In this document: positions 1 through 64,000 of the stretch, in pieces | Layout of the letters: each line of letters starts with the position of its first letter | Position numbering within the stretch: position 1 is the stretch's first letter | Source: Alphaproteobacteria bacterium | GTDB lineage: Bacteria > Pseudomonadota > Alphaproteobacteria > Rs-D84 | DNA: 64,000 nt | Direction of reading: 5' to 3' | NCBI GenBank assembly: GCA_017463185.1 | Contig: JAFTPS010000003.1 | Coordinates: forward strand, 27,113 to 91,112 | The notes under the pieces: generated by a model | Seen by the model: the letters and a program-made list of their open reading frames with translations, nothing else | Told to the model about the DNA's origin: nothing | Database searches by the model: none | Made by a program: the position numbers and the translations under genes

Positions 1-1
1 A

Positions 2-802
2 AACATTTACAATAAATACGCGGGACGCGACACGCGATTCAAAATCATACGCCAGGAAAATTCTGGGCCCGCCAATGCGCGTAATCGCGGCTTAGGTATG
101 GCGCGTGGCGAATATGTACATTTTCACGATTGTGATGATTTTGTGGAACTGGATTATTATGAAAAAATGGTTGTGGCAATAAATCAAAGTGAGGCCGATA
201 TTATCTGTGGCGAGGTCAATGAACCAGGATATATGTTCCCAGATTTTAATCGTGTGCAAATCCTGGCGACATTAGAGGATAAAATCATAGTCCCCAAGGC
301 ACATTTGTTTCATGTTGTTTGGCGGTATGTGTATCGTCGTGAATTTTTAAGTGAACATAAATTACAATATCCCACCAATATGTTTATTGGCGAGGATACT
401 ATGTTTATGATGCGTACAACATACTATGCCAGGACAATTGCCACCGCCCCTGGTGCGGTTTATCACTGTGTCAGCGTGCCGACATCGCTGGGTAAAAATG
501 CCGGCAAAATTATGCGCGGACGCGCCAATGGTGATGCGCGTGAACACAGTGAATATGCCAAATTTATGGAACAAAGTGGTATGGCCCAGATTTTGAATCA
601 AATAAACCGCGGCAAAATTGTGGGGCGTACACGATATGAATTTCTGAAAATTCCATTTTTTATGAAAAAGTACTATTCCAATGGCGATATAAAATATTAT
701 GTACTGAATATTCCGCTGTTTATGCGGCGTCAGACGCACAATCGTATCCAGATTTTTATCTGTGGCATTTATGTGTTCCGAAAGTACACCCGCGGCGTAT
801 AA
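2..802 (+). CDS. glycosyltransferase family 2 protein (N-terminus cut by window edge)
   Basis: Frame open from nt 2; translation ...RFKIIRQENSGPANARNRGLGMARGEYVHFHDCDDF... shows GT2-type nucleotide-binding signature and DCDD (DxD-like); track ORF 98..802 is only the part after an internal ATG. Confidence 0.6.
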   Translation, partial: NIYNKYAGRDTRFKIIRQENSGPANARNRGLGMARGEYVHFHDCDDFVELDYYEKMVVAINQSEADIICGEVNEPGYMFPDFNRVQILATLEDKIIVPKAHLFHVVWRYVYRREFLSEHKLQYPTNMFIGEDTMFMMRTTYYARTIATAPGAVYHCVSVPTSLGKNAGKIMRGRANGDAREHSEYAKFMEQSGMAQILNQINRGKIVGRTRYEFLKIPFFMKKYYSNGDIKYYVLNIPLFMRRQTHNRIQIFICGIYVFRKYTRGV

Positions 803-831
803 GAATCCTGCGTATGCAGGATTCTTATACA

Positions 832-1611
832 TTATTCATAATAGCAATCGCCGTCGCTTATATCAAAATATCCAGTTTGGTCCTTGGCCGATGTCCCGTC
901 GGGCAGATAGCAATCGGCACTGGTTGTTTTGCTATATCCATTTGTTGTGGCAACGGCTGACGTAATCTCGCCCAGAGCTGAACAAGAAGTGCAATCCAGT
1001 AATGCGTAGTATGTTGATTCTGTTTGCACCAGGCCAGCGGCACTGTAAAAACCTGTGTTGCAGGTTGCCAAAGTTGTACCGTGATAATCGCAGATGCCGT
1101 CGGTGTTGCAACTTTTGTTGCGCCCTCCAAACAAAATTCCGGAATTATTTTGGTCTGCGGTCCAGCCTTCGCTGCCCGAACAAGTGGAACAACATTCAAT
1201 CTGTTCAAAATTTGTGATATTAAATGTTGTGCCTGATGCCTGGTACGGGTCAAAGTCTGTTGATATGTTCATATTACATAGTGTTGAATCCGCAAAAATT
1301 ATTTCCTGACACGGCGTCGTGCTGGTGAAACACAGTATTACACCATATTGAGGCTCGGACATATAATCATAAATGTCAAAAGCCCCACAAATTGGATAAT
1401 CGGTATATGGTGATGTAAAAGCAAGCAAGTCTGAACGGCAAACCGAGTATTCATTACAGCCTATTTTACCCCGATAACCGGAACTGCACATAGTTGTTTC
1501 GGCGCTGGACAATTCAGTGCTGGCACATGTTTTATAAAACATAACCGTTTGGTCCGCGCCCGCCACAAATGGCATGCCCAGGAACCCCGCGATTAGTAAA
1601 TATTTTTTCAT
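832..1611 (-). CDS. secreted cysteine-rich protein (signal peptide MKKYLLIAGFLGMPFVAGA)
   Basis: 259-aa ORF, N-terminal signal peptide, many Cys/Thr/Ser; RBS aaggagg 6 nt upstream; preceded by conserved leader element shared with two other Cys-rich protein genes. Confidence 0.5.
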   Translation of the reverse strand: MKKYLLIAGFLGMPFVAGADQTVMFYKTCASTELSSAETTMCSSGYRGKIGCNEYSVCRSDLLAFTSPYTDYPICGAFDIYDYMSEPQYGVILCFTSTTPCQEIIFADSTLCNMNISTDFDPYQASGTTFNITNFEQIECCSTCSGSEGWTADQNNSGILFGGRNKSCNTDGICDYHGTTLATCNTGFYSAAGLVQTESTYYALLDCTSCSALGEITSAVATTNGYSKTTSADCYLPDGTSAKDQTGYFDISDGDCYYE

Positions 1612-1760
1612 TCTTAAACCTCCTTTTCATTTTTTTGAATGAAAAAACCGTCGCAGAATTTAGACGGTTGGAGGTTCAGAACAATGATAAGATTGTATGG
1701 TGTATTCAGTATATTCCACCATCCTCCAACCATTTGTGGCTGGAAGTTATTTTTATTGCG
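1612..1760 (-). promoter_or_regulatory. conserved structured 5' leader (copy L1) with intrinsic-terminator hairpin upstream of Cys-rich secreted protein gene
   Basis: Sense (minus) strand: helix arm ggttggagg ... ~50 nt with conserved gaatatactgaata ... aacctccaacc, then hairpin ccgtctaaattctgcgacgg + tttttt 25 nt before RBS; same architecture at 27160-27365 and 33266-33470 with compensatory base changes. Confidence 0.45.
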
Positions 1761-2041
1761 AAGTGTTTATCGCAATACTTATCAGAGGTTCTGACACCCC
1801 GAAATAGCAATACGCCATTTCAAATAAAATGGTAGCATTATGGGGTATTAAAGTAAAGGCAAAAAAAACGCCGGGATTCAGATTGACAGCGGAATACAAC
1901 CCTAGTATAATATGCCTAATCCAAACCACCAATTGGATTAGGCATAAAAACACATTTGAAAACCTCAGGTTTCTGGGAGAAAACGACAAAATAAAAACCG
2001 CCGAATGCAAACGGTGGTTTAACTGACAAAAGGGGACGGCT

Positions 2042-2917
2042 ATGAAAAAGGTTGCGATATTGTATATAGCGCTGGGGCGTTATATTGTTTTTTGGAAAGA
2101 TTTTTTTGAATCGTGCCAGGCGAATTTATCCCCTTGTGAAAAGCATTATTTTATATGGACGGATAATACGGATTTTGATTACAGCGACATCCCCAATGTC
2201 ACGGTTATCCCCGCCCAGAAACGCGGCTGGCCGTATGATACACTGTTGCGGTTTGAAATGTTTTTGGGAATGGAAAAAGAATTAAAAAAATTTGATTACA
2301 TATATTTCTTTAATGCGAATTTTCAATTTGTTGCACCGGTGGATTTGGCGGAAATTACCCCGCGCGAATGGCATGACGGCCTGGTCGCGGGCAGTCATCC
2401 GGGACGCCGCGGCGATGTGCTGGCCGGTAATCCGGATTTGTTTGGCTATGAACGCCGTCCAGAATCAACCGCGTATGTCCCATTTGGCAAAGGCAAAGAT
2501 TATGTTTGTGGCGCATTTAATGGCGGAACAAGTGCAGCTTTCCTGACTATGTGTCAGGTGTTGGCGAAAAATGTCCAGATTGATTTGAAAAACGGCATTG
2601 TTGCGCGTGTGGACGATGAAAGTCATCTGAACGCGTATTTGATTGATAAAAAGTATTTATTGTGTGGGCGTGCCTATGGTTTCCCAGAAGGCAAGTTAAA
2701 GCACGTGAATCGTGTTGAAATGCCAATGATAAAGATTATTTCCCGGCACAAGGAAAGTCCAAAATATGGCGGTGTAAAATGGCTGCGTGGTCAGACAGAT
2801 AAAAAGATGCCCAACAATGCGTTTACGCGAAATATTATGCGACCGTTGTGCCACGGGGTCGCGCTGTTTATACCGATAAAAAAATATCGGTCACGGGTGC
2901 GCGGGTATTTTGGGTAA
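2042..2917 (+). CDS. glycosyltransferase family 6 (ABO/alpha-1,3-Gal(NAc)-transferase-like), bacterial NxN variant
   Basis: Strong similarity to ABO transferase blocks: FWKDFFES..., FGYERRPESTAYVPFGKGKDYVCGAFNGGT (cf. FTYERRPQSQAYIP..GGFFGGS), VDDESHLNAYLI (cf. WHDESHLNKYLL); DXD position reads FFNANF (NAN), as in metal-independent bacterial GT6. Confidence 0.75.
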   Translation: MKKVAILYIALGRYIVFWKDFFESCQANLSPCEKHYFIWTDNTDFDYSDIPNVTVIPAQKRGWPYDTLLRFEMFLGMEKELKKFDYIYFFNANFQFVAPVDLAEITPREWHDGLVAGSHPGRRGDVLAGNPDLFGYERRPESTAYVPFGKGKDYVCGAFNGGTSAAFLTMCQVLAKNVQIDLKNGIVARVDDESHLNAYLIDKKYLLCGRAYGFPEGKLKHVNRVEMPMIKIISRHKESPKYGGVKWLRGQTDKKMPNNAFTRNIMRPLCHGVALFIPIKKYRSRVRGYFG

Positions 2918-2957
2918 AGACCTTGACTTTTAATGGTTTTGTACATACCATATAGGT

Positions 2958-3767
2958 ATGACAAATAATAAAATGAATACTTTTTATCAGGATGCGATTA
3001 GAAGTCGCCGTGGCGATGCGACTAATATTCGCGAACCACGAATCCGTGGCTCTCAGCGCAATGTTTTGTTTGCAGATACGCCCGACGGTGCGCGTGTGTT
3101 TAAGTTCAGTTCGCCCGAATTAGTGGTCAAGGACGAAAAAATCAGTAATCAGTATAAAATGGCGGGGATTCCTGTGCCGAATATAACATCGCATCAGTAT
3201 CGTGGTCTGTCGTTTGAGGAATATCCGATAATCCCCGGTCGCACTTTGTACGAGGCTATTGGTGACGGCATCGGCGCCGATGATATTCGTCGCATTTATC
3301 GTCAGATTTTAGATAATTTTGCTAAAATGGCGCGGGTGCGGGCTGGGAGCCTGCCCCATGAAAATATCAATTTGGCGCACTATGTGGCGCGTGAGAATGT
3401 ATCAACGGCGAATAATCGCACGTTGGGCAATGTGATATGGATGCTGGTTTATCTGATGAACCTAGGTGCGGACAAGAATATAGGCCTGTTCCATTTTGAT
3501 ATCACACCCAAAAATGTGATTATATCGGACGACGGGCATTTGGCGGGCTTTATTGACATAGAAACGGTTGGCATTTGCAATAAAAACTTTGCGTTTGGGA
3601 TGATGGCGGCCAAGTATCAGCAACTGGGGTTTGATATAAATGAATTGGTTGATTACTATGAAAATATCACAGGCGACAAACTGAACCGCACACGGATTGC
3701 CACGATAAGCAATCTGAGCAATGCGGGCAAGGCATTTCTGTGGAAAAACGCACAGCGAAAGAGATAA
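2958..3767 (+). CDS. protein-kinase-like fold phosphotransferase (APH/choline-kinase-like)
   Basis: Brenner-type catalytic motif HFDITPKNVIISDDGHLAGFIDIE (HxDxxxxN...D); located in glycan locus next to GT6. Confidence 0.5.
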   Translation: MTNNKMNTFYQDAIRSRRGDATNIREPRIRGSQRNVLFADTPDGARVFKFSSPELVVKDEKISNQYKMAGIPVPNITSHQYRGLSFEEYPIIPGRTLYEAIGDGIGADDIRRIYRQILDNFAKMARVRAGSLPHENINLAHYVARENVSTANNRTLGNVIWMLVYLMNLGADKNIGLFHFDITPKNVIISDDGHLAGFIDIETVGICNKNFAFGMMAAKYQQLGFDINELVDYYENITGDKLNRTRIATISNLSNAGKAFLWKNAQRKR

Positions 3768-3906
3768 AATGTGGGGAATTTTTGTAAAAAAGTCCTTTGC
3801 CACCGATGGGGCAGGAAAAATCCCGCATTGCGGGATTGGTTGTTTTTGCTTAAATGCCATAAGGTCACTTGCTTTTTGTTGGCAAATAATTATAATAGTG
3901 TGCATT

Positions 3907-3983
3907 GCACCCGTGGCTTAACTGGATAGAGCATCGCCCTCCGAAGGCGGGGATTGCGCGTTCGAATCGCGCCGGGTGCGCCA
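3907..3983 (+). tRNA. tRNA-Arg (anticodon CCG)
   Basis: 77 nt cloverleaf: acceptor GCACCCG/CGGGTGC, anticodon stem TCGCC/GGCGG with loop CTCCGAA, T-arm GCGCG-TTCGAAT-CGCGC, discriminator G + encoded CCA. Confidence 0.8.
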
Positions 3984-4016
3984 TACTTCGCCAAGGCTTC
4001 GTATGGCGCGGCCACA
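3984..4016. repeat. conserved tRNA 3'-flank motif (acttcgc..gcttcgtatggcgcRgccaca), second copy at 38817-38859 after tRNA-Gly
   Basis: tacttcgccaaggcttcgtatggcgcggccaca after tRNA-Arg vs cacttcgcgtctgcgacgcttcgtatggcgcagccaca after tRNA-Gly. Confidence 0.4.
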
Positions 4017-4130
4017 ATCAGACCTTGATTTTTAGGGTGATTTATGGTATAATATTGACCGTGGATGCAGACAGACTGCGTCCGTTTTTTTATTTAAACA
4101 ACTGGTGACATAATGAAAAGGATTTTTTAT

Positions 4131-4628
4131 ATGTCACGACAAATTCAAATACGACGCGGAACAACCAGTGAACATGAAACATTTACCGGTGCAATTGGTG
4201 AAATCACAATGGATACGGATGCCAAGACCCTGCGGGTGCACGACGGGGAAACGGTGGGTGGCGTGCCGTTGGCGCGCGCCGACAGTGTGCCGGATATGAG
4301 TGGTGCGGACTATGTTGTTGCCTGGCAATCGCCAAGTGCAGAAAATAACTATACCTGGTATCGTAAATATAAATCCGGCTGGGTTGAACAAGGGGGATAT
4401 ACAAACAGCAGTACGGTCACCCTGCCCCTGGCTATGGCGGATACGCAATACAATATCCAGATTACCGGTGATGCAAAGTCAACCAATAACAATGTGTACA
4501 TTTTTGGGTGTCAAAGTCGTACGACAACCGGCTTTTCTATGCTGGGGAATGTTGTAAACGGCAGCAGCCAATCGTCAACCGCCAATGGCGCACAACGCTA
4601 TTGGTTTGTGTGTGGGTTTTCCGCATAA
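4131..4628 (+). CDS. phage tail-fibre-like protein with Mtd-N-like N-terminal domain
   Basis: N-terminus MSRQIQIRRGTTSEHETFTGAIGEITMDTDAKTLRVHDGETVGGVPLA closely matches the conserved N-terminal domain of Bordetella phage Mtd-type receptor-binding proteins (..QFRGGTTAQHATFTGAAREITVDTDKNTVVVHDGATAGGFPLA..); RBS aaagga before ATG 4131 (track start 4113 also possible). Confidence 0.5.
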   Translation: MSRQIQIRRGTTSEHETFTGAIGEITMDTDAKTLRVHDGETVGGVPLARADSVPDMSGADYVVAWQSPSAENNYTWYRKYKSGWVEQGGYTNSSTVTLPLAMADTQYNIQITGDAKSTNNNVYIFGCQSRTTTGFSMLGNVVNGSSQSSTANGAQRYWFVCGFSA

Positions 4629-4653
4629 AACTGGGCTTTCTTAGCCCAGTTTT
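4627..4653. terminator. bidirectional intrinsic terminator
   Basis: aaaactgggctttcttagcccagtttt between convergent genes. Confidence 0.6.
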
Positions 4654-6379
4654 ATCGTGTCGCGAATCCATTTTCGTCGCGCGGTGGAATTTTGAATAGT
4701 TGTCCCAGTTTGTGTTGTGTGGCATTATCGTCGGGCGCATAGACTAAATTTCCAGCCGTGGGAGAAAAAGTTAATTCACCAAATACTAATTTACCGTCTT
4801 TTGTTTCATAAAAATCAACACGAACAAAATCAAACGGTTCTGCCAGTTTTTCTGTAATTTCTATTAATTCGTTTAGAAAATCTGGACGTTCTATATCTGT
4901 TGAAATAATTCCCGCTATTCCATAATCAGACTGATTAAAGTCTAAATCAGACCAGTCGCGCGATTTTGTTTTTATCCGAATGTTATTGTGGCCATCCTGA
5001 TAACAGTTTAGGACTATAAATTCAACGCGCCCACCAAAACACCACATTTTATATTCAATATCTGTGCGAATGTCCACCATTTCACGGGCAATTACACGGG
5101 GTGGAATATATCTGTATTGCATTTCACAAAATAGTTCAGAATGATTATATAATAACCATTCTTTAACGGTTTGTTTTAGTTCCTGGGGAGAGAATTTTGT
5201 TTTATCAAAAACAAGTAAGTTTTGTCCGCTGCCCGCATTATAAGTAAGGACAAAAGATTGTGGTAATTTATCCAGTATAAACTCATCGCTGTTTTTATAG
5301 GTCGCATATAATTTTGGCAAATATTTATCACCAATTTTATCACAAACATATTTACGAACGGCCAGTTTGTCCGCACATTGTATTTTTAATGGTGTAACAT
5401 CAAACATACTGGCCCATATAACTTTGTCGCGAAATGTAGTTAGTTCCTCGGTCGGTAATTTGCCGGTGCGTTCATAAAAACGGTCGCGCAACAATATTGG
5501 CAACCGGTCCGCGCCGCAATAACGAACAATTTGTTGTCGGGACAGTGTATCAGAATAAACGATTGTTTGTTTCGTTGTCTGACGTCTTTTATAACTTAGT
5601 ATTTTTATACCGCAAAAGTATATATGGCGGCGACCATTTGGACAACGTTCTTTGTAAAATATTTTCATTGGAACCTTCCTGTGTTTGGTAATTTTATCTT
5701 GATTATGTGTTGCGATATATTGTAATTCAAAATCGCCGTTTGTTCTGTGTTCGCCCGGTGTTGGATACAGTGGGATTGTTTGCACCCCATATTTCCATGC
5801 GGCATAGTTATATGATAATTGGTCGCGCTTTGAATAGTTTTTTACCATATGCCACCATAAATTTAATGTTGATATGATTTCATTATGACGACGGAACATT
5901 ATATTTGTTTCACTCAGACCGTTGTTTTCAGGATATCCGTCGCGATGTAATTTTTTCATTTCGCGATTTACTATGTTTTTATGGTCTATGTGCAGGCGTT
6001 TTATTGTTTCTGCCTCGGCATAAATACAGTTGCGTTCAGGATGCATAGGAATTGCAATTTTAGTATTGTTTGCAATTAGTTTATTCGCTATATCAAATAT
6101 ATGATTGTTCAGGATTGATACATTTCCGTCCATCCATAAACTAATATCATATTCGGGAAACAGTATATGAGCATTGATTTTGTGCCAACGTGCGTTTTTA
6201 ACATTGCCATATTTATGACGCGCCAATTGGCGCACGACATATGGTCCAACATGTCCACACCGTATTAATTCGTGATTATCGGTGAACAGCACATAATCCC
6301 ACGATGGGTCAATGTATTTGTGTGTTGGCACGCTATCGTATCCGCCGGTAATACAAGTGTAGCATACTTTTTTGGTCAT
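4652..6379 (-). CDS. two-domain polysaccharide biosynthesis protein: N-terminal DUF616-type glycosyltransferase + C-terminal TupA-like ATP-grasp
   Basis: N-term CYTCITGGYD.. typical of DUF616/capsule GT family; C-term block (..KMWCFGGRVEFIVLNCYQDGHNNIRIKTKSRDWSDLDF..) resembles TupA-like ATP-grasp (teichuronopeptide-type amidoligase); 1-nt overlap with next gene. Confidence 0.5.
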   Translation of the reverse strand: MTKKVCYTCITGGYDSVPTHKYIDPSWDYVLFTDNHELIRCGHVGPYVVRQLARHKYGNVKNARWHKINAHILFPEYDISLWMDGNVSILNNHIFDIANKLIANNTKIAIPMHPERNCIYAEAETIKRLHIDHKNIVNREMKKLHRDGYPENNGLSETNIMFRRHNEIISTLNLWWHMVKNYSKRDQLSYNYAAWKYGVQTIPLYPTPGEHRTNGDFELQYIATHNQDKITKHRKVPMKIFYKERCPNGRRHIYFCGIKILSYKRRQTTKQTIVYSDTLSRQQIVRYCGADRLPILLRDRFYERTGKLPTEELTTFRDKVIWASMFDVTPLKIQCADKLAVRKYVCDKIGDKYLPKLYATYKNSDEFILDKLPQSFVLTYNAGSGQNLLVFDKTKFSPQELKQTVKEWLLYNHSELFCEMQYRYIPPRVIAREMVDIRTDIEYKMWCFGGRVEFIVLNCYQDGHNNIRIKTKSRDWSDLDFNQSDYGIAGIISTDIERPDFLNELIEITEKLAEPFDFVRVDFYETKDGKLVFGELTFSPTAGNLVYAPDDNATQHKLGQLFKIPPRDENGFATR

Positions 6380-7311
6380 TATATATTTTCTGCCTTTCGG
6401 AAAGATATTTTCAAAACAGGTATTTTATCAAAGATATAGGCTTTATAATTTTGAACAGAACGCAGGTTTTGATGATATATAGTACACAATGGAATTGATA
6501 AAAATGTAAAGCGAAAACATTTCTTATAATCAAAGCGTCGTGGGCTGTTATCCAGTGTAATATTATAACGATTGGCATTTGCAAAAACGGCATTTAGAAA
6601 ATCTGTATTTTGTGCATATGGAATTAGGTATTGGGTACCCTTTATGCGGCCTAAAGATGCTTTTTTAATGAAAGGAATTCCCTTTTTTAATGTTTCTAGT
6701 GGGTTGGCATAAATGATAAATCCAGCATCATTGCAACGGCTGTCTGAGTATGCGTATGATTTATAGCCGCGCTGTATTATAATACGCGATAGACGTATTT
6801 CGTATTTAAGAACAATGTTATCCTTGTCGTCTTGACGTTTTATATCGTTCATAAAATCATCAAAGAAATTTGATTGAAATATTTTTTGTGAGATTCCAAC
6901 AAACCAAGACTGAATATGTAATGGGATTATTTCGTCCGAATTACTGACCATACCAGTAAAATCCACGCCGCGGGATTCCAGGTCTTTTAATATTGGGCTT
7001 ATGTCATACAGTGGCCCCAGGACGGAATCATTTACCAAATACACCCAATCATAGTTTTCCAATATTTTGTTATCGCGGGCGTATTGATATGCGCGCTTGT
7101 ATGAACCAAAGTCATATTCCCCGTGGCGCGTCGCGGCGGCGTACAGCACATTTGGAATGCTTTTTATCTTGGCCAACTCGTTATCCGTTGTGTCGTTGTC
7201 CATTACAACAACTAAATCGCCCAGTCTTGATAATTCGCCCAGATAATATGTTAGCGTATCATCAACTGTGCCGTCGCGATCGTATGCAGCAAACAAAAAC
7301 AGACGTTTCAT
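6379..7311 (-). CDS. rhamnan-synthesis protein F (RgpF)-like glycosyltransferase
   Basis: N-term LFLFAAYDRDGTVDD...VVVMDNDTTD and overall pattern resemble RgpF family (PF05045-like); operonic with previous gene. Confidence 0.45.
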   Translation of the reverse strand: MKRLFLFAAYDRDGTVDDTLTYYLGELSRLGDLVVVMDNDTTDNELAKIKSIPNVLYAAATRHGEYDFGSYKRAYQYARDNKILENYDWVYLVNDSVLGPLYDISPILKDLESRGVDFTGMVSNSDEIIPLHIQSWFVGISQKIFQSNFFDDFMNDIKRQDDKDNIVLKYEIRLSRIIIQRGYKSYAYSDSRCNDAGFIIYANPLETLKKGIPFIKKASLGRIKGTQYLIPYAQNTDFLNAVFANANRYNITLDNSPRRFDYKKCFRFTFLSIPLCTIYHQNLRSVQNYKAYIFDKIPVLKISFRKAENI

Positions 7312-7460
7312 AATCCATTGCCCTTTTTGTACTAAATCGGGTGGGGTTCAAACAACTGGTGACGTTTTTACATCTGTGTGCGGTTGCACCGCCCCACCCG
7401 CGTGAAATTTAAAACCCCAGGGAATAAAATAAAACGCCACCTGATGTATATCCAAGGTGG

Positions 7461-7548
7461 CCGGGAAGTTAAGACTATCATACAAGCGAAATGACACCAC
7501 CGACCTTTGGAACGGAGTGTTCCTGTGGTATAATCGGTGGCTTCCCGG
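7461..7548. ncRNA. candidate structured RNA element, copy 1 of tandem pair
   Basis: gCCGGGAAGtt...gaaatgac-CCACCGA-...cggagtg..cctgtNgtat..-TCGGTGG-CTTCCCGGc; two nested helices; same architecture 234 nt downstream with compensatory substitutions. Confidence 0.35.
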
Positions 7549-7694
7549 CAAATAAAAAGCCGAGTTATAAAGAAATCGCTTGTAAGAGAGCCGTCTTACT
7601 GGCCCCGAACCCTATCCCTAAGGCTCGGCACAGATATTACAGGATAAATTTCATATTTTCAAGACATAAAAATAGTCGCCAATTAAAAAGGCGA

Positions 7695-7777
7695 CCGGGA
7701 AGTTAAGAAAATCACACGCTGAAATGACCCCACGGGCTTTCGGAGTGGGCCCTGTTGTATGGCCCGTGGCTTCCCGG
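7695..7777. ncRNA. candidate structured RNA element, copy 2 of tandem pair
   Basis: aCCGGGAAGtt...gaaatgac-CCACGGGC-...cggagtg..cctgtNgtat-GCCCGTGG-CTTCCCGGt; inner helix differs from copy 1 but stays complementary (covariation); closing pair g-c in copy 1 becomes a-t. Confidence 0.35.
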
Positions 7778-7971
7778 TGAATCCCGAGAACACTGACGCG
7801 CAAGGTGGTGCGCGTCACAACGTGTGGACTTTCTTACGGTCCAAACCCACATTTTACAATGCGGTTCAATCTGATGTTACACAATTGATTGGCTAATCGC
7901 AAGTCATAAATTGAACTTGCGGGATGTAATCTGTTCGGATACACTGAGTCCATAAAAGGAGATAAGAGCCC

Positions 7972-8427
7972 ATGCATAAGATTATGACTTTTTCCATGGT
8001 GTTGGGGTTATGTGCCTGTAACAGTGTTTATATGAAACCAAATTCGTTGGATGCTGGACACGTGGTTTATGCGGACCGTGGCGGGTATTCTATGCGCCGC
8101 AGTATCAAGGAAACAATGGAAAATCGTGGCTATCGCGTTGTTGTTGGGCGTGCCACTGTAAACGAGAATGCAACGGACGAGAGTATTAGCGTTGATATAG
8201 ATAAAAATATTATACCTGTTGATGTAAAATATGTAATCAAGGTCAATGAACGCAATGAGAAGTTCCGGCCGATTTGGTGTGTGTTTAATGGTTTCTGGTG
8301 GTGGAATTTTAATGTTTCAATCGCAAATCAGGAAACTGGTGACGAAATTGTGTCTTGGCGTGGACGCGGATGCGCGAACAGTTCTGTGCGTTTGTTGAAC
8401 AGGATACTGGATAAAGTCGAAAAATAA
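7972..8427 (+). CDS. lipoprotein (lipobox LGLCAC)
   Basis: Signal peptide + Cys lipobox; RBS aaaggaga; followed by intrinsic terminator. Confidence 0.55.
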   Translation: MHKIMTFSMVLGLCACNSVYMKPNSLDAGHVVYADRGGYSMRRSIKETMENRGYRVVVGRATVNENATDESISVDIDKNIIPVDVKYVIKVNERNEKFRPIWCVFNGFWWWNFNVSIANQETGDEIVSWRGRGCANSSVRLLNRILDKVEK

Positions 8428-8452
8428 AAATCCCCCAAACGGGGATTTTTTA
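8426..8452. terminator. bidirectional intrinsic terminator
   Basis: aaaaatcccccaaacggggatttttt. Confidence 0.65.
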
Positions 8453-8674
8453 ACGACGACGATATCCGTTATACTGGGCGGTGTTGCTGGAACGCTTAGA
8501 TAAATAGCGCGCTGCAATCAATAACAACCATTCCAATGATAAACCCGCCAACCCCAATAATGTCTGGGGAACAGTTTCCATCCAAAACAGAACATATACC
8601 AATTGAGCAATGAAAGAGATGTACAAAATACCAAATACGCCTGTAAAGAATACTTTTTTCACTTTTCCGAACAT
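8450..8674 (-). CDS. small membrane protein (two predicted TM helices)
   Basis: 74 aa, hydrophobic segments GVFGILYISFIAQLVYVLFW and LLGLAGLSLEWLLLIAA; RBS aaggaaagg. Confidence 0.4.
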   Translation of the reverse strand: MFGKVKKVFFTGVFGILYISFIAQLVYVLFWMETVPQTLLGLAGLSLEWLLLIAARYLSKRSSNTAQYNGYRRR

Positions 8675-9089
8675 TTTGCCTTTCCTTTGTATTATAAAAA
8701 ATTAAATGCCGGGTTTTCTGGTGCCAGGTCCCCGGCCGACCCCGCAATCGCTAAAGCGAATGTGGTCAACAATTGCCAACCATATTCAAAGCCATATTAG
8801 GCAGCCATTGCAAGGCGAACATTGTCGTTCGCAGCGATTCTATCGCCATTCAGTTTTTAGTTAGTGTTTTACGACAACCATGTCGGATTCAATCTTTTGC
8901 CTTTATTTCGCCTGTCGAATCTATGTCAGCCCCATTTGCAAATATGACATCAATCATATCAGTAAATGGTGGAGCTGTGGGGTACCGCCCCCCAGTCCAA
9001 AACGATTATTCCACAAAGACTTCAGAATCATCACCGTTTACACGGCCGTATTATTATAGGCTTTTGGACTGGAAATTGCAAGTTTTTAA

Positions 9090-10611
<1,522 letters not shown>

Positions 10612-10681
10612 TTTTTTGCTTTTTTGCCAATTGTCTGCTAAGATTTTTCCAGAAACAAAAATCATAAAGGAGAACTATACA

Positions 10682-11305
10682 ATGGTATCATTAAAAGGTA
10701 CACAGACAGAAAAAAATCTGTTGATTGCATTTGCTGGTGAATCCCAGGCGCGTAACCGCTATTGCTTTTATGCGTCTCAGGCAAAAAAGGAAGGGTATCA
10801 GGCGATTTCTAAAATCTTTTTGGAAACAGCAGAACAGGAAAAAGAACACGCATCCCGTTTGTTTAAATTTCTGGAAGGTGGCGATTTGGAAATTACAGCA
10901 TCTTTTCCAGCGGGCAAAATTGGTAATACTTTGGAAAATCTGAATGCCGCCGCATATGGCGAACACGAAGAAAATACCGATATGTATCCAAAATTTGCAC
11001 AAATTGCCGCCCAGGAAGGTTTTCCGGCAATTGCAGAAATTCTGAAAAACATCGGCTATGCGGAACGCTATCACGAATCTCGTTTCCGTGCATTGATTGA
11101 AGCAATTGAAAATGGTACTTTGTTCAAACAGGACAAAATCGTTATGTGGCGTTGCACAAACTGTGGTATGTGGCATATTGGGACCGAGGCCCCGAAAGTA
11201 TGCCCGGCGTGCCTGCACGAACAAGGGTATTTCATCAGCGAAGGCACTACATCCCGTTGCGACACGAACGAAGGTTTCTGTGAATATAGTGTGATTGATG
11301 AATAA
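10682..11305 (+). CDS. rbr: rubrerythrin (ferritin-like diiron domain + C-terminal rubredoxin-like CxxC..CxxC)
   Basis: MVSLKGTQTEKNLLIAFAGESQARNRY..EQEKEHA...YGEHEE...WRCTNCGMWHIGTEAPKVCPAC; RBS aaaggaga before 10682. Confidence 0.85.
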   Translation: MVSLKGTQTEKNLLIAFAGESQARNRYCFYASQAKKEGYQAISKIFLETAEQEKEHASRLFKFLEGGDLEITASFPAGKIGNTLENLNAAAYGEHEENTDMYPKFAQIAAQEGFPAIAEILKNIGYAERYHESRFRALIEAIENGTLFKQDKIVMWRCTNCGMWHIGTEAPKVCPACLHEQGYFISEGTTSRCDTNEGFCEYSVIDE

Positions 11306-11314
11306 AAAAACACA

Positions 11315-11340
11315 AACGCCCAATTGGGCGTTTATTTCTT
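11315..11340 (+). terminator. intrinsic terminator
   Basis: aaacgcccaattgggcgtttatttcttt. Confidence 0.6.
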
Positions 11341-11397
11341 TACTGTTTTTTAGGTTTTCATAAACCTTGAATATTTTATAAAACGTATTATATTTAT

Positions 11398-13161
11398 TTG
11401 GCAATGAAACAATATATTTTACCTCTTCGTGATTTGGTGGTGCATCCGGGGCTGACTGTGCCGGTGTACATTGATAATCCTGTGTCTGTATCGTGCCTGA
11501 AAGGGGCCGCGGCGGCGGACCGCCGTATTGTCTTGGTGCCACAGCACAGTTGGACCTATCCGACCACGCCCGACGACATTTACAATGTTGGCACGGTTGG
11601 CGACATTATCCAAGTTTTGCACATGCCCGATGGGGCGGTACATGCAATTGTTTGCACAACCGCGGCGGTCACGCTGGGGAATATAGAAGTGACAGATGGC
11701 CTGTTTACGGCGGACGCCACACCAATTGAAATTGCGACCGATGAAACCGCGCCGGAAACAATTGCGTTGCGTGATATGATTGCGGAAAATGTCCAGGCCA
11801 TGTCGTCGGTGCGTAAATTCAAAATGGATAAATTGCGCAGTGTGGTAAATAACTATCCCCTGCCCGCGTTTGTGGATTCTGTGGTTCAAATGATGGACAT
11901 TGATACCGATAATGCATTAAAGATTTTATGCGCGCCGTCATGGCGGGACAAATTGATTCTGTTGTTGGAACAGATTAAATTGATGGGTGAAACCGCTAAA
12001 ATAGAAGATTCTATAAATCGTCGTATTCACCAGCAAATGGAAAACGGCCGACGCGAAGCTATTTTACAGGAAAAAATGCGTGCCCTGCAAAAGGAAATGG
12101 GTGAAGACAGCGAGGAAATGGATTCCGAAAATATTCGCAAGCGGATTGTAAAATCGTCTATGCCGACCGAGGCCAAAGAAAAAGCAATGAGCGAATGGAA
12201 GCGTATGCGGTCGTTGTCGCCTATGTCAAATGAGGGCGGATTATTAAAAACATATTTAGACGAATTGTTGGCTATGCCATGGGGTAAAATGGACACAATT
12301 CCAATTGATTTGAATGTGGCGCGAAATGTTTTAGATTCCGAGCATTCCGGAATGACTGGCGTTAAAGAACGAATTTTGGAACACATTGCCGTTATGAAAA
12401 AAACTGGCGGCAACCAGGGCAGTATTTTATGTTTTGTTGGCGCACCGGGTGTGGGTAAGACTTCGCTGGGTAAATCAATTGCTGCGGCGTTGGGACGCAA
12501 GTATCAGCGAATTTCCCTGGGCGGTATTTCTGACGAGGCGCATTTCCGTGGTCATCGCAAGACCTATATTGGCGCACAGACTGGGCGTATTATGGATGCG
12601 TTAAAGCGTTGCAAAACAAACAATCCCGTGATTGTTCTGGATGAAATTGATAAAATGGGCCGCGATTGGCGTGGCGACCCGGAAAGTGCCCTGTTGGAAA
12701 TTCTGGACCCAGAACAGAACAAGACTTTCCGCGACCATTATTTAGAGGTGGATTTTGACCTGTCCAATGTGTTGTTTATTGCGACTGCAAACAGTCTGAA
12801 TTTATCCAATGCATTAAAGGACCGTATGGAAATTATTGAAATTCCGGGCTATTCAATTGATGATAAGGTTAAAATTGCACGTGAACATCTGATTGCGCGG
12901 GCAGCCCGTGATACTGGGTGGAATCCGGATGATATTGTAATCTTTGACGATGCAATTCGTCATATAATTCAAAACTATACATCCGAACAGGGGGTGCGTG
13001 AATTGCAACGTGAACTGACCGCGATTTTGCGTCGTGCATTGCTGGAAAACGATTGTGCGGATGTACGGACTGAATTTACCCCGGCCAAGATTGATGAATT
13101 GTTGTCGGTGCGTAAATCGGCCGGATTTTCCAAGAAAATTGGCTTTGGGGTACGGTTATGA
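11398..13161 (+). CDS. Lon-like ATPase: Lon N-domain + AAA+ module, no S16 protease domain
   Basis: LPLRDLVVHPGLTVPVYI (Lon N), Walker A GAPGVGKTSLGKSIA, Walker B VIVLDEIDKM, sensor/arginine finger regions align with E. coli Lon 1-585; ORF stops (..KIGFGVRL*) exactly where the protease domain would start and tsaB begins 4 nt earlier. Confidence 0.7.
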   Translation: MAMKQYILPLRDLVVHPGLTVPVYIDNPVSVSCLKGAAAADRRIVLVPQHSWTYPTTPDDIYNVGTVGDIIQVLHMPDGAVHAIVCTTAAVTLGNIEVTDGLFTADATPIEIATDETAPETIALRDMIAENVQAMSSVRKFKMDKLRSVVNNYPLPAFVDSVVQMMDIDTDNALKILCAPSWRDKLILLLEQIKLMGETAKIEDSINRRIHQQMENGRREAILQEKMRALQKEMGEDSEEMDSENIRKRIVKSSMPTEAKEKAMSEWKRMRSLSPMSNEGGLLKTYLDELLAMPWGKMDTIPIDLNVARNVLDSEHSGMTGVKERILEHIAVMKKTGGNQGSILCFVGAPGVGKTSLGKSIAAALGRKYQRISLGGISDEAHFRGHRKTYIGAQTGRIMDALKRCKTNNPVIVLDEIDKMGRDWRGDPESALLEILDPEQNKTFRDHYLEVDFDLSNVLFIATANSLNLSNALKDRMEIIEIPGYSIDDKVKIAREHLIARAARDTGWNPDDIVIFDDAIRHIIQNYTSEQGVRELQRELTAILRRALLENDCADVRTEFTPAKIDELLSVRKSAGFSKKIGFGVRL

Positions 13162-13700
13162 TTTTGCTGATAAATACATCTGGGGGAAATTTAGAATTTG
13201 TATTGGGCAATAAATACAAATCGGTTACTGTGGAAAAACAGTCAATCGCCCTGCCCGCTGAGTGCGAAAAATTCATTGATGAGTGTGGCGTAAAGTGGTC
13301 CGATTTACGGGCAATCGGTGTGGTTGTTGGTCCGGGCAGTTTTACAGGGATACGTTTGGGCATCGCGTATGCTAAGGGTTTGGCAATGGGATTGAATATT
13401 CCCATTGTGGGGATTAGTGCATTTGATTTGTATCTGGCCGAGACACCAGATGCGTTTGTAGCAATAGAATCGGGACGCGGTGACTTCTTTGTTGGGGCGG
13501 CGGATTTTGCGCCGTGTACTATGGGAATTGATGAATTGGAAACTAAACAGATGGAATGGCCCCGCACCGTCGGTCATCGGCCATTTGATTTGAAATTAGG
13601 CGTGCAAATAGTGGAACAAAAAATTGCCGCTGGTGATATAGCACCCGCGGTGCCAATGTATCTGCGCCCCAGTTATGCAGAAGAAAATAAAGGTAAATAA
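13158..13700 (+). CDS. tsaB: tRNA threonylcarbamoyladenosine biosynthesis protein TsaB
   Basis: ..AIGVVVGPGSFTGIRLGIAYAKGLA.. TsaB/YeaZ signature. Confidence 0.7.
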   Translation: MILLINTSGGNLEFVLGNKYKSVTVEKQSIALPAECEKFIDECGVKWSDLRAIGVVVGPGSFTGIRLGIAYAKGLAMGLNIPIVGISAFDLYLAETPDAFVAIESGRGDFFVGAADFAPCTMGIDELETKQMEWPRTVGHRPFDLKLGVQIVEQKIAAGDIAPAVPMYLRPSYAEENKGK

Positions 13701-13701
13701 T

Positions 13702-14013
13702 ATGACAAATATGTTTAAGAAATTCTTTTTGCCAGAATATCAACTGCAAGTTTTGGATACAATAAAAAAGTATACAATATATTGTACAGGGAATAATGAA
13801 TTTACAATCAGTGACAAAGGGGTATATATTTCCGTTGTGCGTATGGAAACCACAAATTCGCGTCATCCAATTCTTATCAGATTGTATATGAACGATTTTA
13901 ATAATGGTTCAGCGATTCCAATTGATACATACGAACATAATACAGAATTTGCCAATATGGTATATAATAAAATGTTAAATACATACAAAAAGAATAATCG
14001 CCGTGCTAGATAA
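13702..14013 (+). CDS. hypothetical protein
   Basis: 104-aa ORF between tsaB and rimI, Asn/Lys-rich, no known motif. Confidence 0.3.
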   Translation: MTNMFKKFFLPEYQLQVLDTIKKYTIYCTGNNEFTISDKGVYISVVRMETTNSRHPILIRLYMNDFNNGSAIPIDTYEHNTEFANMVYNKMLNTYKKNNRRAR

Positions 14014-14389
14014 TCTGGCAAATCTTCATAAACTTTGTTTCCCGGACAAGCCCTGGGCGGCGGAAGAGTTCGCGGATTTAAAAAAATCTGGATGTGAAAT
14101 TATCGCCAGTCAGAATGGCTTTATTGTTTATCGCGCTGTTGCTGATGAAGCAGAAATAATTACCATAGGGGTTCATCCAGAGGCTCGGCGGGGCGGAATT
14201 GCGGTCGCAATGCTTGGGATTATGGAAGCGGACTTGAAAAAACAGGGTGTGAAACATATATTTCTTGAGGTGGCGGCGGACAATTCGCCGGCCCGTGCGC
14301 TGTACGAACAGAATGGGTTTGTAAAAATTGGCGTGCGCCCAAAATATTATGACGGCATAGATGCCGTTATGATGAGGAAAGATATATGA
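14003..14389 (+). CDS. rimI: ribosomal-protein-alanine N-acetyltransferase (GNAT)
   Basis: GNAT motifs ..ITIGVHPEARRGGIAVAML.. and ..NSPARALYEQNGF..; classic tsaB-rimI adjacency. Confidence 0.65.
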   Translation: MLDNLANLHKLCFPDKPWAAEEFADLKKSGCEIIASQNGFIVYRAVADEAEIITIGVHPEARRGGIAVAMLGIMEADLKKQGVKHIFLEVAADNSPARALYEQNGFVKIGVRPKYYDGIDAVMMRKDI

Positions 14390-15468
14390 ACATAAAATAT
14401 ATTCCCAGCTCAGCCGGCGTTATCAAGGCTGTGGCACGTACAGATGAAAATATTTATGGCACGCAAGAGGTGGATAAAATCGTCCCGGGTGTTCCGGCGA
14501 TTGTTGTACTGGGTGGGGAATTGACCTATGTCCCGAGATTTGCTAATCATTATATAAAACAGATAAAACGTGTGTTGGCGGAAAATAATGTTAGCGGAAC
14601 AGATATATACTCGGTCTTTTATGAATTCGGGTCACGTGATGCGGCGTTGGAACGCATTCAAATGTTTCAAGCGGCACGACACAAAGTACAAAATTCAAAT
14701 CGTCCAGCAGATGTTGTTGCCTGCAAGATGCAACATATGCAGTCTACCGAGCCAACCGCAAATTATATAAAGCAATTGTATAAAGCTTTAATTCATCCAA
14801 TACTAGTATTGGACACCGCAGGTGTCCAACCGAATGTGGTGGCAACATTACAAAATGCATCAAAGTTGCGATTTTATTGCCATTCGCACGGCGCAGCTGT
14901 GGCACGAATGCTGGGCAATCTGATGCGAGACGAAATGTTAAATATGGGGTTCAAAGCATCTGATATAAAACAAATACAGCAAAGTATTGTGGTTATTCAG
15001 CACGGTCCAATTGTACCACTAGAATATCCGTATTTTACAACATTATCATTTATGTCGGCTTCGGATACCCGAATGAACTTTCATAACGCTTTTTCAAAAT
15101 ATGCATCAGAAAACAGCGAAAATATATACCCCAGTTATTTTCCCCAAGCGGGGGCGCATTTGTTTGTTGCGGGACAAATAAGCCGGAATTTTGGGAACGA
15201 ACACGATAATATCGGATTGGCAAAAGAAGAATTTCAAACCCTGACCGATGATGGCCGCATTATATTTGCCGCAGAAAGAAATGCGATTACAAACGCTGTA
15301 AAAACGGCTATTGCGGGTGTAAAAGTGCCATCTGTACGTGAATTAGTCAGTGGCCCAGGGGTTGATTTTAATGAACTGGTTTGTAATGGCGAATGGTTTT
15401 ATAAATTGATGATGACGGAACTTAAACAGTTGCGTCAACAAAATCTAAAACACGTGAATCAAAAATAA
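14386..15468 (+). CDS. hypothetical protein (possible alpha/beta-hydrolase-like CHSHG elbow)
   Basis: 360-aa ORF overlapping rimI stop by 4 nt; no firm family assignment. Confidence 0.35.
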   Translation: MNIKYIPSSAGVIKAVARTDENIYGTQEVDKIVPGVPAIVVLGGELTYVPRFANHYIKQIKRVLAENNVSGTDIYSVFYEFGSRDAALERIQMFQAARHKVQNSNRPADVVACKMQHMQSTEPTANYIKQLYKALIHPILVLDTAGVQPNVVATLQNASKLRFYCHSHGAAVARMLGNLMRDEMLNMGFKASDIKQIQQSIVVIQHGPIVPLEYPYFTTLSFMSASDTRMNFHNAFSKYASENSENIYPSYFPQAGAHLFVAGQISRNFGNEHDNIGLAKEEFQTLTDDGRIIFAAERNAITNAVKTAIAGVKVPSVRELVSGPGVDFNELVCNGEWFYKLMMTELKQLRQQNLKHVNQK

Positions 15469-16696
15469 CATCGCGTGGGCGCAGTGGTGCGGCTATGTGC
15501 ATATCCGATGCACGACGGGTACGCGACAGGGCCACGTATGTTTGACCGTGGGCGAACGCCCCACGTGAAATATCCACCACAACCGCATCCAGGGTTTTGC
15601 CCTGGGCCTTGTGTATGGTCATTGCATAACCTAAACTTAGCGGGAATTGTTTGTATGAACCGACCTCTGATTCCACCAGGCGGTCGTTTTCATCGCGCGA
15701 GTATTCTATCTTTTCCCATTTATCGGGCTTTACGGAAACCAATTCACGCGAATCCGACAATAATTGTACCACAATTTCACGCGCCCCCAGGCTTTTTATT
15801 ATTCCCATTGAGCCATTATGCCATTTATCGCCATTTTTTACAAAAACAACCAATGCGCCAACTTTTAATGTCAGGCTTAGTGGTGCGGGGACATCGCGTT
15901 CAGAAAAATTACCCGACAAGACACCATTGTATATAACCTCGGGCTCTGGAATCTGGGCCAGTCGCGATGCATTTATACGTTCGGCCACGGCACGAAACGG
16001 CGTGATAAGAACCGCGTTCGCGCGACGGGCCGCGTCATCTATGCGGCACGTATTGAAAAAATCCAGTGCGCCCGCATCATTTCCCCGCAATCGCACCAAA
16101 TTTTCCAACAGTGGCCCATCATTCTGGCGATAAACCAAATCAAAATTGTATTTTATAAAATCCGCGCGTTTGTACGCATTGCTGTCAAAAAAATATGCGT
16201 TTGGATGTCCGTATTCAGATGTATAGTACTGGGTTGCTTCGCGTGTGATAACGGGTGGCAATTGGAACAAATCACCAATTGCAACAATTTGGATTCCGCC
16301 AAACGGTTCATTGTTGCGTCGCGCCTGACGGGCCAGTATATCAATCGCATCCAGCAAATCAGGCGCAACCATTGATATTTCATCAATAATTAAAACATCG
16401 GTTGCATTCAGGATATTGCGGGTTTTAGCCTTTAATTTCAAAAATTCGGGCAGGATAAAATCACGCGGTTGAATCTGGAACAACGAATGAATCGTCTGTC
16501 CCCCTACATTCAGGGCCGAAACCGCCGTCGGGCAAGCACAAACTATGCGTTTTTTTGATGCTGCTTTCAGGTAATTTACAAATGTAGACTTTCCCGTTCC
16601 CGCCGGCCCCAGAATCAACAGATTTGAATTTGTGCGTTCCACGGCGTTAAACGCCGCCATTTGTGTTTCGCTTAAAATTTGGACCAATTCGCTCAT
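15422..16696 (-). CDS. Pif1/RecD-family ATP-dependent DNA helicase
   Basis: Walker A LILGPAGTGKST, Walker B LIIDEISMV, GDLFQLPPV motif; start MSELVQIL at 16696 chosen because longer track ORF would run through the tRNA-Met gene. Confidence 0.7.
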   Translation of the reverse strand: MSELVQILSETQMAAFNAVERTNSNLLILGPAGTGKSTFVNYLKAASKKRIVCACPTAVSALNVGGQTIHSLFQIQPRDFILPEFLKLKAKTRNILNATDVLIIDEISMVAPDLLDAIDILARQARRNNEPFGGIQIVAIGDLFQLPPVITREATQYYTSEYGHPNAYFFDSNAYKRADFIKYNFDLVYRQNDGPLLENLVRLRGNDAGALDFFNTCRIDDAARRANAVLITPFRAVAERINASRLAQIPEPEVIYNGVLSGNFSERDVPAPLSLTLKVGALVVFVKNGDKWHNGSMGIIKSLGAREIVVQLLSDSRELVSVKPDKWEKIEYSRDENDRLVESEVGSYKQFPLSLGYAMTIHKAQGKTLDAVVVDISRGAFAHGQTYVALSRTRRASDMHIAAPLRPRDVIFDSRVLDFVDATV

Positions 16697-16782
16697 AAAA
16701 TCTATGATTACATAAAAAGTTGATAAAGATAATAAAAAATTATCTTGCACGAAAATATAAAAGTATATATAATGTGCGCCGT

Positions 16783-16858
16783 GGGTTAGTAGCTCAGTGG
16801 TTAGAGCGGAGCGCTCATAACGCTTTGGTCGTGGGTTCAAGTCCTACCTAACCCACCA
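16783..16858 (+). tRNA. tRNA-Met (anticodon CAT; elongator or Ile-lysidine type)
   Basis: GGGTTAG...CTAACCC acceptor, anticodon stem AGCG/CGCT with loop CTCATAA, T-loop GGTTCAAGTCC, CCA encoded. Confidence 0.8.
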
Positions 16859-16863
16859 AGATT

Positions 16864-16893
16864 AAAAATCCGTCCCCTGGGCGGTTTTTTATT
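16864..16893 (+). terminator. intrinsic terminator after tRNA-Met
   Basis: aaaaatccgtcccctgggcggtttttt. Confidence 0.55.
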
Positions 16894-17026
16894 TATAAAT
16901 CCCGTATAGCCACTTATTTTTCTGTGTATGTTCATAAAAATACATGATTGATAAATATTCATATTATTTTTCCCTTGCGTAGGGTGCGGTAAATTTTCTA
17001 CCATTATTTACAAAAGAGAGGAAGTC

Positions 17027-20000
17027 ATGGAAAAAAAGCGCAGTTTCCTGGGATTTTTGGCAAGTTTATTTTTGGTATTTTTTACCGCCAATGCGTTCGC
17101 GGCGGGCTATTCGTGTCCTACATATAAGTTGTACACATCGTGTAGCGAGAATTATTTCTTGGCTGATACCGATGTGTCTGACAGTGCTACTTCGGCGGGA
17201 AATGCATGTTCGGCCTGTCCTGGAAATTCTACAAACACTGTTTCAACTGCGACATCCTGTACCTGTAAAACGGGGTATAGTGTTGGCGGTGCAACCACAA
17301 CGACTGGTACGGCGTGTTCGGCCAATACATACACCGTTACTTATAACAGTAACAAGCCAAGTGGTGCTTCTGGCACAATTAGTGGCAGCACAGCGAACAG
17401 CACTCATACATATGGCACGGCCAAGGCATTGACAACAAACGGGTACAGTTTGACCGGGTGGACGTTTGCAGGCTGGAATACCAAGGCGGACGGTACAGGT
17501 ACATCTTATGCAAATGGCGCAAGTGTAACGAACCTGACCAGTACTTATAATGGAACGGTCACGCTGTATGCGAAATGGACTGTGAATACATTGACCATAA
17601 ACTATAACACCAGCAGTGCAACCAGTGGTACGCCATCTGTGTCACAACAGACATGTTCTTATGACGGAGCATGTACAGCGGCAACCCAGGGTACTATGGT
17701 TAAAACCAAGATGGTGTTCCTTGGTTGGACCAAGACATCTGGTGGAACAACCGTTGATTATGCGGCGGATGCATCTATCAAGAACATAATCAGCAGTGGT
17801 TCAATAACACTGTATGCAGTGTGGAAAACGCCGACATGTTCTGCGACCAAGGGTACTGCGACGTTAAAGAGTGTAACCAACAACACGCCAGTGTGTACTA
17901 TTACCTGTTCTACTGGGTACACTCAGGGCGGTGGCACGAATGCAACTGGGACGTTTGAAGTAAACGGTTCTGCCGGTGCAACCAGTGCAAGTGGCACATG
18001 TAAAGCGATTACATTTACAGTTGCATACACCAAAGACCCAAGTTCTGCAACGGGTACGGTTCCAAGTAATCAGACATGTACGTATGATGGCACATGTACT
18101 GCGGCGACGAATCCATTCTCTCATACGGGCTATATGTTTAACAAGTGGTCTTGTACCGCCAGCAGTGGCAGTTGCGCCGCCAGCACATATGCATCGGGTG
18201 ATAGTCTGAAAAATGCAACATCTGTTGCAGGTGCGACGATTACTCTGAAATCTACTTGGGATGCGAACACCATTACCCTGAACTGGGCAAATGGCGGACA
18301 TGGTACAGCGCCGACCAGTCCCGCATCGTGTAAGTATGACAGCACATTCACCATGCCGGCCGCGATGACCGCAACGGGTTATACATTTAATAAGTGGTCT
18401 GTGAATGGCAAAACGTTCAATGCGGGTACAACCGGTGTTGCGTGTACCAGTGCCAATCTGGGGGTAAGCAGTGGAGCCGTCACAATTACAGGTACCTGGA
18501 CCGCAAACAACTATTCCATTAGCCTGGACAATGCAAGCGCGACAAATAATGGGACAGCGACCATTTACACCACATATAAAACAAATGTGTATTTGGACGA
18601 CGCGCGCAGCAAGGCTATGACAGCATCCGCGAATGCTATCACAGAACCGACGCGCGCGTACACGGTCACATATGATGGCAATGGTGGTTCGGTGTCCGCA
18701 ACCAGTGCGACGGCAACATATACATTCAATGGTTATTACAATACGTCCAGCAATGGCACACAATACATTAACTCAAACGGGAATATCACATCCGATGGTT
18801 TGAACGCAGCTAAGGATGTGGATGATAATACAACAACCTGGTACGCACAATGGACCAGTAAATCTGTGACATTGCCAACACCGACCAGAACGGGCTATAC
18901 ATTTAAAGGCTGGGCAGAATCCTCAACCGCGACCGGTGGAGATACGGGTTCATATACCCCGACCAAGAATGTCACATTATATGCAATCTGGTCGCAGAAT
19001 ACCTATGCTGTCGCCTATTCCTGTGGTGATGGAGCTGGGACCGCCCCCAGTTCCACGACCGCGACATATGACAACTCATTTACACCGGCGGCTAACACAT
19101 GCACACGCAGTGGATATAACTTTGCCGGATGGACGGTAAGTGGCACAAGTGATACCAAGACCGCAGGTTCGGCATTTACTTGGACATATACTGAGGGCAA
19201 AACATTTACCGCCAAATGGACAGCCGAGGGCGAGGCGGAAATCAACTATGTCACAAATGGTGGCACAATCAATGGTTCGTACATGGCGGCGTGTAATGTT
19301 GAAACAGCAACATTTAGTTTGCCGACAGATGTCACAAAACCGGGTTATACATTTAATGGATGGTACACCGCATCCACTGGTGGGACCAAGGTGACAAGTG
19401 TTGTAAAGGGCACATGCACATCCGCGCTGACATACTATGCACAATGGACCGCATGCGACAGCACAACCGCGGGTGCTTGTAATTGTACCAGCAGTCAATA
19501 TCCAGACAATGGGACATGTACAAATTGTTCGCACAGCTGTGCCAGCGTCACTGGATATACACTGGGTACATATAATGTATGTGAGGCGGAAACGGATTTA
19601 TGGTGTTATCGCAATTGTACAACCACTGATATTCCAAATTCTACCGGTGTGTCTGGGATTGTTACTAAGGGCGGAAAAATTTTATGTGCAGCAACGACGT
19701 GTGCAGATGATTTCTATATATCAGGCAGTGGCTGTCAGTCATGTCCAGAAAATGCGACATGCGGGGGCGAAGCCGAATGGTCATGTGATGAGGGATATAA
19801 AAAGACCGCCAATGGCCTGGGGTGTGAACCAAATACATACACCGTCACATTGAATGCGAATGGTGGTACGGGTGGGACTGCGTCCGTCACGGCAACTTAT
19901 AACAGCCTGTTGCAAACGGCGACTATGCCAGAGCGCGACAACTATAACTTCCTGGGGTACTATGATACGGATGCAACCACGGGTGGCAATCAGTATTATG

Positions 20001-23000
20001 ACGAGAGTGGTAAGCCGGTAAAGGCATGGACCACGGCGGCAAATGGCACATTGTATGCGCGTTGGGAATTGGGTGTATTTCCATGCACCGCGGGCAAAGC
20101 AGCCGACGGAACAACATGTACGCCGGGATATTACTGTCCGGGTGGAGATGTGACCGCGGGCAATGAATCCAGCGAAACCGCAGGATGTGAAATCAAATGT
20201 CCAAGTGCATCGGGCAAAACGATTAGTTCTGTTTCCGGCGCGACACTGAAAACCCAGTGTACAGCCGCGGGGGATGTAGATATTACAAATGAATCCACGA
20301 CAGTTGTGTCGGGGCGTGGTACCGAAACATGTAGTTGGAACGAAAGTACGGACTCATATTCACTCTCTTGCAATATCGTGCCGACATACTGCCAGGGTGG
20401 ATATTACAGACCGGCTGCGAACTCGCCATTCTGTAATGAGGTTGGCTATGGCTATTATCGTGGCGATAGCGAAGCCGTGACAACACGCAATGCGTGTTCG
20501 GCCCTGTCGGGTGCGTCGGGCGCGACAACATCAACCACGACATCCAGTGCGGCAACAGCATGTTTTAATATGTGTTTGCAGACGGTGACCACAGATGGCA
20601 ACGGGGTATTAAATCCGGTCAATGAAAACGAATTTTATAATGCAACGACCAAGACTATTGCGGCCTGCTCTTATACACTAAGTTGTAATACTGGGTATCG
20701 GGCGGCAAGTGATACAACATGCGAACCAGATGTTTTTGCGATTACACTGGACCACAATGGTGGCACGGGCAGCGTGAATACAATATATCTGAAATATAAC
20801 ACCGGATGGTATTCGGACAGCAATGCCACCAGCAAAATTACCAAGGTCACTTTGCCGACCCTGGCGGGCCAGACATGTTCGGGATATTTAAGTGGCAGCA
20901 CCGTTGTGATTGGTTCTACGGGTAATTTGACAACGAATTACACATTATTCTCGGACGACGCCACAATTAAAGCATCGTATGCCGATAATCCGTCAATCTC
21001 ATGTGCGGCGGGAACATATTATGCCGGTACGGGGACATCATGTACCAACTGTCCGGCGGGCAGTTATTGCGCGGGTGTTGAGGCAATTCAAGACACCGGT
21101 ACGGCCAGTGGTATTGCGACCTGTGAGGCGTTGAATGGCACATATACGGCCGCTGTGGATAAAAATGGTAATAAATTGACGGTGATGATTAGTTCGGCGA
21201 CAAAATCCGATGCGGCGGCGGACTGTTATGCGACAAATGTTGCCTATGCACCCGACCAATACACAGCGGGCAGTCAGACTTGTCAGTATGACGCAGGTAC
21301 TAAATCATATACCGCAAATTGCAGTGCGAAAACCGTTATTACCTGTGCGGGTGGTTATGCCCTGGCCAGCGGAACCGCCACAGTTTGCACGATTGTTGAT
21401 TTGGGATATTACAGCCCGGATAAAGAAACCTCTGCAACACGGTGTCCAGAAAATTCGGATACGGGTACACGCGGCACAACCCAGGAAAAGGGGCGCACCA
21501 GTGCCGAGGCCTGTATAATGGATGACCTGTGGTATGAAAATGATACCAGCGGTCAAAGACGGCAGTGTTTTTATTCGGCCGAGTCGGGCAAATATGACCG
21601 AAACTGTCCACAATCAACGATTGTGACCTGTATCGCGGGGTATTATTACGATGGTGTACAAACTGACAATTGCGTGCCGGTTGGGAATGGGTATTGGAGT
21701 CCGGCTCAATCCGAATGCTCGGGCGAATCCGCGCAGCCAACCGTTGCAGGTTGCTCAACCGAACGCAATTATTGTGGCACAGGTATAGATACCAAGGATG
21801 CCGACGGTAATATCACAAATACCGCGTCCAGCATCACATATTGCGTGGGCCTGTGCGAGGCGGGATATTACTGCGTCCCCGGCGAAGATGCACAAAAATG
21901 CCCCGCCGACTATCCAGACTCTCAGCCCGGCGCAACCAGTATTGATGAGTGTTATGTGGAAGCATCATGTTCGTGTATAGAAGATTCTTCTGTGTGTCCA
22001 GATAATGCTAATAGATGCACATATCGGACTTCTACTGTGACGGGGGTTTATTATTATGCAGACCCAGCCACTTGTGTCGCTAATCCAGAAGACCCAGAAA
22101 GCTCATATTGTCAGATTAACTCTTCATACTGCGCCGATGATTTTTATAGTAGATATTATACTATAACGGGTGAAGAGGTGTCTCGCAGTGAAACGAGTCG
22201 TTTTAGTTCAACCTGTGATAGTTGTTCAACGGTTTCTGCAGATTATCCATATGCATATTCTTATGAAAGCTATAAAGGTGTTAATGGGTGTTGGGCTTAC
22301 TGCGACTTTTACTGTGACGACCCAATTTGTCCACTAGACTCTGAAGGATATTGCGAATATGATAAATATATCATTTCCAAAGAAGGTAAGCTGTATTATC
22401 CGGGCGATGGTGAATGTACCGCGGCTTCCTCTTTGCAAGCAACTTGTTCCGTTACGAAAATTGGCTGTAATACAGGATATGAGTTTAATCCGAATGCCGC
22501 TGATTCAGATAGTATGTGCGAGTTGATTGTTGCTAAGGTCACGTTGAAAGTAAATGGTGGGGATGGGACAGATTCTGTGGTGTACCAGAAGTATGCAACA
22601 GGATGGTATTCAGATGAAGACGCGACAAGTTCTGTTTCCAGGCTTACAACACCAACGCGCACAAACTATTCGTTCTTGGGTTATTCCGCGGACGAAGAAG
22701 GAACAAATATTGTCCTGGCGGCGGATGGCATTTTGCCAGAGCCAGAATTGTTCACAGCCGATACGACATTGTATGCACAGTGGTCGCAGAATCTGGTAAC
22801 CTGTGAAGCGGGCAAGTACTATGATAGTGGCGTGCTGACCGAGTGTGTTGCACCATATTACTGCCCAGGTGAAGGAAATGTGGTTGTTGGTGGTACAGGC
22901 TGCCGTGAAACATGTCCAAATGGCGGGACCATTGATGAAGATGGCGCATCCAGCATCAACAGATGCCACAAGATTATCACGGATTCGTCAAAGAATTTCC

Positions 23001-26000
23001 CGAATGGTACGGCGCAATGGGATTGCTATTACACCAGCGGGACCGGCGATAATGCCCTGTACAGTACAAGTTGCACGGTTGTACCAAGAACCTGTAATCC
23101 TGGGTACTATCACGAGGGTAATAATGCTGTCGGATGTACAGTTGTGGAAGATAAATATTACAGTCCCGCCAATAAGTTGGACAAATATCTGTGTGAAGGT
23201 GGTGACGGGTCGGTACTGCCACGTGATAGCCAGGAAAATTGCTATGTATCCTGTGATTTGACCGCGGCGGATGTGCCACACAGCAAAACCGTGACACCCG
23301 ACAGCGAACAGGCCATGTATTCTGGTAGTGCATATGAAACATGTACATATACATTGACCTGTGACCCAGGATATACTGCGGTACCGGGTGCAAATCCACA
23401 ATGTAAGGCAAATGAATATACAATTACATTGGATAAAAACAAGGGCACGGGCAATATTGCGGACAGTGTACAATGCACATTTGACAGTGGGGCATGCGCC
23501 CTGCCCGCGACAAGTTCGCTGGTACGACCGGGATACAATGTAATTGCCAAGTGGTGTAAAAAGGACGACGGCACCGGTGATTGCTATGGCGCGGGGAACA
23601 CGATTACGGACAACATATCGGCAACGGGTACGGATGTGACGCTGTATGCGGTATGGCAACCGGCAGTATTCAAAATCATACTGAGTGCATCGGATGCAAC
23701 GGCAAATGGCGCACAGGGACCAGTGTATCTGAAATATGCAACGGGTTGGTATTCCGATGAATCGGCAAACACCCCGATAACCAGTTTGGGTACAAACCTG
23801 CCCCAAAAGACGGGATATGAATTTGCGGGCTATAAACTGGGCGACATTAGTATCATTGACGCAAATGGCGCATTGCAGACGAATGAAAATGCATTGAGCG
23901 CAACAACAGTGGATGCAACCGCAACGGCGGTGTGGTCGGCGGGCTTTACATCCTGTGCGGCGGGGACATACTATTCCGGAAATGGCAGTGTATGTTTGAC
24001 CTGTACGGAAAATAACTGGTGCCCAGGTGGCGACAAATTCGCAACCGATTCCGGCACGCCGGATGGACTGAATGCGTGTCCGAATGGCGGTTTGTCGGCG
24101 GGTGGCGAAAGCGCAACCAATGTTGGCGTGTGTTATAAGGAACAGTTGCCTTATACATCGGCCAGCACACACGCGACGGGAACCCAGACATGCTATTATG
24201 GTACAGATGATTATAATGCAAACTGTAAAGACATTGTGGTCACGGCATGTGGGGCGGGATACTATTATGTGTCAGGAACCGATTGCTCAGAGGTTGACGT
24301 AGACCATTATAGTGGCGCGGACGATATGAAACGCTATGCGTGTCCAAACGGTGGTGGCACGGGCAGTCTGACAACGGCCAGCGTGATAACTGAATGCTTT
24401 AAGACGGTTGACTTTACATCCGCGTCGGGCAATGGTACTGGAACCCAGGTATGTACATATACCAGTGGCGAAGGTGCGGATGCCAGATACGCAACCGAAT
24501 GTCGCGAACAGTATGTCAGTCATTGTAAGGGCGGTTATTACAAGACAACCGATGATGCGATTGACTGCGACAAGGTGGGCAAGAATAATTACAGCCCAGA
24601 GGGATCTGTAGCACGTGAGAAATGTCCAGATGGCGGGTTGACCGAATCCGAAACAGCGAATGCACCGACATTCTGTTATAAAACGGATACGCCGTATTCC
24701 AGCGAACACGGTCGGGGTATTCAGTTGTGTTATTACAACGCGGAAACAACCGTGTATGATACCGGGTGCAGCACAATCATAATGCATGAATGCGACGCAG
24801 GGTATTATTGGAAAAATGGCGACAAAGACTGTGAACCAGTTGACTATGGATTCTATGGACCAGTTGCAGATGTAAATAACAGCAACCGTCCAACCACACG
24901 CGATATGTGTCCGGATAACGGACTGACCAAAACAGACACCAGTGCGGATATATCAGAATGCTATCGCACGGATGTGGAATGCACGGTCAACAATGGTGTG
25001 GGTGAAGCGACCTGTAATTATGACGCGGATGCGGGCGCATATTCTGCGGAATGCGGCACATGTGCGGTGACGGGTTGTGGTGAAGGCTATTATTCAACCG
25101 ACGGCACAAACTGTGTTGAATGCCCAGCGGGCAGTATCTGCGACGGTAGCGATGACGATGGCGATGGAATCCCAGATGCCAAGACTTGTGCAAGCCTGAC
25201 CGGTGGTACGCATACCAAGTCTGACAGCGGTATAAGCGATGTAAACTATTGCTATACAGACTGTCCGATTGTTGAGAATGCAAACAGTGTGACGGGACGC
25301 GATTACTATGGCGCGACGGACACTTGCAAGATCAATTCCTGCCGGCCGGGGTATAAGTTGCAGAATTTCCAGTGTGTGGCGTGTGCCGAGGGCGAAATTT
25401 GCGATGGCTCGGTCAAAGACGAAGACGGCGACGGGAACCAGGACGAAGAACCTAAGACCTGTGCCGAATTGACCGGCGGCACGCACACAATGTCAGACGC
25501 AAAATCGGATAGCATAAACGACTGTTATCATATGTGCGAGGCATATGAACTGGATGGTGGCGAGGCCGTGCCAGTCAGTGAACGCGCCCAGTATCCAGAT
25601 GACTGCGAATTTGAAGGCATATCCGATACCGGAAATCCGTGCGATATTGTTGATGGACGCTGCGTTGAAACATCGTGCAATTCAAATTTTGAATTGATAA
25701 ACGGGTCGTGCAAGCCATGTAATCGTGAACACGCAATTACATATAAGCCAACGGGGAACTGTGTTGTGGAATCTTGCGCGACGGGGTATCATCCGAATGG
25801 CCAGGCCTGTGAAGATGATGTTGTGTCGTGCAGTGCACCGAATGCAATATCCGCGACGCGGGTATGGAATACCAAAAAGAACGCGTTTGGCGAATGTATT
25901 ATCACCGAATGCGACGACGGTTATCATTTGGCGGCAAATGCATGCCAGGCCGACGAACAACCGTGCGAGGTTGAACATGGTACCGGTATGCGCGAATGGA

Positions 26001-26326
26001 ACCATAAAACAAATACCTGGGGGGCGTGCATTGCCACCAGTTGCGAACCGGGATATACCAGCGACCGTTCTTTGACCAATGAACTGTCCAAACAGTGCGG
26101 ACGCTGCAACAATATGTACAGCGCGTTGGGAGAACTGGCCGCCAGCAGTTATGTAAGCGAATGTGAAATCGCATCGTGTATGTATCAGGGTGAAAAGTAC
26201 ACATTGGAAAACAATGAATGTATTCTGATATGTGATACGCGCAGCGATGAAACTGGCAGCCAAAAATGGAACGCATCGCGTGGCAAGTGTGAACGAACCT
26301 GTGCGGATGGGTATATTGAGTGGTAA
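17027..26326 (+). CDS. giant secreted surface/adhesin-like protein (3099 aa): signal peptide, Listeria-Bacteroides (Flg_new) repeats, ephrin-receptor/GCC2-like Cys modules, EGF-like Cys-rich C-terminus
   Basis: Signal peptide MEKKRSFLGFLASLFLVFFTANAFA; >10 repeats of ..GYTFxGWNTxxDGTGTxYxxGxxV..LYAxW; recurring CxAGxYYxGxGxxCxxCPxGxYCxG modules; DGDG Ca-binding-like stretches; RBS agagaggaag; terminator follows. Confidence 0.8.
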   Translation: MEKKRSFLGFLASLFLVFFTANAFAAGYSCPTYKLYTSCSENYFLADTDVSDSATSAGNACSACPGNSTNTVSTATSCTCKTGYSVGGATTTTGTACSANTYTVTYNSNKPSGASGTISGSTANSTHTYGTAKALTTNGYSLTGWTFAGWNTKADGTGTSYANGASVTNLTSTYNGTVTLYAKWTVNTLTINYNTSSATSGTPSVSQQTCSYDGACTAATQGTMVKTKMVFLGWTKTSGGTTVDYAADASIKNIISSGSITLYAVWKTPTCSATKGTATLKSVTNNTPVCTITCSTGYTQGGGTNATGTFEVNGSAGATSASGTCKAITFTVAYTKDPSSATGTVPSNQTCTYDGTCTAATNPFSHTGYMFNKWSCTASSGSCAASTYASGDSLKNATSVAGATITLKSTWDANTITLNWANGGHGTAPTSPASCKYDSTFTMPAAMTATGYTFNKWSVNGKTFNAGTTGVACTSANLGVSSGAVTITGTWTANNYSISLDNASATNNGTATIYTTYKTNVYLDDARSKAMTASANAITEPTRAYTVTYDGNGGSVSATSATATYTFNGYYNTSSNGTQYINSNGNITSDGLNAAKDVDDNTTTWYAQWTSKSVTLPTPTRTGYTFKGWAESSTATGGDTGSYTPTKNVTLYAIWSQNTYAVAYSCGDGAGTAPSSTTATYDNSFTPAANTCTRSGYNFAGWTVSGTSDTKTAGSAFTWTYTEGKTFTAKWTAEGEAEINYVTNGGTINGSYMAACNVETATFSLPTDVTKPGYTFNGWYTASTGGTKVTSVVKGTCTSALTYYAQWTACDSTTAGACNCTSSQYPDNGTCTNCSHSCASVTGYTLGTYNVCEAETDLWCYRNCTTTDIPNSTGVSGIVTKGGKILCAATTCADDFYISGSGCQSCPENATCGGEAEWSCDEGYKKTANGLGCEPNTYTVTLNANGGTGGTASVTATYNSLLQTATMPERDNYNFLGYYDTDATTGGNQYYDESGKPVKAWTTAANGTLYARWELGVFPCTAGKAADGTTCTPGYYCPGGDVTAGNESSETAGCEIKCPSASGKTISSVSGATLKTQCTAAGDVDITNESTTVVSGRGTETCSWNESTDSYSLSCNIVPTYCQGGYYRPAANSPFCNEVGYGYYRGDSEAVTTRNACSALSGASGATTSTTTSSAATACFNMCLQTVTTDGNGVLNPVNENEFYNATTKTIAACSYTLSCNTGYRAASDTTCEPDVFAITLDHNGGTGSVNTIYLKYNTGWYSDSNATSKITKVTLPTLAGQTCSGYLSGSTVVIGSTGNLTTNYTLFSDDATIKASYADNPSISCAAGTYYAGTGTSCTNCPAGSYCAGVEAIQDTGTASGIATCEALNGTYTAAVDKNGNKLTVMISSATKSDAAADCYATNVAYAPDQYTAGSQTCQYDAGTKSYTANCSAKTVITCAGGYALASGTATVCTIVDLGYYSPDKETSATRCPENSDTGTRGTTQEKGRTSAEACIMDDLWYENDTSGQRRQCFYSAESGKYDRNCPQSTIVTCIAGYYYDGVQTDNCVPVGNGYWSPAQSECSGESAQPTVAGCSTERNYCGTGIDTKDADGNITNTASSITYCVGLCEAGYYCVPGEDAQKCPADYPDSQPGATSIDECYVEASCSCIEDSSVCPDNANRCTYRTSTVTGVYYYADPATCVANPEDPESSYCQINSSYCADDFYSRYYTITGEEVSRSETSRFSSTCDSCSTVSADYPYAYSYESYKGVNGCWAYCDFYCDDPICPLDSEGYCEYDKYIISKEGKLYYPGDGECTAASSLQATCSVTKIGCNTGYEFNPNAADSDSMCELIVAKVTLKVNGGDGTDSVVYQKYATGWYSDEDATSSVSRLTTPTRTNYSFLGYSADEEGTNIVLAADGILPEPELFTADTTLYAQWSQNLVTCEAGKYYDSGVLTECVAPYYCPGEGNVVVGGTGCRETCPNGGTIDEDGASSINRCHKIITDSSKNFPNGTAQWDCYYTSGTGDNALYSTSCTVVPRTCNPGYYHEGNNAVGCTVVEDKYYSPANKLDKYLCEGGDGSVLPRDSQENCYVSCDLTAADVPHSKTVTPDSEQAMYSGSAYETCTYTLTCDPGYTAVPGANPQCKANEYTITLDKNKGTGNIADSVQCTFDSGACALPATSSLVRPGYNVIAKWCKKDDGTGDCYGAGNTITDNISATGTDVTLYAVWQPAVFKIILSASDATANGAQGPVYLKYATGWYSDESANTPITSLGTNLPQKTGYEFAGYKLGDISIIDANGALQTNENALSATTVDATATAVWSAGFTSCAAGTYYSGNGSVCLTCTENNWCPGGDKFATDSGTPDGLNACPNGGLSAGGESATNVGVCYKEQLPYTSASTHATGTQTCYYGTDDYNANCKDIVVTACGAGYYYVSGTDCSEVDVDHYSGADDMKRYACPNGGGTGSLTTASVITECFKTVDFTSASGNGTGTQVCTYTSGEGADARYATECREQYVSHCKGGYYKTTDDAIDCDKVGKNNYSPEGSVAREKCPDGGLTESETANAPTFCYKTDTPYSSEHGRGIQLCYYNAETTVYDTGCSTIIMHECDAGYYWKNGDKDCEPVDYGFYGPVADVNNSNRPTTRDMCPDNGLTKTDTSADISECYRTDVECTVNNGVGEATCNYDADAGAYSAECGTCAVTGCGEGYYSTDGTNCVECPAGSICDGSDDDGDGIPDAKTCASLTGGTHTKSDSGISDVNYCYTDCPIVENANSVTGRDYYGATDTCKINSCRPGYKLQNFQCVACAEGEICDGSVKDEDGDGNQDEEPKTCAELTGGTHTMSDAKSDSINDCYHMCEAYELDGGEAVPVSERAQYPDDCEFEGISDTGNPCDIVDGRCVETSCNSNFELINGSCKPCNREHAITYKPTGNCVVESCATGYHPNGQACEDDVVSCSAPNAISATRVWNTKKNAFGECIITECDDGYHLAANACQADEQPCEVEHGTGMREWNHKTNTWGACIATSCEPGYTSDRSLTNELSKQCGRCNNMYSALGELAASSYVSECEIASCMYQGEKYTLENNECILICDTRSDETGSQKWNASRGKCERTCADGYIEW

Positions 26327-26354
26327 AAAAATCCCGCCAATGGCGGGATTTTTA
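26327..26354 (+). terminator. intrinsic terminator of giant gene
   Basis: aaaaaatcccgccaatggcgggattttt. Confidence 0.7.
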
Positions 26355-26502
26355 TCGTCATTCGTCACTCGTCATTCGTATCTTTGTCATTGCGAGCGAA
26401 TGCGCCTGCCACACGAAGCTTTAGCGTAGTGTGGTGGCAATCCAGTAAATAGAATCATTATTATTTATAATTTTTCGTCAGAAAAATTGTCATTCCTGCG
26501 TA

Positions 26503-26547
26503 GGCGGTAATGACAAAAACGCAATGCGTTTTTGTAAAAAAAACACC
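26503..26547. repeat. dispersed hairpin-containing repeat (ggtaatgacaaaaaYgcaatgcRtttttgtaaaaaa), second copy 59682-59719
   Basis: Near-identical ~40-nt sequence at two intergenic sites, each adjacent to additional palindromes. Confidence 0.5.
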
Positions 26548-26583
26548 CCCTCCCGGGGGCGGGTAAAATCCGCATGGATGAGT

Positions 26584-27159
26584 TTAATTGCTATAATAGC
26601 AATTACTGGTGAATGTGTATGTGCCGGTAGTGTCGGACATAGATGAATTTGCCGGTATATAGCACGATGTGATGGCGGTACTGCCCGCGGCACTGGTGCC
26701 ATAAACGCCACCAGATGATGGGCAACGGGTACAGGTTGTGCCGTCACCATAATATCCCGCGCGACACTGATATTCACAGGCCGGAATTATCAGTTCATCG
26801 TTGCAACGTATTTGTTGCGTGTTTCCATAATCGGTCCAGGTGTTTTCTGGGCACAGATCTGGACAGGTTGGTGTTATTGGTTCTATTGGCGACAATGTTC
26901 TTGTACAGGTGCCGATTGTATAACTTTCGGTGCTGGATATAGTAATGGTTTCCGTGCTGCGGGTATAACCACTGGCACAGGTGTTGCAGTCCGTGTATGT
27001 GGCGGTGCCACAGTTGATAACGCGGTTAACATCACTGCATTCAGTTGTAGAGCCGCCGGTTGATTCAATAAAACACATGATTATGGTATCTAGGGCCCAT
27101 GCATTATGCGACAGACCAATCGCCCCCAAGACGATTGGGATAAAGATTTTTTGATTCAT
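26584..27159 (-). CDS. secreted cysteine-rich protein
   Basis: 191 aa, signal peptide MNQKIFIPIVLGAIGLSHNAWA, Cys/Thr-rich; RBS aggaga; preceded by conserved leader L2. Confidence 0.5.
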   Translation of the reverse strand: MNQKIFIPIVLGAIGLSHNAWALDTIIMCFIESTGGSTTECSDVNRVINCGTATYTDCNTCASGYTRSTETITISSTESYTIGTCTRTLSPIEPITPTCPDLCPENTWTDYGNTQQIRCNDELIIPACEYQCRAGYYGDGTTCTRCPSSGGVYGTSAAGSTAITSCYIPANSSMSDTTGTYTFTSNCYYSN

Positions 27160-27365
27160 TGTTTTCTATCTCCTGTTTTTTTATTTTTCAAATGAAAAAC
27201 CGCTGAAAAAAATTTTCAGGCGGTCAGGAGGTTAGTAACAATCTAACGAATTGCGTGCTTATTCAATATATTCGCAACCCTCCTGACCAGGGGTCAGGAG
27301 ATATTTCGTCGTAATAATAAAAAACAGCGCGTAAAGCGCGCCATAAGCATATATTCCGACGCGTT
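27160..27365 (-). promoter_or_regulatory. conserved structured 5' leader (copy L2) with terminator hairpin
   Basis: Sense strand: ctcctgacc-cct-ggtcaggagg / gttgcgaatatattgaataag... / aacctcctgacc / ccgcctgaaaatttttttcagcgg+ttttt, 35 nt before start codon; near-identical copy L3 and divergent covarying copy L1. Confidence 0.5.
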
Positions 27366-27477
27366 AGCAGAGGTTACTACGCCTCATCAACGGAATCCCC
27401 GTTGACGATATTAGTATATATAAAATCATAACGAGAAACAATAGATTTTTTGTATGCAAATGTGTAATATATAAAAT

Positions 27478-28635
27478 ATGAAAAATTATGATGTGATTAT
27501 TATTGGGGCGGGTGCAGCCGGGCTGAGTGCCGCGGGCACGGCGGTGGCACGTGGACGGCGGGTTGCGGTGCTGGAAATGGGTAATCAAATCGCACGCAAA
27601 GTTATGGTATCCGGTGGTGGGCGGTGCAATTTTACCAATATGGGTGCCACATACGATCGGTACTTTGGTAAAAATCGCGAATTTGTGCGGGGCGCACTAA
27701 GCCGCGTGTCACCACGCGATATTTTGAACTGGGTGGATGCACACGGCATAGAATCAACCGAAAAGTCCCCGGGACAATATTTTACCGCGGATGGTGCAAA
27801 AGGAATTGTTGAAGCTTTGCTGATGGATGCACGTGGCGCAGATATTATTACAAATTGTGTCGTACAAAGCGTGGAAAAATCCGATGATTTTTTTATAATT
27901 CGTACCACGCGTGGTGATTTTTGTTCGCAATCTGTTATTATCGCAACCGGCGGCACATCGTTCCCCAGCCTGGGGGTATCAGATGCAGGAATGCGATTTG
28001 CCAAACAATTTGGACATAAAATTGTCCCAGTTCGCCCCGCTTTGTGTTCATTGGTGGTGTCGGGCTTGCCAGCGACACTGGCGGGTGTGTCATTAAACGC
28101 AGAAATAAAAATTGGCAAAAGTATTGTATCGGATTCGCTTTTGTTCACACATTTTGGGATTGGCGGTCCGGCGGCATATCGTGCATCGCTGTACGATTTA
28201 TCGGGTGGAATTTATATCAATCTGATGCCAGGGGTGGATGTAGCGCAATGGTTGTGCGAACAAAAGCCCATCAATGGCCGTCGTACGGTGGCGAATATCC
28301 TGGGTGGTGCGTTACCCCAAAGTGTAGCTAAATGGATTGTGGGGATGGATTCGCGTCGCATTGCAGATATAAAGAATAATGAACTAAGTCAAATTGCGGG
28401 GCGGGTATCAGATATCTTTATCCCGGGTGATAAAATAAAATTACACGGTCTGGCCGCCGCAGAGGTGGTGCGTGGAGGCGTATCAACGCGCGATGTATCA
28501 TCCAAAACTATGGAATCAAAACTGTGTCCGGGTCTGTTCTTGGCGGGCGAGGTTCTGGACATAGTGGGTGACCTGGGCGGGTTTAATTTACATTGGGCGT
28601 GGGCCAGCGGACGTGTTGCAGGTGCAAACGCGTAA
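27478..28635 (+). CDS. HI0933-family NAD(FAD)-utilising flavoprotein
   Basis: MKNYDVIIIGAGAAGLSAA..VAVLEMGNQIARKVMVSGGGRCNFTN.. typical HI0933/YhiN family. Confidence 0.75.
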   Translation: MKNYDVIIIGAGAAGLSAAGTAVARGRRVAVLEMGNQIARKVMVSGGGRCNFTNMGATYDRYFGKNREFVRGALSRVSPRDILNWVDAHGIESTEKSPGQYFTADGAKGIVEALLMDARGADIITNCVVQSVEKSDDFFIIRTTRGDFCSQSVIIATGGTSFPSLGVSDAGMRFAKQFGHKIVPVRPALCSLVVSGLPATLAGVSLNAEIKIGKSIVSDSLLFTHFGIGGPAAYRASLYDLSGGIYINLMPGVDVAQWLCEQKPINGRRTVANILGGALPQSVAKWIVGMDSRRIADIKNNELSQIAGRVSDIFIPGDKIKLHGLAAAEVVRGGVSTRDVSSKTMESKLCPGLFLAGEVLDIVGDLGGFNLHWAWASGRVAGANA

Positions 28636-28663
28636 AAAAATCATCCCAGTGGGATGATTTTAA
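28634..28663 (+). terminator. intrinsic terminator
   Basis: aaaaaaatcatcccagtgggatgatttta. Confidence 0.6.
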
Positions 28664-28780
28664 AGAACAAATAGCAAAGGCAGAGAGCAGAAATTCGGCT
28701 TATTTATTGGGGTTTTATACCTATGTATTTATAAAAATTCCTTAGGTATCATTGTGGACGATACAAAAAGGGATTTACAT

Positions 28781-29671
28781 ATGAAACAAGAGATTTTTAT
28801 TGCGCGTGATGGTCGTCGCCTGGGGTGCAGTTTATGGGATGATGTTGCACATCCGCGCGGCGTAGTGCAAATTATTCACGGGATGGACGAATATGTAAAT
28901 CGCTATGACAGATTTGCAAAATTTCTGAATAAAAATGGATATATCGTTTTTGGCGATGACCATCGTGGACATGGGCGGACCGCAGGTAATGCCACCAAAG
29001 TTGGCAAGCCTGATGGCGACACTGATATTTTTTCAGCAACAGTTGATGATGAAATAGAAATTCTAAAATTTTTGAAACAAAAATATAAATTACCGGTTCT
29101 GTTATTCGGTCATGGATATGGCAGTTTTATAACCCAGCGAATTATGGAAAATACAAAACTGTGTACGGCGGGGGTGTGTCTGTCGGGTGGTGGACGGTAT
29201 TCGTTGGGTATGCTGTGGATGGGGATAATTGTTGCCTGGGTTGGGATGAAATTATGGGGTGCGAACGCATGTGCACGATTTATTGAATTTTGGTCGCCGG
29301 TACGCGGTAAATTAAAGGCTGCACATAAATTGACGCGCGACCCAGTCCAGGCAAACGTACGTGACACATCTGTTTGGCGTGGGGAATGTTTTGCGTATGG
29401 ATTTTATTATTCTTTGTTCAAAAATCTGATAAAATTAAATCAAGATGCCTGTCCGGAAACGCCGCTGTTGATAATTAGTGGTGGACGCGACATAGTCAAT
29501 CTGAACGGACGGTTGGCGGCATCGCTTTATCGGGCATACGGGGCGCGCGATATGAAAAATCTGACATTTTTAATTTATCCAGAGGCTAAACATGACCTGT
29601 TGTTGGATTTAGATTACCAAGATGTTCAAAATGATATTGTAGAATTTTTTAATCGCGCAATACGGAAATAA
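28781..29671 (+). CDS. alpha/beta-hydrolase fold protein (lysophospholipase/monoglyceride-lipase-like), nucleophile elbow reads GHGYGS
   Basis: VVQIIHGMDEYVNRYDRFAKFLNKNGYIVFGDDHRGHGRT.. and LLFGHGYGSFI (canonical GHSxG has Ser where Gly is found); ATG 28781 with RBS aaggga preferred over GTG 28754. Confidence 0.55.
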   Translation: MKQEIFIARDGRRLGCSLWDDVAHPRGVVQIIHGMDEYVNRYDRFAKFLNKNGYIVFGDDHRGHGRTAGNATKVGKPDGDTDIFSATVDDEIEILKFLKQKYKLPVLLFGHGYGSFITQRIMENTKLCTAGVCLSGGGRYSLGMLWMGIIVAWVGMKLWGANACARFIEFWSPVRGKLKAAHKLTRDPVQANVRDTSVWRGECFAYGFYYSLFKNLIKLNQDACPETPLLIISGGRDIVNLNGRLAASLYRAYGARDMKNLTFLIYPEAKHDLLLDLDYQDVQNDIVEFFNRAIRK

Positions 29672-29696
29672 AAATCCCGCCGGAGGCGGGGAATTA
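29672..29696. terminator. bidirectional intrinsic terminator
   Basis: aaaatcccgccggaggcggggaatt between convergent genes. Confidence 0.6.
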
Positions 29697-30002
29697 TTCC
29701 TCTACTAAAATCATGGTGTTGCCGTCTTCTACTATCATATCGGGGTCATCGGCCGTTGTTTTGCCACCCGTCCAGACATAGTACGAATATTTTGTTTCCG
29801 GTTGGGCCGCAATCTGAATCACGTGGCGGTCCGTTTCCAAGACCAAATCATTTCCGTTTGGTGTATCATACTTTATCACCGCACAATTTTCACCAATACA
29901 TTCATTGCCAGCATCCGCATAGGATGTGGATTCATCAGATGCCGTCCGACAACCCGCCAGAGCCAGCATAACAACCAATAAAGGTAATATAATCTTTTTC
30001 AT
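29694..30002 (-). CDS. small lipoprotein (lipobox LAGC)
   Basis: MKKIILPLLVVMLALAGC signal/lipobox. Confidence 0.5.
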   Translation of the reverse strand: MKKIILPLLVVMLALAGCRTASDESTSYADAGNECIGENCAVIKYDTPNGNDLVLETDRHVIQIAAQPETKYSYYVWTGGKTTADDPDMIVEDGNTMILVEE

Positions 30003-30084
30003 ACCATGTATTATATCACAAAATTCATATGAATAAAAATATATTTTATAGACAGATTTTTATAAGAAAATGTGTCTATTGCCA

Positions 30085-30112
30085 CTTGAAATGCTTTTCT
30101 GTTTAACTATAT
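30085..30112 (+). promoter_or_regulatory. possible heat-shock (sigma-32-like) promoter of dnaK
   Basis: cttgaaa -35-like box, 15-nt spacer, ctatat; -10 match to CCCCATNT is weak. Confidence 0.25.
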
Positions 30113-30145
30113 GGTGGGTAAGCAAAAAATTTTAAGGAGTAAAAA

Positions 30146-32041
30146 ATGGGAAAAGTATTAGGTATTGACCTGGGGACAACCAATTCAGCCATGGCGTTTA
30201 TGGATGGGGCAGACCCCAAAATTATTGAAAATGCCGAGGGTCAGCGTACCACACCGTCGGTCGTTGCACTGACATCGGGTGGCGAACAGTTGGTTGGTAT
30301 TACCGCCAAAAACCAGGCGGTGACTAATCCGGAAAATACAATTTATGAAATCAAGCGTTTGATGGGCTTGCGCTTTGACAGCCCCGCCGTTAAAGAAATC
30401 GCAGCGCGCGTACCATATAAAATCGTGGCGGGCGACAATGGCGACGCATGGGTAGAAATGGATGGCAAGAAATATGCACCGTCCCAGATTTCCGCTATGA
30501 TTTTGGCGAAATTAAAAAAGGACGCGGAAAGCTATTTGGGTGAAACGGTGACGGACGCAGTTATTACCGTGCCGGCGTACTTTAATGATTCCCAGCGTCA
30601 GGCAACCAAAGACGCTGGACGCATTGCGGGCCTGAATGTATTGCGTATTGTGAATGAACCAACGGCCGCTGCGTTGGCGTATGGTTTGGATAAAAACAAA
30701 GACGGCGTTATCGCGGTTTATGACCTGGGGGGTGGGACGTTTGACGTTTCTATTCTGGAAATCATTGATGGCGTGTTTGAGGTAAAATCCACAAATGGTG
30801 ATACCGCATTGGGTGGTTCGGACTTTGATGCACGTATTTTGGATTATCTGATTGCGGAATTCAAATCCCAGACAGGCATTGATTTATCTGGTGACAAATT
30901 AGCCTTGCAACGCTTAAAAGAGGCCGCAGAAAAAGCCAAAATTGAATTGTCGTCTAAGACATCAACTGATATCAACCTGCCCTTCTTGACTGCGGATGCA
31001 ACGGGTCCAAAACACTTTAATACAACATTATCACGCGCAAAGTTGGAATCCCTGGTTGGTGATTTGATTGAACGCACAATTGAACCGTGTAAAAAGGCTT
31101 TGAAAGATGCAGGTCTGGACAAATCACAAATCAACGAAGTTATCCTGGTTGGTGGTCAGACACGTATGCCAAAGGTTGCAGAAATAGTTAAAGAATTCTT
31201 TGGTCGCGAACCGCACAAAGGTGTGAACCCAGATGAAGTTGTTGGTATGGGTGCCGCAATTCAAGGTGGTGTATTAAAGGGCGATGTAAAAGACGTTCTG
31301 TTGTTGGATGTAACCCCACTGTCGCTGGGGATTGAAACTTTGGGTGGCGTGTTCACACGTCTGATTGATCGCAATACTACAATCCCAACCAAGAAATCAC
31401 AGGTGTTCAGTACCGCCGAAGATAATCAATCAGCCGTGACAATTCGTGTATTCCAGGGTGAACGCGATATGGCGGCGGACAACAAACTGTTGGGTCAGTT
31501 TAACCTGGAAGGAATTGCCCCTGCCCCACGTGGAATGCCACAGATTGAAGTTTCGTTTGATATTGACGCAAACGGTATTGTTCACGTATCTGCAAAAGAC
31601 AAAGGCACAGGTAAAGAACAGGCTATTTCAATTAAATCCGACGGCGGTTTGAGTGAAGATGAAATCAAACGTATGGTTGATGAAGCCGCAGCAAATGCCG
31701 AAGCGGATAAAAAGAAACGCGCCCTGGCCGAAGCGAAAAACACAGCTGAAACCGCTATATTCAGCATTGAAAAATCACTGAAAGAACATGGCGATAAAAT
31801 CAGCGAAGATGAAAAGAAAGCCATAGAAGAAGCCAAGCAAGAATTGGCGGACGAATTGGCAAAAGCAGACGCAACGGCAGAAAGCCTGAAAGAAAAAACA
31901 GACGCATTGTCTGAAAAGGCGATGAAGTTGGGCGAAGCGGTTTATAAAGCCGCCCAGGCCGAACAAGCCACCGCACAGGGCGAGTCAGAAAAGAAAAATG
32001 ACGACGGCAGCGTTGATGCAGACTTTTCTGAAAAGAAATAA
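30146..32041 (+). CDS. dnaK: chaperone DnaK (Hsp70)
   Basis: [18 protein letters not shown].., [12 protein letters not shown], full-length Hsp70; RBS aaggag; terminator after stop. Confidence 0.95.
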
Positions 32042-32068
32042 AAAATCCCCGAAAGGGGATTTTTTAAT
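32042..32068 (+). terminator. intrinsic terminator of dnaK
   Basis: aaaaatccccgaaaggggatttttt. Confidence 0.7.
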
Positions 32069-32114
32069 AGTAGCTGTGCAAAGTTCAATTATGGCAGCCA
32101 CTAATAAACAATAA

Positions 32115-32840
32115 CTAATTCCCCATACTGATTGTGGCGAACAAGGCGGTGCGAAATGTGGCGTTGTCCGCAAATTTTGTTGCGCAATTGGTGACACAAT
32201 TTGTATCACAATTTGTGGAAGTTGCAAATGTTGTGGCATATGCCCACTGGGATACGGCTGGCGACATTATTCGGCACCAACAATATAAATTTTCGGTGGC
32301 GGTATCACTTAGTTCAACCGCGAATATACTGTCGCCGACACTGCCGGTGCTGATACCACAATGCGATATACCATTGACCGTGGTGTTGCCCGTTTGTCCA
32401 GACCAATTTATTGTGTTTATAGATGGGGTAATTTTTGTTGTTGTGGCGTCCGGGTCAAGCACACCACACAATTTTAATTCGCTTGTGTGATATGTTGTAT
32501 TATTGTGTTTTATATGAATTGTATCCGTTGCCGTTCCCGCCACCAGATTTGCAAAACATTCTGTATCACCCAGTTTTATGTGTATTGATGGCGTTGTGTA
32601 TTGTTCCCGATAAAGTGATGTTGCGGTGTCTTGGCTTGTGCGTATTACCGTTGCACCAGCGGAACATGCCAAATCCGGCGAGTTTTCCGACGATACAACC
32701 CCCAGCGTTTGATGTGTACATATTGGCGACAGTTCAACCGCAGCATTTCGCGTGATTGCAATTGTCCCAGTTGGACAGATGGCGGCACGCACACCGTCAC
32801 AACAACACAGAACTATTAAAAAACTTAGCGTGCGATACAT
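32115..32840 (-). CDS. secreted cysteine-rich protein
   Basis: 241 aa, signal peptide MYRTLSFLIVLCCCDGVRA; 1-nt overlap with upstream paralog; Cys/Thr-rich. Confidence 0.5.
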   Translation of the reverse strand: MYRTLSFLIVLCCCDGVRAAICPTGTIAITRNAAVELSPICTHQTLGVVSSENSPDLACSAGATVIRTSQDTATSLYREQYTTPSIHIKLGDTECFANLVAGTATDTIHIKHNNTTYHTSELKLCGVLDPDATTTKITPSINTINWSGQTGNTTVNGISHCGISTGSVGDSIFAVELSDTATENLYCWCRIMSPAVSQWAYATTFATSTNCDTNCVTNCATKFADNATFRTALFATISMGN

Positions 32841-33265
32841 TATTCCAACAGGTTATTTAACATTGTTTTGCGAAAAGTTTGGTCCATATCGTTATCAAAT
32901 ATCATTCCGTTGCGACAACCGCGGGCGCAATTTTTTACACACATATTTGCGGACGTGTATGTATAGCGTGCAACCCATTTTGATATTGCTGGCACGGTCA
33001 TTTTACACCAGCAATACAGATTTTTACTGGTTGTACCACTGGTGCTGATATTAGTTGTACTGTCCGTATCGGCGGTGCCGGATGTTGATGCGCATCGGCC
33101 AACTATGTTGACGGTTGTGCCGTCGCAGTCAACGGTACAATCGGATGTACTATAACAATCATCGCTGGTAGTGCATACCGTGGACGCGGCCAATTTTATA
33201 CACTGGGTCAGGGCATGAACATTTGTGCAAAAAAATAAAATTACTGTGAATAAAAAAATTCTCAT
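32840..33265 (-). CDS. secreted cysteine-rich protein
   Basis: Start MRIFLFTVILFFCTNVHA at 33265 (RBS aagggat) preferred over track start 33301 which lies inside the leader; Cys-rich. Confidence 0.45.
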   Translation of the reverse strand: MRIFLFTVILFFCTNVHALTQCIKLAASTVCTTSDDCYSTSDCTVDCDGTTVNIVGRCASTSGTADTDSTTNISTSGTTSKNLYCWCKMTVPAISKWVARYTYTSANMCVKNCARGCRNGMIFDNDMDQTFRKTMLNNLLE

Positions 33266-33470
33266 ATCCCTTATGCCCCTGCCCCCGATTTTGTGCAGCA
33301 AAAGACCGCCGAAAAATTCAGACGGTCAGGAGGTTGGAAACAATTGTTGGAATTGTGTCGCTTATTCAGTATATTCGCAACCCTCCTGACCCCGGGTTCA
33401 GGAGATTTTTACGTCGCAATAATAAAAAATACGCACGGCGTGCGTAATAAGTATATATTCCGACGCCAAC
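33266..33470 (-). promoter_or_regulatory. conserved structured 5' leader (copy L3) with terminator hairpin
   Basis: Sense: ctcctgaacccggggtcaggagg / gttgcgaatatactgaataag... / aacctcctgacc / gaccgtctgaatttttcggcggtc+ttttgc. Confidence 0.5.
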
Positions 33471-33572
33471 AAAGGGTTTCCACACCCCAATACGACAATA
33501 CGTCATATCAAAGTGTATTCTAGCGTATTTTATATTTGTTGGCAAGAGAAAACGCCCATTTGGGCGTTTATA

Positions 33573-34652
33573 TTATTTAGTTTCACCAATATATATACCC
33601 AAATGTGGCGCAACATCCAACAGGGGGTCATCAGGCGACACATAAGCATTAGAGGTCAACAAATCTGGGATTTTTGGGTCACGAACCGTTTCGCCCGCCG
33701 CAACAAAATCCGACAATGCGACGGTTTTACACCCATTGCAATCCAGTGCCGTCATAACATATGTTTCACCATTATCAATTGCATGCAACGCACAATCCGC
33801 CAGGCGCGACGCCAGGATTCGGTCTGCGGCGGTTGTGTCACCAGCACGCTGGGTATGTTCTGGGAACGCGGTGCGATTGACTATACCAGCGGCGGTCAGT
33901 TTGCGTGAAATCATATCCGCAGGTTTCCCCGAGTGGCCTCGCAGGGATATACCCTCTGACACGATAATAACGCCATAGTCTGTTGGTGCATGCTTTATAT
34001 GGCGAACCAATGTGTCTATATCAAATTTAATTTCCGGGATTAAAATTGCCGTGGCCCCGACCGCAACACCGGCATTCAGGGCCAATTGCCCACAATCGCG
34101 CCCCATAGCCTGGACCACGAACCAGCGATGATGACTGCGTGCGGTCAGCATCAGTTGGTCGCAAAATCCGGTCAGTTGTTGCACCGCGGTATCAAATCCG
34201 ATTGTGCGGTCGGTCATAGGCATATCCATATCTATGGTTTTTGGGATACAGACCAATTGCAAATCACGATATGTTTCACGATTGGCCCATGCCAATGACA
34301 GACTGCCATTCCCACCAATCAAAATCAAAGCATCTAAATCCAATGCACGCAATCCACGATATAATTTTTTATTAAATGCCGCAATTCTTCCATTTTCGGC
34401 TGCGGTTTCAAAATTTAATGCACCAGCGTGACCATTGTGCAGAAAACTGCCCGCAAGGCGCGCGTTTTCAATCGGCAATGTATGTTCGTCAAATTCCAGT
34501 ATCCGTGGCGGATTTTCACATAATCCATCCGTCCCGTCCAGGATACCAACAACCGTCCAACCACGCAGTATTGCACCACGCACCACGCGATGAATAACCG
34601 TGTTCAGGCCACTGCAATCGCCACCAGTTGTCATAATTCCTATCTTTTTCAT
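33573..34652 (-). CDS. pfk: 6-phosphofructokinase family (PfkA-like)
   Basis: MKKIGIMTTGGDCSGLNTVI.., ..KTIDMDM.. (TIDxD), MGR motif; note GGNGS where GGDGS is usual. Confidence 0.8.
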   Translation of the reverse strand: MKKIGIMTTGGDCSGLNTVIHRVVRGAILRGWTVVGILDGTDGLCENPPRILEFDEHTLPIENARLAGSFLHNGHAGALNFETAAENGRIAAFNKKLYRGLRALDLDALILIGGNGSLSLAWANRETYRDLQLVCIPKTIDMDMPMTDRTIGFDTAVQQLTGFCDQLMLTARSHHRWFVVQAMGRDCGQLALNAGVAVGATAILIPEIKFDIDTLVRHIKHAPTDYGVIIVSEGISLRGHSGKPADMISRKLTAAGIVNRTAFPEHTQRAGDTTAADRILASRLADCALHAIDNGETYVMTALDCNGCKTVALSDFVAAGETVRDPKIPDLLTSNAYVSPDDPLLDVAPHLGIYIGETK

Positions 34653-34763
34653 ATTCCCCCCGTTTTTTCGTGTAGAATTATATCACAAATAAGTTGACAA
34701 AGAAATATATTTTGGAATAATTTGTCCAAGAAATATTTAATCTTATCCACCGGGGGTTTTAAT

Positions 34764-35906
34764 ATGGTAAAAAAGAATAACTCAAACACAAATATGGGAA
34801 GAACCAAGCGTTCAACCGATGATTTAATCAACGATGCAATTGCGCAACAAAATGATTGGCAGGAAAATCGCCGTGAATACACACGAGGATTTTTGAAGTC
34901 TTTGAATATGTTTGCGCGCAAATCCCCTGAAAATGAATCTGTGGACAAGGCCGAAATTGAAAAGGCGCGCAATCGTCGCACGGGTTTGGTGGCGTATTGG
35001 TTTCCTATTGCATGTGCAATAATTGTTATATTTATTGCAATTTGGGTTGCATTTATTCGCACAAATGCCCAGCCTCGCGTGGTGGTAGTGCCCGCAATCC
35101 CAGCCCCCGTCGTCCAAGAAATCAAACGCGATACAGTTCCGACATTTGATATTGTGCGTATTGAAAAAGACGGAAATATCGTTATTGCAGGTCGTTGGTT
35201 GCCACACCAGAATATATCAATTATGGTAAACAACAAAATTATTGCAACTGAACGCACAGATTACAGTGGCGAATTTGTCTATGCCCCGACCACACCGTTT
35301 GCACCAGGCAACTATACAATAGCCCTGTTGGGAACAGACCCGGAAATCAAATCAGACGATAAAGTTTTTATTTTTGTTTCCGACAAAGGACATGAAAATT
35401 CTATTTCCCTGTTGATGACCAAGGACGGCAGTACATTATTACAGGCCCCAACGATGCTGCACGATGGTGATTTGGTGGTATCAAAAATTGACTATCTGGA
35501 CACAGGGCGCATTGTGGTGACTGGCGATGCATTTCCGCGTCTGCGTGTGTCCATGGCATTGGATGGTAAATATATGGGTTTTGCGCGTGTTTCCGACCAT
35601 CGCCATTTTGGTTTGGGTGCGGATGTGGGCGAACTGGAATCGGGACGCGAATATGAATTGGCGGTACGTCTGCACGACGGGGATGGCCACGCGGTTGCAA
35701 CCGTAAAACATAATTTCGTTATGCCGGAAATGACGGGCGATGACGATACATTCTATACCGTGCGTCGCGGCGATTGCCTGTGGATTATTGCGCGCAATTT
35801 CCTGCGCCGTGGGGTATTATTCAGCATTATTGCCGAACGCAATAATATTGAAAATCCTGATCTGATTTACCCGAAACAATTATTGCAAATTCCAACAAAA
35901 AAATAA
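34764..35906 (+). CDS. membrane-anchored LysM domain protein
   Basis: N-terminal TM helix (WFPIACAIIVIFIAIWVAFI), C-terminal LysM (YTVRRGDCLWIIARNF...YPKQLLQIP); ATG 34764 with GGGGG RBS. Confidence 0.6.
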   Translation: MVKKNNSNTNMGRTKRSTDDLINDAIAQQNDWQENRREYTRGFLKSLNMFARKSPENESVDKAEIEKARNRRTGLVAYWFPIACAIIVIFIAIWVAFIRTNAQPRVVVVPAIPAPVVQEIKRDTVPTFDIVRIEKDGNIVIAGRWLPHQNISIMVNNKIIATERTDYSGEFVYAPTTPFAPGNYTIALLGTDPEIKSDDKVFIFVSDKGHENSISLLMTKDGSTLLQAPTMLHDGDLVVSKIDYLDTGRIVVTGDAFPRLRVSMALDGKYMGFARVSDHRHFGLGADVGELESGREYELAVRLHDGDGHAVATVKHNFVMPEMTGDDDTFYTVRRGDCLWIIARNFLRRGVLFSIIAERNNIENPDLIYPKQLLQIPTKK

Positions 35907-36745
35907 TGAATACGGATAAAATTAGTTTTGCTTTAAAAATTACCAATTGGTGCAATATGAATTGTACCCATTGCAGCGAATACAGCAATGCGCAAATTGC
36001 ACCAAATATTATGCCCTTGGACAAAGTTGAAAAATACATCGGGGAATTTAATGCAATACCAATGGACAAATGGGAATATATGGTCTTTACTGGGGGCGAG
36101 GCCATGGCCCCCTATTACCACAAACAGACAGAATATATTCCAAAGTGTTTAGATTTCGCCGGACAATTAAAAATGGCACCATTTATCAAGACAAATGGTG
36201 CGTGGGGCATCAATGATACGATGCGAACAAAAATTCTGCGTGATTGTGCGGGCGCGGCATACAGGAACGACATTTTATCATCATTGGATATATCGGTTGA
36301 TGAATTTCATAACAACACCAAAGCGGTTGTAAAAATTATCAATGATGTTGTACGCAGTGATTATCTGGCCCCAGCGGTACGGATATCATTGGTTGGACTA
36401 AACACTCGTAAATCACGAGTTGATTTTGCTAATCTAATAGAAACATTGCGTCAAACCGGATTAAAGGTTGAATGGCGTCAAGACGGTTTGTTGGTCGTCA
36501 CTGTACCTGGGGTTAGAGGTGTACGATTGTACTATGACTTGTGGACGAATGTCGCCAATGTAGGACGAGCAAAAGACAATGCACTGGGGACATATACCCC
36601 AAATGGTCAACCAGATTTTCAAACGGGACATTGTTTCCAGATTGATAATAACGACATTGCAACATTGAATTATTATCATCGCACCCCGGTCAATAACCGC
36701 CCGGTATTTGATGTTGTAAAAGAATTAGTCACAAAGACCAAATAG
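35906..36745 (+). CDS. radical SAM domain protein
   Basis: CNMNCTHC = CxxxCxxC cluster motif at N-terminus; 1-nt overlap with LysM gene. Confidence 0.55.
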   Translation: MNTDKISFALKITNWCNMNCTHCSEYSNAQIAPNIMPLDKVEKYIGEFNAIPMDKWEYMVFTGGEAMAPYYHKQTEYIPKCLDFAGQLKMAPFIKTNGAWGINDTMRTKILRDCAGAAYRNDILSSLDISVDEFHNNTKAVVKIINDVVRSDYLAPAVRISLVGLNTRKSRVDFANLIETLRQTGLKVEWRQDGLLVVTVPGVRGVRLYYDLWTNVANVGRAKDNALGTYTPNGQPDFQTGHCFQIDNNDIATLNYYHRTPVNNRPVFDVVKELVTKTK

Positions 36746-36753
36746 TTTTTATT

Positions 36754-37323
36754 ATGGACACAGAAAATCAAATTGATAAAGGCACAACACTGCAACAGCG
36801 TAACGCTGAATATTATGCACACAACAAGCAAACTATTATTCAACGTTCTAAAAATTACTATCAGAAAAACAAACAACTATTGCGCCCCAAACGCAGAACA
36901 TACGAGAAAAATTATCGCGAAAAACACAAAGATTATATCAAACAAAGAAAACATATCTGGGATACAGAAAACGCACAAGCCTGCAAGGAATATGCCGCAA
37001 AACGGTATCGCATAGTAAAGGAAATGACGCAACGGGCCGCGTTCGTATGTCCCAGTTTTGTATTCCTGAGTCAAGTACGCAAAACAAGTATAGAAACATA
37101 TAAATTGGCCTATGGGCAAAACGAACGTGTGATTCCTAAAATCGCAAAACTATGCCCTGCTTTGGAAAAAATGAGTCCTGGCATATGCCCGTTGGTTCGG
37201 CGCGACTTTGAAACAGTGGAACAAATGACAGAAGTTTGCCCAATGAAACGAGCGTTTTTAATTCCGCGGGCTGCGGATGCTATCACACAATGTGCCAGAA
37301 CTTTGCGTGAACAAATGCGTTAA
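36754..37323 (+). CDS. hypothetical basic protein
   Basis: 189-aa ORF, Lys/Arg-rich N-half, Cys pairs in C-half; third gene of LysM-rSAM cluster. Confidence 0.35.
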   Translation: MDTENQIDKGTTLQQRNAEYYAHNKQTIIQRSKNYYQKNKQLLRPKRRTYEKNYREKHKDYIKQRKHIWDTENAQACKEYAAKRYRIVKEMTQRAAFVCPSFVFLSQVRKTSIETYKLAYGQNERVIPKIAKLCPALEKMSPGICPLVRRDFETVEQMTEVCPMKRAFLIPRAADAITQCARTLREQMR

Positions 37324-37352
37324 AAATCCCACCATTTGGTGGGATTTTTTCT
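37324..37352. terminator. bidirectional intrinsic terminator
   Basis: aaaaatcccaccatttggtgggatttttt. Confidence 0.65.
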
Positions 37353-38604
37353 AATACCAGCCACGTAATTTCATTGCGGTGGCTACGCGTTTTATAGAGT
37401 GCATATAGGCAGCTTCACGCATAGAAACATTGTATTCACATTTGATTTTATAAATGGCATCAAACGCGTCACGCATTGCACGGTCTTCTTTGGTGGCTAC
37501 CTCGGCCTCGTCCCAGTAATAGCCATAACGATTCTGGACCCATTCAAAATACGAAACCGTGACCCCGCCCGCATTTGCCAAAATATCTGGCACAATGGTG
37601 ACGCCACGTTCGCTTAGTATTTTTTCACCGTCCAGTGTTGTTGGACCGTTTGCCCCCTCTACCACCAGATTGGTTTTAATCAATGGCGCAGTATCTTTGT
37701 TGATTGTGTTTTCCATAGCGCACGGACACAATACATCTACATCCAATCCCCAGAACTGGTCCGTGGTAATTTCTGTTGCGGATGGATATCCTTTGATACT
37801 GCCACCGTTTTCTGATTTAAATTTCATCAACGCGTCAATATCCAGGCCATTTTCATTATAAATTGTCGTATTCCATTCGGCAATGGCGACTATTTTTGCG
37901 CCCATATCGGCGGAACATTTTGCGGTGAATGAACCGACATTTCCAAATCCCTGGATTGCGATTTTTGCACCACGCATTTCTTTGCCCATCGTTTTCAGGG
38001 ATTCGCCGATAATAATTGAAATCCCCAGCCCGGTTGCCGGTGTGCGCCCCTGGGACCCCATAAGTTCAACGGGTTTGCCGGTAAAGGTTCCAAATGACTG
38101 TTCGCCAGACAATTTGATGTATTCATCAATAAACCATGCCATAATTTGACCGTTGGTATTTACGTCTGGGGCGGGAACATCCATCTTTTCGCCCAGGATT
38201 GGATAAATCGCATCAACATAACCACGGCACAGGCGTTCTAATTCGCCAGCAGACAAGGTCTTGGGGTCAACGATAATGCCGCCTTTGCCCCCGCCATATG
38301 GGATGCCGGTGACGGCGCATTTGAATGTCATCCAAATAGATAGGGCTGCAACCTCGTCCCGCGATACCATTGGATGGAAACGCACACCACCCTTAGATGG
38401 ACCAATCGCGGTGTTATGCTGGGCGCGAAAGCCCGTAAACACACGGACCGAGCCATCATCCATTTTTACAGGGATGGAAACTTCCAGCATTCTTTGCGGA
38501 TTTTTCAAAATTTCATACACATCGTTTGGCAGCCCCAATCGCTCGCATGCAACCTTTACGCGACTTTGCGCACCAATCAATGGATTTAAGTTTTCATTTG
38601 TCAT
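37351..38604 (-). CDS. gdhA: NAD(P)-dependent glutamate dehydrogenase
   Basis: ..GPSKGGVRFHPMVSRDEV..IPYGGGKGG.. GDH signature; start MTNENLNPL at 38604 with RBS aaggaag (track ORF extends spuriously upstream). Confidence 0.9.
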   Translation of the reverse strand: MTNENLNPLIGAQSRVKVACERLGLPNDVYEILKNPQRMLEVSIPVKMDDGSVRVFTGFRAQHNTAIGPSKGGVRFHPMVSRDEVAALSIWMTFKCAVTGIPYGGGKGGIIVDPKTLSAGELERLCRGYVDAIYPILGEKMDVPAPDVNTNGQIMAWFIDEYIKLSGEQSFGTFTGKPVELMGSQGRTPATGLGISIIIGESLKTMGKEMRGAKIAIQGFGNVGSFTAKCSADMGAKIVAIAEWNTTIYNENGLDIDALMKFKSENGGSIKGYPSATEITTDQFWGLDVDVLCPCAMENTINKDTAPLIKTNLVVEGANGPTTLDGEKILSERGVTIVPDILANAGGVTVSYFEWVQNRYGYYWDEAEVATKEDRAMRDAFDAIYKIKCEYNVSMREAAYMHSIKRVATAMKLRGWY

Positions 38605-38742
38605 AATGTTTTCTTCCTTTTGATATTGGACACTGTTCAATGTACGACCATACGATATAAAAAGCAAGGGGTGGGAAAATAAAAAAGTTTTGTTCTGGAC
38701 AAGTGTGTCAAATTATTATAAAATCACGCCCATATAAGTTCC

Positions 38743-38816
38743 GCGGGCGTGGTATAATGGCAGAACGAAAGCTTCCCAAGCTTTAGACGAGGGTTCGATT
38801 CCCTTCGCCCGCACCA
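38743..38816 (+). tRNA. tRNA-Gly (anticodon CCC)
   Basis: GCGGGCG...CGCCCGC acceptor, anticodon stem AAAGC/GCTTT with loop TTCCCAA, T-loop GGTTCGATTCC, CCA encoded. Confidence 0.8.
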
Positions 38817-38835
38817 CACTTCGCGTCTGCGACGC
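38817..38835. repeat. palindromic direct repeat cacttcgcgtctgcgacgc (left flank of GIY-YIG gene)
   Basis: Repeated at 39168-39185 (cactcgcgtctgcgacgc); core gcgtc-tgc-gacgc is self-complementary. Confidence 0.55.
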
Positions 38836-38916
38836 TTCGTATGGCGCAGCCACAGGGAAAGCTGAGCAGAAACGAGAAGTAGTGCCCTGCGAAGCCTTTG
38901 GCGAAGGGGGGCATAA

Positions 38917-39165
38917 ATGTATTATGTATATTTGATTCAAAGTAAAAACTTTCCAAATCAACGTTATATAGGTTATACAGAAGATTTGAAACAACGACTA
39001 AAAGAACATAATGCAGGAATGTCAACACATACTAAAAAATATGCTCCATGGGACCTGATAACATATGTCGCTTTTTCAAACAAATATGCAGCATTAGATT
39101 TTGAAACTTATTTGAATAAAGGTTCAGGACACGCGTTTGCCAACAAACGTTTATGGACGAAATGA
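38917..39165 (+). CDS. GIY-YIG nuclease superfamily protein (YhbQ/UPF0213-like)
   Basis: MYYVYLIQSKNFPNQRYIGYTEDLKQRLKEHN = canonical GIY-YIG motif; 82 aa. Confidence 0.7.
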   Translation: MYYVYLIQSKNFPNQRYIGYTEDLKQRLKEHNAGMSTHTKKYAPWDLITYVAFSNKYAALDFETYLNKGSGHAFANKRLWTK

Positions 39166-39167
39166 TG

Positions 39168-39185
39168 CACTCGCGTCTGCGACGC
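39168..39185. repeat. second copy of palindromic direct repeat flanking GIY-YIG gene
   Basis: cactcgcgtctgcgacgc; followed by terminator aaacgcccaaacgggcgttttt. Confidence 0.55.
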
Positions 39186-39220
39186 AGCGCAAATACGAAA
39201 CGCCCAAACGGGCGTTTTTG

Positions 39221-39754
39221 TTATATTGTATGCTCGGATTTGGTCTTTGCCATTTGTACGGTTGGCGAAACATCCGATGGCGCGGCCATTTGTGCAACCT
39301 TAGACTGGGCCATTTCCCATTTGCGACGTGGCTCGCCAATAATTTTGTCATAAAATGCATCAACGATAAAATCAAATGCCGGGATGTCTGTTGGTAATTT
39401 TATCGGGGCGATATTGCGCGGGTCGCTGCCACGAATAGCTTTGTCAAACTGACCCTCGGTCAATTGCGCACCATATTCAAAAATCTCACATAATGGGCCG
39501 GCAACATCTGGTCCAACTTCCATACTTTCAAATCCCATTATATTATAGATACGGGCACCCGCCCCTTTTCCATTGTTATAGAAAACTATTTTAGATAATC
39601 CAGACTGTACACGGTAATATGCGCCCTCAGGTTCGTCTGCAACGCGCCGGTCATTTTTATCAATTCGCTCGCCAATTTTTACGATTGCGCGTTTTGATGT
39701 TTCCTGTTTGCGCAACAGCTTCTGTAATTCGTATATTTTATCTATATTTGCCAT
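39221..39754 (-). CDS. hypothetical protein
   Basis: 177-aa ORF with RBS aaagggaaa; no recognisable domain. Confidence 0.35.
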   Translation of the reverse strand: MANIDKIYELQKLLRKQETSKRAIVKIGERIDKNDRRVADEPEGAYYRVQSGLSKIVFYNNGKGAGARIYNIMGFESMEVGPDVAGPLCEIFEYGAQLTEGQFDKAIRGSDPRNIAPIKLPTDIPAFDFIVDAFYDKIIGEPRRKWEMAQSKVAQMAAPSDVSPTVQMAKTKSEHTI

Positions 39755-40069
39755 AGCATATTTCCCTTTTTATACATAATAAAACCGCCATACGGAATCT
39801 GGCGGTCGGGGAGTTGCTAAATCAGTGTATTAGTGATTCTGTCGCTTTCGGGTTGTCCCTGTTGTATAGCAAACAGCTCCCCGACTTATACAAGTCAGGG
39901 ATAAATCACGATACAAAACCATCGGAATGACATCAGATAACGATGCCATTAACAATTTTGCACCGAATACACTGGGCCTAGCACAGCCCCGAACCCATAT
40001 CCCTATGGATTCAATTCATAGTTTATCACTAAATTTCAGAAATGTAAATTGAATATATTGTTTGATGTT

Positions 40070-41155
40070 TTACTCAAACACGCTTTTGACATCTGTCATT
40101 ATATCACCGGCGCGTTTGTCGGATATGCCGACACGATGTGCGACCGCCAACATATCGGCACCTGTGATGTCTATGCCTTTGCCATTTACAGATGTTGTGT
40201 GTTCCCAAATTCCAGGTGTTCGGGTTAAGTCAAAGACAGGGGAAACATGCCAATCACCGTCATCATATAAAAATGCAAAATTTTTGGTGTGGTCATCGGT
40301 ATTGTTTATCCAAATGTTAAACACCATAAGGCGGAACATTTTTTCAACTTCAACCATATTACGGGTTAATTTCGCAGTCAAAGACAATAAATCAGAATAA
40401 TCAACCACAGGTTGTGTATGGTCTGCGTCCAACAGACCTGCTGCAGAAATCATAAAGACTTTATCGCCATTTGGTTTGCGGTCAAAACGCCGAACCCCAA
40501 AGTATTTTCCATTAAACAATCTATGTTCTGGTGTATCTAGGCCCGCTTTGATTGCAGATTCCATAATATTAAATTCTTGGGCACCAATATCTATTGGGTC
40601 TGTTCGGGCAGGAAATTTGATAATCCAATCCATACCATCAACTTTGCGGAATATTTTTGGACGTGTTCCACCGGACGAGCCACCAATACGAAACAATTCT
40701 TCGGTGATTTTATCTTCTGTGGTTATTGCATTGTCTTCAATGATTTTTCTGACCTGAATTGCAATGTCGTCCAGTTCGGAATCTTTGTATTCTGCAATCA
40801 TTTCAGCAGCAGGTTCAAATTCCAATGCCCCAGGCCCATTTTTACCAACGATTGCCAATCTGTCCAATACAGAAATGCTGTTCGGTGCAATTCCACGCCG
40901 CTGTAATTCACGATTTACCAATAATTGTCCCCAACTGTCTGGCAAAGAATCATTAAAAACACCAAACACACCGTCAAATGGATTGCGATTTGCAATAAAT
41001 ACGCGCTTTTCCAATGGTAATTTAAATGGTGATATACTAAAACCATTTTCCAGCCAACCTGCGTCATATTCAAATGCCATAAGGTTATCAGGGGTCAATG
41101 CCAAACGCCCAACCACCATGTCATGATATTTAACCGTCAGAATTTTATTTTGCAT
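40070..41155 (-). CDS. hipA: HipA-family serine/threonine kinase toxin
   Basis: HipA N-domain (..FDGVFGVFNDSLPDSWG..), catalytic NTDDHTKNFAF motif; start MQNKIL at 41155 overlaps hipB stop by 11 nt. Confidence 0.8.
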   Translation of the reverse strand: MQNKILTVKYHDMVVGRLALTPDNLMAFEYDAGWLENGFSISPFKLPLEKRVFIANRNPFDGVFGVFNDSLPDSWGQLLVNRELQRRGIAPNSISVLDRLAIVGKNGPGALEFEPAAEMIAEYKDSELDDIAIQVRKIIEDNAITTEDKITEELFRIGGSSGGTRPKIFRKVDGMDWIIKFPARTDPIDIGAQEFNIMESAIKAGLDTPEHRLFNGKYFGVRRFDRKPNGDKVFMISAAGLLDADHTQPVVDYSDLLSLTAKLTRNMVEVEKMFRLMVFNIWINNTDDHTKNFAFLYDDGDWHVSPVFDLTRTPGIWEHTTSVNGKGIDITGADMLAVAHRVGISDKRAGDIMTDVKSVFE

Positions 41156-41426
41156 GTTCGCCACCGTCCCGTACAACATCAAATATAGACTGATAATTTT
41201 TACGCACAAACAGGTTGTCAAAATCGCCTTCGTATCCCAGCGCCTGCGATAACTTAATCAGTGCAGTTAATGATATTTCCCCGGTTCGTTCAAATCGCTT
41301 GATTGAGCCCAAAGATACCCCAGAACGCTGGACCAATGTCATTTGCGACATCTTGGCGGTGCGTCGAACGGTACGGAACCTGTCTTTTATTCTGGTTTTG
41401 ATAGATAATATATTATCTATATTCAT
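41145..41426 (-). CDS. hipB: HTH XRE-family antitoxin HipB
   Basis: 93-aa Cro/C1-type HTH (..MSQMTLVQRSGVSLGSIKRFERTGE..) immediately upstream of and overlapping hipA. Confidence 0.65.
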   Translation of the reverse strand: MNIDNILSIKTRIKDRFRTVRRTAKMSQMTLVQRSGVSLGSIKRFERTGEISLTALIKLSQALGYEGDFDNLFVRKNYQSIFDVVRDGGEHAK

Positions 41427-41638
41427 TGTTTGTGCCTGTGTTTAGATATTATATTGTCTATAATTATAATGCAGCGTTGTAGATTTTGCAATAAAAAATC
41501 ATACAAAATCGTTTACAAACGACGGAAAACACGATAAATTATAAAAGCGCCAAGCAAAGTGTCAGGCAAACTGATAAAAACTGCTGAAAATCGGGTTGAA
41601 ATGGGCAGAAAAATGCCAAAAATGGCGTAAACACAGTC

Positions 41639-41654
41639 CCCTTCGCCCGCACCA
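41639..41654 (+). repeat. 16-nt duplicate of tRNA-Gly 3' end (cccttcgcccgcacca): candidate attR of tRNA-Gly islet
   Basis: Identical to 38801-38816; 2.8 kb downstream of the tRNA. Confidence 0.5.
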
Positions 41655-41751
41655 AAAATAGAGCCGACCATTGTGGTCGGATTTATTTTTGGGTTGCCTC
41701 AACAAAAATATCCCCGAACGAGTCGCGCCAGCAGCGGGACGGTTTGGATTT

Positions 41752-43092
41752 TTAAAACTTTTGACGCATAGTAAATTCTGCGCTGAATTTATCAAATTCA
41801 CGTTGCCAAATGTTTGAATCGCGATGCGTGTATCCCAATACTATCGTTGGAACAAATCCCCAAATATCAAATTTGTTATTAGACAAAGATACAGAATAGC
41901 GCTGGGTAAAATCGTGTTCTGTTATTTGTGAAAAACGACCATTATGCACAACCCATTTGTCGTCATCGTATGCTGTCCAATAAAAGTATGGTTCGGCATA
42001 TATGTGAAAACCAAAGGGTAATTCCACCCCCAGTCCAACACCAAATCCAGGTTGCCAATATGAATATTCGGGGGCATTTGCAGATTCGCGTAATACACCA
42101 ACGCGCGCCGCGGCATACAATCGCGCATTAAATGAATAAGAAAATCTCAATTGCGATGAATATGTATTACCAGTCAGGAAATCATCATATAAATCGTATG
42201 AATTATTCAAGTATTGCAAGTATAGACCACCAGATAATTTTCGGGTAAAGTCATAGTTCAAATCCAGTTTTGCACCGACCGACCAATTATATCGTTCCCA
42301 ACCATACCAACGACGATTCCAGACACCGGCCAACCAAATATCCCCACGTTTCCATATATATCGCGGGCCCGAACCAACCGACAGGTATAAATCGTCATAA
42401 TCAGAAATATCATAAATATTGCTGTATATAAACGCGTCTGATTTCCATCGCCAATGGTCGGACAGTTTGAATTCATAATTTCCACCCAATGAAAAATTAT
42501 AACCAATTGCAGATTCTGGGGCGCTTAAATCACGACACATTGGTCCAAACATTGTGTTTACACACTCGGTCCCACCAACCGCATTATTTATATTATTATC
42601 TGGTGCAGCACCAAAATTAAACCAAACATTCCAATTTTTATTTTGGCGCACAATCCACCGGTAATAGTTCATTACTTTACGCACATTATCCGGTAAATCC
42701 GCCCCCGCCATAGCCAGTCGCAAATGATAATCCGCCCGATACCATTGTTTTGTGTGCATATAACAAATTGCCAATTCAAAACGGATACGCGCCAAATCAG
42801 GCTGCTCGTCCAATATTTTATGAAATATTTTTATCGCGGTATTATAATCACCACGACGCGCCGCAATTTGCCCAAGTAAAAACCATCGTTCAATTTCCAA
42901 TGCAGGATTACCTGTTTGCGGAACGGTTATCAATATTTGTTCTGCTTTGTCGTAGTTACCAGCGTCTACAAAATTACCCGCCAACTGTATAACCTGAATT
43001 GTATCCAATTGTATGGTTTTTGTATTGTCCGTTTCTGCCCAGACAAAGCCAGGCAGAAACAACAGGCAAAGAATGATAGCCAGACGTTTCAT
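41752..43092 (-). CDS. surface lipoprotein assembly modulator (Slam, DUF560-like): signal peptide + TPR region + C-terminal beta-barrel
   Basis: Signal peptide MKRLAIILCLLFLPGFVWA, TPR-like ~150 aa, aromatic-rich alternating beta-strand region ending ..FTMRQKF (terminal Phe); 3 nt downstream of a GGSGGG-type lipoprotein gene, as in Neisseria SLP-Slam pairs. Confidence 0.6.
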   Translation of the reverse strand: MKRLAIILCLLFLPGFVWAETDNTKTIQLDTIQVIQLAGNFVDAGNYDKAEQILITVPQTGNPALEIERWFLLGQIAARRGDYNTAIKIFHKILDEQPDLARIRFELAICYMHTKQWYRADYHLRLAMAGADLPDNVRKVMNYYRWIVRQNKNWNVWFNFGAAPDNNINNAVGGTECVNTMFGPMCRDLSAPESAIGYNFSLGGNYEFKLSDHWRWKSDAFIYSNIYDISDYDDLYLSVGSGPRYIWKRGDIWLAGVWNRRWYGWERYNWSVGAKLDLNYDFTRKLSGGLYLQYLNNSYDLYDDFLTGNTYSSQLRFSYSFNARLYAAARVGVLRESANAPEYSYWQPGFGVGLGVELPFGFHIYAEPYFYWTAYDDDKWVVHNGRFSQITEHDFTQRYSVSLSNNKFDIWGFVPTIVLGYTHRDSNIWQREFDKFSAEFTMRQKF

Positions 43093-43095
43093 TGA

Positions 43096-44808
43096 TTATC
43101 TGGTTCCACCAAAGCCCAATTCAACATTTATATTACCGTCACCGCCATTGTCATTAGGACGCCAATTTCCATTATCGTTGACCCATTCCCAGTCAGAAGA
43201 ATTATCCAGGCTATAACGCATTGTTGCGGTGGCTTCAGTTGGGGTGTTATTATCCCCATAATATCCAGCAGTAAATGCCATAGTTTCAGAATCCTTGCTG
43301 ATTAGGTTGCCTTGGTTATCAAATTCAGGTACAACATTATTGTCGCTGGTCAACCCAGATGCTGATGTCACAAGTGTAAAATCATATGTTCGCAAGCTGC
43401 CATCGCCATCAACATCAAATGTTTTTGTTACACGGTCATTATCGTTTGTTTTACCATCACCATTTCTGTCACCAAAAACAACCAATTTATTTGTACCATC
43501 TGCGGATTGCACAGCTTGAATTTTATACCAATTGTCTGAAAAATCTGCGGTTAGTGTTTGGGTGCCTGTATTATCAAATACCAATGTAGCATTGGTATCG
43601 GTCATCATATCGTCTGTCAACGGCACATCAATACCATTTCCATTATATGCCAAACCATCGCGATATCTGACATCTGCAAATGCGGTTCCTGTAAATGTTA
43701 TACTGCCATCATTTGCCAATGTTTTCATATCTTCATTTGATATTTTCTTGGACGCATATCCACCAGCAAAAGGAGTAATCATAACACCCCAAGCATCCAA
43801 AAATTCTCGCACTTCCTGTTTACCTGCATCGTTCAATCCTGTTGTGGCAAACGTTGCGTTTTTAAAATCATTTTTCATGATACCAAAATCGGCATATTTC
43901 AGTCCCAGTTGTTTGCCATAACTGATATATTCGTCATACAATTCAAGATTGATGCTGCCACTAGCGTCGGTTATATTTTCTGTGGATACAATATTTGCAT
44001 CTGGATCTTCGTCGTTCATTTGACTCAAAGGAATCATACTTGCTTGGACAAAGATATTTGTATTATCCCGACGCACAATCACACCATCTGTATCATCATC
44101 AACTGGATATTCAGGCGAACCATCGTCATCATATCTCGTAAAACTGACAGAACCATCATCGTTATGAACCAGATAATCTGGATATTCATACGATACAATT
44201 TTACCATTTTTATCAACATTAAACTTGATTCTTTGCATTTGTGATGTGTATAAGTCCACACCATCCAATGTCATAATTTCTGTTCTTTGTTGCAGGTCTG
44301 CCAACGTTTTTTCAAAATTACTTTCCTTGATACGGCGTGCGGTCTCGGTTGCGTCACCACCGACAAAGCAATACATATCATCCATCAGCTTCAATGCAGA
44401 TTTAATTTTGTTTTTATCCAATTTTGATTTGTTGAACATTTCAACAATATCGCTTTCAGATGTTGTGTCTTCAACCAGCCAAGCCGCCAAATCAATCAAT
44501 TCACGCGCTGTGTCATATTCTGTATCCCCTGTTGGGGTTTTAGGCACAAACGCCCCGCGGGTTGTCGCAACACGTGATAAATTTACATCAGCCGCATAAT
44601 CACCCAATTTATGCGCAACATAACGTGCAACCTGATATTCACTGTTTGAAACCATACCTGTAATTTCTGAATTACTGGTCGCAACCGTATCAACAAATGA
44701 AGAGTTTGGAACAACTGGTTTTTCAAGCATCGCTGGGGCAGAACCACCACCTGAACCGCCACAAGCCGCCAATGCCAAAACAGAGGTTAAAAATGCAATT
44801 TTTTTCAT
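43096..44808 (-). CDS. surface lipoprotein (SLP-type; lipobox LAACGGSGGGS)
   Basis: MKKIAFLTSVLALAACGGSGGGSAP: lipobox followed by flexible Gly/Ser linker typical of Slam-dependent surface lipoproteins; 570 aa. Confidence 0.55.
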   Translation of the reverse strand: MKKIAFLTSVLALAACGGSGGGSAPAMLEKPVVPNSSFVDTVATSNSEITGMVSNSEYQVARYVAHKLGDYAADVNLSRVATTRGAFVPKTPTGDTEYDTARELIDLAAWLVEDTTSESDIVEMFNKSKLDKNKIKSALKLMDDMYCFVGGDATETARRIKESNFEKTLADLQQRTEIMTLDGVDLYTSQMQRIKFNVDKNGKIVSYEYPDYLVHNDDGSVSFTRYDDDGSPEYPVDDDTDGVIVRRDNTNIFVQASMIPLSQMNDEDPDANIVSTENITDASGSINLELYDEYISYGKQLGLKYADFGIMKNDFKNATFATTGLNDAGKQEVREFLDAWGVMITPFAGGYASKKISNEDMKTLANDGSITFTGTAFADVRYRDGLAYNGNGIDVPLTDDMMTDTNATLVFDNTGTQTLTADFSDNWYKIQAVQSADGTNKLVVFGDRNGDGKTNDNDRVTKTFDVDGDGSLRTYDFTLVTSASGLTSDNNVVPEFDNQGNLISKDSETMAFTAGYYGDNNTPTEATATMRYSLDNSSDWEWVNDNGNWRPNDNGGDGNINVELGFGGTR

Positions 44809-44940
44809 TTAATATCCTTTCTGGAATATGTTGTGAATGTTTTCACAAAGCAATAATTAAATCAACCGCTTTTGCGCATCTTACCAATGCACCAGGTCCA
44901 TAGAGAAAGAAAAAAACAAAAAACTTTACAAACAGGAAAT

Positions 44941-45003
44941 CCAAACTGCAACACCAACATAAAAATAAAACGCCCGCATGGGGCGTTTGATTTTTGTGGC
45001 GGA
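44941..45003. repeat. 63-nt direct repeat (copy A) = tRNA-Ser 3'-end (8 nt) + 3' flank incl. terminator hairpin; candidate attL
   Basis: caaactgcaacaccaacataaaaataaaacgcccgcatggggcgtttgatttttgtggcggag; 60/63 identical to 56115-56177 which ends inside tRNA-Ser. Confidence 0.6.
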
Positions 45004-45132
45004 GTATGATTTTATTACGAACCCTCGCATACAAATTCCAATTTTACAGGGAATTTACAGGGATTTGTCCACTATAAAACTCTTGTATTTTTCATATAAA
45101 ATCCTATATGCAATAATAAAGGATAAATAGAC

Positions 45133-45810
45133 ATGAATATTGATGACATTATAAACGCATTTTATAAACTGCATGATTATAAGGGAAAATTCAGATTTAA
45201 TACCCCAGAATATATCAGTTTCCATAGGAATCTCACGGATTTTATCTATGAAAACCACCTGGAAGATACTATGTATTGGAAGAAAATATCCGACAATTTA
45301 TTGTATACAGCAACGGAATATATGACACTGCGAGAAGCTGGCATTATATCAAAAAATCTAGAACTTTTACGACGCCATATTTTACAGACTCGAGACGAAC
45401 CTTTCTGGAAGTATATCCATCCTTTGTTATCGCCAATAACACAACCAAAATTCCAAGCACAACAATATGCCGATTGTGTAGAATCTGCATTCAAGGAAAT
45501 TAACTCTAGGTTAAAAGAGTTATATCTTAAATTGCGAAATACGGAACTAGACGGCAGCACCCTAATGAATCATGTATTTTCGCCTAATAACCCGGTGTTA
45601 ACTTTTGAGAACATAGAAACACAGACTGGCAAAGATGTCCAAATTGGATATATGAACATATTTGCTGGCGCAATGACAGGCATAAGAAACCCCAAGGCAC
45701 ACGGAAATCAGATTATATCGAAGGACATGGCTATAAAGCGATTGATTTTTGCTAGTTTATTAATGGACAAAATAGATGAAGCCATATCGTATTCCAACAT
45801 AGAAGAATGA
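45133..45810 (+). CDS. hypothetical protein, possibly TIGR02391/Hypoth_Ymh family (abortive-infection-like)
   Basis: C-terminal ..FAGAMTGIRNPKAHGNQ.. resembles conserved RNxxAHG block of Ymh family; assignment from memory, low certainty. Confidence 0.35.
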   Translation: MNIDDIINAFYKLHDYKGKFRFNTPEYISFHRNLTDFIYENHLEDTMYWKKISDNLLYTATEYMTLREAGIISKNLELLRRHILQTRDEPFWKYIHPLLSPITQPKFQAQQYADCVESAFKEINSRLKELYLKLRNTELDGSTLMNHVFSPNNPVLTFENIETQTGKDVQIGYMNIFAGAMTGIRNPKAHGNQIISKDMAIKRLIFASLLMDKIDEAISYSNIEE

Positions 45811-45908
45811 TTATATCGCAATAAAGCCGATGTGCTATCTGGGAAAAATATTGACTTTCTGGGAATTATCTGGTAACATCTGGGAAAAATTATAAAAAGA
45901 GTATAAAG

Positions 45909-46967
45909 ATGCCAAATAACCGCGATATTATGATTACACCAGAAATACTGAACGGTATTGCCGAGATTGATGCGTTTAATGGTGCGTGGACCGGTGGGGC
46001 GGTAAAACTGTCCGCGGATGAACTGCGTGTTATGCGCAGGGTCGCAACGATTGAATCTGTTGGCTCATCCAATCGCATAGAAGGCAACCGTATGACAGAT
46101 GCAGAGATTGAAGTGCTATTCGCTAATATCAATCGTCAGTCATTTGCCACACGTGATGAGCAGGAAGTTGCAGGCTATTCAGATGTAATCAATACCATAT
46201 TTGAAAACTATGCGTCTATACCGCTTAGCGAGAATTATATTAAGCAGTTGCATAAAATATTATTGAATTACTCTGACAAGGACACCCGCCATCGTGGGGA
46301 ATATAAAAAAGACAGTAATCGTGTTGCCGCTTTTGATGCAAACGGTAATGAAATCGGTTCTATATTCGAAACCGCTATACCATTTGATACTCCACGTCTG
46401 ATGAGCGAAACAGTAAAATGGGTCAATGACGCATTGGCAGACAAGTTCTTTCACCCTATTATTGCTATTGGGGTATTTGTGATACACTTTCTGTCCATCC
46501 ACCCATTTACCGATGGAAACGGGCGTCTGTCACGCGCATTGACTGTTATGCTGATGCTGAAAAGTGGATACACATATATGCCATATGCATCTATGGAATC
46601 TATTATAGAAGCAACCAAGGACGCATACTATCGTGCATTACGCGGCACACAAAAAAACATCTGGGGCGACAAAATCAATTATGAACCTTGGCTGACTTTC
46701 TTTGTTCGTGCCTTGGTTGCACAAAAGCGCCAATTGGAAGATAAAATTGCGAAGGCACGTGGCACAAGTGCCGCAAAATTATCATCTACTCAGAATGAGA
46801 TTCTGAAACTGTTTTATAAAGCACCAGAATTGACCATGTCACAGATTATATCTGCGATGGATAAAAATCCAGAAACCATTCGCAAGGCGGTACAGGCACT
46901 GGTAAAACGAGGACACATATCAAAGCAAGGCACGACCCGTGGCGTGTTTTACACTTTGCATAAATAA
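45909..46967 (+). CDS. fic: Fic/Doc family protein
   Basis: Canonical Fic motif HPFTDGNGRLSRAL; C-terminal winged-helix-like region. Confidence 0.8.
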   Translation: MPNNRDIMITPEILNGIAEIDAFNGAWTGGAVKLSADELRVMRRVATIESVGSSNRIEGNRMTDAEIEVLFANINRQSFATRDEQEVAGYSDVINTIFENYASIPLSENYIKQLHKILLNYSDKDTRHRGEYKKDSNRVAAFDANGNEIGSIFETAIPFDTPRLMSETVKWVNDALADKFFHPIIAIGVFVIHFLSIHPFTDGNGRLSRALTVMLMLKSGYTYMPYASMESIIEATKDAYYRALRGTQKNIWGDKINYEPWLTFFVRALVAQKRQLEDKIAKARGTSAAKLSSTQNEILKLFYKAPELTMSQIISAMDKNPETIRKAVQALVKRGHISKQGTTRGVFYTLHK

Positions 46968-47055
46968 CCCATAGCCCGCTGCAAAAACAGCGGGGATAAT
47001 TTCTATATTCTTTGCGGCCTACGCGGAATGGATTAATCATCTATGAAGAACGTAT

Positions 47056-47883
47056 ACCATAGCTCGCATTTCAAATCGTCTTTGATATAATTATGGCGTC
47101 AACGATTCGCCACAATCGCGCGTTATAGGTTGCTTCTCAAATCGTCTTTGATATAATTACAGTTGTTGAATATATGCCCGGCAAGACGTTATAGGTTGCT
47201 TCTCAAATCGTCTTTGATATAATACATGTGTTTATACATGGTTGCCTCTGCGCGTTATAGGTTGCTTCTCAAATCGTCTTTGATATAATGCAGATAATTA
47301 AAAATAGCAGTTGCAATCAGTTATAGGTTGCTTCTCAAATCGTCTTTGATATAATAAACGTTGACAATGATTTAGGAGTTGGTGCGTTATAGGTTGCTTC
47401 TCAAATCGTCTTTGATATAATTGTCTTGCGACCCAATGCATACGCACCAGCGTTATAGGTTGCTTCTCAAATCGTCTTTGATATAATACAACTTGAATTG
47501 CCGTTACACAGTACATAGTTATAGGTTGCTTCTCAAATCGTCTTTGATATAATAAACGTTGAAAATGATTTAGGAGTTGGGGCGTTATAGGTTGCTTCTC
47601 AAATCGTCTTTGATATAATGCCCGGTTCTTGTCAACCCTAACGCATTCGGTTATAGGTTGCTTCTCAAATCGTCTTTGATATAATGACCATATATCTTTG
47701 ATGCCGAATTGGAAAGTTATAGGTTGCTTCTCAAATCGTCTTTGATATAATAAGGGGCGTGAAGACTATGGAAGATTTGTTGTTATAGGTTGCTTCTCAA
47801 ATCGTCTTTGATATAATCGTGATGTATGTAAATCGCAACGCGGGTGCGTTATAGGTTGCTTCTCAAATCGTCTTTGATATAAT
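47056..47883 (+). CRISPR. CRISPR array, 13 repeats (first degenerate) of 36 nt GTTATAGGTTGCTTCTCAAATCGTCTTTGATATAAT, 30-nt spacers
   Basis: Perfect 66-nt periodicity from 47122; repeats at 47122, 47188, 47254, 47320, 47386, 47452, 47518, 47584, 47650, 47716, 47782, 47848; degenerate repeat 47056-47091 keeps 3' 21 nt; each repeat ends in extended -10 box TGATATAAT. Confidence 0.95.
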
Positions 47884-47987
47884 AGACACACAAAAAAACC
47901 GCTGATATTCTGCGGTTTTTTGTGTCTATACCGTCAAAAAAATACGTCTGTTTTTGATAAATTCTATTGATTCGTTTTATTTTTTTC

Positions 47988-48317
47988 TTAAAACATCAAC
48001 ATCTGTTGCGTGCCGATTTTTTCGGCAACTGGTGGTGAACCAACCAAGAAAAACATATCTGCAAATTGCTTTTCTGTGACAGTTAACACACGAACCGACC
48101 CTGATGGTGGTGCCAAGTGACGCAAACGCTGAACATGCTTGTCAACTGCAGCAGCCCCTTTGACCATGCGAGAATATATAGAGAACTGCATCATATAATA
48201 CCCGTCGTTTAACAAATCGTTTCTGAACCGTGTGGCTGCATGGCGTTCACGCCGTGTACCAACCGGCAAATCAAAAAATACTAGTATTCGCATAAACTTT
48301 TCCCCTGATTGATACAT
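47988..48317 (-). CDS. cas2: CRISPR-associated endoribonuclease Cas2
   Basis: ..MRILVFFDLPVGTRRERHAATRFRNDLLNDGYYMMQFSIYSR.. Cas2 fold; alternative start MRIL at 48293. Confidence 0.8.
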   Translation of the reverse strand: MYQSGEKFMRILVFFDLPVGTRRERHAATRFRNDLLNDGYYMMQFSIYSRMVKGAAAVDKHVQRLRHLAPPSGSVRVLTVTEKQFADMFFLVGSPPVAEKIGTQQMLMF

Positions 48318-48318
48318 A

Positions 48319-49233
48319 TTAGTTATCCGTATTTACAATTTTAGGCGCAGATGTAATACAAGGTAATTTTAAGGCTTGTAAATCCTTGGCCTTGAAAGAT
48401 GACGCAATTGATTCTGAATACAACGGTATCGCATTCATAATAGAATGCCGCATACCATTAAACGTGCAACTGTGCAACAAGACAGATACTAATTGTCGCT
48501 TGATATCCGGCGTCAATTTGTCTGCGTCGCCAAAATCCATATTAAACACAATATAATCCAGAAAAGGACGCCACGGTTCAATCAAATCATCAGCCAGACA
48601 AAAATTATCCAGCTTATTGCAATGATGTATACCATAAAACGGCAACATACCCGCGCCAACAATACTGCGCGCGACACATCCACGCAAAATCGCATAACCA
48701 TAATCCAGCGCATGATTGCGAATATCATTGTCATTACTGCGATTGAAATTTTCCCATAATGCCGACCAATAAATACGCGCAGCAACCCCTTCTAGGTTTT
48801 GAGCGTCGCCTGATTTAACATTATCTGCCAAAATATCTAGCTTTTTATACACAGCATTGTCGCACAGTCGTAATACCGCAGATTGATTGCGAATTTTTTG
48901 CACAACGATATTTTGCCACATACGTTTGCGCAGTGGCTGCGACGTTTCTATCTGAGCCCAGGCAGTTTCTGTGTAGCGTGAATTTTTATGAAACGGAAAG
49001 AACGCGCCATTCGGCATATGCGATGCATCACAGGAAAATACAACAGCGCCGTTTTCCGCCAACGACGACAATAATGTGGACGTTATCTGAATTTGCGGTG
49101 ACTCTAAAATGACGACAGAAATATCTTCTAGTGGGACGTTTTGTGTTTCACCACTGTCTGCCGTCCAGTTTAATTGTTTATTCCTGACACAAATCCGCGA
49201 CGGTTTGGACAGGGTAAGAATGCGCCAAGACAT
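48319..49233 (-). CDS. cas1: CRISPR-associated endonuclease Cas1 (type II)
   Basis: 304 aa, Cas1 conserved residues, between cas9 and cas2. Confidence 0.85.
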   Translation of the reverse strand: MSWRILTLSKPSRICVRNKQLNWTADSGETQNVPLEDISVVILESPQIQITSTLLSSLAENGAVVFSCDASHMPNGAFFPFHKNSRYTETAWAQIETSQPLRKRMWQNIVVQKIRNQSAVLRLCDNAVYKKLDILADNVKSGDAQNLEGVAARIYWSALWENFNRSNDNDIRNHALDYGYAILRGCVARSIVGAGMLPFYGIHHCNKLDNFCLADDLIEPWRPFLDYIVFNMDFGDADKLTPDIKRQLVSVLLHSCTFNGMRHSIMNAIPLYSESIASSFKAKDLQALKLPCITSAPKIVNTDN

Positions 49234-49286
49234 TTGAATGCCCCGTATTTGTATCCTTTCCCCCAGTCCAAATGTTATATAGTGCG

Positions 49287-52208
49287 TTATTTTTTATTTA
49301 CAACTGGCATACGCTTTTCCGGCAATTTTACATCGCGTATCGCCCCCAACACAGTGACAAAGCACTTTTTTATTTCGGTGCACATTCCGACTGATTTTTT
49401 AACAACTTGGATATTTTTATTATCTTGGCGATATAATATAAAATTTGTTCCATGGTCCATTTGGGTTATGTATCCTTCATACTCTTCGTCTGTACGGGTT
49501 TTGATTTTTATATAATCATCTTTGTGCAGGGTGCAGACGAATTCTGCATCGGGGACAATGAATTTTGTATCATCCCCAGACACAGTATCTGATACAAATA
49601 TCGGCACACAGGTGTATTTGCCTGTGTTCGTCCGCCAAATATCAAAACGAAACATATCGCCACGAACAGCGTTGCCAAAACGTATTTTTATACTGCCCTT
49701 GGCCCCCATTGTATTTTTCCCTTTCTTGGTGCGATACGATCTGGGATTTATATAAATCGTTTCGTTATGCGCAGATCCTGTGGCGTTGCAACGTGGTGGA
49801 CGCGAAACTGTAATCATATCCAACGCAGCCAGCACATCATTACGGAAAGTAGGCCATGGCGACTGTATGGCAGTTTTTAATTTTTTATACCATGCTTCGC
49901 CATTTTCGCCTATTAACCTGCCCTTGTTCTCAAACTTGCCAGACAAGGTTGACAGATAACGAACCATTTCTTGGGTAGCGCAAGCAATTACTATGGCATC
50001 TTGGGCATGATGTTTATCAGACTCTTCGCGGTTCTTGCTTAGCCCCCATTGATGACGAAGATAGTCCGTCAACGCCCCCGTACGAACCAGCACACGCATT
50101 TTGCCGTCATTTGTTGTTGACCATTTTATGCCTTGGGTCAAGTACTGGGCTGCAAAACGTGCAATCGTTGCATTGTCGTTCGCATTGCGGGCAATAAAGT
50201 CATTTTGTTCATCGCTGCTTTGTGGCAAATCTGTGTTTGTCAGTTTTCTGAACTTGGCCATATTATGATAACCGCGTGCACGCAGAGTCATTTCATAAAA
50301 CTGATTAGCATCCAAATATTCAGACGGGGTTTTGCTGCCTTTGGCCTGATTACAGGCGCGACAGACCAATACTTTGTTAGATTGCGAATTGTCCAATGAA
50401 CGTGAGTACGGCAAGATATGATCAATTTCATACGCATCCCAATTATTCGCATCAATAGATGCGCCACAATATGGACATTGACAATGCTGCTCCATATACA
50501 GTTTGTATTTTTTGGCATTTTTACCATGTTCTTGAAGCGCCGCTTCGTTCGCGGCACGATTTCGTTCATTTTCTTTTTGTAATAGTGCCAATTCTTTGGG
50601 GGACTTTTTTAATTCACGCCCTATCTCCAAATGAATTCTGTCAGGTGTGCCATAGCGATACACCATCGCATTATAAACACGACGTAATTGTGACAATGTA
50701 CGACGTGCCACAGGCGATGTTAAGCGTTTGCCCAGAACCGACCAATCTATCTGGCGCAACATGCCGTCTGCAACATCATCAGACATATCAATAAAACTAT
50801 CGCCTGTGCTGCGATGGTCCCAATCATTTATTTTGCACGCATCGGCATACGTTTTGCCCGCACGCATTTCTGGGATAAGTTTGTTTAATGCAGACAACGA
50901 TAAATTCAAAAATTCAGACGTACTTAGTTGTGAAATCGCATCTGCGTGTTCAGGCAAGAATTCAGACACTCCTTTTTTTATGCGTCCTGGCGTTTTCTCG
51001 GTCGCCAAAACTTCATATATTTTATCCATCAAAGCGATGTTATTGGTATACGGCAACAAGGTATGATAGCCACTAAACTTGCTAAACACGACTTTTTCAA
51101 CATCTGCAATTTTTGGTTCAACCCAAATTTTTTGTTCTTTGTCGTATTTACGTGAATAATTCAGTGCCTTGAACCGATACTCGTCATCAAATTGTAATAA
51201 TTTACGGACATCCGAATATTTTAAACCTGTTTTCTTTTTGTATAATTCTGCCAAAACTAATTCTATTTGGTCAGGCGTCAAACCGTTTTGATTGCACGTT
51301 GATAACGCCACAAACAACTGGGCAGATGGCGCCCCCTTGGGCGCAACAGGTTCACCGGTAAATTTGCACGCCCCACGCATAGATGCAACAGAACGATATA
51401 ATGGCGAATCTGATTCATTGAACTTGCGCTGACGCGAGGCAATCGGATACCACGCATCAAATACCGCAGTAAAATCATTGCCAAACGTTTTTTGTGCCGC
51501 CAATATCATTCGTGCTTCACGGAAAATTTCAGAACGAGGAATGGAATTTGTATAGGTGGATTCTTCACTTGTTTTTGCCTCGCCCTTTGCGCTGATTTTT
51601 GTGATGGTCTTTTTTTGGTTGCGCATTTGAGCCGGATTTTTTGCATACAAAACCTGACATAATGTTTTGTTGTCGCCCGATTGGCGCAACAAAGCCAGAT
51701 TATCCGCAATACAACCAATCGCCTTTAACTCTTCTTTGGCATCTGGGCTGTCTGTATCCGCTGTTTTAGCCACATCAACAGGATATGTAATATCGTCATA
51801 CCCACGATGCTTGGCCAAATGGTATAAAACACGACCTGTTTCACGTGGTGTTAATTTCCGCTGAAACGCATCAACCGCACGCAAACGCCAGATGTTTATA
51901 TCTGTGTCACGGTTTAGATAAAAATTATTGTGACCGTTTTTCTTGGGCTCTGGAATGTCTATTAAATTTGCAGATCGCAACAATGCACGAATTTGACGCA
52001 TACGCAACGCACGATGACGTAGGCGACGCCGCATACCACGGGCAACACGTCTGTCAGCGGCATTTGTCGCAGCAGTAAAGCAGCGTACGCCACACCCCAA
52101 GATTTTACTGCCCACAAAACCTTGATTTTCGTCTACTGTGTCTGACATTTCTATTGTAGCCCACCCAATACTGGCGACCCCTAAATCAAAACCGAATATT
52201 CTAGCCAT
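49287..52208 (-). CDS. cas9: Cas9, compact type II-C (973 aa)
   Basis: RuvC-I MARIFGFDLGVASIGWATIE; HNH ..YEIDHILPYSRSLDNSQSNKVLVCRACNQAKGS..; arginine-rich bridge helix after RuvC-I. Confidence 0.95.
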   Translation of the reverse strand: MARIFGFDLGVASIGWATIEMSDTVDENQGFVGSKILGCGVRCFTAATNAADRRVARGMRRRLRHRALRMRQIRALLRSANLIDIPEPKKNGHNNFYLNRDTDINIWRLRAVDAFQRKLTPRETGRVLYHLAKHRGYDDITYPVDVAKTADTDSPDAKEELKAIGCIADNLALLRQSGDNKTLCQVLYAKNPAQMRNQKKTITKISAKGEAKTSEESTYTNSIPRSEIFREARMILAAQKTFGNDFTAVFDAWYPIASRQRKFNESDSPLYRSVASMRGACKFTGEPVAPKGAPSAQLFVALSTCNQNGLTPDQIELVLAELYKKKTGLKYSDVRKLLQFDDEYRFKALNYSRKYDKEQKIWVEPKIADVEKVVFSKFSGYHTLLPYTNNIALMDKIYEVLATEKTPGRIKKGVSEFLPEHADAISQLSTSEFLNLSLSALNKLIPEMRAGKTYADACKINDWDHRSTGDSFIDMSDDVADGMLRQIDWSVLGKRLTSPVARRTLSQLRRVYNAMVYRYGTPDRIHLEIGRELKKSPKELALLQKENERNRAANEAALQEHGKNAKKYKLYMEQHCQCPYCGASIDANNWDAYEIDHILPYSRSLDNSQSNKVLVCRACNQAKGSKTPSEYLDANQFYEMTLRARGYHNMAKFRKLTNTDLPQSSDEQNDFIARNANDNATIARFAAQYLTQGIKWSTTNDGKMRVLVRTGALTDYLRHQWGLSKNREESDKHHAQDAIVIACATQEMVRYLSTLSGKFENKGRLIGENGEAWYKKLKTAIQSPWPTFRNDVLAALDMITVSRPPRCNATGSAHNETIYINPRSYRTKKGKNTMGAKGSIKIRFGNAVRGDMFRFDIWRTNTGKYTCVPIFVSDTVSGDDTKFIVPDAEFVCTLHKDDYIKIKTRTDEEYEGYITQMDHGTNFILYRQDNKNIQVVKKSVGMCTEIKKCFVTVLGAIRDVKLPEKRMPVVNKK

Positions 52209-52313
52209 TTATGCCCCCTTGGGTTATGTTATACATTATATAGTGCAAATGTGAATAAATGCAAATTTTATCCGAGACTTGATTTTTATGATTAGTTGGT
52301 TATAATACGGGTA

Positions 52314-52425
52314 TAGAAATCTTTATTCAACGGACGATTTGAGAAGCAACCGTTTATATAATAAAGAATATTTTCTGTGGAGTAACAATTTAAGTATCTC
52401 CGGGGGCTTCGGCCCCGTTTTTATT
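52314..52425 (+). ncRNA. tracrRNA (predicted)
   Basis: Anti-repeat GACGATTTGAGAAGCAACC (52333-52351) is exact reverse complement of repeat nt 7-25; sigma70-like promoter ttgatt-16-tataat at 52279-52306; ends in hairpin ccgggggcttcggccccg + ttttt; divergent from cas9. Confidence 0.6.
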
Positions 52426-52441
52426 AAAAAGGCATAAAAAT

Positions 52442-52906
52442 ATGGCGAAGCTATTTCTGATATGTGGATTTTTGGGTGCGGGCAAAACGACTGTTTCAAA
52501 ACAACTGGCGAAACAATATAACGCAGAATATATGAACGTTGATAGCCATGTGACGCAACTGTTTGCGCGGGACGAATATGAACACAATTGGGAAAAATGT
52601 TTTAGCATAGCAGAAGATGATTTGTGGCAAAAAATTAAACTGTGTGCCCAGTCAGACACTGATGTTGTTTTCGATGTCGGATTTTGGACACGTAAATCGC
52701 GCGACATGGCTAGCGCACGAGCCAGACAAATCGGGATGACGCCAATTGTATATTATGTTTATGCCCCAGACGAAATATTAAAGAAACGTATCGCGCAACG
52801 TTCTGGCCGAATTGCAGAAAATAACATCAAAAACTTTGACACAATCAAACAAATGTTTGAAAACCCCCAAGTAGATGAAGATTTTGTGCAAGTTGATAAT
52901 TTTTAA
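52442..52906 (+). CDS. P-loop kinase (AAA_33/zeta-toxin-like NTPase fold)
   Basis: Walker A LICGFLGAGKTTVSKQLA; 154 aa. Confidence 0.5.
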   Translation: MAKLFLICGFLGAGKTTVSKQLAKQYNAEYMNVDSHVTQLFARDEYEHNWEKCFSIAEDDLWQKIKLCAQSDTDVVFDVGFWTRKSRDMASARARQIGMTPIVYYVYAPDEILKKRIAQRSGRIAENNIKNFDTIKQMFENPQVDEDFVQVDNF

Positions 52907-53106
52907 TACCACACGACGCTTGACCGTTTTTTTGCGGAAATTATTGGCAAGAATCTCTGCGGGATAACTTATCTATTTCTTGAAACAAAACTTTTTGCGG
53001 GCTTACTGTCCATTGTTTTATCTAAGTCAAATTTTGACGGGTACAATGATATTTTATGATTGCATTTAGAAAATTCCATATCAGAATAATAAAAAAGGAC
53101 GAATTA

Positions 53107-53613
53107 TGAGAAAGACACCCCTGCTTGATGACATAACAAATGTTTATTTAGAAAAATTGAAAAAGCTTTATAATGCACCCCCGTTGCTTTTTATACGTTT
53201 ATTGAAACACTAATACAAAAACCACTTGTTGGGCTGACCTTTTCAAACAAGACATAATGTGTAAAATTACCAGAAAGAAAAAATATATCCCGCAATAATT
53301 TGGCATCCGTACTACGAGGTCTTTATCCTGAGCAATCAGGAAACATTGCTAAATCAAGAAACCTTAAAAAAATACATTGATTTAATTACAGATGAGGTCA
53401 TTTTCCACAAATCATCCTTGTTGCCGCAAACAAATATAATATGAAAACCATCTTATCCCAATTGACTGATATTTTGCCGGCAAAAACAGACAGCATGAAC
53501 TATAATCTATCTGTTATTACGGATGCGGAATTTAATCAAGCGTACGCCGCCGCAAAAGGCGCCGCCATTAAAGAGGCATTAACAAAAATCAGCCGTCTAA
53601 AAAAACAAGTTTA
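53107..53613 (+). pseudogene. decayed gene (multiple frameshifts/stops)
   Basis: Four short ORF fragments in different frames (MRKTPLLDDITNVYLEKLKKLYNAPPLL..., ...NNLASVLRGLYPEQ..., ...MKTILSQLTDILPAKTDSMNYNLSVITDAEF...) span a 700-bp stretch with no intact gene. Confidence 0.25.
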
Positions 53614-54303
53614 ATCTTTGTACTTGGGTGGGATTTCAAGATACAGACACTGAAATTTCTCACCAGACACATTAGAAACCATCAAAAAGTCTCGCCATTC
53701 AAAGTCATATGTGTTTTTGATATCTAAGTCAGGACGAGTTTTTTGTATTTCTGCAATTCTTTGTTCGGAGCAGCGATTTGTCGACTTCCATTTTTTCTCG
53801 CCTCGCTCATGCGTACCGCCCTCTATAGAAAAATTTGAGTAAATTGTGTTTTCATGTGCTTTCTTATAATTCGGTGCATTTGTTAAAAAAATACATACGC
53901 CCGCTTCGCACTCGTTCTTCTCTATCAAACATTCGGTTCTATTAATATCTGCCCAAAAGTCATACGCCCCAAAATCGTAAGCACTATGATCTTTTAATAG
54001 CGCACAAGCAAGCTTGCTATCATCATCAATACTTGGCGCATGTTTTATTGATTGCGTTTTGTATTTTAATTCAATTATATATTTTTTACCGTTATCTTTT
54101 ATTAAAATATCCGCATAAATATGATCACCTTTGGTCGTCTTAACTGTATCAGGTTTTTTGATCGGATATTCCAATCTAACATTACCAGGGAACTTTTCTT
54201 CCAGCACCATTGCAAATGAATGTTGAAAATCTGCCTCGGACACAAAAACACGTTTTTCTAAATCGTTAAATGCTTCTTTTATCTTTTTTAATACATCACT
54301 CAT
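53611..54303 (-). CDS. PD-(D/E)xK nuclease-like protein
   Basis: ..YADILIKDNGKKYIIELKYK.. fits D-x(n)-ExK catalytic core. Confidence 0.4.
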   Translation of the reverse strand: MSDVLKKIKEAFNDLEKRVFVSEADFQHSFAMVLEEKFPGNVRLEYPIKKPDTVKTTKGDHIYADILIKDNGKKYIIELKYKTQSIKHAPSIDDDSKLACALLKDHSAYDFGAYDFWADINRTECLIEKNECEAGVCIFLTNAPNYKKAHENTIYSNFSIEGGTHERGEKKWKSTNRCSEQRIAEIQKTRPDLDIKNTYDFEWRDFLMVSNVSGEKFQCLYLEIPPKYKD

Positions 54304-54312
54304 ACCACACCC

Positions 54313-54573
54313 TTATTTCAACAAATCAGCACATTCATGCAGTTTTATCGCATGCTTATAACTGATTTCAAACTTACGCTGAACATCTGTTATGTTTGGT
54401 TCTTTTTCAAGAATATAGCTTATTGCATTTTTTTGCAAGTCTATGTAATCGGCATACTTGGTTGCCAGTCCATCTACTAATTTGGTCACACCGTCTTCTG
54501 AAATATATGCTGGATGAATACGTTCTGGCTGTTGCGATCGTATACTATATACCGCATCACCGTACGACCACAA
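54313..54573 (-). CDS. small hypothetical protein (partner of nuclease-like gene)
   Basis: 86-aa ORF 9 nt upstream of nuclease-like gene. Confidence 0.3.
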   Translation of the reverse strand: MWSYGDAVYSIRSQQPERIHPAYISEDGVTKLVDGLATKYADYIDLQKNAISYILEKEPNITDVQRKFEISYKHAIKLHECADLLK

Positions 54574-55137
54574 AGTTAAAGCATTGGCATCCGCCCCAAG
54601 AATTTTTTTTCAACTCATTTTTTGGCATATCAAATACAAATCGTGTATCAAAGCATGATGCGTGCAGACGGTTTTCGTGAGATGTCCTGGTATCTGTTCC
54701 AGTGGACCGGCAAAATACGCCCAATTGCACCGAAGGAATTGGTCAGTACCTATAACAGCATTTTGAAAGACATCATCCTGAACAGCCAGTCTGGCAAGTA
54801 AGTCATTTTTGGTCTGGGTCGATTTTTCTAATTTAATTTTGCTGAAATACCTGTTAAAGTTGCTTTGTAAGCAAAGCCCCCAATTCAGAACGAGAAAAGG
54901 GAGGTCTGTTTTCGTAGCACCTAGGGTTGAGTAAAACTCCCTTTTGCATCTTTGCTTGCGTTCCTGCGAGAGGGCGAATTCTAATAATACCAGTCATCGC
55001 AGACGGTCACCAAATCTGCTGTCACGAAAGTTATATAACGACAAAGGCATACGTTTTGTTAACCAACACGCATGCTCCAAAGATAAGGTCGGCCCATATT
55101 ACTATGCGACACGGGGGGCTATCTGCCAGCTGCACAG

Positions 55138-55359
55138 GTGGACGAAATAACCATGTCTATTGTAGCCGAATTTCTGGGCAGCGATATGAGCGCCCTGCGC
55201 CATATTTATAAACACCTGTCGCTGGCATATCTGAACCCAGAAGTCGTAAATCATATATTGAGTAATCAATGTCATATATCTGTTCGCGATATGTTGGACA
55301 AGGCATCACGCAGCAATGACTTTGCTGAACGGAAAAGGTTATTTACCGCCTATTTATAA
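55138..55359 (+). pseudogene. possible tyrosine-recombinase C-terminal remnant
   Basis: ..ALRHIYKHLSLAYLNPEVVNHILSNQCHISV.. loosely resembles integrase box II (LRH..A..L...G......LGH) but lacks catalytic Tyr; preceded by ~550 bp without ORFs. Confidence 0.2.
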
Positions 55360-55407
55360 TTGCATTTTATTACCTCGCTTTTTATAATCATATAAAGTGA
55401 GGTTGAT

Positions 55408-55824
55408 ATGAAAATAGCATTTTTGATTTTTCCTTTATTTCTTGTTGCCTGTGCGGAACAATCTTTTATACAGAAGATAAGTGCACCATCAGAAACAATC
55501 CACAATGAAAAGTGTGCAGAGATTCAAAAATATAGAATTTTTCAAGTTATTGATAATGGTTCATTGGCCATGGCTTGCGAAAACACATATGGCATTGAAT
55601 CGTGTATGGGCTTAACTGTGTTTATTCCAAAAGAAAAAGGTAAAATATATTATGACGACATGATTGTCGGACCATCAACTGATAAGTGCATAACCTATGC
55701 TGATGTTTATCGCTATACAACAAATCGTGGTGATACTAAAACAGTTCCAAAAATCAAATTTGAAAACAAAGACATTCCAAACCCCGCTTTTGTAGAATGG
55801 GAAAAAACACAATCTAATCAATAA
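55408..55824 (+). CDS. lipoprotein (lipobox LVAC)
   Basis: MKIAFLIFPLFLVACAEQ signal/lipobox; RBS gaggt. Confidence 0.5.
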   Translation: MKIAFLIFPLFLVACAEQSFIQKISAPSETIHNEKCAEIQKYRIFQVIDNGSLAMACENTYGIESCMGLTVFIPKEKGKIYYDDMIVGPSTDKCITYADVYRYTTNRGDTKTVPKIKFENKDIPNPAFVEWEKTQSNQ

Positions 55825-55982
55825 AATTGCCACGGTGGTTTTGGCCATTGTATGTAAGTGGTGGGGATATTCGGTTATTTGATAACTTCGTTGTACATAC
55901 TGGTAACCTTGCGGGGGAAAAGTGGCGGAAGTGTGGCTAAAAACAAAGCCCCGACAGATATTGTCGGGTTTTTGATTATTTC

Positions 55983-55996
55983 TGGCGGAGACGAAG
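55983..55996. repeat. 14-nt partial copy of tRNA-Ser 3' end (tggcggagacgaag)
   Basis: Identical to 56170-56183; third occurrence of tggcggag with 45001 and the tRNA itself. Confidence 0.4.
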
Positions 55997-56114
55997 TATT
56001 CCCTCGCCCCGCGGATGGCGGGGCTGCGGGGCATTCCTGACGGTTTGACGATGTTTCACTTGTCAAACCTACTCATTGTCGAACCCGGCAATCATAGATT
56101 GCGAACGTTTCGTC

Positions 56115-56177
56115 CACACTGCAACATCAACACAAAAATAAAACGCCCGCATGGGGCGTTTGATTTTTGTGGCGGAG
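56115..56177. repeat. 63-nt direct repeat (copy B) overlapping tRNA-Ser 3' end; candidate attR
   Basis: cacactgcaacatcaacacaaaaataaaacgcccgcatggggcgtttgatttttgtggcggag. Confidence 0.6.
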
Positions 56178-56260
56178 ACGAAGGGATTCGAACCCTTGAT
56201 ACCCTTGCGAGTATACTACATTTCCAATGTAGCGCACTAGACCAACTATGCGACGTCTCC
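56170..56260 (-). tRNA. tRNA-Ser (anticodon GGA)
   Basis: Reverse complement GGAGACG...CTACA-TTGGAAA-TGTAG...long variable arm TATACTCGCAAGGGTATC...AAGGG-TTCGAAT-CCCTT-CGTCTCC-G-CCA (91 nt). Confidence 0.8.
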
Positions 56261-56278
56261 GGGTCTGTTGCTTTATGT

Positions 56279-56650
56279 TTATTCGGTGGCAGTCTCTGCC
56301 GCCTCAGCCGCGGTGATTGTTCCTGGTTCTTCGGTGGACAGGGTGGCTTCCAACTCCGCATCAATTTCACGTAGTAATGGGTCTTCGCTGCCAATTTCCA
56401 GGGATTCTTCGCCCGCGTCGGACACTGGTGCCTCTTTATACGACTGGACAAATTCGTGGCGGATGGCATTCACATCCAATTTACCGCTGGCGATTTCACG
56501 CAGGGCAACAACAGTCAATTTGTCATCGTCTTTATCAACCACAGGTTCGGCACCGCCATTCAAATCACGAACACGCTGAGATGCCAGCATTCCCAGTTCA
56601 TAACGGCTTTCTACGTATGGTAATGTATCAGAATTTGTTGTACGTGCCAT
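56279..56650 (-). CDS. rpoZ: DNA-directed RNA polymerase subunit omega with acidic C-terminal extension
   Basis: MARTTNSDTLPYVESRYELGMLASQRVRDLNGGAEP..KLTVVALREIASGKLD matches RpoZ core; start MARTT at 56650. Confidence 0.8.
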   Translation of the reverse strand: MARTTNSDTLPYVESRYELGMLASQRVRDLNGGAEPVVDKDDDKLTVVALREIASGKLDVNAIRHEFVQSYKEAPVSDAGEESLEIGSEDPLLREIDAELEATLSTEEPGTITAAEAAETATE

Positions 56651-56710
56651 CATTAAATCCTTTGTTGAAATCATTTTTAGTCAGGTTATAATGCCTTATG
56701 GACGGTAAAA

Positions 56711-57958
56711 ATGCAAGCAGAAAATAACAAAAATAATATAAAAACATTATCTTTTGGATGCAGGTTGAACGCGTTAGAGTCTGAAAAGATTAAAAATATG
56801 CTATTCTCGGTAATTGATACGGCTGTTGTTGTCAACACCTGTGCCGTCACGGCCGAGGCGGAACGCCAATCGGGCCAACAGGTACGAAAAATCGCACGCG
56901 AAAATCCAAACGTGCCAATATTTGTGACAGGTTGCGCCGCAACGCGCAATCGGGAACTGTTTTGTGATATTCCGAATACCATAGTGGTGGCAAATTCAGA
57001 CAAAATGAAACTAAGCGCGTATATTGATGGGCTAAATGCCCGCCCCTGCGGAATTGAAAACCCGGAAATCGTGCGTTTTCATCAGGCGGATGAAAAACTG
57101 TCCAAAAAATTTATTCAGATTCAAAATGGCTGCAATCACGACTGTACATATTGTATTACGCGCCTGTTGCGGGGGCGGTCTGAATCATTTGAATACGCAA
57201 ATATTCTTGGTGATGTGCAACAGGCGGTAAAAAACGGATTTTATGAAATTGTTTTAACAGGGGTTGATTTGGCATCGTATGTAAAGCAAATTGATGGCAA
57301 ACCGTTTTTAATATCGGACCTGTGTCGGAAATTGTTGGCGGATGTGCCGGGGATACGGCGGTTGCGTCTGTCGTCGGTGGACCCAGCGGTACCAGACATT
57401 GACCGTGTAATTGATTTAATCCTGGCCGAGTCGCGTATGATGCCACATTTACATTTTTCTATGCAGTCCGGTTCGGACGCCATACTGAAATCAATGCGGC
57501 GGCGACATACGGCACAGCGCGTGTGTGATTTGGTGGCGCGTGGTGCGGGTCGGATTACATTCAGTTGGGATATAATCTGTGGATTTCCAGGGGAAACGGA
57601 TGAATTGTTTAATGAAACACTGCAATTAGTACAAGAAACAAAACCGATAAAAATTCATGCGTTTCCGTTTTCGCCCCGGCCTGGAACCGTGGCAGCAGAT
57701 ATGCCTAATCAGGTCAATCGCGCGATTTCCAAGGAACGCGTACGAATTATCAGTGATATGGCAAATAAAAATCGTGCCGAATTTATGCAGGCGCAAATTG
57801 GAAAAGTCGTTCAAGTGTTAGTAGAAGAAAACAACACCGCCCGCGACCCGCATGACATTGCCGTACGAATTGAGGGGCAACCAATTGCCGCCCGTACAGT
57901 TTGCGATGTAAAACTGATTGACATAAAAGACGATTATTTTATTGGCAATAACTGTTGA
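56711..57958 (+). CDS. mtaB: MiaB/RimO-family radical-SAM methylthiotransferase, MtaB-like
   Basis: UPF0004 N-domain (TLSFGCRLNALESE), radical SAM CNHDCTYC, C-terminal TRAM-like region. Confidence 0.75.
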   Translation: MQAENNKNNIKTLSFGCRLNALESEKIKNMLFSVIDTAVVVNTCAVTAEAERQSGQQVRKIARENPNVPIFVTGCAATRNRELFCDIPNTIVVANSDKMKLSAYIDGLNARPCGIENPEIVRFHQADEKLSKKFIQIQNGCNHDCTYCITRLLRGRSESFEYANILGDVQQAVKNGFYEIVLTGVDLASYVKQIDGKPFLISDLCRKLLADVPGIRRLRLSSVDPAVPDIDRVIDLILAESRMMPHLHFSMQSGSDAILKSMRRRHTAQRVCDLVARGAGRITFSWDIICGFPGETDELFNETLQLVQETKPIKIHAFPFSPRPGTVAADMPNQVNRAISKERVRIISDMANKNRAEFMQAQIGKVVQVLVEENNTARDPHDIAVRIEGQPIAARTVCDVKLIDIKDDYFIGNNC

Positions 57959-58015
57959 CATTTCTTTTTTTTGTATTATATTTAGAGGTGTAAAACATTA
58001 TAAAAGGAGATTAAA

Positions 58016-58387
58016 ATGTTATCATCTAGTAATAAAACAGCAAATAAAAATCTTTTACACGGTTGGGAATTTCATATGTTCGGTAGCCCAGCTGACTTTG
58101 AGAAAGAACAAAACGAAGTAATTAAAAAAATGGAAAAAGCGGCTTCGGCAGAAGAACAAGCACAAATTTGGAATGCTTGGGAAATGCGTGTTAATGGATT
58201 TAAGAAAAAAATGCGCACTCTTTTTATAGGTGCTCCAGCAGCCGTAGTTATATTTGCTGCAGTTTTGGGTTTAGGTGTGACAAATGCAGAACCGATTGCA
58301 ACAGAACGTGCTAAAATAGTAAAAAAGGTATCTAATAGTTTTAATACTATTATGAATAAGGCTAAAACAATGCAATTTACAAGATAA
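58016..58387 (+). CDS. hypothetical membrane protein
   Basis: 123 aa, one TM segment (LFIGAPAAVVIFAAVLGLGV); RBS aaaggag; terminator aaaaaatgcgccactggcgcatttttt follows. Confidence 0.4.
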   Translation: MLSSSNKTANKNLLHGWEFHMFGSPADFEKEQNEVIKKMEKAASAEEQAQIWNAWEMRVNGFKKKMRTLFIGAPAAVVIFAAVLGLGVTNAEPIATERAKIVKKVSNSFNTIMNKAKTMQFTR

Positions 58388-58640
58388 AAGTAAAAAAATG
58401 CGCCACTGGCGCATTTTTTAATGTTCAGTGTTCAGTGTTCAGTTGTAATAGACATAAAAAGTTATTAGTCATTGGTCATTAGGTATTAGTAAAATTAGTT
58501 CTCCTACTGTGGAGGAGTACGGCGAAGCCGGTAGGTGGTCTTTTTTATTTACATATAAATTCTGTGATTATTATCAAAGCCCCCGTCGCTATGCGCCCCC
58601 CTCCACAGGAGGGAAACTTGTACTTGAGCTAAAAAACTTA

Positions 58641-59288
58641 TCATCGTTGGCGGGTGAACACAATATATTCCGGCAGGACTTTGTTTTTTATAAAAAAGTC
58701 TGTGTTGGGCATGCCCCACCATCGCTTGGTACTGTTGAGCATTTCCGGTGCAAATATAAATTCAGCATCCGCCAAAGTTTGCTGATTTACAACCGCGCGC
58801 GCAGTAATGGGGACCGGTGTGGTTGGATTTTTGTCATGAGATTCCGGAATTACCGTATTTGGCGACATATACAAATACCCAGATTTTGTTATTGGCGCGC
58901 GATACCAAGCCGGCGACACACAAAAACCGTTATAGATAACCAAACGATGTTTTTTAGCACAGAAAATATAGAAGGCCTTGCCCTGCATCTGGTCGCATTG
59001 TTCGCGATGCATTCGCACCAGGCAAAACCGCAACGCTGTACATAAATCGCCCATATGCACAACATTGCCACCAAAATATGATGTGCGTGGTTCCAACATA
59101 TCCACCCCCGGTTCCAGTTTTACGGGAGAGCCGTGAAATACCCATTTGTCTTCAAGGCTGTAATTCACCATATCGGCCAAGGAAACTTCACCAAACACTG
59201 GGGCATTGGCTGTGGGTATCGGGGCACAATCAGATATCAGTGTGTTTTTTGTAAAAATCCGACGCAGAAAGTCAAACATAGCAAACAC
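58641..59288 (-). CDS. hypothetical protein embedded in repeat-dense DNA
   Basis: 215-aa ORF flanked on both sides by cattagt/ggttagtg micro-repeats and palindromes; no family recognised. Confidence 0.35.
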   Translation of the reverse strand: MFAMFDFLRRIFTKNTLISDCAPIPTANAPVFGEVSLADMVNYSLEDKWVFHGSPVKLEPGVDMLEPRTSYFGGNVVHMGDLCTALRFCLVRMHREQCDQMQGKAFYIFCAKKHRLVIYNGFCVSPAWYRAPITKSGYLYMSPNTVIPESHDKNPTTPVPITARAVVNQQTLADAEFIFAPEMLNSTKRWWGMPNTDFFIKNKVLPEYIVFTRQR

Positions 59289-59681
59289 AATAGCAAAAAT
59301 TCCCGCCCCGTCAATGGATAATTAGTGGTTAGTGTAAGTGGTTAGTGGTGGAAGGCATTAGTTATTGGTCATTAGTCATTAGTGTATTCTTCTTTATACA
59401 AGGTTTATTATAGCCACCCCTCGGCTCGCGGTACGCTCGCCACTCCCCGCCAAGGGCGGTGAGAATTAAAGGCATAGATTAGTGGTGAGCCGTAAGTGGT
59501 TAGTGGCGGCGGGCATTAGTTATTGGTCATTAGTTATTAGTTGTTAGTGTGTTTTCTTATTGTCATCCCGTGGCTTGACCACGGGACCCAGGTTATAGAA
59601 TCTTTTTTATAGTAATATATATTCCTTATATTATAAATTTTAGGGTCTAAGAAATTTTATAGACCCTATTACCGCGATGGC

Positions 59682-59719
59682 TGGTAATGACAAAAATGCA
59701 ATGCATTTTTGTAAAAAAG
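59682..59719. repeat. second copy of dispersed hairpin repeat (see 26503)
   Basis: ggtaatgacaaaaatgcaatgcatttttgtaaaaaa. Confidence 0.5.
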
Positions 59720-59747
59720 TCAAGGGGCGGTGAGAATTATATGTTAT

Positions 59748-60065
59748 TTATCGCAGACCTTTGGCACGGCAACAGGCCGAGGCCGCAGATTTCCAATCGG
59801 AATATTCCCGGGACGGGTTGCGCAGGTCACGCCAGCCCTGCCAACCGGAACATTTTTTTGCGGTGCCTTGCCCCGAACATTTTGCATAACGGCGCAGGGA
59901 ACAAGTCTGATTTGAAACCTTGCCAGTATCGGTGGTGCATTTTACAACAACATTCTGGTTGCGAGCGTCGTTTTTACCCAGTTCCTTAGACGATAGAACC
60001 TGGTATGCGTTGGCGGACGCAATTGTCGTGATTATCATCAGTGCAGCCAGAAATATTTTCTTCAT
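59748..60065 (-). CDS. small secreted cysteine-containing protein
   Basis: Signal peptide MKKIFLAALMIITTIASANA; RBS aaaggggg. Confidence 0.4.
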   Translation of the reverse strand: MKKIFLAALMIITTIASANAYQVLSSKELGKNDARNQNVVVKCTTDTGKVSNQTCSLRRYAKCSGQGTAKKCSGWQGWRDLRNPSREYSDWKSAASACCRAKGLR

Positions 60066-60128
60066 AATGCCCCCTTTGCGATTTCATTATAATTATAGGG
60101 AAAGAGACCATAAAAAACAATGGGATTT

Positions 60129-61238
60129 TTATCGTGATAGCGGCTCGGTCGTTGGCGTATGGCAACCATTGTCGCGTATTAGGCGGATTCGGTTCATCCA
60201 ACCTTTTAAGAAAACCTTGTTATTGCCACGGTGCGAGACATCTATCATATATTGCTGTTGGTCGTCCATATAATCCCGATGCAGGTCGCCGGGATAGTTT
60301 TCAACCGCACGAACGATTTCATCGTCTATTTTATTACGCTCAGGCAAGTCCAAAACACGACACAGATGGCGAATACCGGTGACGGGGCCCGCCGCCCAGC
60401 CGAACATAAATACATCGCCACGAATCTGGTCCGGCAGACGGTCCAGACCATATGCGGAATAATATTTACGGAAAGCAATATTTTCAGCATCGGCACGGGT
60501 GATATTGCGGACGTCTATCTCTGGGTTATTATTCTGGGAAATGCCATAACAGGTGTATCCACCACTGTCGCTGGGGTGATTGCCACAACCGCCCTCGGTC
60601 CGGAAAGTGGTAATCATAGCCTTTTCAAATGCGGGGTCGCGGGATTCATATTGACCACTGGTTAAAATCTGGTTCACAAAATGCTTACTGCGCTGGGGCG
60701 GTGTACATGGCCCGTCGTGAATACGTACACTGGCCACAACGGGCACCCCAAGCATACTGTATCCCACAACATTAGCCGCCACAGCCGGGGCCGATGGTGC
60801 AGATGGGGCGGTGTGTTCGGTTGGCTGTGTCAGTTGAGCGGGCGTTGGGGTGGATGAACCATTACCAATTGCGACAAGCGACTCCGTCAAGCCCGGGGTT
60901 TGTGGGCATTTTTTATCATCCGTTGGGTATTTATCGCAATATTGCGCATCGGACATTGTAGCTAGGTCGGATTGACGCTGGGCCTCGGCCCGTGAGACAA
61001 GACGGGTTAGATAGGCTTCCTCGGATTCTATGGCCATTGTTTTATATGCAGATGTGCCGGCGTATGGGGCATAGCCATCGCGCTTGGCATCCATACGTTC
61101 AACAAATGAGGTGTCGGATTTATCCGTCGGGAACGCAACTGGTTTTAACAACGACAATGCATCCGCGTCCATAGCAATACCCGAAAGCAATAAAAATAAT
61201 AACGCTTTAATTTTCATTTGTTGTCCACGGTTCATCAT
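60129..61238 (-). CDS. secreted peptidoglycan hydrolase, GH108-family muramidase + PG_binding_3-like C-terminal domain
   Basis: ..TEGGCGNHPSDSGGYTCYGISQNNNPE.. (GH108 EGG...D.GG.T.YGI signature), C-terminal ..NKVFLKGWMNRIRLI..; signal peptide MKIKALLFLLLSGIAMDA. Confidence 0.6.
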   Translation of the reverse strand: MMNRGQQMKIKALLFLLLSGIAMDADALSLLKPVAFPTDKSDTSFVERMDAKRDGYAPYAGTSAYKTMAIESEEAYLTRLVSRAEAQRQSDLATMSDAQYCDKYPTDDKKCPQTPGLTESLVAIGNGSSTPTPAQLTQPTEHTAPSAPSAPAVAANVVGYSMLGVPVVASVRIHDGPCTPPQRSKHFVNQILTSGQYESRDPAFEKAMITTFRTEGGCGNHPSDSGGYTCYGISQNNNPEIDVRNITRADAENIAFRKYYSAYGLDRLPDQIRGDVFMFGWAAGPVTGIRHLCRVLDLPERNKIDDEIVRAVENYPGDLHRDYMDDQQQYMIDVSHRGNNKVFLKGWMNRIRLIRDNGCHTPTTEPLSR

Positions 61239-62877
61239 TCATAATTAAATAGTATAATTCTGGGTTTTCTGTGCCTGGATTACGCAAGACCGGGCGCACA
61301 ACAAAAATATCTACATTACACGGAGAATTCGTATCATTTTGAGCTTCTGATAAATCCTGGTGAAATTTAGCGGCAAAATCCATTGCCTGTAAATAGGCAG
61401 CATCATCGTCGTTTACACTGACCGAATCGCCGGCCCACATCAGCCACATTCCGTGATTTACCACATTTTCTTGGCCCTGTAAATCATCGGCAGACAATAA
61501 CAACAATGGTGCAAAATCAACACCGCTGGTAAATTCACCGGTACTGGTTTCTGTCCAATCATACATACCACCAATAAAGTTTAATGCACCATAGATTGCA
61601 CCACCAGTGGCTTCTAATTTTCCCAACATACCGATATTGTGCATAGTGGAATCAAACAACCAATCCCGTACCCGTGCAGACATTTGTGAACTGCGTGCCA
61701 CTTTCGCACCAGCACGAATTTTTTTGTTTCCTGTTATTGCGGCACGACCAGCCCGCGCCAAGCGCGCAACAATATTTCCACGCTGGGCAGGACGCGCGAT
61801 ACGCATTCCCCGTAACGCACGCCGATATTGATTTAACTCAGAAAAACTTTTAGTTGCATCACGATATTTTTTGACATCTGAATTGGCTTCTAGGGTGCGA
61901 ATGGTATCACGTGTACGTTCCAGTTCACGGGTTTTGTCCGCAATTTTGGTGGCATCTGCAACCTTGTCCAAAGCTTTGATTTCATCAGCCAGACGGGATG
62001 CCGTAGATGTGGCTTTGATATAATCGCGGACAGCATCTATTTTGGACAAATCGCGAATAGTCGTGGTCAGATTTTTTAACACACGTGCCGCACGAGCTGA
62101 TTTTGTAGCCCCAGAAATTACCAGTCCACCACCCATTGTTGCCACAGTAATAACCACATCAAGAGCAATTTCCAAATATGAAATCCACTGTAAGTTGACA
62201 TCACCAGCAACATAATAATCATTGCTGTCATCATCAATATTTACGGTCCGTTTTACCGTATCGTTTATTGTGGTATTGCGGGATACAGCACTGCGATCCG
62301 TACAATTACCACCAGAACCGGACGGGAACAATGAATCAATATTATCGCGTATATAATTTAATGAAATTGTGTTGTTTTTTTGTGGTCCAACAAATTCGTC
62401 CAGTGCACCTGATTCTGTTACCATAATCGCGTACCAAGCAGGTTCAGTATTAGTCCAAATTGCATCGTCGCCCGCGGCACCAATTCGTGGATTATCCCCA
62501 CCCGACGGCAGTGTTCGCTTGCCCGCCAGTGTTAAACGCTGTTTCAAAATCTTGGGCTGGGTTTCATAATTCACAATAATTTCACGCCCCGTAGAAAAGG
62601 TATATTTTATCGGCATAAATTTAATTGTGTCCGTATCAACAGCACCCGCAATTTCGGGACAAGCCAACACCGCCCGCAATGTATCAGGGGACGCAAATGT
62701 ATTATAAATCCAGGATTGTATTTTTGTTTCGTGATCATCAGCACTGACCGCCTGTGCTGTATTTGCCAAAGCATTGGCAAACGCAGCCGTTGCACACTCA
62801 GTGCCATTGGGCAAAATATCCGCCCACCCCACCCCCGGCATCAATAACGCAAATAAGATTAGTATTTTTTTAATCAT
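61207..62877 (-). CDS. large secreted protein with central coiled-coil region
   Basis: Signal peptide MIKKILILFALLMPGVGWA (start 62877); Arg/Ala-rich heptad-like segment ..LADEIKALDKVADATKIADKTRELERTRDTIRTLEAN.. Confidence 0.45.
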   Translation of the reverse strand: MIKKILILFALLMPGVGWADILPNGTECATAAFANALANTAQAVSADDHETKIQSWIYNTFASPDTLRAVLACPEIAGAVDTDTIKFMPIKYTFSTGREIIVNYETQPKILKQRLTLAGKRTLPSGGDNPRIGAAGDDAIWTNTEPAWYAIMVTESGALDEFVGPQKNNTISLNYIRDNIDSLFPSGSGGNCTDRSAVSRNTTINDTVKRTVNIDDDSNDYYVAGDVNLQWISYLEIALDVVITVATMGGGLVISGATKSARAARVLKNLTTTIRDLSKIDAVRDYIKATSTASRLADEIKALDKVADATKIADKTRELERTRDTIRTLEANSDVKKYRDATKSFSELNQYRRALRGMRIARPAQRGNIVARLARAGRAAITGNKKIRAGAKVARSSQMSARVRDWLFDSTMHNIGMLGKLEATGGAIYGALNFIGGMYDWTETSTGEFTSGVDFAPLLLLSADDLQGQENVVNHGMWLMWAGDSVSVNDDDAAYLQAMDFAAKFHQDLSEAQNDTNSPCNVDIFVVRPVLRNPGTENPELYYLIMNDEPWTTNEN

Positions 62878-64000
62878 CAATACGCAATCCGTCAATCAAT
62901 AATCCCGTTGCGCCATTTCCTGTTGGCATCAGGGTGGACGGGTCATACAACGGTGCACCGATATACATATCTATATCGTCTTCGTTCCAATCACAATTAC
63001 CCTTATTCTTTACATCGGATTCTATTTTTGCCTTGGCGGCGGCCCATTTATCATTTGTTGTTATAAAGACATCACCCGCCATTGGCAACCCTGTACTGGG
63101 GATTTCACGCAGGACATAATTATTTTCTTCGTCTATGCACAGGTTCTTGCCGAATATGGGTTTGAAAACCTTGGTATTCAAATCATCGGTGGGACTGCCC
63201 AGGGAATCTTTGGTACAGGATAAATAACAACCCTCGCCCTGGTCTGTGTCGGTGCAATTCATTATCTGTGGATTAAAACCAGATTCCAGAAAACTGTACA
63301 CACTTCCCACAGCACCCGCAACAGCAATAGGTGTAGAAATGGCAAATTTTGTTAAAGCGGTTGCTAATGCTTTGCTGGCGGCGGCCTGTTCAGCGGTCAA
63401 AGCAGCAACGGCGGCATTTAATTCCGCAGTGGCAGCACCCGCGGCCCCAGCAGCCTCGGCGGCGGCGGCTTTTTTGGCCGCGGTACGGGCCGCGGCTTTG
63501 GCCGCTTTGTCATCAATTAAATCCAGGGCTGCTTTACCAGCATCTGACGCAACAGAACCACTGGTTATCCGGGCCTGAATTTCAGTTTTTAACATTTTGT
63601 CCGTGACGCGTTTTGCCCCCGCGCGTTTCAAATCCGCTTTTACTGTCGCGACGGTGGCATTTTTTGCAACAGCCTGGGATGCGGCTTTGAGCGCAGCCTC
63701 AGACGCGGCAACTTTGGCTGCGGCTTCTGTGACGGCTTGTTTTGCTGCTGCCTCGGCTGCAATTTTAGCAGATGTTTTACCGGCAATATCAACCCCCAGT
63801 TTTTTTGCGGTGGCCTCTATTACAGTGGCCTTGATTCCCTTCTTCACACCAATCTTGGTTAAATTTTTCGCCCCTTGAACAACGGCTGTTTTTCCAGCCT
63901 GGACCGCGACGCCACCAGAGCCATATGAAAATACAGCCGCAACAATTGTGGCAACCCATAGGGCGGCATCAATAGCAGCCTGATAGGAACGATTGTTTTC
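62870..64000 (-). CDS. Ala/Lys-rich low-complexity envelope protein, 5' end beyond window
   Basis: Frame stays open upstream of track start (63847 is GTG) to window edge, encoding a TM-like segment ..AALWVATIVAAVFSYGSGGVAV..; N-half AAKxA repeats. Confidence 0.45.
   Translation of the reverse strand, partial: ENNRSYQAAIDAALWVATIVAAVFSYGSGGVAVQAGKTAVVQGAKNLTKIGVKKGIKATVIEATAKKLGVDIAGKTSAKIAAEAAAKQAVTEAAAKVAASEAALKAASQAVAKNATVATVKADLKRAGAKRVTDKMLKTEIQARITSGSVASDAGKAALDLIDDKAAKAAARTAAKKAAAAEAAGAAGAATAELNAAVAALTAEQAAASKALATALTKFAISTPIAVAGAVGSVYSFLESGFNPQIMNCTDTDQGEGCYLSCTKDSLGSPTDDLNTKVFKPIFGKNLCIDEENNYVLREIPSTGLPMAGDVFITTNDKWAAAKAKIESDVKNKGNCDWNEDDIDMYIGAPLYDPSTLMPTGNGATGLLIDGLRIDD

What the first reader, a model, noticed from the sequence alone, without database searches (positions are those of the whole stretch)
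11398..13161. Lon homologue that stops exactly at the AAA+/protease boundary (protease-less Lon)
The ORF aligns with E. coli Lon residues 1-585 (N-domain, Walker A/B, sensor-2) and terminates (..GFGVRL*) where the S16 peptidase domain should begin. tsaB starts 4 nt before the stop, so there is no room for a frameshifted protease domain. This could be a Lon-derived unfoldase or regulator, or a recent truncation.
Basis: seen in the sequence. Interest (0 to 1): 0.5.

Follow-up and report, generated by a model that had tools for sequence, protein, structure and literature searches.

The report
Protease-less Lon ATPase with IGF tail
A gut bacterium with a tiny genome keeps the motor half of the Lon protease but lost the cutting half long ago, and the short conserved tail left behind looks like the peg that other such motors use to plug into the separate ClpP protease.

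Summary
ORF 11404-13161 (585 aa) has the LonA N-domain, AAA+ module and lid, with every ATPase and pore motif intact. It has no S16 peptidase domain, and its stop overlaps the tsaB start (ATGA).

It is neither an artefact nor a recent truncation:
- The same ~585-aa gene occurs in 237 species-level genomes of Candidatus Enterousia (Alphaproteobacteria, order Rs-D84, genomes under 1 Mb).
- The stop lies within 4 codons of the same position in all 87 loci examined.
- dN/dS is about 0.08.
- The closest full-length Lon (769 aa, 50% identical) sits in the same lon-tsaB-rimI position, so this is the lon orthologue after one ancient loss of the peptidase domain.

New here: the last 15 residues are predicted disordered yet carry an invariant basic-I-G-F motif four residues from the C-terminus. 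A second, independent protease-less Lon clade in Bacteroidales carries R/H-V-G-F at the same place. Phe is never found at that position in 340 full-length Lons. [IV]GF matches the tripeptide by which ClpX, ClpA and ClpC dock on ClpP.

My best reading (about 0.4) is a Lon-derived unfoldase that feeds ClpP. The main rival is a stand-alone unfoldase or chaperone. I could not test whether these genomes carry clpP or a separate S16 gene.

The parts
11404..13161 (+). lon' : protease-less LonA orthologue, 585 aa (an alternative TTG start at 11398 gives 587 aa); the end coordinate includes the stop
   Evidence: ORF list and sequence. Gene callers in 15 assemblies give 585 aa. Domain content. Best PDB match is E. 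coli LonA 13-557. AF2 model has pLDDT 82 and its best Foldseek hits are all LonA structures.
11416..11976 (+). Lon N-terminal substrate-binding domain (PF02190)
   Evidence: Pfam E 5e-23, profile positions 4-198 of 200. Median dN/dS is 0.15 for residues 1-115 and 0.09 for residues 116-240, so the domain is kept under selection.
12427..12837 (+). AAA+ alpha/beta module. In 585-aa numbering: Walker A GAPGVGKTS (nt 12439-12465, K352); pore-loop-1 T-Y-I-G (Y388, nt 12565-12567); Walker B D413-E414 (nt 12640-12645); sensor-1 N463; Arg finger R474
   Evidence: Pfam AAA E 3e-22. All these residues are invariant in a 35-sequence alignment that includes full-length Lons. Median dN/dS is 0.017.
12913..13044 (+). 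Lon lid (alpha) sub-domain, with sensor-2 R532 in the G-V-R motif
   Evidence: Pfam Lon_lid E 1e-12. G530, V531 and R532 are invariant.
13048..13158 (+). C-terminal tail (residues 549-585). It has a structured strand and helix (T-E-F-T..K-I-D-x-L-L), then a predicted-disordered end (residues 571-585, nt 13114-13158)
   Evidence: AF2: strand 556-558, helix 560-573, pLDDT below 50 for 571-585. Family consensus ..TEFTxxKIDxLLSxRKxAGFxKKIGFGxRx. Median tail dN/dS 0.10. The tail aligns to the lid-to-P-domain linker and first P-domain strand of full-length Lon.
13138..13146 (+). I-G-F tripeptide (residues 579-581), preceded by K-K and followed by 4 residues to the C-terminus; candidate docking motif
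   Evidence: Phe occurs at this position in 0 of 340 full-length Lons. It matches the (L/I/V)-G-(F/L) ClpP-docking consensus (PMC8745299). The ClpX of an alphaproteobacterium on L089 reads SSIGFGAKV.
13158..13700 (+). tsaB, translationally coupled to lon' by an ATGA overlap. The lon-tsaB-rimI order is the synteny marker that shows orthology with full-length lon
   Evidence: TIGR03725 at 83.9 bits against a cutoff of 69.3. The same lon-tsaB(-rimI) order holds around the 769-aa full-length Lon P0123 on L091 and the 580-aa P0122 on L094.

Best explanation
The gene is the orthologue of lon in Candidatus Enterousia and its relatives. It lost its S16 peptidase domain once, long ago, and has since been kept as a working LonA-type AAA+ unfoldase: an N-domain for substrate binding, a hexameric ATPase and a translocating pore.

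Shown here:
- orthology with full-length lon;
- a single ancient loss of the peptidase domain;
- intact catalytic and pore residues;
- strong purifying selection;
- a disordered but invariant C-terminal basic-[I/V]-G-F motif that arose independently in a second protease-less Lon clade.

Inferred, not shown:
- The six C-terminal tails hang from the face of the ring where the peptidase domain used to sit.
- They insert their I-G-F into the hydrophobic pockets of a separately encoded ClpP, as the IGF/IGL/VGF loops of ClpX, ClpA and ClpC do.
- Lon-type substrate selection would then be coupled to ClpP proteolysis.
For: Orthology and age:
- Full-length P0123 (769 aa, 50% identical, with the PKDGPSAG active-site serine motif) lies in lon-tsaB-rimI with the same 4-nt overlap. 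P0122 (580 aa) lies in lon'-tsaB.
- The NJ tree gives (P0123,(P0122,(P0121,Enterousia))) with bootstraps of 100, 90, 95 and 100.
- 237 GTDB species genomes hold a relative, and the stop lies within 0-4 codons in all 87 loci.

Function kept:
- Walker A and B, pore-loop Tyr, sensor-1, Arg finger and sensor-2 are invariant.
- Median dN/dS is 0.084 overall, 0.017 in the AAA module and 0.10 in the tail.

Docking motif:
- Residues 571-585 have pLDDT below 50 and no secondary structure, yet K-K/R-I-G-F is invariant in 79 distinct Enterousia sequences and in P0121 and P0122.
- The Bacteroidales clade (P0203, P0391-P0394; nearest relatives are full-length Bacteroidales or Muribaculaceae Lons at 54-57% identity) ends ..FG(R/H)VGFS plus 4 residues.
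- The residue after the conserved Gly is F in 127 of 127 truncated Lons and in 0 of 340 full-length Lons. The distance from GF to the C-terminus is 4-5 residues in 126 of 127.
- The motif fits the (L/I/V)-G-(F/L) consensus and resembles a real ClpX loop: SSIGFGAKV against SKKIGFGVRL.
- An overlapping tsaB ribosome-binding site cannot explain the conservation. In other species, and in Bacteroidales, the downstream gene is different or convergent.

Against: - clpP has not been shown to exist in these genomes. No clpP, clpX or hslV lies in the 64-kb window or within 10 kb of lon' in 87 loci, and the rest of the genome could not be read.
- The motif is only three residues long, and [I/V]-G is ancestral. 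It is part of the first P-domain strand, so a single substitution creates it.
- 25 of 340 full-length Lons have L at that position. They therefore match the consensus inside a folded strand that has no role with ClpP.
- Every known ClpP partner carries the tripeptide on an internal loop, not on a C-terminal tail.
- Only about 5 residues separate the predicted last helix (which ends at 573) from I579, so the reach is short.
- Whether a Lon AAA+ ring stays hexameric without its P-domain ring is uncertain (general knowledge).
Confidence: 0.4

Rival explanations
1. Stand-alone Lon-derived unfoldase, chaperone or remodeller. The protein works without any peptidase: it unfolds, disaggregates or holds Lon-type substrates. 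The conserved tail serves something else, such as ring stabilisation after loss of the P-domain ring, autoinhibition, or binding of a partner that is not a peptidase.
For: The motor and N-domain are intact and under selection. No peptidase gene lies in any of the neighbourhoods examined. The operon partners are housekeeping genes: obg upstream, tsaB and rimI downstream. Proteolytically dead Lon mutants are reported to keep chaperone-like activity (general knowledge, not checked here). Strongly reduced genomes often simplify their proteostasis machinery (PMC12306168; PMC7737663 is listed).
Against: This reading does not by itself explain why two independent truncations converged on basic-[IV]-G-F four to five residues from the end of a disordered tail, with F never seen there in full-length Lons.
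Confidence: 0.33
2. Split Lon. The S16 domain, minus its first strand, is encoded elsewhere in the genome. It re-associates with Lon' by strand complementation, with the I-G-F-G-V-R-L stub standing in for the missing strand.
For: The tail aligns with the first P-domain strand, x-G-x-V-x-G-L. The genome outside the window and its flanks was not searched.
Against: No S16-like sequence lies in the window or in 1.52 Mb of flanks. A database search with the P-domain of the closest full-length sister returned nothing above 60% identity and nothing attributable to this lineage. The short 'stand-alone' hits that were checked are frameshifted long-read assemblies. The stub has diverged from the strand consensus (GLAW lost), and in the Bacteroidales clade its remainder is not conserved (SAQTF, SAPVR, SASAR, STPAH).
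Confidence: 0.1
3. The tail docks on a different ring peptidase, such as HslV, in the way the C-terminal tails of HslU or the HbYX tails of proteasomal ATPases do.
For: The motif is C-terminal, and a six-fold partner would match a hexamer (general knowledge).
Against: The last 3-5 residues and the terminal residue itself are variable: VRL, VRA, VNL, TY, ERF, SVRI, AQTF, APVR and others. HslU and HbYX docking depend on the extreme C-terminus. No hslV lies in any sequence held.
Confidence: 0.05
4. Recent truncation, decaying pseudogene or assembly deletion.
For: None beyond the missing domain.
Against: The identical protein is found on 15 contigs from independent assemblies. 79 distinct full-length sequences share the same stop position. 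dN/dS is 0.08. The loss is shared with lineages at only 50-53% identity.
Confidence: 0.01

Closest known systems
LonA protease (E. coli Lon / endopeptidase La, MEROPS S16, TIGR00763)
   Same: The N-domain, long helical region, AAA+ module, lid and all motor residues are shared. Identity to bacterial LonA is 38-46% over aligned residues 7-549. It is the positional orthologue of a full-length lon.
   Different: It lacks the whole S16 peptidase domain and its Ser-Lys dyad, and it scores below the TIGR00763 cutoff. The literature defines every Lon as ATPase plus protease on one chain (PMC9569914). It carries a conserved basic-IGF C-terminal tail that no full-length Lon has.
ClpX / ClpA / ClpC (ClpP-partner AAA+ unfoldases)
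   Same: It is a stand-alone hexameric AAA+ unfoldase without its own peptidase. It carries an (L/I/V)-G-(F/L) tripeptide in a flexible segment on the peptidase-facing side. The local sequence IGFG(V/A)(R/K) is like the ClpX loop SSIGFGAKV.
   Different: It is not homologous to the Clp/Hsp100 clade beyond the AAA+ fold. The motif is on a short C-terminal tail rather than an internal loop. Binding to ClpP is not shown.
LonC (Meiothermus taiwanensis Lon-like protease without ATPase activity, PMC3391209)
   Same: It is a natural Lon relative in which one of the two activities has been given up (listed).
   Different: It is the mirror image. LonC keeps the protease and has a dead ATPase module; here the protease is gone and the ATPase is intact.
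HslU-HslV and PAN/Mpa-proteasome docking by C-terminal tails
   Same: An AAA+ ring contacts a separate peptidase ring through flexible C-terminal tails (general knowledge).
   Different: Those systems need a conserved extreme C-terminus. Here the last residues vary, and the conserved element lies 4-5 residues in from the end.
Proteolytically inactive Lon mutants (E. coli S679A, yeast Pim1 active-site mutant)
   Same: They are Lon motors without proteolysis that still bind, unfold or hold substrates (general knowledge; 6u5z is an S679A structure).
   Different: Those are laboratory point mutants that keep the P-domain ring. This is a natural, ancient deletion of the domain.

Membership tests
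LonA protease (S16.001 / TIGR00763 endopeptidase La) | N-terminal LON substrate-binding domain | tested here: met
   PF02190, E 5e-23, nearly full profile coverage.
LonA protease (S16.001 / TIGR00763 endopeptidase La) | AAA+ module with Walker A/B, pore-loop Tyr, sensor-1, Arg finger and sensor-2, plus the Lon lid | tested here: met
   PF00004 and PF22667 match. K352, D413/E414, Y388, N463, R474 and R532 are invariant.
LonA protease (S16.001 / TIGR00763 endopeptidase La) | C-terminal S16 peptidase domain with the Ser-Lys dyad (PKDGPSAG ... K) | tested here: not met
   No Lon_C hit. The model match stops at position 563 of 795. No S16-like sequence lies in the window or flanks. The stop overlaps tsaB.
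LonA protease (S16.001 / TIGR00763 endopeptidase La) | Whole-protein score above the curated equivalog cutoff | tested here: not met
   530.5 bits against a cutoff of 608.05; for NF008053, 453 against 891.
ClpP-partner unfoldases (ClpX/ClpA/ClpC type), functional class | (L/I/V)-G-(F/L) tripeptide on a flexible, exposed segment | tested here: met
   I579-G580-F581 lies in a segment with pLDDT below 50. The consensus is taken from PMC8745299. Caveat: it is on a C-terminal tail, not a loop.
ClpP-partner unfoldases (ClpX/ClpA/ClpC type), functional class | Sequence homology to the Clp/Hsp100 or ClpX families | tested here: not met
   The ClpA equivalog model scores only 32.6 bits against a cutoff of 993. 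All best matches are Lon.
ClpP-partner unfoldases (ClpX/ClpA/ClpC type), functional class | A clpP gene in the same genome | not testable with these tools
   None lies in the window or within 10 kb in 87 loci.
ClpP-partner unfoldases (ClpX/ClpA/ClpC type), functional class | Physical binding to ClpP and activation of it | not testable with these tools
   This needs biochemistry or multimer modelling. The structure tool takes one chain, and only sequences from this window or from the session's protein searches.
Anti-phage defence Lon-like / AAA proteins (PADLOC) | Significant match to a defence-system model, and a defence-island context | tested here: not met
   Only generic AAA-level hits (best DolB, 41 bits). 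The neighbours are obg, rubrerythrin, tsaB and rimI.

The most novel reading that the evidence does not exclude
LonA has at least twice shed its own peptidase domain and turned the leftover stub of that domain's first strand into an IGF 'plug'. The Lon N-domain/AAA+ motor now docks on ClpP. That would be a natural hybrid AAA+ protease, with Lon substrate selection and ClpP proteolysis, and a previously unrecognised class of ClpP partner that docks by a C-terminal tail.
Probability: 0.4. Interest if true: 0.85.

Novelty: new variant of a known kind. Interest (0 to 1): 0.62.

Why it matters
Lon is the textbook case of an AAA+ protease with motor and peptidase fused on one chain, and current classifications define every Lon that way (PMC9569914). 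Here there is a widespread natural family, in hundreds of gut-bacterial species, that kept only the motor under strong selection. A second clade reached the same architecture and the same tail motif independently.

If the tail docks on ClpP, motors and peptidases of different AAA+ protease families can be re-paired in evolution. The stub of a lost domain would have been turned into a docking peptide. That gives a simple natural system for asking what is minimally needed to couple an unfoldase to ClpP, which bears on ADEP-type drug mechanisms.

If there is no peptidase partner, the family is a natural test of Lon's long-debated protease-independent chaperone role, in organisms with minimal proteostasis networks.

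Either way, these genes are currently annotated only as 'AAA family ATPase'.

Tried and rejected
1. Looking for a split-off S16 domain. A homologue search with the P-domain of the closest full-length sister (P0123) returned only fragments at 60% identity or less, and not even P0123 itself. Two short 'stand-alone' hits on long contigs turned out to be frameshifted lon genes in tig-clpP-clpX-lon clusters of unrelated alphaproteobacteria. This was uninformative for Enterousia.

2. Looking for clpP, clpX, hslV, hslU, clpS or sspB. There were no hits apart from those unrelated contigs and generic P-loop matches.

3. Extending the window by 10 kb at each end, using the last two contig look-ups. No protease genes appeared.

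4. Supplementary tables of the Enterousia genome paper are not held, and the 2023 Enterousia paper is not held.

5. Neighbouring unknown ORFs as candidate peptidases:
- The 196-aa ORF near the Bacteroidales lon' resembles a uracil-DNA-glycosylase-type protein, not ClpP.
- The co-operonic 360-aa ORF (14386-15468) has no family or PDB match. It is only 27-55% identical between species and is sometimes duplicated.
- I rejected it as a conserved Lon' partner because it evolves far faster than Lon'.

6. Defence-system membership: rejected.

7. Conservation of the tail as a by-product of the overlapping tsaB ribosome-binding site: rejected, because the tail is equally conserved where the downstream gene differs or is convergent.

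8. Literature searches for a described protease-less Lon, or for a Lon-ClpP pairing, found none in the held library. This is not proof that none exists.
Full report
**1. The observation**

The + strand ORF runs from 11398 (TTG) or 11404 (ATG) to 13161. Independent gene callers start at the ATG and give 585 aa; cluster P0001 is 100% identical.

- Pfam finds the Lon substrate-binding N-domain (aa 7-193), an AAA domain (344-480) and the Lon lid (506-549), and no Lon_C.
- The NCBIfam equivalog for endopeptidase La matches only model positions 2-563 of 795. It scores 530 bits, below its 608-bit cutoff.
- The best solved structure is E. coli LonA (6u5z), aligned over its residues 13-557.
- The protein ends KKIGFGVRL. 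Its TGA (13159-13161) overlaps the ATG of tsaB (13158), which is confirmed as TsaB by TIGR03725.

**2. Not an artefact and not recent**

- The identical protein is carried on 15 contigs from independent assemblies, with the same neighbours.
- The protein database holds at least 120 clusters at 78-100% identity. All are 585-588 aa and none has Lon_C.
- One scan of GTDB species representatives found 237 genomes encoding a relative. The 80 loci kept are titled Candidatus Enterousia or Alphaproteobacteria MAGs from yak, sheep, goat, deer, buffalo, chicken and human guts. They include a circular 958,618-bp MAG, OZ007020.1.
- Enterousia (order Rs-D84) is described as a lineage with genomes under 1 Mb and a probably partner-dependent lifestyle (PMC12306168).
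- In all 87 loci then held, the ORF stops within 0-4 codons of the same aligned position. No S16-like sequence lies in the 1.52 Mb of flanks.
- Among 79 distinct sequences, median pairwise dN/dS (pairs with dS between 0.2 and 1.5) is 0.084 for the gene, 0.017 for the AAA module, 0.15 for the N-domain and 0.10 for the tail.

**3. It is the lon orthologue, and the domain was lost once**

An exhaustive HMMER search of 1.84 billion cluster representatives gave three nearest neighbours:

| Protein | Length | Identity | S16 domain |
|---|---|---|---|
| P0121 | 593 aa | 53% | absent |
| P0122 | 580 aa | 50% | absent |
| P0123 | 769 aa | 50% | complete (PKDGPSAG) |

- P0123 lies in lon-tsaB-rimI, with the same 4-nt overlap of lon and tsaB (L091).
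- P0122 lies in lon'-tsaB (L094).
- A neighbour-joining tree on 547 N+AAA columns gives (P0123,(P0122,(P0121,Enterousia))) with bootstraps of 100, 90, 95 and 100.

So a full-length lon at this chromosomal position lost its peptidase domain once, before these lineages diverged to about 50% identity.

**4. The motor is intact**

In an alignment with full-length Lons, the following residues are invariant (585-aa numbering):

- Walker A (G346..K352-T353-S354)
- pore-loop T387-Y388
- Walker B D413-E414
- sensor-1 N463
- Arg finger R474
- sensor-2 R532

The AF2 model (pLDDT 82) is a LonA N-domain plus AAA+ fold. Its best Foldseek matches are all LonA structures.

**5. The tail**

After the lid there is a conserved strand and helix (T-E-F-T..K-I-D-x-L-L). 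Then come 15 residues with pLDDT below 50 and no secondary structure (residues 571-585). This disordered end still carries an invariant [K/R]-[K/R]-I-G-F followed by four residues. P0121 ends GRKIGFRTTSVRI and P0122 ends GKKIGFSERF.

In the alignment, I-G-F sits on the V/I-G-x of the first P-domain strand, x-G-x-V-x-G-L-A-W. The tail is therefore a remodelled stub of the lost domain.

**6. A second, independent clade with the same tail**

- P0203 (615 aa, 38% identical to the query) belongs to a small Bacteroidales clade with P0391-P0394 (626-627 aa, 61-66% identical to P0203).
- Their nearest relatives are full-length Bacteroidales or Muribaculaceae 'endopeptidase La' proteins at 54-57% identity.
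- In the tree, P0203 groups with another Bacteroidales-type Lon (bootstrap 100), far from the Rs-D84 clade.
- Their genes are followed by convergent genes, so no P-domain is hidden downstream.
- Their tails read ..RR(T/V)FG(R/H)VGFS plus four variable residues.

Across all sequences held:

- The residue after the conserved Gly is F in 127 of 127 truncated Lons.
- It is never F in 340 full-length Lons (V 226, Q 53, L 25, I 19, others 17).
- GF lies 4-5 residues from the C-terminus in 126 of 127.

Two independent losses thus converged on a basic-[I/V]-G-F motif near the end of a flexible tail.

**7. Mechanistic reading**

(L/I/V)-G-(F/L) is the tripeptide on flexible loops of Clp ATPases that inserts into the hydrophobic pockets of ClpP (PMC8745299). 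The tail here reads SKKIGFGVRL.

The tail leaves the AAA+ ring on the face where Lon's own peptidase ring would sit. I therefore propose that this Lon-derived unfoldase hands substrates to ClpP.

This step is inferred, and several points count against it:

- I could not establish that these genomes have clpP. None lies in the window or within 10 kb of lon' in 87 loci.
- The motif is short, and it is ancestral apart from the Phe.
- A C-terminal position for the motif is unprecedented.
- The linker to the last helix is short.

The window's two-piece tmRNA encodes the tag AANDNVRLAMAA, which keeps an ...AA end as in ClpXP-degraded tags. That is only weak support for a Clp system being present.

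I put this reading at about 0.4. The rivals are:

- a stand-alone unfoldase or chaperone whose tail has another role (0.33);
- a split Lon with the P-domain encoded elsewhere (0.10);
- docking on HslV or another ring (0.05), disfavoured because the extreme C-terminus is variable;
- pseudogene or artefact (0.01 or less).

**8. Comparison with what is known**

By homology and position this is LonA. By definition it is not a Lon protease: the S16 domain and the dyad are absent, and it scores below the curated cutoff. Current classifications state that every Lon has both domains on one chain (PMC9569914).

It is the mirror image of LonC, which keeps the protease and has a dead ATPase (PMC3391209, listed). 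It is not a Clp/Hsp100 homologue and not a defence-system protein. Searches of the held literature found no description of a protease-less LonA or of a Lon-ClpP pairing. Databases name it only 'AAA family ATPase'.

**9. Limits**

These checks are the genome-wide presence of clpP, clpX, hslUV, a second lon or a stand-alone S16 domain in Enterousia and in the Bacteroidales clade.
Positive controls on unrelated contigs worked for ClpP, ClpX and HslU (ClpX cross-hits). The Lon P-domain query had no positive control.
- The tree is a distance tree.

**Verdict**

'Recent truncation' is refuted and 'Lon-derived unfoldase' is supported. The convergent IGF tail is a new and testable clue to a possible Lon-motor/ClpP hybrid. 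I rate it a new variant of a known kind, interest 0.62.

Noticed in passing
window 8706-9059 (-): Permuted (two-piece) tmRNA gene with tag peptide AANDNVRLAMAA. It lies just upstream of obg and 2.3 kb from lon'. The tag keeps the alphaproteobacterial AANDN start and an ...AA end.
   Followed up: partly
window 47071-52208: Type II CRISPR-Cas locus: an array of about 12 units (36-nt repeat GTTATAGGTTGCTTCTCAAATCGTCTTTGATATAAT, period 66) at 47071-47884, cas1 at 48319-49233 (-), and a compact 973-aa Cas9 (HNH plus RuvC) at 49287-52208 (-). This is notable in a genome under 1 Mb.
   Followed up: partly
window 17027-26326 (+): A giant 3099-aa ORF with Flg_new repeats. It is conserved in position in relatives but very variable in length (1607-3099 aa or more). 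It is probably a surface protein.
   Followed up: no
window 13702-14013 (+); L007 13081-14224: A family of small paralogous ORFs (103-133 aa, starting M-x-N-x-F-Q/K-K-F-F-x-P-E-Y-Q) sits between tsaB and rimI. There is 1 copy here and 3 tandem copies in L007. Other unrelated small ORFs are inserted between lon' and tsaB in relatives. None has a family match.
   Followed up: partly
window 14386-15468 (+): A 360-aa ORF overlaps the rimI stop (ATGA) and is present downstream of rimI in 45 distinct copies across the loci. It is only 27-55% identical between species, and it is tandemly duplicated in some (L066, L049, L054, L024, L033). Conserved residues include an H-C/S-H-G-A motif and Q-H and E-H pairs. 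It has no Pfam, NCBIfam or PDB match, and the single-sequence AF2 model failed at pLDDT 34.
   Followed up: partly
window 40070-46967: A cluster of toxin- and effector-like genes: HipA kinase (40070-41221, -), a Slam-like outer-membrane protein with TPR (41752-43092, -) next to a 570-aa unknown (43096-44808, -), a Hypoth_Ymh protein (45133-45810) and a Fic/DOC protein (45909-46967).
   Followed up: no
window 4113-4628 (+): An ORF with an Mtd_N domain (the N-terminal domain of the phage major tropism determinant) sits among glycosyltransferase genes. It may be a remnant of a diversity-generating or phage-derived element.
   Followed up: no
L021 / L022 (contig JAIDWS010000009.1, 24,088 bp): Two identical-scoring copies of lon' lie on one 24-kb contig, near its two ends. 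One MAG (JAFVSL01) has copies on two contigs. This is probably an assembly or strain-mixture effect rather than a true duplication.
   Followed up: no
P0210, P0233, P0270: Further Lon-like representatives of 561-587 aa end near the lid without an IGF-type tail. One of them (P0210) has a very AT-rich, endosymbiont-like composition. They may be contig-end fragments, pseudogenes or additional protease-less Lons.
   Followed up: no
L095 736-5994: In the Bacteroidales protease-less lineage, trigger factor (tig) is followed by a DUF4405-like ORF, a glycosylase-like ORF, AlgH (DUF179) and lon'. It is not followed by clpP-clpX, which I recall (from memory) as the usual neighbours of tig.
   Followed up: partly

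Follow-up and report, generated by a model that had tools for sequence, protein, structure and literature searches.

Repeats of the InlB B-repeat/Flg_new type (PF09479, TIGR02543) are found in surface proteins of Listeria, Bacteroides, Firmicutes and spirochaetes, and the same ~70-aa repeat occurs 13 times in the giant protein described here. In the known proteins they occur together with Flg_new_2 and various other Pfam families, none being reported with arrays of a 95-aa disulfide-rich repeat or with the C-terminal domain of the giant protein, in which, by comparison, Flg_new is a minority component and single repeats space Cys-rich blocks. Among the proteins matched, those with Flg_new repeats are mainly annotated as generic repeat proteins only.

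Regarding the Cys-rich part, the comparison is with PF07699/TNFR-type CRDs (EphA2/EphB2 CRD, TNFRs, ELAPOR1, CaSR CRD), where the giant protein stays below every curated threshold. Most of its 95-aa units replace the second Cys of CxxC (C-x-E-V-G-x-x-Y-Y-S-P), each unit adds a stretch of ~40 aa with three long β-strands, absent from PF07699, and, unlike those membrane receptors, the protein is bacterial and lineage-specific. The Chlamydomonas mastigoneme protein Mst1 (PDB 8tx1/8wa2), a structural filament, has similarly long and uniform module arrays; however, it is eukaryotic, lacks both Flg_new repeats and the C-terminal domain, and shows no significant sequence similarity (E 0.47). The repeat "head" type CxAGxYYxGxGxxCxxCxxxxWCPGG... 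gives sub-threshold matches (12-15 bits) to DUF7631 (PF24634), a family of no known function that covers only part of the 95-aa unit and of which no mention was found in the literature searched; the family member P0008 has precomputed PF24634 matches, its 62-aa repeats matching positions 1-60 of the repeat profile. Giant Gram-negative adhesins (RTX/LapA/MpIBP of T1SS, autotransporters of T5SS) are of comparable size and share the repetitive stalk-like build and the presumed surface role. These are Cys-poor as a rule and end in a C-terminal T1SS signal or β-barrel, whereas the giant protein has a Sec signal peptide and 6% Cys, with neither RTX repeats nor a barrel.

Gene and modular architecture

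In the window, the whole stretch of 64,000 nucleotides analysed, the giant gene is one unbroken frame, in agreement with the sequence-only reading of a single 9.3-kb ORF; the worry raised with it, of a frameshift splitting it into several genes, is answered by the intact frame and by a full-length, collinear ortholog of 2969 aa (P0023/L079, the closest one). It is a real, intact chromosomal gene, representing ~1% of the genome, given Enterousia-like genomes of about 0.75-1 Mb. Because a terminator-like hairpin after tRNA-Met isolates it, it is taken as a separate transcription unit, and the purine-rich AGAGAGGAAG lies upstream of the ATG, with 4 nt between the end of this stretch and the start codon. 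The mature protein has a computed mass of 322 kDa and pI of 4.3, being very acidic and Thr/Ser-rich, with 47 N-x-S/T sequons and 185 Cys (6.0%), mostly beyond aa 800. The signal peptide already proposed is canonical and N-terminal (MEKKRSFLGFLASLFLVFFTANAFA, followed after cleavage by AGY), and is the only hydrophobic segment by Kyte-Doolittle. The features are as follows:

16870..16894, + strand: hairpin resembling an intrinsic terminator, 3' of tRNA-Met (16783-16858)
17027..26326, + strand: complete gene, 3099-aa protein (ORF list and translation)
17027..17101, + strand: Sec (SPase I) signal peptide, aa 1-25, cleaved between AFA and AG; sole Kyte-Doolittle peak >1.6
17369..19450, + strand: N-terminal Flg_new (Listeria-Bacteroides) array, aa 115-808, its 8 repeats separated by short spacers that contain Cys (PF09479, TIGR02543, own iterated HMM)
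19451..19861, + strand: irregular Cys-rich linker, aa 809-945 (Cys density; EGF-type matches sub-threshold only)
20084..20728, + strand: 95-aa units 1-2 and a "tail" module, aa 1020-1234 (own HMMs), flanked on both sides by Flg_new repeats
21002..21859, + strand: 95-aa units 3-5, aa 1326-1611, unit 5 partial (own HMM)
22802..23404, + strand: 95-aa units 6-7 and a "tail" module, aa 1926-2126 (own HMMs)
23441-23938, + strand: two Flg_new repeats after units 6-7, aa 2139-2304 (own HMM)
23954..25621, + strand: 95-aa units 8-13, aa 2310-2865
25151..25177, + strand: DxDxDGxxD motif DDDGDGIPD, aa 2709-2717, loop of unit 12 (regex)
25418-25444, + strand: second DxDxDGxxD motif DEDGDGNQD, aa 2798-2806, unit 13 (regex)
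25622..26323, + strand: family-defining Cys-rich C-terminal domain, aa 2866-3099, ending ...CADGYIEW-COOH (alignment, AF2, hhalign)
Interspersed Flg_new repeats (own iterated HMM):
aa 946-1013
aa 1245-1317
aa 1846-1920
aa 2139-2210
aa 2227-2304

The protein belongs to the Flg_new/List_Bact_rpt class, as the curated thresholds are passed by PF09479 (164.9 bits against a cut-off of 27, in 8 stretches) and TIGR02543 (List_Bact_rpt, 79.1 bits against 20.95). The N-terminal ~800 aa had been read as more than ten such repeats; the membership stands, but 8 of the 13 found by our iterated HMM lie there and the other five between Cys-rich blocks.

The core unit is a ~95-aa repeat with six Cys, present in 13 copies by our own HMM; the protein also has Cys-rich regions of irregular pattern and a C-terminal domain of another kind. 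In the AF2 model of units 9-10 (aa 2408-2588, 24248-24790; pLDDT 96.5, pTM 0.79), the junction between units is of high confidence. The N-terminal half of the repeat is a divergent ephrin-receptor/TNFR-type Cys-rich module, while the C-terminal half is modelled as three long β-strands, the last of which extends to the first Cys of the following unit, where confidence stays high. The repeat has a TNFR/Eph-CRD-type Cys-rich fold, a likeness at fold level with 10-18% identity. None of the Cys-rich Pfam families reaches its threshold on the giant protein: the whole-protein scan returns no PF07699, its direct match being sub-threshold (14.0 bits against 23.1, E 0.045, about aa 2592-2645), as are cEGF (12-17 against 26.6), Sushi (12-16 against 20.7), EGF_MSP1_1 (14 against 27) and DUF7631 (12.2 and 15.1 against 27). 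However, the repeat profile A1 matches P0091, P0111, P0119 and P0124 (library E 1e-18 to 1e-25), which bear PF07699 at 44-116 bits, with the alignments keeping register from profile position 1 to 54; judging from these profiles, the repeat is homologous to PF07699 through intermediates.

The suggested GCC2/GCC3 or ephrin-receptor likeness is upheld by this transitive link, though not by the direct score, whereas the EGF-like modules find no match above threshold. Dozens of CxAGxYYxGxGxxCxxCPxGxYC modules had also been described in what is indeed a Cys-rich region, but the literal motif occurs once and a relaxed form three times, the real unit being the 95-aa repeat. To call the protein a "eukaryotic-like" fusion is an overstatement, as the modules form a deeply diverged bacterial lineage at one syntenic locus in dozens of Enterousia species. 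The Ca-binding-like DGDGxxD stretches are present, twice; the DxDxDGxxD motif is retained in P0006 and missing in P0001 and P0002, and no Pfam calcium-binding family matches the giant protein, these stretches included. The alleged high internal DNA repetitiveness is not confirmed, the longest direct repeat being one of 58 nt at 71% identity and a TRF scan of the gene giving no meaningful tandem repeat. The expected size variation does exist between orthologs (817-4444 aa), module counts varying from one family member to another, but DNA repeats are not its source.

Conserved family and variable cassettes

The source is an uncultured Candidatus Enterousia-like gut alphaproteobacterium of the order Rs-D84, and the permuted tmRNA in the window is consistent with an alphaproteobacterium. 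Candidatus Enterousia genomes are under about 1 Mb. Enterousia-group genomes are reduced, and a partner-dependent lifestyle has been proposed (PMC12306168). A new finding is that the giant gene belongs to the syntenic core of Candidatus Enterousia: gene order is conserved at many loci, most completely as lon-tsaB-orf14386...giant...HI0933-hydrolase, with HI0933 and/or the hydrolase directly downstream in most, and 12 of the 12 related loci examined have a long intact ORF with the C-terminal domain at its end and a signal-peptide-like N-terminus. The same N- and C-termini recur in dozens of intact orthologs (2000-4400 aa), and most of the complete-looking members listed begin with MGKxRxFLGF...-like sequences.

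The family comprises at least 84 clusters, all with the 235-aa C-terminal domain, and is defined by the signal peptide, Flg_new repeats, 95-aa six-Cys repeats, a terminal, Trp-ended domain of ~235 aa and the tsaB...HI0933 locus, all of which hold for the giant protein, its protein features being common to the 84 cluster representatives. A profile search gave 726 representative proteins at E<=1e-3 and 77 at E<=1e-30; genomic matches of the C-terminal domain (n=142) are nearly all from Ca. Enterousia or uncultured gut Alphaproteobacteria MAGs, the family being equally present in those from ruminant, bird, human and termite gut. Homologs go by "InlB B-repeat-containing protein" at NCBI, and the family of giant Cys-rich proteins is large and undescribed. 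Its C-terminal domain is strictly terminal in the 84 representatives, with Trp as last residue in 80, and the alignment A2 has a mean column identity of 53% and 48 invariant columns. With a dN/dS of 0.054 it is the most constrained part of the protein; AF2 models it as β-hairpins throughout (pLDDT 88), hhalign separates it from the 95-aa repeat, and it has no match in the PDB by sequence or by fold.

Allele-like cassettes differ among close relatives of the gene. Compared to the closest ortholog, which keeps 176 of the 185 Cys, DNA identity is ~90% outside two of them:

17159..18496, + strand: N-terminal hypervariable cassette, aa 45-490, covering the Cys-rich segment at the N-terminus together with Flg_new repeats 1-4 (blastn against L079, dS)
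21947..22741, + strand: central hypervariable cassette, aa 1641-1905, covering a unique Cys-rich region plus the greater part of one Flg_new repeat (alignment with P0023, blastn, dS)

The backbone has 88-99% aa identity and a dN/dS of 0.05-0.28, indicating purifying selection. In the N-terminal cassette, which also has module indels, blastn against L079 finds just one 245-nt patch at 74% between flanks that are 89-93% identical, and in a database of 5.8e9 proteins there is no close relative (best 55-56%, partial coverage). Identity drops sharply at both borders of the central cassette, with no blastn match to L079 and no database relative except a weak Flg_new match. Compared to a backbone dS of 0.22-0.31, dS is about 2.0 in the N-terminal cassette and about 2.0 in the central one (dN 0.73), values from ~25%-identity alignments that are saturated and unreliable in magnitude. 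The pattern recurs in other species pairs, as a gap at the N-terminus in L008/L009 and a central one in L066/L074, and L005/L006 differ along most of the gene except the N-terminal part and the last 1.1 kb. A chimeric metagenome assembly could yield part of the mosaic in one pair, but three further pairs with the same pattern speak against it. The cassettes appear to have been replaced by old alleles through recombination.

Export and proposed role

As previously noticed, there is no C-terminal anchor or sortase motif, the protein lacking LPXTG and a C-terminal TM segment. The C-terminus has none of the marks of sortase-anchored proteins (LPXTG, hydrophobic segment, charged tail), and the organism is diderm, as indicated by a gene for a Slam outer-membrane protein in the window. 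Neither a lipobox nor an RTX/T1SS signal was found: Pfam scans give no RTX/HemolysinCabind match, and the Sec signal peptide sets the protein apart from RTX/T1SS giant adhesins. The C-terminal outer-membrane barrel of autotransporters is absent as well, there being no barrel or T5SS family in Pfam and NCBIfam and the C-terminal 245 aa being modelled as Cys-rich β-hairpins. No secretion genes adjoin the giant gene, neither sequence nor neighbouring genes reveal a path through the outer membrane, and no recognised ligand-binding or lectin domain occurs in the protein.

We infer that the giant protein is a surface attachment fibre; its expression, its location at the surface, its disulfide bonds and the shape of a fibre are all predicted. 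The best explanation, with a probability of about 50%, is a Sec-exported, disulfide-bonded surface fibre with variable cassettes that attaches to a partner or host. After Sec export, the modules would form disulfide bonds in the periplasm, followed by display of the protein as a long and stiff fibre, whose length would be roughly 100 nm or more as estimated from typical domain sizes, with the repeat arrays as stalk and the two cassettes as exposed recognition or antigenic surfaces. The C-terminal domain may dock to the cell envelope or to an export/anchor partner, its conservation being the sole basis for placing the anchored end there; it could equally be a functional head. For an organism in which partner dependence has been proposed, the likeliest role would be adhesion to a partner cell or to the mucus or epithelium of the host. 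The role of adhesin or host-interaction protein suggested from the sequence alone is thereby plausible.

Conservation as a core gene at a syntenic locus, the acidic and Thr/Ser-rich composition with its sequons, and a glycosyltransferase cluster in the same window would also suit a component of a surface coat or sheath, S-layer- or glycocalyx-scaffold-like, which protects or spaces without binding a specific partner, and whose cassettes would serve escape from phage or host immunity, since their replacement fits antigenic or phage-receptor variation. This is rather unlikely, as S-layer/SLH-type domains are absent and the Flg_new proteins matched mainly carry a generic annotation only. It is less probable still that the protein is a structural or scaffolding component of the periplasm or envelope, without ever being exposed at the surface. 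Folded proteins rich in disulfides make poor T1SS and T5SS substrates, and a Sec signal without a detected outer-membrane translocation signal or partner agrees with retention; however, a ~3000-aa fibre of extended modules is too long for the periplasm, allele-like hypervariable cassettes are typical of exposed proteins, and the Pfam family description gives Flg_new repeats as characteristic of surface proteins.

Very improbable is a host-mimicking decoy, in which the TNFR/ephrin-receptor-like modules would capture ephrins or TNF-family ligands of the host in the manner of poxvirus CrmE-type decoy receptors, because the similarity is confined to the fold, the family is spread equally over such different hosts, and the long uniform arrays resemble Mst1 rather than receptors of 3-4 CRDs. 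A polymorphic toxin or contact-dependent delivery protein, with the variable parts as effector modules, is disfavoured to the same extent: being giant, secreted and repetitive with swappable cassettes would fit, but the protein is most conserved at its C-terminal tip (omega 0.054), where such toxins vary, has no toxin, immunity, Rhs, CdiA or PT-domain match in Pfam or NCBIfam, and has no conserved immunity-like neighbour gene across loci. Only the unusual size speaks for an assembly artefact, fused ORF or decaying pseudogene, which is refuted by the collinear ortholog with its similar backbone, the purifying selection and the many intact orthologs.

Returning to the surface fibre, a more specific and tentative proposal is that it serves a gut alphaproteobacterium of reduced genome and partner-dependent life as its attachment organelle, a disulfide-stapled fibre of >100 nm made of TNFR/ephrin-receptor-type modules. 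If so, it would correspond in bacteria to the mastigoneme filament protein of eukaryotes; its hitherto unknown, Trp-ended C-terminal domain would dock it to the envelope by a route of export or anchoring not yet described, and specificity for partner or host would lie with the recombining cassettes.

Architecture of the giant gene and its product

According to the ORF list and the translation of the window, the giant gene comprises one ORF of 3099 codons with no interruption, as the sequence-only reading had proposed, lying after a tRNA gene and a hairpin:

16783-16858, tRNA-Met, 5' of the giant gene
16870-16894, terminator-like hairpin between tRNA-Met and the giant gene
17027-26326 (+), giant gene, 3099 aa

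Its ATG is preceded by a purine-rich stretch at a spacing of 4 nt, and the N-terminus of the product (MEKKRSFLGFLASLFLVFFTANAFA followed by AGY) is divided into n-, h- and c-regions as in an SPase I signal peptide and is the sole place in the whole protein where the 19-residue Kyte-Doolittle mean exceeds 1.6. The protein carries no lipobox, LPXTG motif or C-terminal hydrophobic segment, so both the signal peptide and the lack of a C-terminal anchor or sortase motif claimed earlier hold. The mature form has 322 kDa and a pI of 4.3, and the composition includes 14% Thr, 10% Gly and 185 Cys (6.0%), the last mostly past residue 800. The giant protein is real, under selection, equipped with a Sec signal peptide and extremely modular, and its gene is worth ~1% of the genome. 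It is also Thr/Ser-rich, with 47 N-x-S/T sequons; a glycan-synthesis cluster at 98-7311 (GT2, GT6, APH-like kinase, RgpF-like rhamnan synthesis protein and a TupA-like ATP-grasp fused to a TOD1/MUCI70-like glycosyltransferase) may be relevant to surface glycosylation.

Scanned as a whole against Pfam and NCBIfam, the protein matches Flg_new (PF09479, 164.9 bits, eight stretches) and TIGR02543, and nothing else. When nine sub-segments were searched against Pfam at E<=10, the Cys-rich matches were all sub-threshold, namely Ephrin_rec_like (14 bits against a cut-off of 23.1), cEGF, Sushi, EGF_MSP1_1, DUF7631 and TNFR_ELAPOR1_6th. Profiles built iteratively on the giant protein and its first homologs resolve 13 Flg_new-like repeats, eight in one region and five as single or paired spacers, and 13 copies of a ~95-aa repeat having six invariant Cys:

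aa 26-114, irregular Cys-rich stretch
aa 115-808, eight Flg_new-like repeats
aa 809-945, irregular Cys-rich stretch
aa 946-1013, Flg_new-like spacer
aa 1020-1224, block of ~95-aa repeats
aa 1245-1317, Flg_new-like spacer
aa 1326-1611, block of ~95-aa repeats
aa 1612-1845, irregular Cys-rich stretch
aa 1846-1920, Flg_new-like spacer
aa 1926-2117, block of ~95-aa repeats
aa 2139-2210 and 2227-2304, Flg_new-like spacers
aa 2310-2865, block of ~95-aa repeats
aa 2866-3099, C-terminal domain

The consensus of the ~95-aa repeat is C-x2-G-Y-Y-x(5-9)-C-x-x-V-G-x-x-Y-Y-S-P-x(7)-C-P-x-G-G-x(12)-C-Y-K-x(10)-G-x-G-x-Q-x-C-x-Y-x(10)-Y-x3-C. The first unit of each block is of a 'head' type carrying C-x2-C-P-x-G-x-Y-C, the same pattern as in the motif quoted by the sequence-only reading (CxAGxYYxGxGxxCxxCPxGxYC), and two 'tail' modules are also present. 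The dozens of Cys-rich modules reported in that reading over-count the motif, which occurs once literally and three times in relaxed form, although counting two sub-modules per 95-aa unit gives roughly the stated order of magnitude. Its DGDGxxD-like stretches are found as two DxDxDGxxD, at aa 2709 and 2798 in units 12-13 of the 95-aa repeat, which some homologs keep and others lose. The high internal DNA repetitiveness was not borne out, as the longest internal direct repeat has 58 nt at 71% identity and TRF returns two trivial 19-nt matches; size variation driven by DNA-level repeats was rejected on these grounds. The repeats at the protein level are old and diverged, and the DNA of the gene is no substrate for slippage or frequent unequal recombination.

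The 95-aa repeat and the C-terminal domain

Two consecutive units (aa 2408-2588) were modelled with AlphaFold2 from an alignment of 22 unit-pair rows, resulting in a mean pLDDT of 96.5 and a pTM of 0.79. In each modelled unit, short hairpins precede three long strands; the last of these reaches the first Cys of the next unit, and the high pLDDT through this junction (94-98) suggests that the array is rigid and extended. Fold comparisons include the cysteine-rich domains of CaSR and T1R, and the top Foldseek matches are ELAPOR1 (probability 0.97) and Mst1 (0.94), none at E<=1e-3; a PDB sequence profile search returned the same two proteins at E 0.02-0.47 only. In an exhaustive profile search of 1.84 billion representatives, the matches to the repeat profile include P0091, P0111, P0119 and P0124 (E 1e-18 to 1e-25), in which Ephrin_rec_like scores 44-116 bits and which are in register with repeat positions 1-54 (per-domain E down to 1e-9). 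These intermediates place the N-terminal half of the unit in the Ephrin_rec_like/GCC2_GCC3-TNFR superfamily as a divergent member, and the final ~40 residues of the unit are a lineage-specific addition. The earlier structural guess of ephrin-receptor/TNFR-like modules is thus supported by the fold model and the in-register intermediates, but the giant protein itself stays below the Pfam threshold. The high-confidence prediction for it is a make-up of extended modules of the disulfide type.

Conservation in the family peaks in the last ~235 residues, with a mean column identity of 53% in their alignment and 48 invariant columns, 22 of them Cys. The AF2 model of this domain consists entirely of beta-hairpins (pLDDT 88), with no PDB relative by sequence search, no credible PDB fold match by Foldseek (best probability 0.25) and no Pfam or NCBIfam match. 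The proposal that the C-terminus merely holds further repeat units was dropped, as hhalign against the 95-aa repeat gave a probability of 2%. The domain occurs in 84 of the 155 collected sequences, always at the extreme C-terminus; ...G-[YF]-x-x-W forms the exact end of 80 carriers, and four run on for 1-7 residues more. A lipoprotein-like protein of another lineage (P0010, 1174 aa, Logan), having no precomputed Pfam match, bears 13 tandem ~45-aa Cys-rich repeats (C-x2-G-[FY]-H...C...NG-x-G-x-Q-x-W...C) that match those within the C-terminal domain of the Enterousia family, indicating that this sub-module exists outside Rs-D84.

Family, locus and mosaic evolution

A word-indexed search of a 5.8e9-protein database with the C-terminal 820 aa recovered 11 relatives, which under-represents the family, as the exhaustive profile search found 726. 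Scanning one genome per GTDB species with the C-terminal domain alignment matched 142 stretches, and 78 loci were retained from these, nearly all from MAGs labelled Candidatus Enterousia, uncultured gut Alphaproteobacteria or 'Rickettsiales', some with two such loci; where records name a source, it is human cohorts, ruminants or chicken. In the window, the six-frame profile search detected no second copy, and a permuted tmRNA fits an alphaproteobacterium. The 54 complete-looking members range from 817 to 4444 aa (median 2592), with 0-16 Flg_new repeats, 4-24 Cys-rich repeats and 4.1-8.9% Cys, and an MGKxRxFLGF-type signal peptide is common to most members. No description of this family was found in the literature searched. 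The giant protein belongs to a large, undescribed, lineage-wide family. Its fold class and its surface repeat are known ones, and the ~95-aa repeat and the C-terminal domain that the family defines are new.

The position of the gene is shared with the window in many loci, in the order lon-like, tsaB, a 360-aa gene of no assigned function, giant gene, HI0933-like flavoprotein and Hydrolase_4. Near the giant gene, the following were also observed:

11398-13161 (+), Lon-like, 587 aa, with substrate-binding, AAA and lid domains and without the S16 protease domain
15422-16840 (-), PIF1-like helicase ORF between a conserved, unassigned gene (14386-15468) and tRNA-Met, its annotated TTG start overlapping the latter
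26544-26561, terminator-like hairpin by the 191-aa ORF
26584-27159 (-), Cys-rich 191-aa ORF, convergent with the giant gene

The tsaB start lies at the Lon-like stop codon, and the same compact arrangement in related loci (e.g., L047, with lon at 151-1908 and tsaB at 1925-2458) makes the Lon-like truncation look lineage-wide. Compared with the syntenic loci, where the interval between the unassigned gene and the giant gene looks too short to hold it, the PIF1-like ORF may be an insertion. The 191-aa ORF, with its own signal peptide (MNQKIFIPIVLGAIGLSHNAWA followed by LD) and a CRAGYYGDGTTCTRCP motif, fills a ~1.15-kb gap, while in syntenic loci HI0933-like begins ~70 bp past the giant gene; tblastn against the related loci returned no match to the ORF, Pfam none either, and the repeat profiles detected no homology.

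Elsewhere in the window, possible phage-derived and defence-type elements were noted:

4113-4628 (+), 171-aa ORF with an Mtd_N domain, adjoining tRNA-Arg (3907-3983)
40070-46967, toxin/defence-type gene cluster adjoining the CRISPR locus
40070-41221 (-), HipA kinase
45133-45810, Hypoth_Ymh protein
45909-46967, Fic/DOC protein
47071-52208, type II CRISPR-Cas locus
47071-47884, CRISPR array, ~12 units, 66-bp period
48319-49233 (-), Cas1
49287-52208 (-), Cas9, 972 aa, HNH and RuvC

Mtd_N is the N-terminal domain of the major tropism determinant, a target of phage diversity-generating retroelements, and the 171-aa ORF may be a phage or DGR remnant.

The closest relative of the giant protein (P0023, 2969 aa, Logan contig L079) aligns collinearly from end to end and keeps 176 of the 185 Cys, and the comparison of both genes separates a backbone from two hypervariable cassettes.

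Comparison of the giant gene with L079; backbone dS and dN/dS were computed over aa 491-1640, 1906-2865 and 2866-3099
aa 45-490, N-terminal cassette: no DNA identity save one 245-nt patch at 74%; dS ~2.0; dN/dS not reliable
aa 491-1643, backbone: DNA identity 88.7%; dS 0.28; dN/dS 0.28
aa 1641-1905, central cassette: no detectable DNA identity; dS ~2.0; dN/dS not reliable
aa 1911-3099, backbone: DNA identity 93.2%; dS 0.22-0.26; dN/dS 0.05-0.13

The C-terminal domain has the lowest dN/dS (0.054), and the boundaries of the central cassette are sharp. Synonymous divergence in the cassettes is ~8x that of the flanks, absolute dS being unreliable at such divergence. Read most simply, the cassettes would have been exchanged via recombination for old divergent alleles, instead of changing quickly in place at the protein level. 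For both cassettes, searches of the 5.8-billion-protein database turned up no close relative. The same mosaic pattern is seen in further species pairs, whose flanking genes are 86-92% identical:

L008/L009, similarity absent at ~aa 55-560
L066/L074, similarity absent at ~aa 1570-1880
L005/L006, similarity absent across most of the gene, except the N-terminal part and the last 1.1 kb
L031/L034 and L054/L060, collinear throughout

The variable parts are irregular Cys-rich segments and Flg_new repeats, and the conserved frame holds the C-terminal domain and most 95-aa arrays.

A putative surface fibre and its meaning

The function that we infer is that of a surface fibre: oxidation of the cysteines would take place in the periplasm, and the protein would form a long, stiff fibre on display. 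Its conserved C-terminal domain would attach to the envelope or an export partner, and the cassettes would be exposed and serve recognition or the evasion of immunity or phage. The main weakness of this model is that no mechanism of outer-membrane passage or anchoring can be named, as the protein has no barrel, RTX signal, lipobox or sortase motif, and no linked secretion or anchor gene was found adjoining the giant gene, whose neighbours (lon-like, tsaB, GNAT, a cytoplasmic-looking protein, PIF1-like helicase, HI0933-like, hydrolase and dnaK) are housekeeping genes. The host is a diderm, because the window encodes Slam, a surface lipoprotein assembly modulator, whose presence in this reduced genome indicates an outer membrane as well as export of a type XI-like kind:

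41752-43092 (-), Slam outer-membrane protein, PF04575 and TPR_Slam
43096-44808 (-), 570-aa protein with no Pfam match, immediately upstream of the Slam gene on the same strand, which may be a Slam cargo

The Slam gene lies 15 kb off the giant gene, with no evident link between them. Besides the fibre, the protein may be read as a protective coat, a periplasmic scaffold or a host-ligand decoy, while the conserved C-terminus and purifying selection contradict its interpretation as a polymorphic toxin, or of the ORF as an artefact. The observation holds up, and the protein is more than a generic 'big adhesin'.

Cysteine-rich modules of the TNFR/ephrin-receptor type are usually regarded as eukaryotic extracellular building blocks; bacteria use them here on a large scale, in a repeat unit and alongside a C-terminal domain that both fall outside the curated families and the solved structures. 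Enterousia, within the order Rs-D84, has genomes of ~0.75-1.0 Mb and is devoid of the TCA cycle, respiration and standard transporters; it is proposed to live in dependence on a partner, with no contact machinery known and the giant protein not mentioned (PMC12306168). For this widespread, uncultured gut lineage, a syntenic gene present in many species, occupying ~1% of the genome and encoding a putative giant secreted fibre with allele-like cassettes, is the obvious candidate for the partner-contact machinery.

What the first reader, a model, noticed from the sequence alone, without database searches (positions are those of the whole stretch)
27160..27365. Conserved terminator-containing RNA leader (three copies, with covariation) in front of every small Cys-rich secreted protein operon: candidate novel riboswitch/attenuator
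Three 5' UTRs on the minus strand (1612-1760, 27160-27365, 33266-33470) share one architecture. There is a helix arm GGTCAGGAGG, a ~50-nt internal region with invariant GAATATAYTGAATA, a complementary arm AACCTCCTGACC, then a GC hairpin plus U-tract 25-45 nt before the RBS. In copy L1 the helix arms are GGTTGGAGG / CCTCCAACC, a compensatory double change (CA/TG to TG/CA) that keeps pairing. The terminator stems also differ but stay complementary (ccgcctg/cagcgg vs ccgtc/gacgg vs gaccgtc/ggcggtc). In L2/L3 a third copy of the arm (CTCCTGACC) upstream can pair alternatively with GGTCAGGAG, giving a mutually exclusive two-state fold next to a terminator. All three copies precede genes for small signal-peptide-bearing Cys/Thr-rich proteins, which suggests a dedicated regulon for a secreted protein family. 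I cannot match the element to any riboswitch class I know.
Basis: seen in the sequence. Interest (0 to 1): 0.85.

Follow-up and report, generated by a model that had tools for sequence, protein, structure and literature searches.

The report
Conserved terminator-switch RNA leader family
The three repeats are real copies of a ~230-nt structured mRNA leader that can fold either into a transcription terminator or into a competing three-way junction. It is widespread in tiny-genome gut Alphaproteobacteria, and its core is a shrunken relative of the "sRNA-Xcc1" RNA found in front of phage anti-repressor genes.

Summary
All three minus-strand leaders (L1 about 1612-1826, L2 27160-27411, L3 33266-33514) share one fold.

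**Fold, 5' to 3':**
- 5' hairpin H0
- hairpin H1
- hairpin H2
- arm A, then arm A'
- stem P2, then stem P3
- arm A''
- an intrinsic terminator, then the ribosome-binding site (SD) and start codon

**Two states.** A' pairs either with A (P0, which leaves the terminator free to form) or with A'' (P1). P1 closes a three-way junction and takes the terminator's first 3-4 nt.

**Support.** I found more than 250 homologous leaders in gut Alphaproteobacteria MAGs (order Rs-D84, Ca. Enterousia), gut metagenomes and phage contigs. Every helix covaries, including both alternative pairings (0 of 500 shuffles reach the observed values).

**New feature.** A pseudoknot joins the H1 loop to junction J3/1. It is 7/7 complementary in 107 of 111 leaders, in 32 sequence versions.

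**Relation to known families.** No Rfam family reaches threshold. The best match everywhere is sRNA-Xcc1 (RF02221) at 31-39 bits against a cut-off of 53. The whole leader is also present upstream of the anti-repressor gene ant in an E. coli Stx2 phage.

**Verdict.** This is a cis-acting attenuator and a new variant of a known RNA kind. The signal it senses is unknown, and a riboswitch is possible but unproven.

The parts
27413..27441 (-). Predicted sigma-70-type promoter of leader L2 (TTGTTT-17 nt-TATACT). The predicted start site is about 27407.
   Evidence: Read from the sequence. The -35 is weak, and the consensus scan did not list it. The L3 equivalent, TTGCCA-17-TAGAAT at 33545-33517, was the best promoter-like site in that scan. 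Homologous leaders carry TTGACA/TATAAT-like boxes at the same distance.
27386..27406 (-). H0: 5'-terminal 8-bp hairpin with pentaloop GGAUU. The family loop consensus is GNNUU, and the basal G.U pair is conserved.
   Evidence: Model R3 and alignment A9: helix 98.9% paired, 7 of 8 pairs with changes on both sides, basal G.U in 68 of 88. Pentaloops listed.
27370..27385 (-). H1: 4-bp hairpin GAGG-CGUAGUAA-CCUC. Nt 27379-27373 (UAGUAAC: six loop bases plus the first base of the 3' stem strand) are the 5' strand of pseudoknot PK.
   Evidence: H1 is 92.2% paired and all 4 pairs covary. PK complementarity is 7/7 in 107 of 111 leaders, in 32 versions, and in 52 of 57 in an independently ascertained set.
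27307..27361 (-). H2: closing helix CGUCG/CGACG. It encloses an extra terminator-like hairpin T1 (27344-27324) followed by U6.
   Evidence: H2 closing helix is 95.3% paired and all 5 pairs covary. T1 was listed by the terminator scan at 27344-27324, and at 33446-33430 in L3. T1 is present in 34 of 54 CAGGAGG-class leaders and 0 of 52 TTGGAGG-class leaders.
27292..27300 (-). Arm A (CUCCUGACC). It pairs with A' to form P0, the anti-antiterminator.
   Evidence: P0 helix is 91.5% paired, with 8 of 9 pairs changed on both sides. Arm classes co-vary, and a permutation test gives 8.15 against 7.47 +/- 0.07.
27279..27288 (-). Arm A' (GGUCAGGAGG). It is the shared strand of P0 (with A) and P1 (with A'').
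   Evidence: P1 is 99.5% paired. P1 is 9/9 in 123 of 128 leaders.
27252..27278 (-). P2 hairpin with conserved loop GAAUAUAUUGAAUAA (27273-27259).
   Evidence: P2 is 97.7% paired and all 5 pairs covary. The loop consensus is GAAUA-N2-6-RAAUA when leaders are ascertained by the arms only. It aligns to the P2 internal loop of sRNA-Xcc1.
27238..27254 (-). P3 hairpin (GCAAUU...GAUUGU).
   Evidence: P3 is 91.5% paired and all 6 pairs covary.
27233..27239 (-). End of P3 plus junction J3/1 (GUUACUA). This is the 3' strand of pseudoknot PK and pairs with 27379-27373.
   Evidence: The four central positions vary and always compensate.
27222..27231 (-). Arm A'' (CCUCCUGACC). It is the 3' strand of P1, and its last 4 nt (GACC) are also the start of the terminator stem. 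Its CUCCUG can also pair with the gene's SD.
   Evidence: the same columns pair in both states. The MFE of the full leader pairs CUCCUG with CAGGAG. SD covariation is modest.
27195..27225 (-). Intrinsic terminator T2: stem GACCGCCUGAAAA/UUUUCAGCGGU with one bulge, then U5.
   Evidence: Fold. Family terminator helix is 92.8% paired, with 5 of 7 pairs changed on both sides.
27157..27175 (-). SD CAGGAG (27175-27170) and ATG (27159-27157) of the 191-aa secreted Cys-rich protein gene (26584-27159).
   Evidence: There is no Pfam family for this protein. It has 120 homologues in gut Alphaproteobacteria MAGs.
1612..1826 (-). Leader L1 (TTGGAGG arm class, no T1). The 5' module is 1738-1826, the switch plus terminator 1643-1747, and PK joins 1794-1788 with 1682-1676. 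It precedes the 259-aa secreted protein gene 832-1611.
   Evidence: R1 71.2 bits, R2 82.4 bits, R3 49.4 bits. Sequence.
33266..33545 (-). Leader L3 with promoter 33545-33517. The 5' module is 33397-33514, T1 33446-33430, the switch plus terminator 33301-33406, and PK joins 33482-33476 with 33341-33335. It precedes the 141-aa (ATG 33265) and 241-aa secreted protein genes.
   Evidence: R1 73.2 bits, R2 72.8 bits, R3 45.1 bits. Promoter and T1. Sequence.
39796..39886 (-). Class-2 leader core. It has the same three-arm switch, terminator, H1 and PK, but keeps a full sRNA-Xcc1-type P2 (UAUACAACAGGG...CCCGAAAG). It precedes the 177-aa gene 39221-39754.
   Evidence: Rfam sRNA-Xcc1 38.8 bits, E = 7e-6. 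R1 17.3 bits. Sequence.
7458..7778 (-). Two class-2 leader cores in tandem (7686-7778 and 7458-7551). Each is followed by a terminator. They lie upstream of an RgpF/glycosyltransferase operon (6379-7311, 4652-6379).
   Evidence: Rfam sRNA-Xcc1 30.5 bits. R1 21.7 and 13.8 bits. Sequence. Pfam hits.

Best explanation
Each copy is the 5' leader of an mRNA and works in cis as a transcription attenuator. It probably gates translation as well.

**Order of events (shown from sequence and covariation).** Transcription starts just upstream of hairpin H0. The RNA then forms H0, H1 and H2. Arm A pairs at once with A' to give P0.

**OFF state.** If P0 persists, the downstream arm A'' stays free. Its 3' end nucleates the intrinsic terminator. 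Its CCUCC part can also mask the gene's Shine-Dalgarno sequence.

**ON state.** If A'' instead captures A', helix P1 forms. P1 closes a three-way junction with P2 and P3. The terminator then loses the first 3-4 bp of its stem and the SD is free.

**Extra tie.** A 5-7-bp pseudoknot joins the loop of the 5' hairpin H1 to the junction strand J3/1. It ties the 5' module to the junction.

**Ancestry.** The junction is a reduced version of the sRNA-Xcc1 fold. The whole leader is a module of phage origin: the same leader stands in front of phage anti-repressor genes. In Rs-D84 gut Alphaproteobacteria it has multiplied in front of genes for secreted or surface proteins and small HTH regulators.

**Shown versus inferred.** Shown: the helices, their mutual exclusivity, near-equal stabilities, position and orientation. 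Inferred: that termination actually occurs, which state is induced, and what tips the balance. My best guess is a universal or leader-derived factor rather than a dedicated metabolite.
For: **Structure.** Every helix is supported by covariation, including both alternatives that use A' and A''. The pseudoknot is supported.

**Overlap.** The terminator shares AACC/GACC with P1.

**Energetics.** Constrained MFEs of the ON and OFF states differ by a median of 1.9 kcal/mol. They lie within 3 kcal/mol in 71 of 128 leaders.

**Strand.** The element is strand-specific. G.U pairs occur only on this strand, and reverse-strand CM scores are at most 24 bits against 50-85 bits forward.

**Position.** It always lies between a promoter-like site and an SD/start codon 40-70 nt downstream.

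**SD masking.** The MFE of the full L2 leader pairs A'' with the SD. There is modest SD covariation: CA before GGAG in 14 of 31 leaders against 2 of 25.

**Relatives.** Relatives accumulate as short RNAs of about 88-100 nt in Xanthomonas (PMC2996969). That fits termination or processing just after P1. A bona fide sRNA-Xcc1 copy and the Stx2-phage copy sit about 40 nt upstream of BRO and Ant genes.
Against: - There is no transcript data for these organisms. Termination and read-through are inferred.
- The L2 and L3 terminators are imperfect, and the simple terminator scan did not list them.
- CAGGAGG-class leaders carry a second, upstream terminator-like hairpin (T1). It has no evident competing structure, so structural competition at T2 cannot be the whole story.
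- The arm sequences fall into a few conserved classes rather than drifting freely. This could mean they also act in trans.
- The sensed signal is unidentified.
Confidence: 0.78

Rival explanations
1. It is a self-targeting antisense leader of the phage P1/P7 c4 or P4 CI kind. The H1 loop is an antisense seed. Transcripts ended at T1 (H0-H1-T1, about 70-90 nt), or the cis leader itself, pair with J3/1 of read-through transcripts of the same locus. That pairing decides whether the junction or the terminator forms. The hypervariable PK sequence would then be a specificity ('immunity') code.
For: - H1 loop and J3/1 are perfectly complementary in 107 of 111 leaders, with 32 different sequences. All six leaders in the window have different codes.
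- A conserved terminator T1 directly follows the H1/H2 region in 34 of 54 CAGGAGG-class leaders. By eye, the phage-contig and Stx2-phage leaders also carry one.
- Relatives precede phage anti-repressor genes, the classical targets of c4-type RNAs. This last point rests on established knowledge of P1/P7 c4 and P4 CI.
- In one Xylella prophage region, sRNA-Xcc1 lies next to C4 and IsrK RNAs (PMC12189769).
Against: - TTGGAGG-class leaders lack T1 (0 of 52), so a separate small RNA is not general.
- The same complementarity is expected for a purely intramolecular pseudoknot.
- There is no Rfam C4 or IsrK match on the leaders.
Confidence: 0.22
2. It is a small-molecule or ion riboswitch acting as an ON switch. 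H1 plus the three-way junction, joined by PK, form a two-part aptamer. Ligand binding stabilises P1 and prevents terminator formation.
For: - The fold has many helices and a pseudoknot, and covaries throughout.
- A few unpaired positions are conserved: GAAUA/RAAUA in P2, Y-G at the start of the H1 loop, and the terminal A of J3/1.
- The aptamer-like part overlaps an expression platform.
- There are many copies per genome, as with second-messenger riboswitches. This comparison rests on general knowledge.
- It occurs in phages of distant hosts, which argues for a universal ligand or partner.
Against: - The regulated genes point to no metabolite: secreted Cys-rich proteins, HTH regulators, anti-repressors, a glycosyltransferase operon.
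- PK and P1 are long Watson-Crick helices that should form without a ligand.
- T1 is unexplained by this model.
Confidence: 0.18
3. It is a target of processive antitermination. Either the RNA itself (like the phage HK022 put RNA) or a bound factor (a NusG paralogue, or an N/Q-like protein) makes RNA polymerase resistant to T1 and T2. The alternative pairings only tune this effect.
For: - Many leaders carry two terminators in series, and T1 has no competitor.
- Conserved hairpins H0 (GNNUU loop, basal G.U) and H1 lie upstream of both terminators.
- The regulon consists of surface proteins and a polysaccharide operon. That is typical of RfaH/UpxY-type control, on general knowledge.
- The module has a phage origin.
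Against: - No factor has been identified.
- H0 is absent from the phage versions.
- Strong selection for both P0 and P1 pairings is not needed in a pure processive-antitermination model.
Confidence: 0.15
4. It is an independent trans-acting small RNA gene, as sRNA-Xcc1 is annotated, that merely lies upstream of protein genes. Its exposed CCUCC anti-SD motif would target other mRNAs.
For: - sRNA-Xcc1 was cloned as an 88-nt RNA of about 100 nt on Northern blots (PMC2996969).
- The OFF-state fold leaves AACCUCC single-stranded in front of a terminator with a U tail, which is a typical sRNA layout.
Against: - It is always co-oriented with, and 40-70 nt upstream of, a start codon and shares that gene's only recognisable promoter.
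- P1 and terminator overlap, and the two states are near-isoenergetic. A plain sRNA gene would not need either property.
- The trans-targets of sRNA-Xcc1 were only predicted (PMC2996969).
Confidence: 0.08
5. It is a repeated DNA element (MITE or REP-like), a DNA operator, or a leader-peptide (trp-type) attenuator.
For: - It is multi-copy.
- The loop contains the palindrome TATTGAATA.
- The four-segment topology is that of trp-type attenuators.
Against: - The covariation includes G.U pairs valid on one strand only. Orientation and distance to genes are fixed. Stems vary while pairing is kept.
- There is no conserved leader ORF. Open frames ending in the P2 loop have a median of 16-25 codons and usually no ATG.
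Confidence: 0.02

Closest known systems
sRNA-Xcc1 (Rfam RF02221)
   Same: - The architecture is the same: a 9-10-bp G-rich/C-rich P1 closing P2 and P3, a 6-nt J3/1, then ACC and a hairpin. The conserved P2 nucleotides AAUAY...GAAUA are shared (alignments).
- It is the best Rfam match for every copy tested.
- The class-1 model R1 finds a bona fide member at its exact coordinates, at 20.4 bits.
- Bona fide members also lie about 40 nt upstream of start codons: a BRO gene on a P. aeruginosa plasmid and the Ant gene in an Stx2 phage.
- The Stx2-phage copy has the same H1, PK, T1-like and P0-like elements.
   Different: - Scores of 31-39 bits lie below the gathering score of 53.
- In the three leaders of the finding, the distal P2 helix (CCC-GAAA-GGG) is deleted. 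The internal loop therefore becomes a 12-17-nt terminal loop.
- The Rfam model covers only the junction. It does not include the 5' module, PK, P0 or the terminator.
- The family is described as a trans-acting sRNA of integron cassettes and phages. It is not described as a cis attenuator of secreted-protein genes in a free-standing chromosome.
Phage P1/P7 c4 and P4 CI immunity RNAs (Rfam C4, RF01695). Comparison from established knowledge.
   Same: - It is a leader RNA in front of anti-repressor-type genes.
- A hairpin-loop sequence is complementary to a site further down the same transcript.
- The complementary pair varies between elements with compensating changes.
- The outcome is premature termination or translational block.
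   Different: - There is no sequence or CM similarity.
- Here the complementary site is the junction strand of a three-way junction next to an intrinsic terminator.
- Processing by RNase P and action in trans are not shown.
Classical four-segment attenuators (trp, pyrBI, pheST leaders). Comparison from established knowledge.
   Same: The topology 1:2 / 2:3 / 3:4 corresponds to A:A' / A':A'' / A'':terminator 3' strand, followed by a U tract upstream of the ORF.
   Different: - There is no leader peptide.
- The antiterminator is not a simple hairpin. It is a conserved three-way junction tied by a pseudoknot to a 5' hairpin.
Pseudoknotted two-part riboswitch aptamers such as ZTP (pfl). Comparison from established knowledge.
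   Same: Two structured sub-domains are separated by a linker of very variable length (here H2, 30-100 nt) and joined by a pseudoknot, with an overlapping terminator.
   Different: - No ligand is known.
- The gene context is not metabolic.
- There is no Rfam similarity.

Membership tests
Rfam RF02221 sRNA-Xcc1 | Covariance-model score at or above the curated gathering score (53 bits) | tested here: not met
   L2 scores 31.8 bits. Class-2 copies score 30.5 and 38.8 bits. Phage-contig copies score 31-33 bits. There is no hit in gathering mode. A positive control on the P. aeruginosa plasmid scores 72.6 bits.
Rfam RF02221 sRNA-Xcc1 | Three-way junction: 9-bp P1, P2, P3, 6-nt J3/1 | tested here: met
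   RNAalifold and CM alignments. Full-length alignment to model positions 1-87.
Rfam RF02221 sRNA-Xcc1 | P2 with internal loop AAUACAA/GGAAUA and a distal GNRA-capped helix | tested here: not met
   Class-1 leaders L1-L3 keep GAAUA...RAAUA but lack the distal helix. Class-2 copies in the window keep it.
Rfam RF02221 sRNA-Xcc1 | Free-standing RNA of about 88 nt acting in trans | not testable with these tools
   Only sequence is available. The literature evidence for trans action is target prediction (PMC2996969).
Intrinsic-terminator attenuator (terminator / antiterminator / anti-antiterminator) | Hairpin plus U tract between promoter and ORF | tested here: met
   (terminator helix 92.8% paired, 5 of 7 pairs covary). 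The simple scan missed the bulged L2 and L3 stems.
Intrinsic-terminator attenuator (terminator / antiterminator / anti-antiterminator) | Antiterminator that shares nucleotides with the terminator, and an upstream competitor of the antiterminator | tested here: met
   P1 and the terminator share AACC/GACC. P0 and P1 share A'. All three helices covary. The two states are near-isoenergetic.
Intrinsic-terminator attenuator (terminator / antiterminator / anti-antiterminator) | Leader peptide with regulatory codons (trp-type) | tested here: not met
   No conserved ORF or frame.
Riboswitch | Conserved structured aptamer with covariation, overlapping an expression platform | tested here: met
Riboswitch | Direct binding of a small ligand | not testable with these tools
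   Needs in-line probing or ITC.
Riboswitch | Gene association that points to a ligand | tested here: not met
   Downstream genes are secreted Cys-rich proteins, HTH regulators, anti-repressors and a glycosyltransferase operon.
c4/CI-type co-transcribed antisense RNA | Hairpin-loop sequence complementary to a downstream site of the same leader, varying with compensation | tested here: met
   H1 loop pairs with J3/1 at 7/7 in 107 of 111 leaders, in 32 versions, and in 52 of 57 in the independent set.
c4/CI-type co-transcribed antisense RNA | Match to Rfam C4 or IsrK models; RNase P processing; action in trans | tested here: not met
   No C4 or IsrK match. Processing and trans action cannot be tested here.
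MITE / REP-type repeat | Terminal inverted repeats, insertion in either orientation, no strand-specific RNA constraints | tested here: not met
   Orientation and distance to the start codon are fixed. G.U-dependent, strand-specific covariation is present. Reverse-strand scores are at most 24 bits.
T-box leader | Stem I specifier loop and T-box antiterminator bulge; Rfam RF00230 match | tested here: not met
   No Rfam match at gathering or E-value thresholds.

The most novel reading that the evidence does not exclude
The H1 hairpin plus the three-way junction, joined by the hypervariable pseudoknot, could be a previously unrecognised sensor. It might be a new riboswitch class. It might instead be a self-contained RNA switch that acts on RNA polymerase or on its own leader-derived small RNA.

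In that case it would control anti-repressor genes in many phages, including E. coli Stx phages. In Rs-D84 gut bacteria with genomes below 1 Mb, it would serve as the master regulatory leader for the secreted and surface proteome. The family annotated as the 'trans-acting sRNA' sRNA-Xcc1 would then really be the terminated core of this cis-regulatory leader.
Probability: 0.3. Interest if true: 0.85.

Novelty: new variant of a known kind. Interest (0 to 1): 0.68.

Why it matters
**A dominant control device in a minimal genome.**
- Rs-D84 / Ca. Enterousia bacteria have genomes below 1 Mb (PMC12306168).
- This 64-kb window alone holds three class-1 and three class-2 copies.
- They sit in front of genes for secreted Cys-rich proteins and a surface-polysaccharide operon. 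Elsewhere the same leader precedes small HTH regulators.
- The leader may therefore be the main control device for the cell surface of these uncultured gut organisms.

**A new reading of sRNA-Xcc1.**
- The results place sRNA-Xcc1 inside a larger leader with H1, a pseudoknot, a three-arm switch and terminators.
- That leader is conserved from Alphaproteobacteria to E. coli Stx2 phages, where it precedes the anti-repressor gene. The literature calls sRNA-Xcc1 a trans-acting sRNA.
- Anti-repressors influence prophage induction, so the element may bear on Shiga-toxin phage biology.
- The E. coli phage copy also gives a tractable system for working out the mechanism.

Tried and rejected
1. **Leader-peptide attenuation.** Rejected. 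Open frames ending at the stop codons in the P2 loop have a median of 16-25 codons, no consistent ATG and no conserved frame.
2. **RNAalifold on a 128-sequence MAFFT alignment of the whole switch.** It found only the invariant GGAGG/CCUCC pairs. The two alternative pairings conflict and MAFFT shifts the arms by one column. I replaced it with narrower seeds and CM-based realignment.
3. **DUF3800-VI (18.7 bits).** It was outscored by sRNA-Xcc1 once the search stretch was shortened and did not recur on L1. I treat it as chance.
4. **Internal promoter hypothesis.** TTGAAT in the P2 loop could serve as a -35 and TATAGT/GATTGT in P3 as a -10. Rejected, because a transcript from there would start at A'' and run straight into the terminator. 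P2 and P3 also covary as RNA.
5. **H0 loop or upstream linker pairing with the P2 loop.** No consistent complementarity was found.
6. **H1 loop versus arm class.** There is no correlation.
7. **P0037 homologue locus L006.** The gene lies inside an operon and has no leader.
8. **Literature.** Searches for a described cis role of this leader upstream of anti-repressor genes found nothing. Chen et al. 2011 (RNA Biol) is not held in the library.
9. **Model R3 on class 2.** The 5'-module model does not detect the class-2 leaders. Their H1 and PK were confirmed only by eye.
Full report
**1. The observation**

Read on the minus strand, the three regions are as described.
- L2 and L3 carry GGUCAGGAGG ... 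AACCUCCUGACC around the 14-mer GAAUAUAYUGAAUA.
- L1 carries GGUUGGAGG ... CCUCCAACC.
- All three are followed by a hairpin plus U tract, then an SD and start codon 25-45 nt further on.
- The 14-mer matches exactly only at these three places in the window.
- An upstream third arm is present in L2 (CUCCUGACC) and L3 (CUCCUGAAC). L1 has one too (CUUCCAGCC), pairing with two G.U wobbles.
- MFE folding returns two alternative states. L1 and L2 fold as A:A' hairpin plus terminator. L3 folds as the A':A'' three-way junction.
- Rfam at curated thresholds finds only tmRNA and tRNAs in the window.

**2. Source organism and homologues**

The downstream 191-aa protein occurs on MAG contigs named 'Alphaproteobacteria bacterium' and has 120 homologues, mostly from gut metagenomes. 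Homologous loci carry the same leader with other arm sequences.

- Nearly all are gut MAGs: Ca. Enterousia, 'Rickettsiales bacterium' from termite guts, and ruminant, human, rabbit and mouse guts.
- Ca. Enterousia belongs to order Rs-D84, whose genomes are mostly below 1 Mb (PMC12306168).
- Several assemblies contribute 4-7 loci each even in this truncated list.

**3. Anatomy of the complete leader**

Aligning the upstream flanks shows a promoter-like site followed by these elements.
- H0: a variable 8-10-bp hairpin with pentaloop GNNUU and a conserved basal G.U pair.
- H1: a 4-bp stem with loop Y-G-U-N4-A.
- H2: closing helix CGUC/GACG.
- An A-rich linker.
- Arm A, arm A', P2, P3, junction J3/1, arm A''.
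- The terminator, about 50 nt of spacer, then the SD and start codon.

Covariance models built from diverse seeds realigned about 90-120 copies each. The pair counts were:

| Structure | Paired | Shuffled | Pairs changed on both sides | Slide controls |
|---|---|---|---|---|
| Three-way junction P1/P2/P3 | 96.6% | 79.1% | 18 of 20 | 30-52% |
| P0 plus terminator state | 92.4% | 80.8% | 21 of 25 overall (P0 8 of 9, terminator 5 of 7) | 34-60% |
| H0/H1/H2 | 96.2% | 70.1% | 16 of 17 | 39-61% |

In all three tests, 0 of 500 shuffles reached the observed values.

Both mutually exclusive pairings of A' (with A, or with A'') are therefore under selection. So are both pairings of the 3' end of A'' (with A', or with the terminator's 3' strand).

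Constrained folding puts the two states within 3 kcal/mol of each other in 71 of 128 leaders. The median favours OFF by 1.9 kcal/mol. The complete L2 leader folds far better than shuffles, with z = -7.0.

**4.

The MFE of L2 paired the H1 loop with J3/1. Across the family:
- The 7-mer U-N4-A-C of H1 is perfectly complementary to the 7-mer G-U-N4-A at the end of P3 plus J3/1 in 107 of 111 leaders.
- There are 32 different sequence combinations.
- The observed mean is 6.95 pairs against 5.53 +/- 0.06 when partners are permuted.
- In an independent set ascertained only through the arm sequences, 52 of 57 are perfect.
- The four or five central pairs carry the covariation. They involve only loop and junction nucleotides, so the pairing is compatible with intact H1 and P3.

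In the window the partners are 27379-27373 with 27239-27233 (L2), 1794-1788 with 1682-1676 (L1), and 33482-33476 with 33341-33335 (L3).

**5. Further details**

- *Second terminator.* CAGGAGG-class leaders, including L2 and L3, carry an additional terminator-like hairpin plus U6 (T1) inside H2. It occurs in 34 of 54 such leaders and in 0 of 52 TTGGAGG-class leaders.
- *SD masking.* A'' can also pair with the gene's SD, with modest covariation.
- *Leader peptide.* There is no conserved leader ORF.
- *Downstream genes.* Of 110, 63 are signal-peptide-like (39 with at least 4% Cys) and 24 are small non-secreted proteins, some of which match HTH families in Pfam. The rest are varied.

**6. Relation to known RNAs**

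When short stretches are searched with permissive filters, the best Rfam family for the junction is always sRNA-Xcc1 (RF02221). The alignments cover the full length of the model.

| Copy | Bits |
|---|---|
| L2 | 31.8 |
| Phage-contig copies | 31-33 |
| Class-2 copies, 7686-7778 and 39796-39886 (a third, 7458-7551, gave no Rfam match) | 30.5 and 38.8 |
| Gathering score | 53 |

- Class 2 keeps the canonical P2 (AUACAA ... CCC-GAAA-GGG ... GAA). It has the same three-arm switch, terminator, H1 and PK.
- Class 1 is thus a 'mini' form. The distal P2 helix is lost, and the two strands of the internal loop remain as a terminal loop.
- A bona fide member (72.6 bits) on a P. aeruginosa plasmid lies about 40 nt upstream of a BRO-family gene.
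- BLAST finds relatives in 44 phage records.
- In Stx2 phage Stx2a_WGPS6, the element lies 41 nt upstream of anti-repressor Ant. The flanking sequence contains the whole leader: promoter, H1 (GAGGCGUCAGAACCUC), a T1-like hairpin plus U6, a P0-like arm, the junction with J3/1 complementary to H1, and a following hairpin.
- IMG/VR contigs carry class-1-type copies upstream of genes that look BRO-N/Rha-like by eye.

In the literature, sRNA-Xcc1 is:
- an 88-nt RNA in Xanthomonas (PMC2996969);
- located upstream of symE in integron cassettes (bioRxiv 10.1101/2025.06.18.660453);
- located upstream of an ORF6N gene in APSE phage (bioRxiv 10.1101/2020.03.17.996009);
- present in seven copies in Xylella (PMC12189769).

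It is called a trans-acting sRNA there. I found no description of the extended leader or of a cis role.

**7. Mechanism**

Shown:
- the helices;
- their mutual exclusivity;
- their balanced energies;
- the fixed position between promoter and start codon.

Inferred:
- P0 forms first and permits termination and SD masking.
- P1, together with the junction and PK, prevents both.

The trigger is unknown. Three considerations shape my ranking.
- The module works in phages of distant hosts, so its partner should be universal (RNA polymerase, a ubiquitous ligand) or encoded by the leader itself.
- T1 has no competing structure and directly follows the H1-bearing 5' part. The PK sequence differs from leader to leader. 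Both recall c4/CI-type self-targeting immunity RNAs of anti-repressor operons.
- The gene set gives no hint of a metabolite.

I therefore commit to 'cis-acting terminator/antiterminator leader' at 0.78. Within that, I rank a leader-derived antisense mechanism, a riboswitch, and processive antitermination as open sub-hypotheses.

**8. Novelty and verdict**

- This is a real feature, not a repeat artefact.
- It is a divergent variant of a known RNA kind (sRNA-Xcc1), missed by the Rfam threshold.
- It sits in a much larger conserved architecture that appears to be undescribed.
- It has expanded in front of the secreted-protein genes of minimal-genome gut Alphaproteobacteria.
- The riboswitch reading remains possible but unsupported.

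Noticed in passing
window 7458-7551, 7686-7778, 39796-39886 (minus strand): A second class of leader. It has the same H1, pseudoknot, three-arm switch and terminator, but keeps a full sRNA-Xcc1-type P2. Arm sequences are GCCGGGAAG, ACCGGGAAG and GUCGGGGAG. Two of the three reach 30.5 and 38.8 bits against RF02221.
   Followed up: partly
window 7311-7972 (minus strand): Two class-2 leaders lie in tandem. The first ends in its own terminator at about 7670-7690. A new promoter-like site and the second leader follow, upstream of an RgpF / TupA-like ATP-grasp / glycosyltransferase operon (6379-7311, 4652-6379).
   Followed up: partly
window 27344-27324 and 33446-33430 (minus strand): An extra terminator-like hairpin plus U6 (T1) is nested inside H2. 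It has no evident competing structure. It is present in 34 of 54 CAGGAGG-class leaders and in none of 52 TTGGAGG-class leaders. By eye, the phage-contig and Stx2-phage leaders also have one.
   Followed up: partly
L257 (NC_049945.1 19270-19560), E. coli Stx2-converting phage Stx2a_WGPS6: The complete leader lies 41 nt upstream of the anti-repressor gene ant in the nin region: promoter, H1, T1-like hairpin, P0-like arm, sRNA-Xcc1 junction with matching pseudoknot, and a following hairpin. BLAST found 44 phage records with relatives (Escherichia, Shigella, Mannheimia, Aggregatibacter, Haemophilus, Moraxella, Bordetella).
   Followed up: partly
L129-L132, L136 (IMG/VR contigs): Class-1-type junctions with other arms (GUCGGGAGG, AUCGGGAGG, GCCGGAGG) lie upstream of genes that look BRO-N/Rha-like by eye (not Pfam-tested) on predicted phage contigs of higher GC. 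These leaders lack H0.
   Followed up: partly
window 27406/27386 and family alignment A9, columns 6/52: The basal pair of H0 is a conserved G.U wobble (68 of 88). The commonest H0 loop is a pentaloop GNNUU. This looks like a recognition determinant rather than a mere 5' stabiliser.
   Followed up: no
window 17027-26326 (plus strand): A 3099-aa secreted protein has Flg_new (Listeria-Bacteroides repeat) units and Cys-rich repeats like those of the small proteins. It has no leader of this family. A tRNA and a terminator lie just upstream.
   Followed up: partly
window 8707-9085 (minus strand): A two-piece (permuted) alphaproteobacterial tmRNA gene. It scores 161.8 bits against RF01849 and 124.3 bits against RF04321.
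   Followed up: no
window 27170-27231 and family: Arm A'' (CCUCCUG / CCUCCAA) is complementary to the downstream SD region (CAGGAG / UGGAGG) and encloses the terminator. The base before GGAG tends to match the arm class: CA in 14 of 31 leaders against 2 of 25. This suggests combined transcriptional and translational control.
   Followed up: partly
L012, L030, L055, L057, L068, L074, L092, L100, L104 and others: A subset of leaders precedes small proteins of about 60-90 aa. Of the four tested, two match HTH families in Pfam and two have no hit. Termite-gut MAGs also have 50-56-aa proteins that look coiled-coil. These could be regulators belonging to the same regulon.
   Followed up: partly
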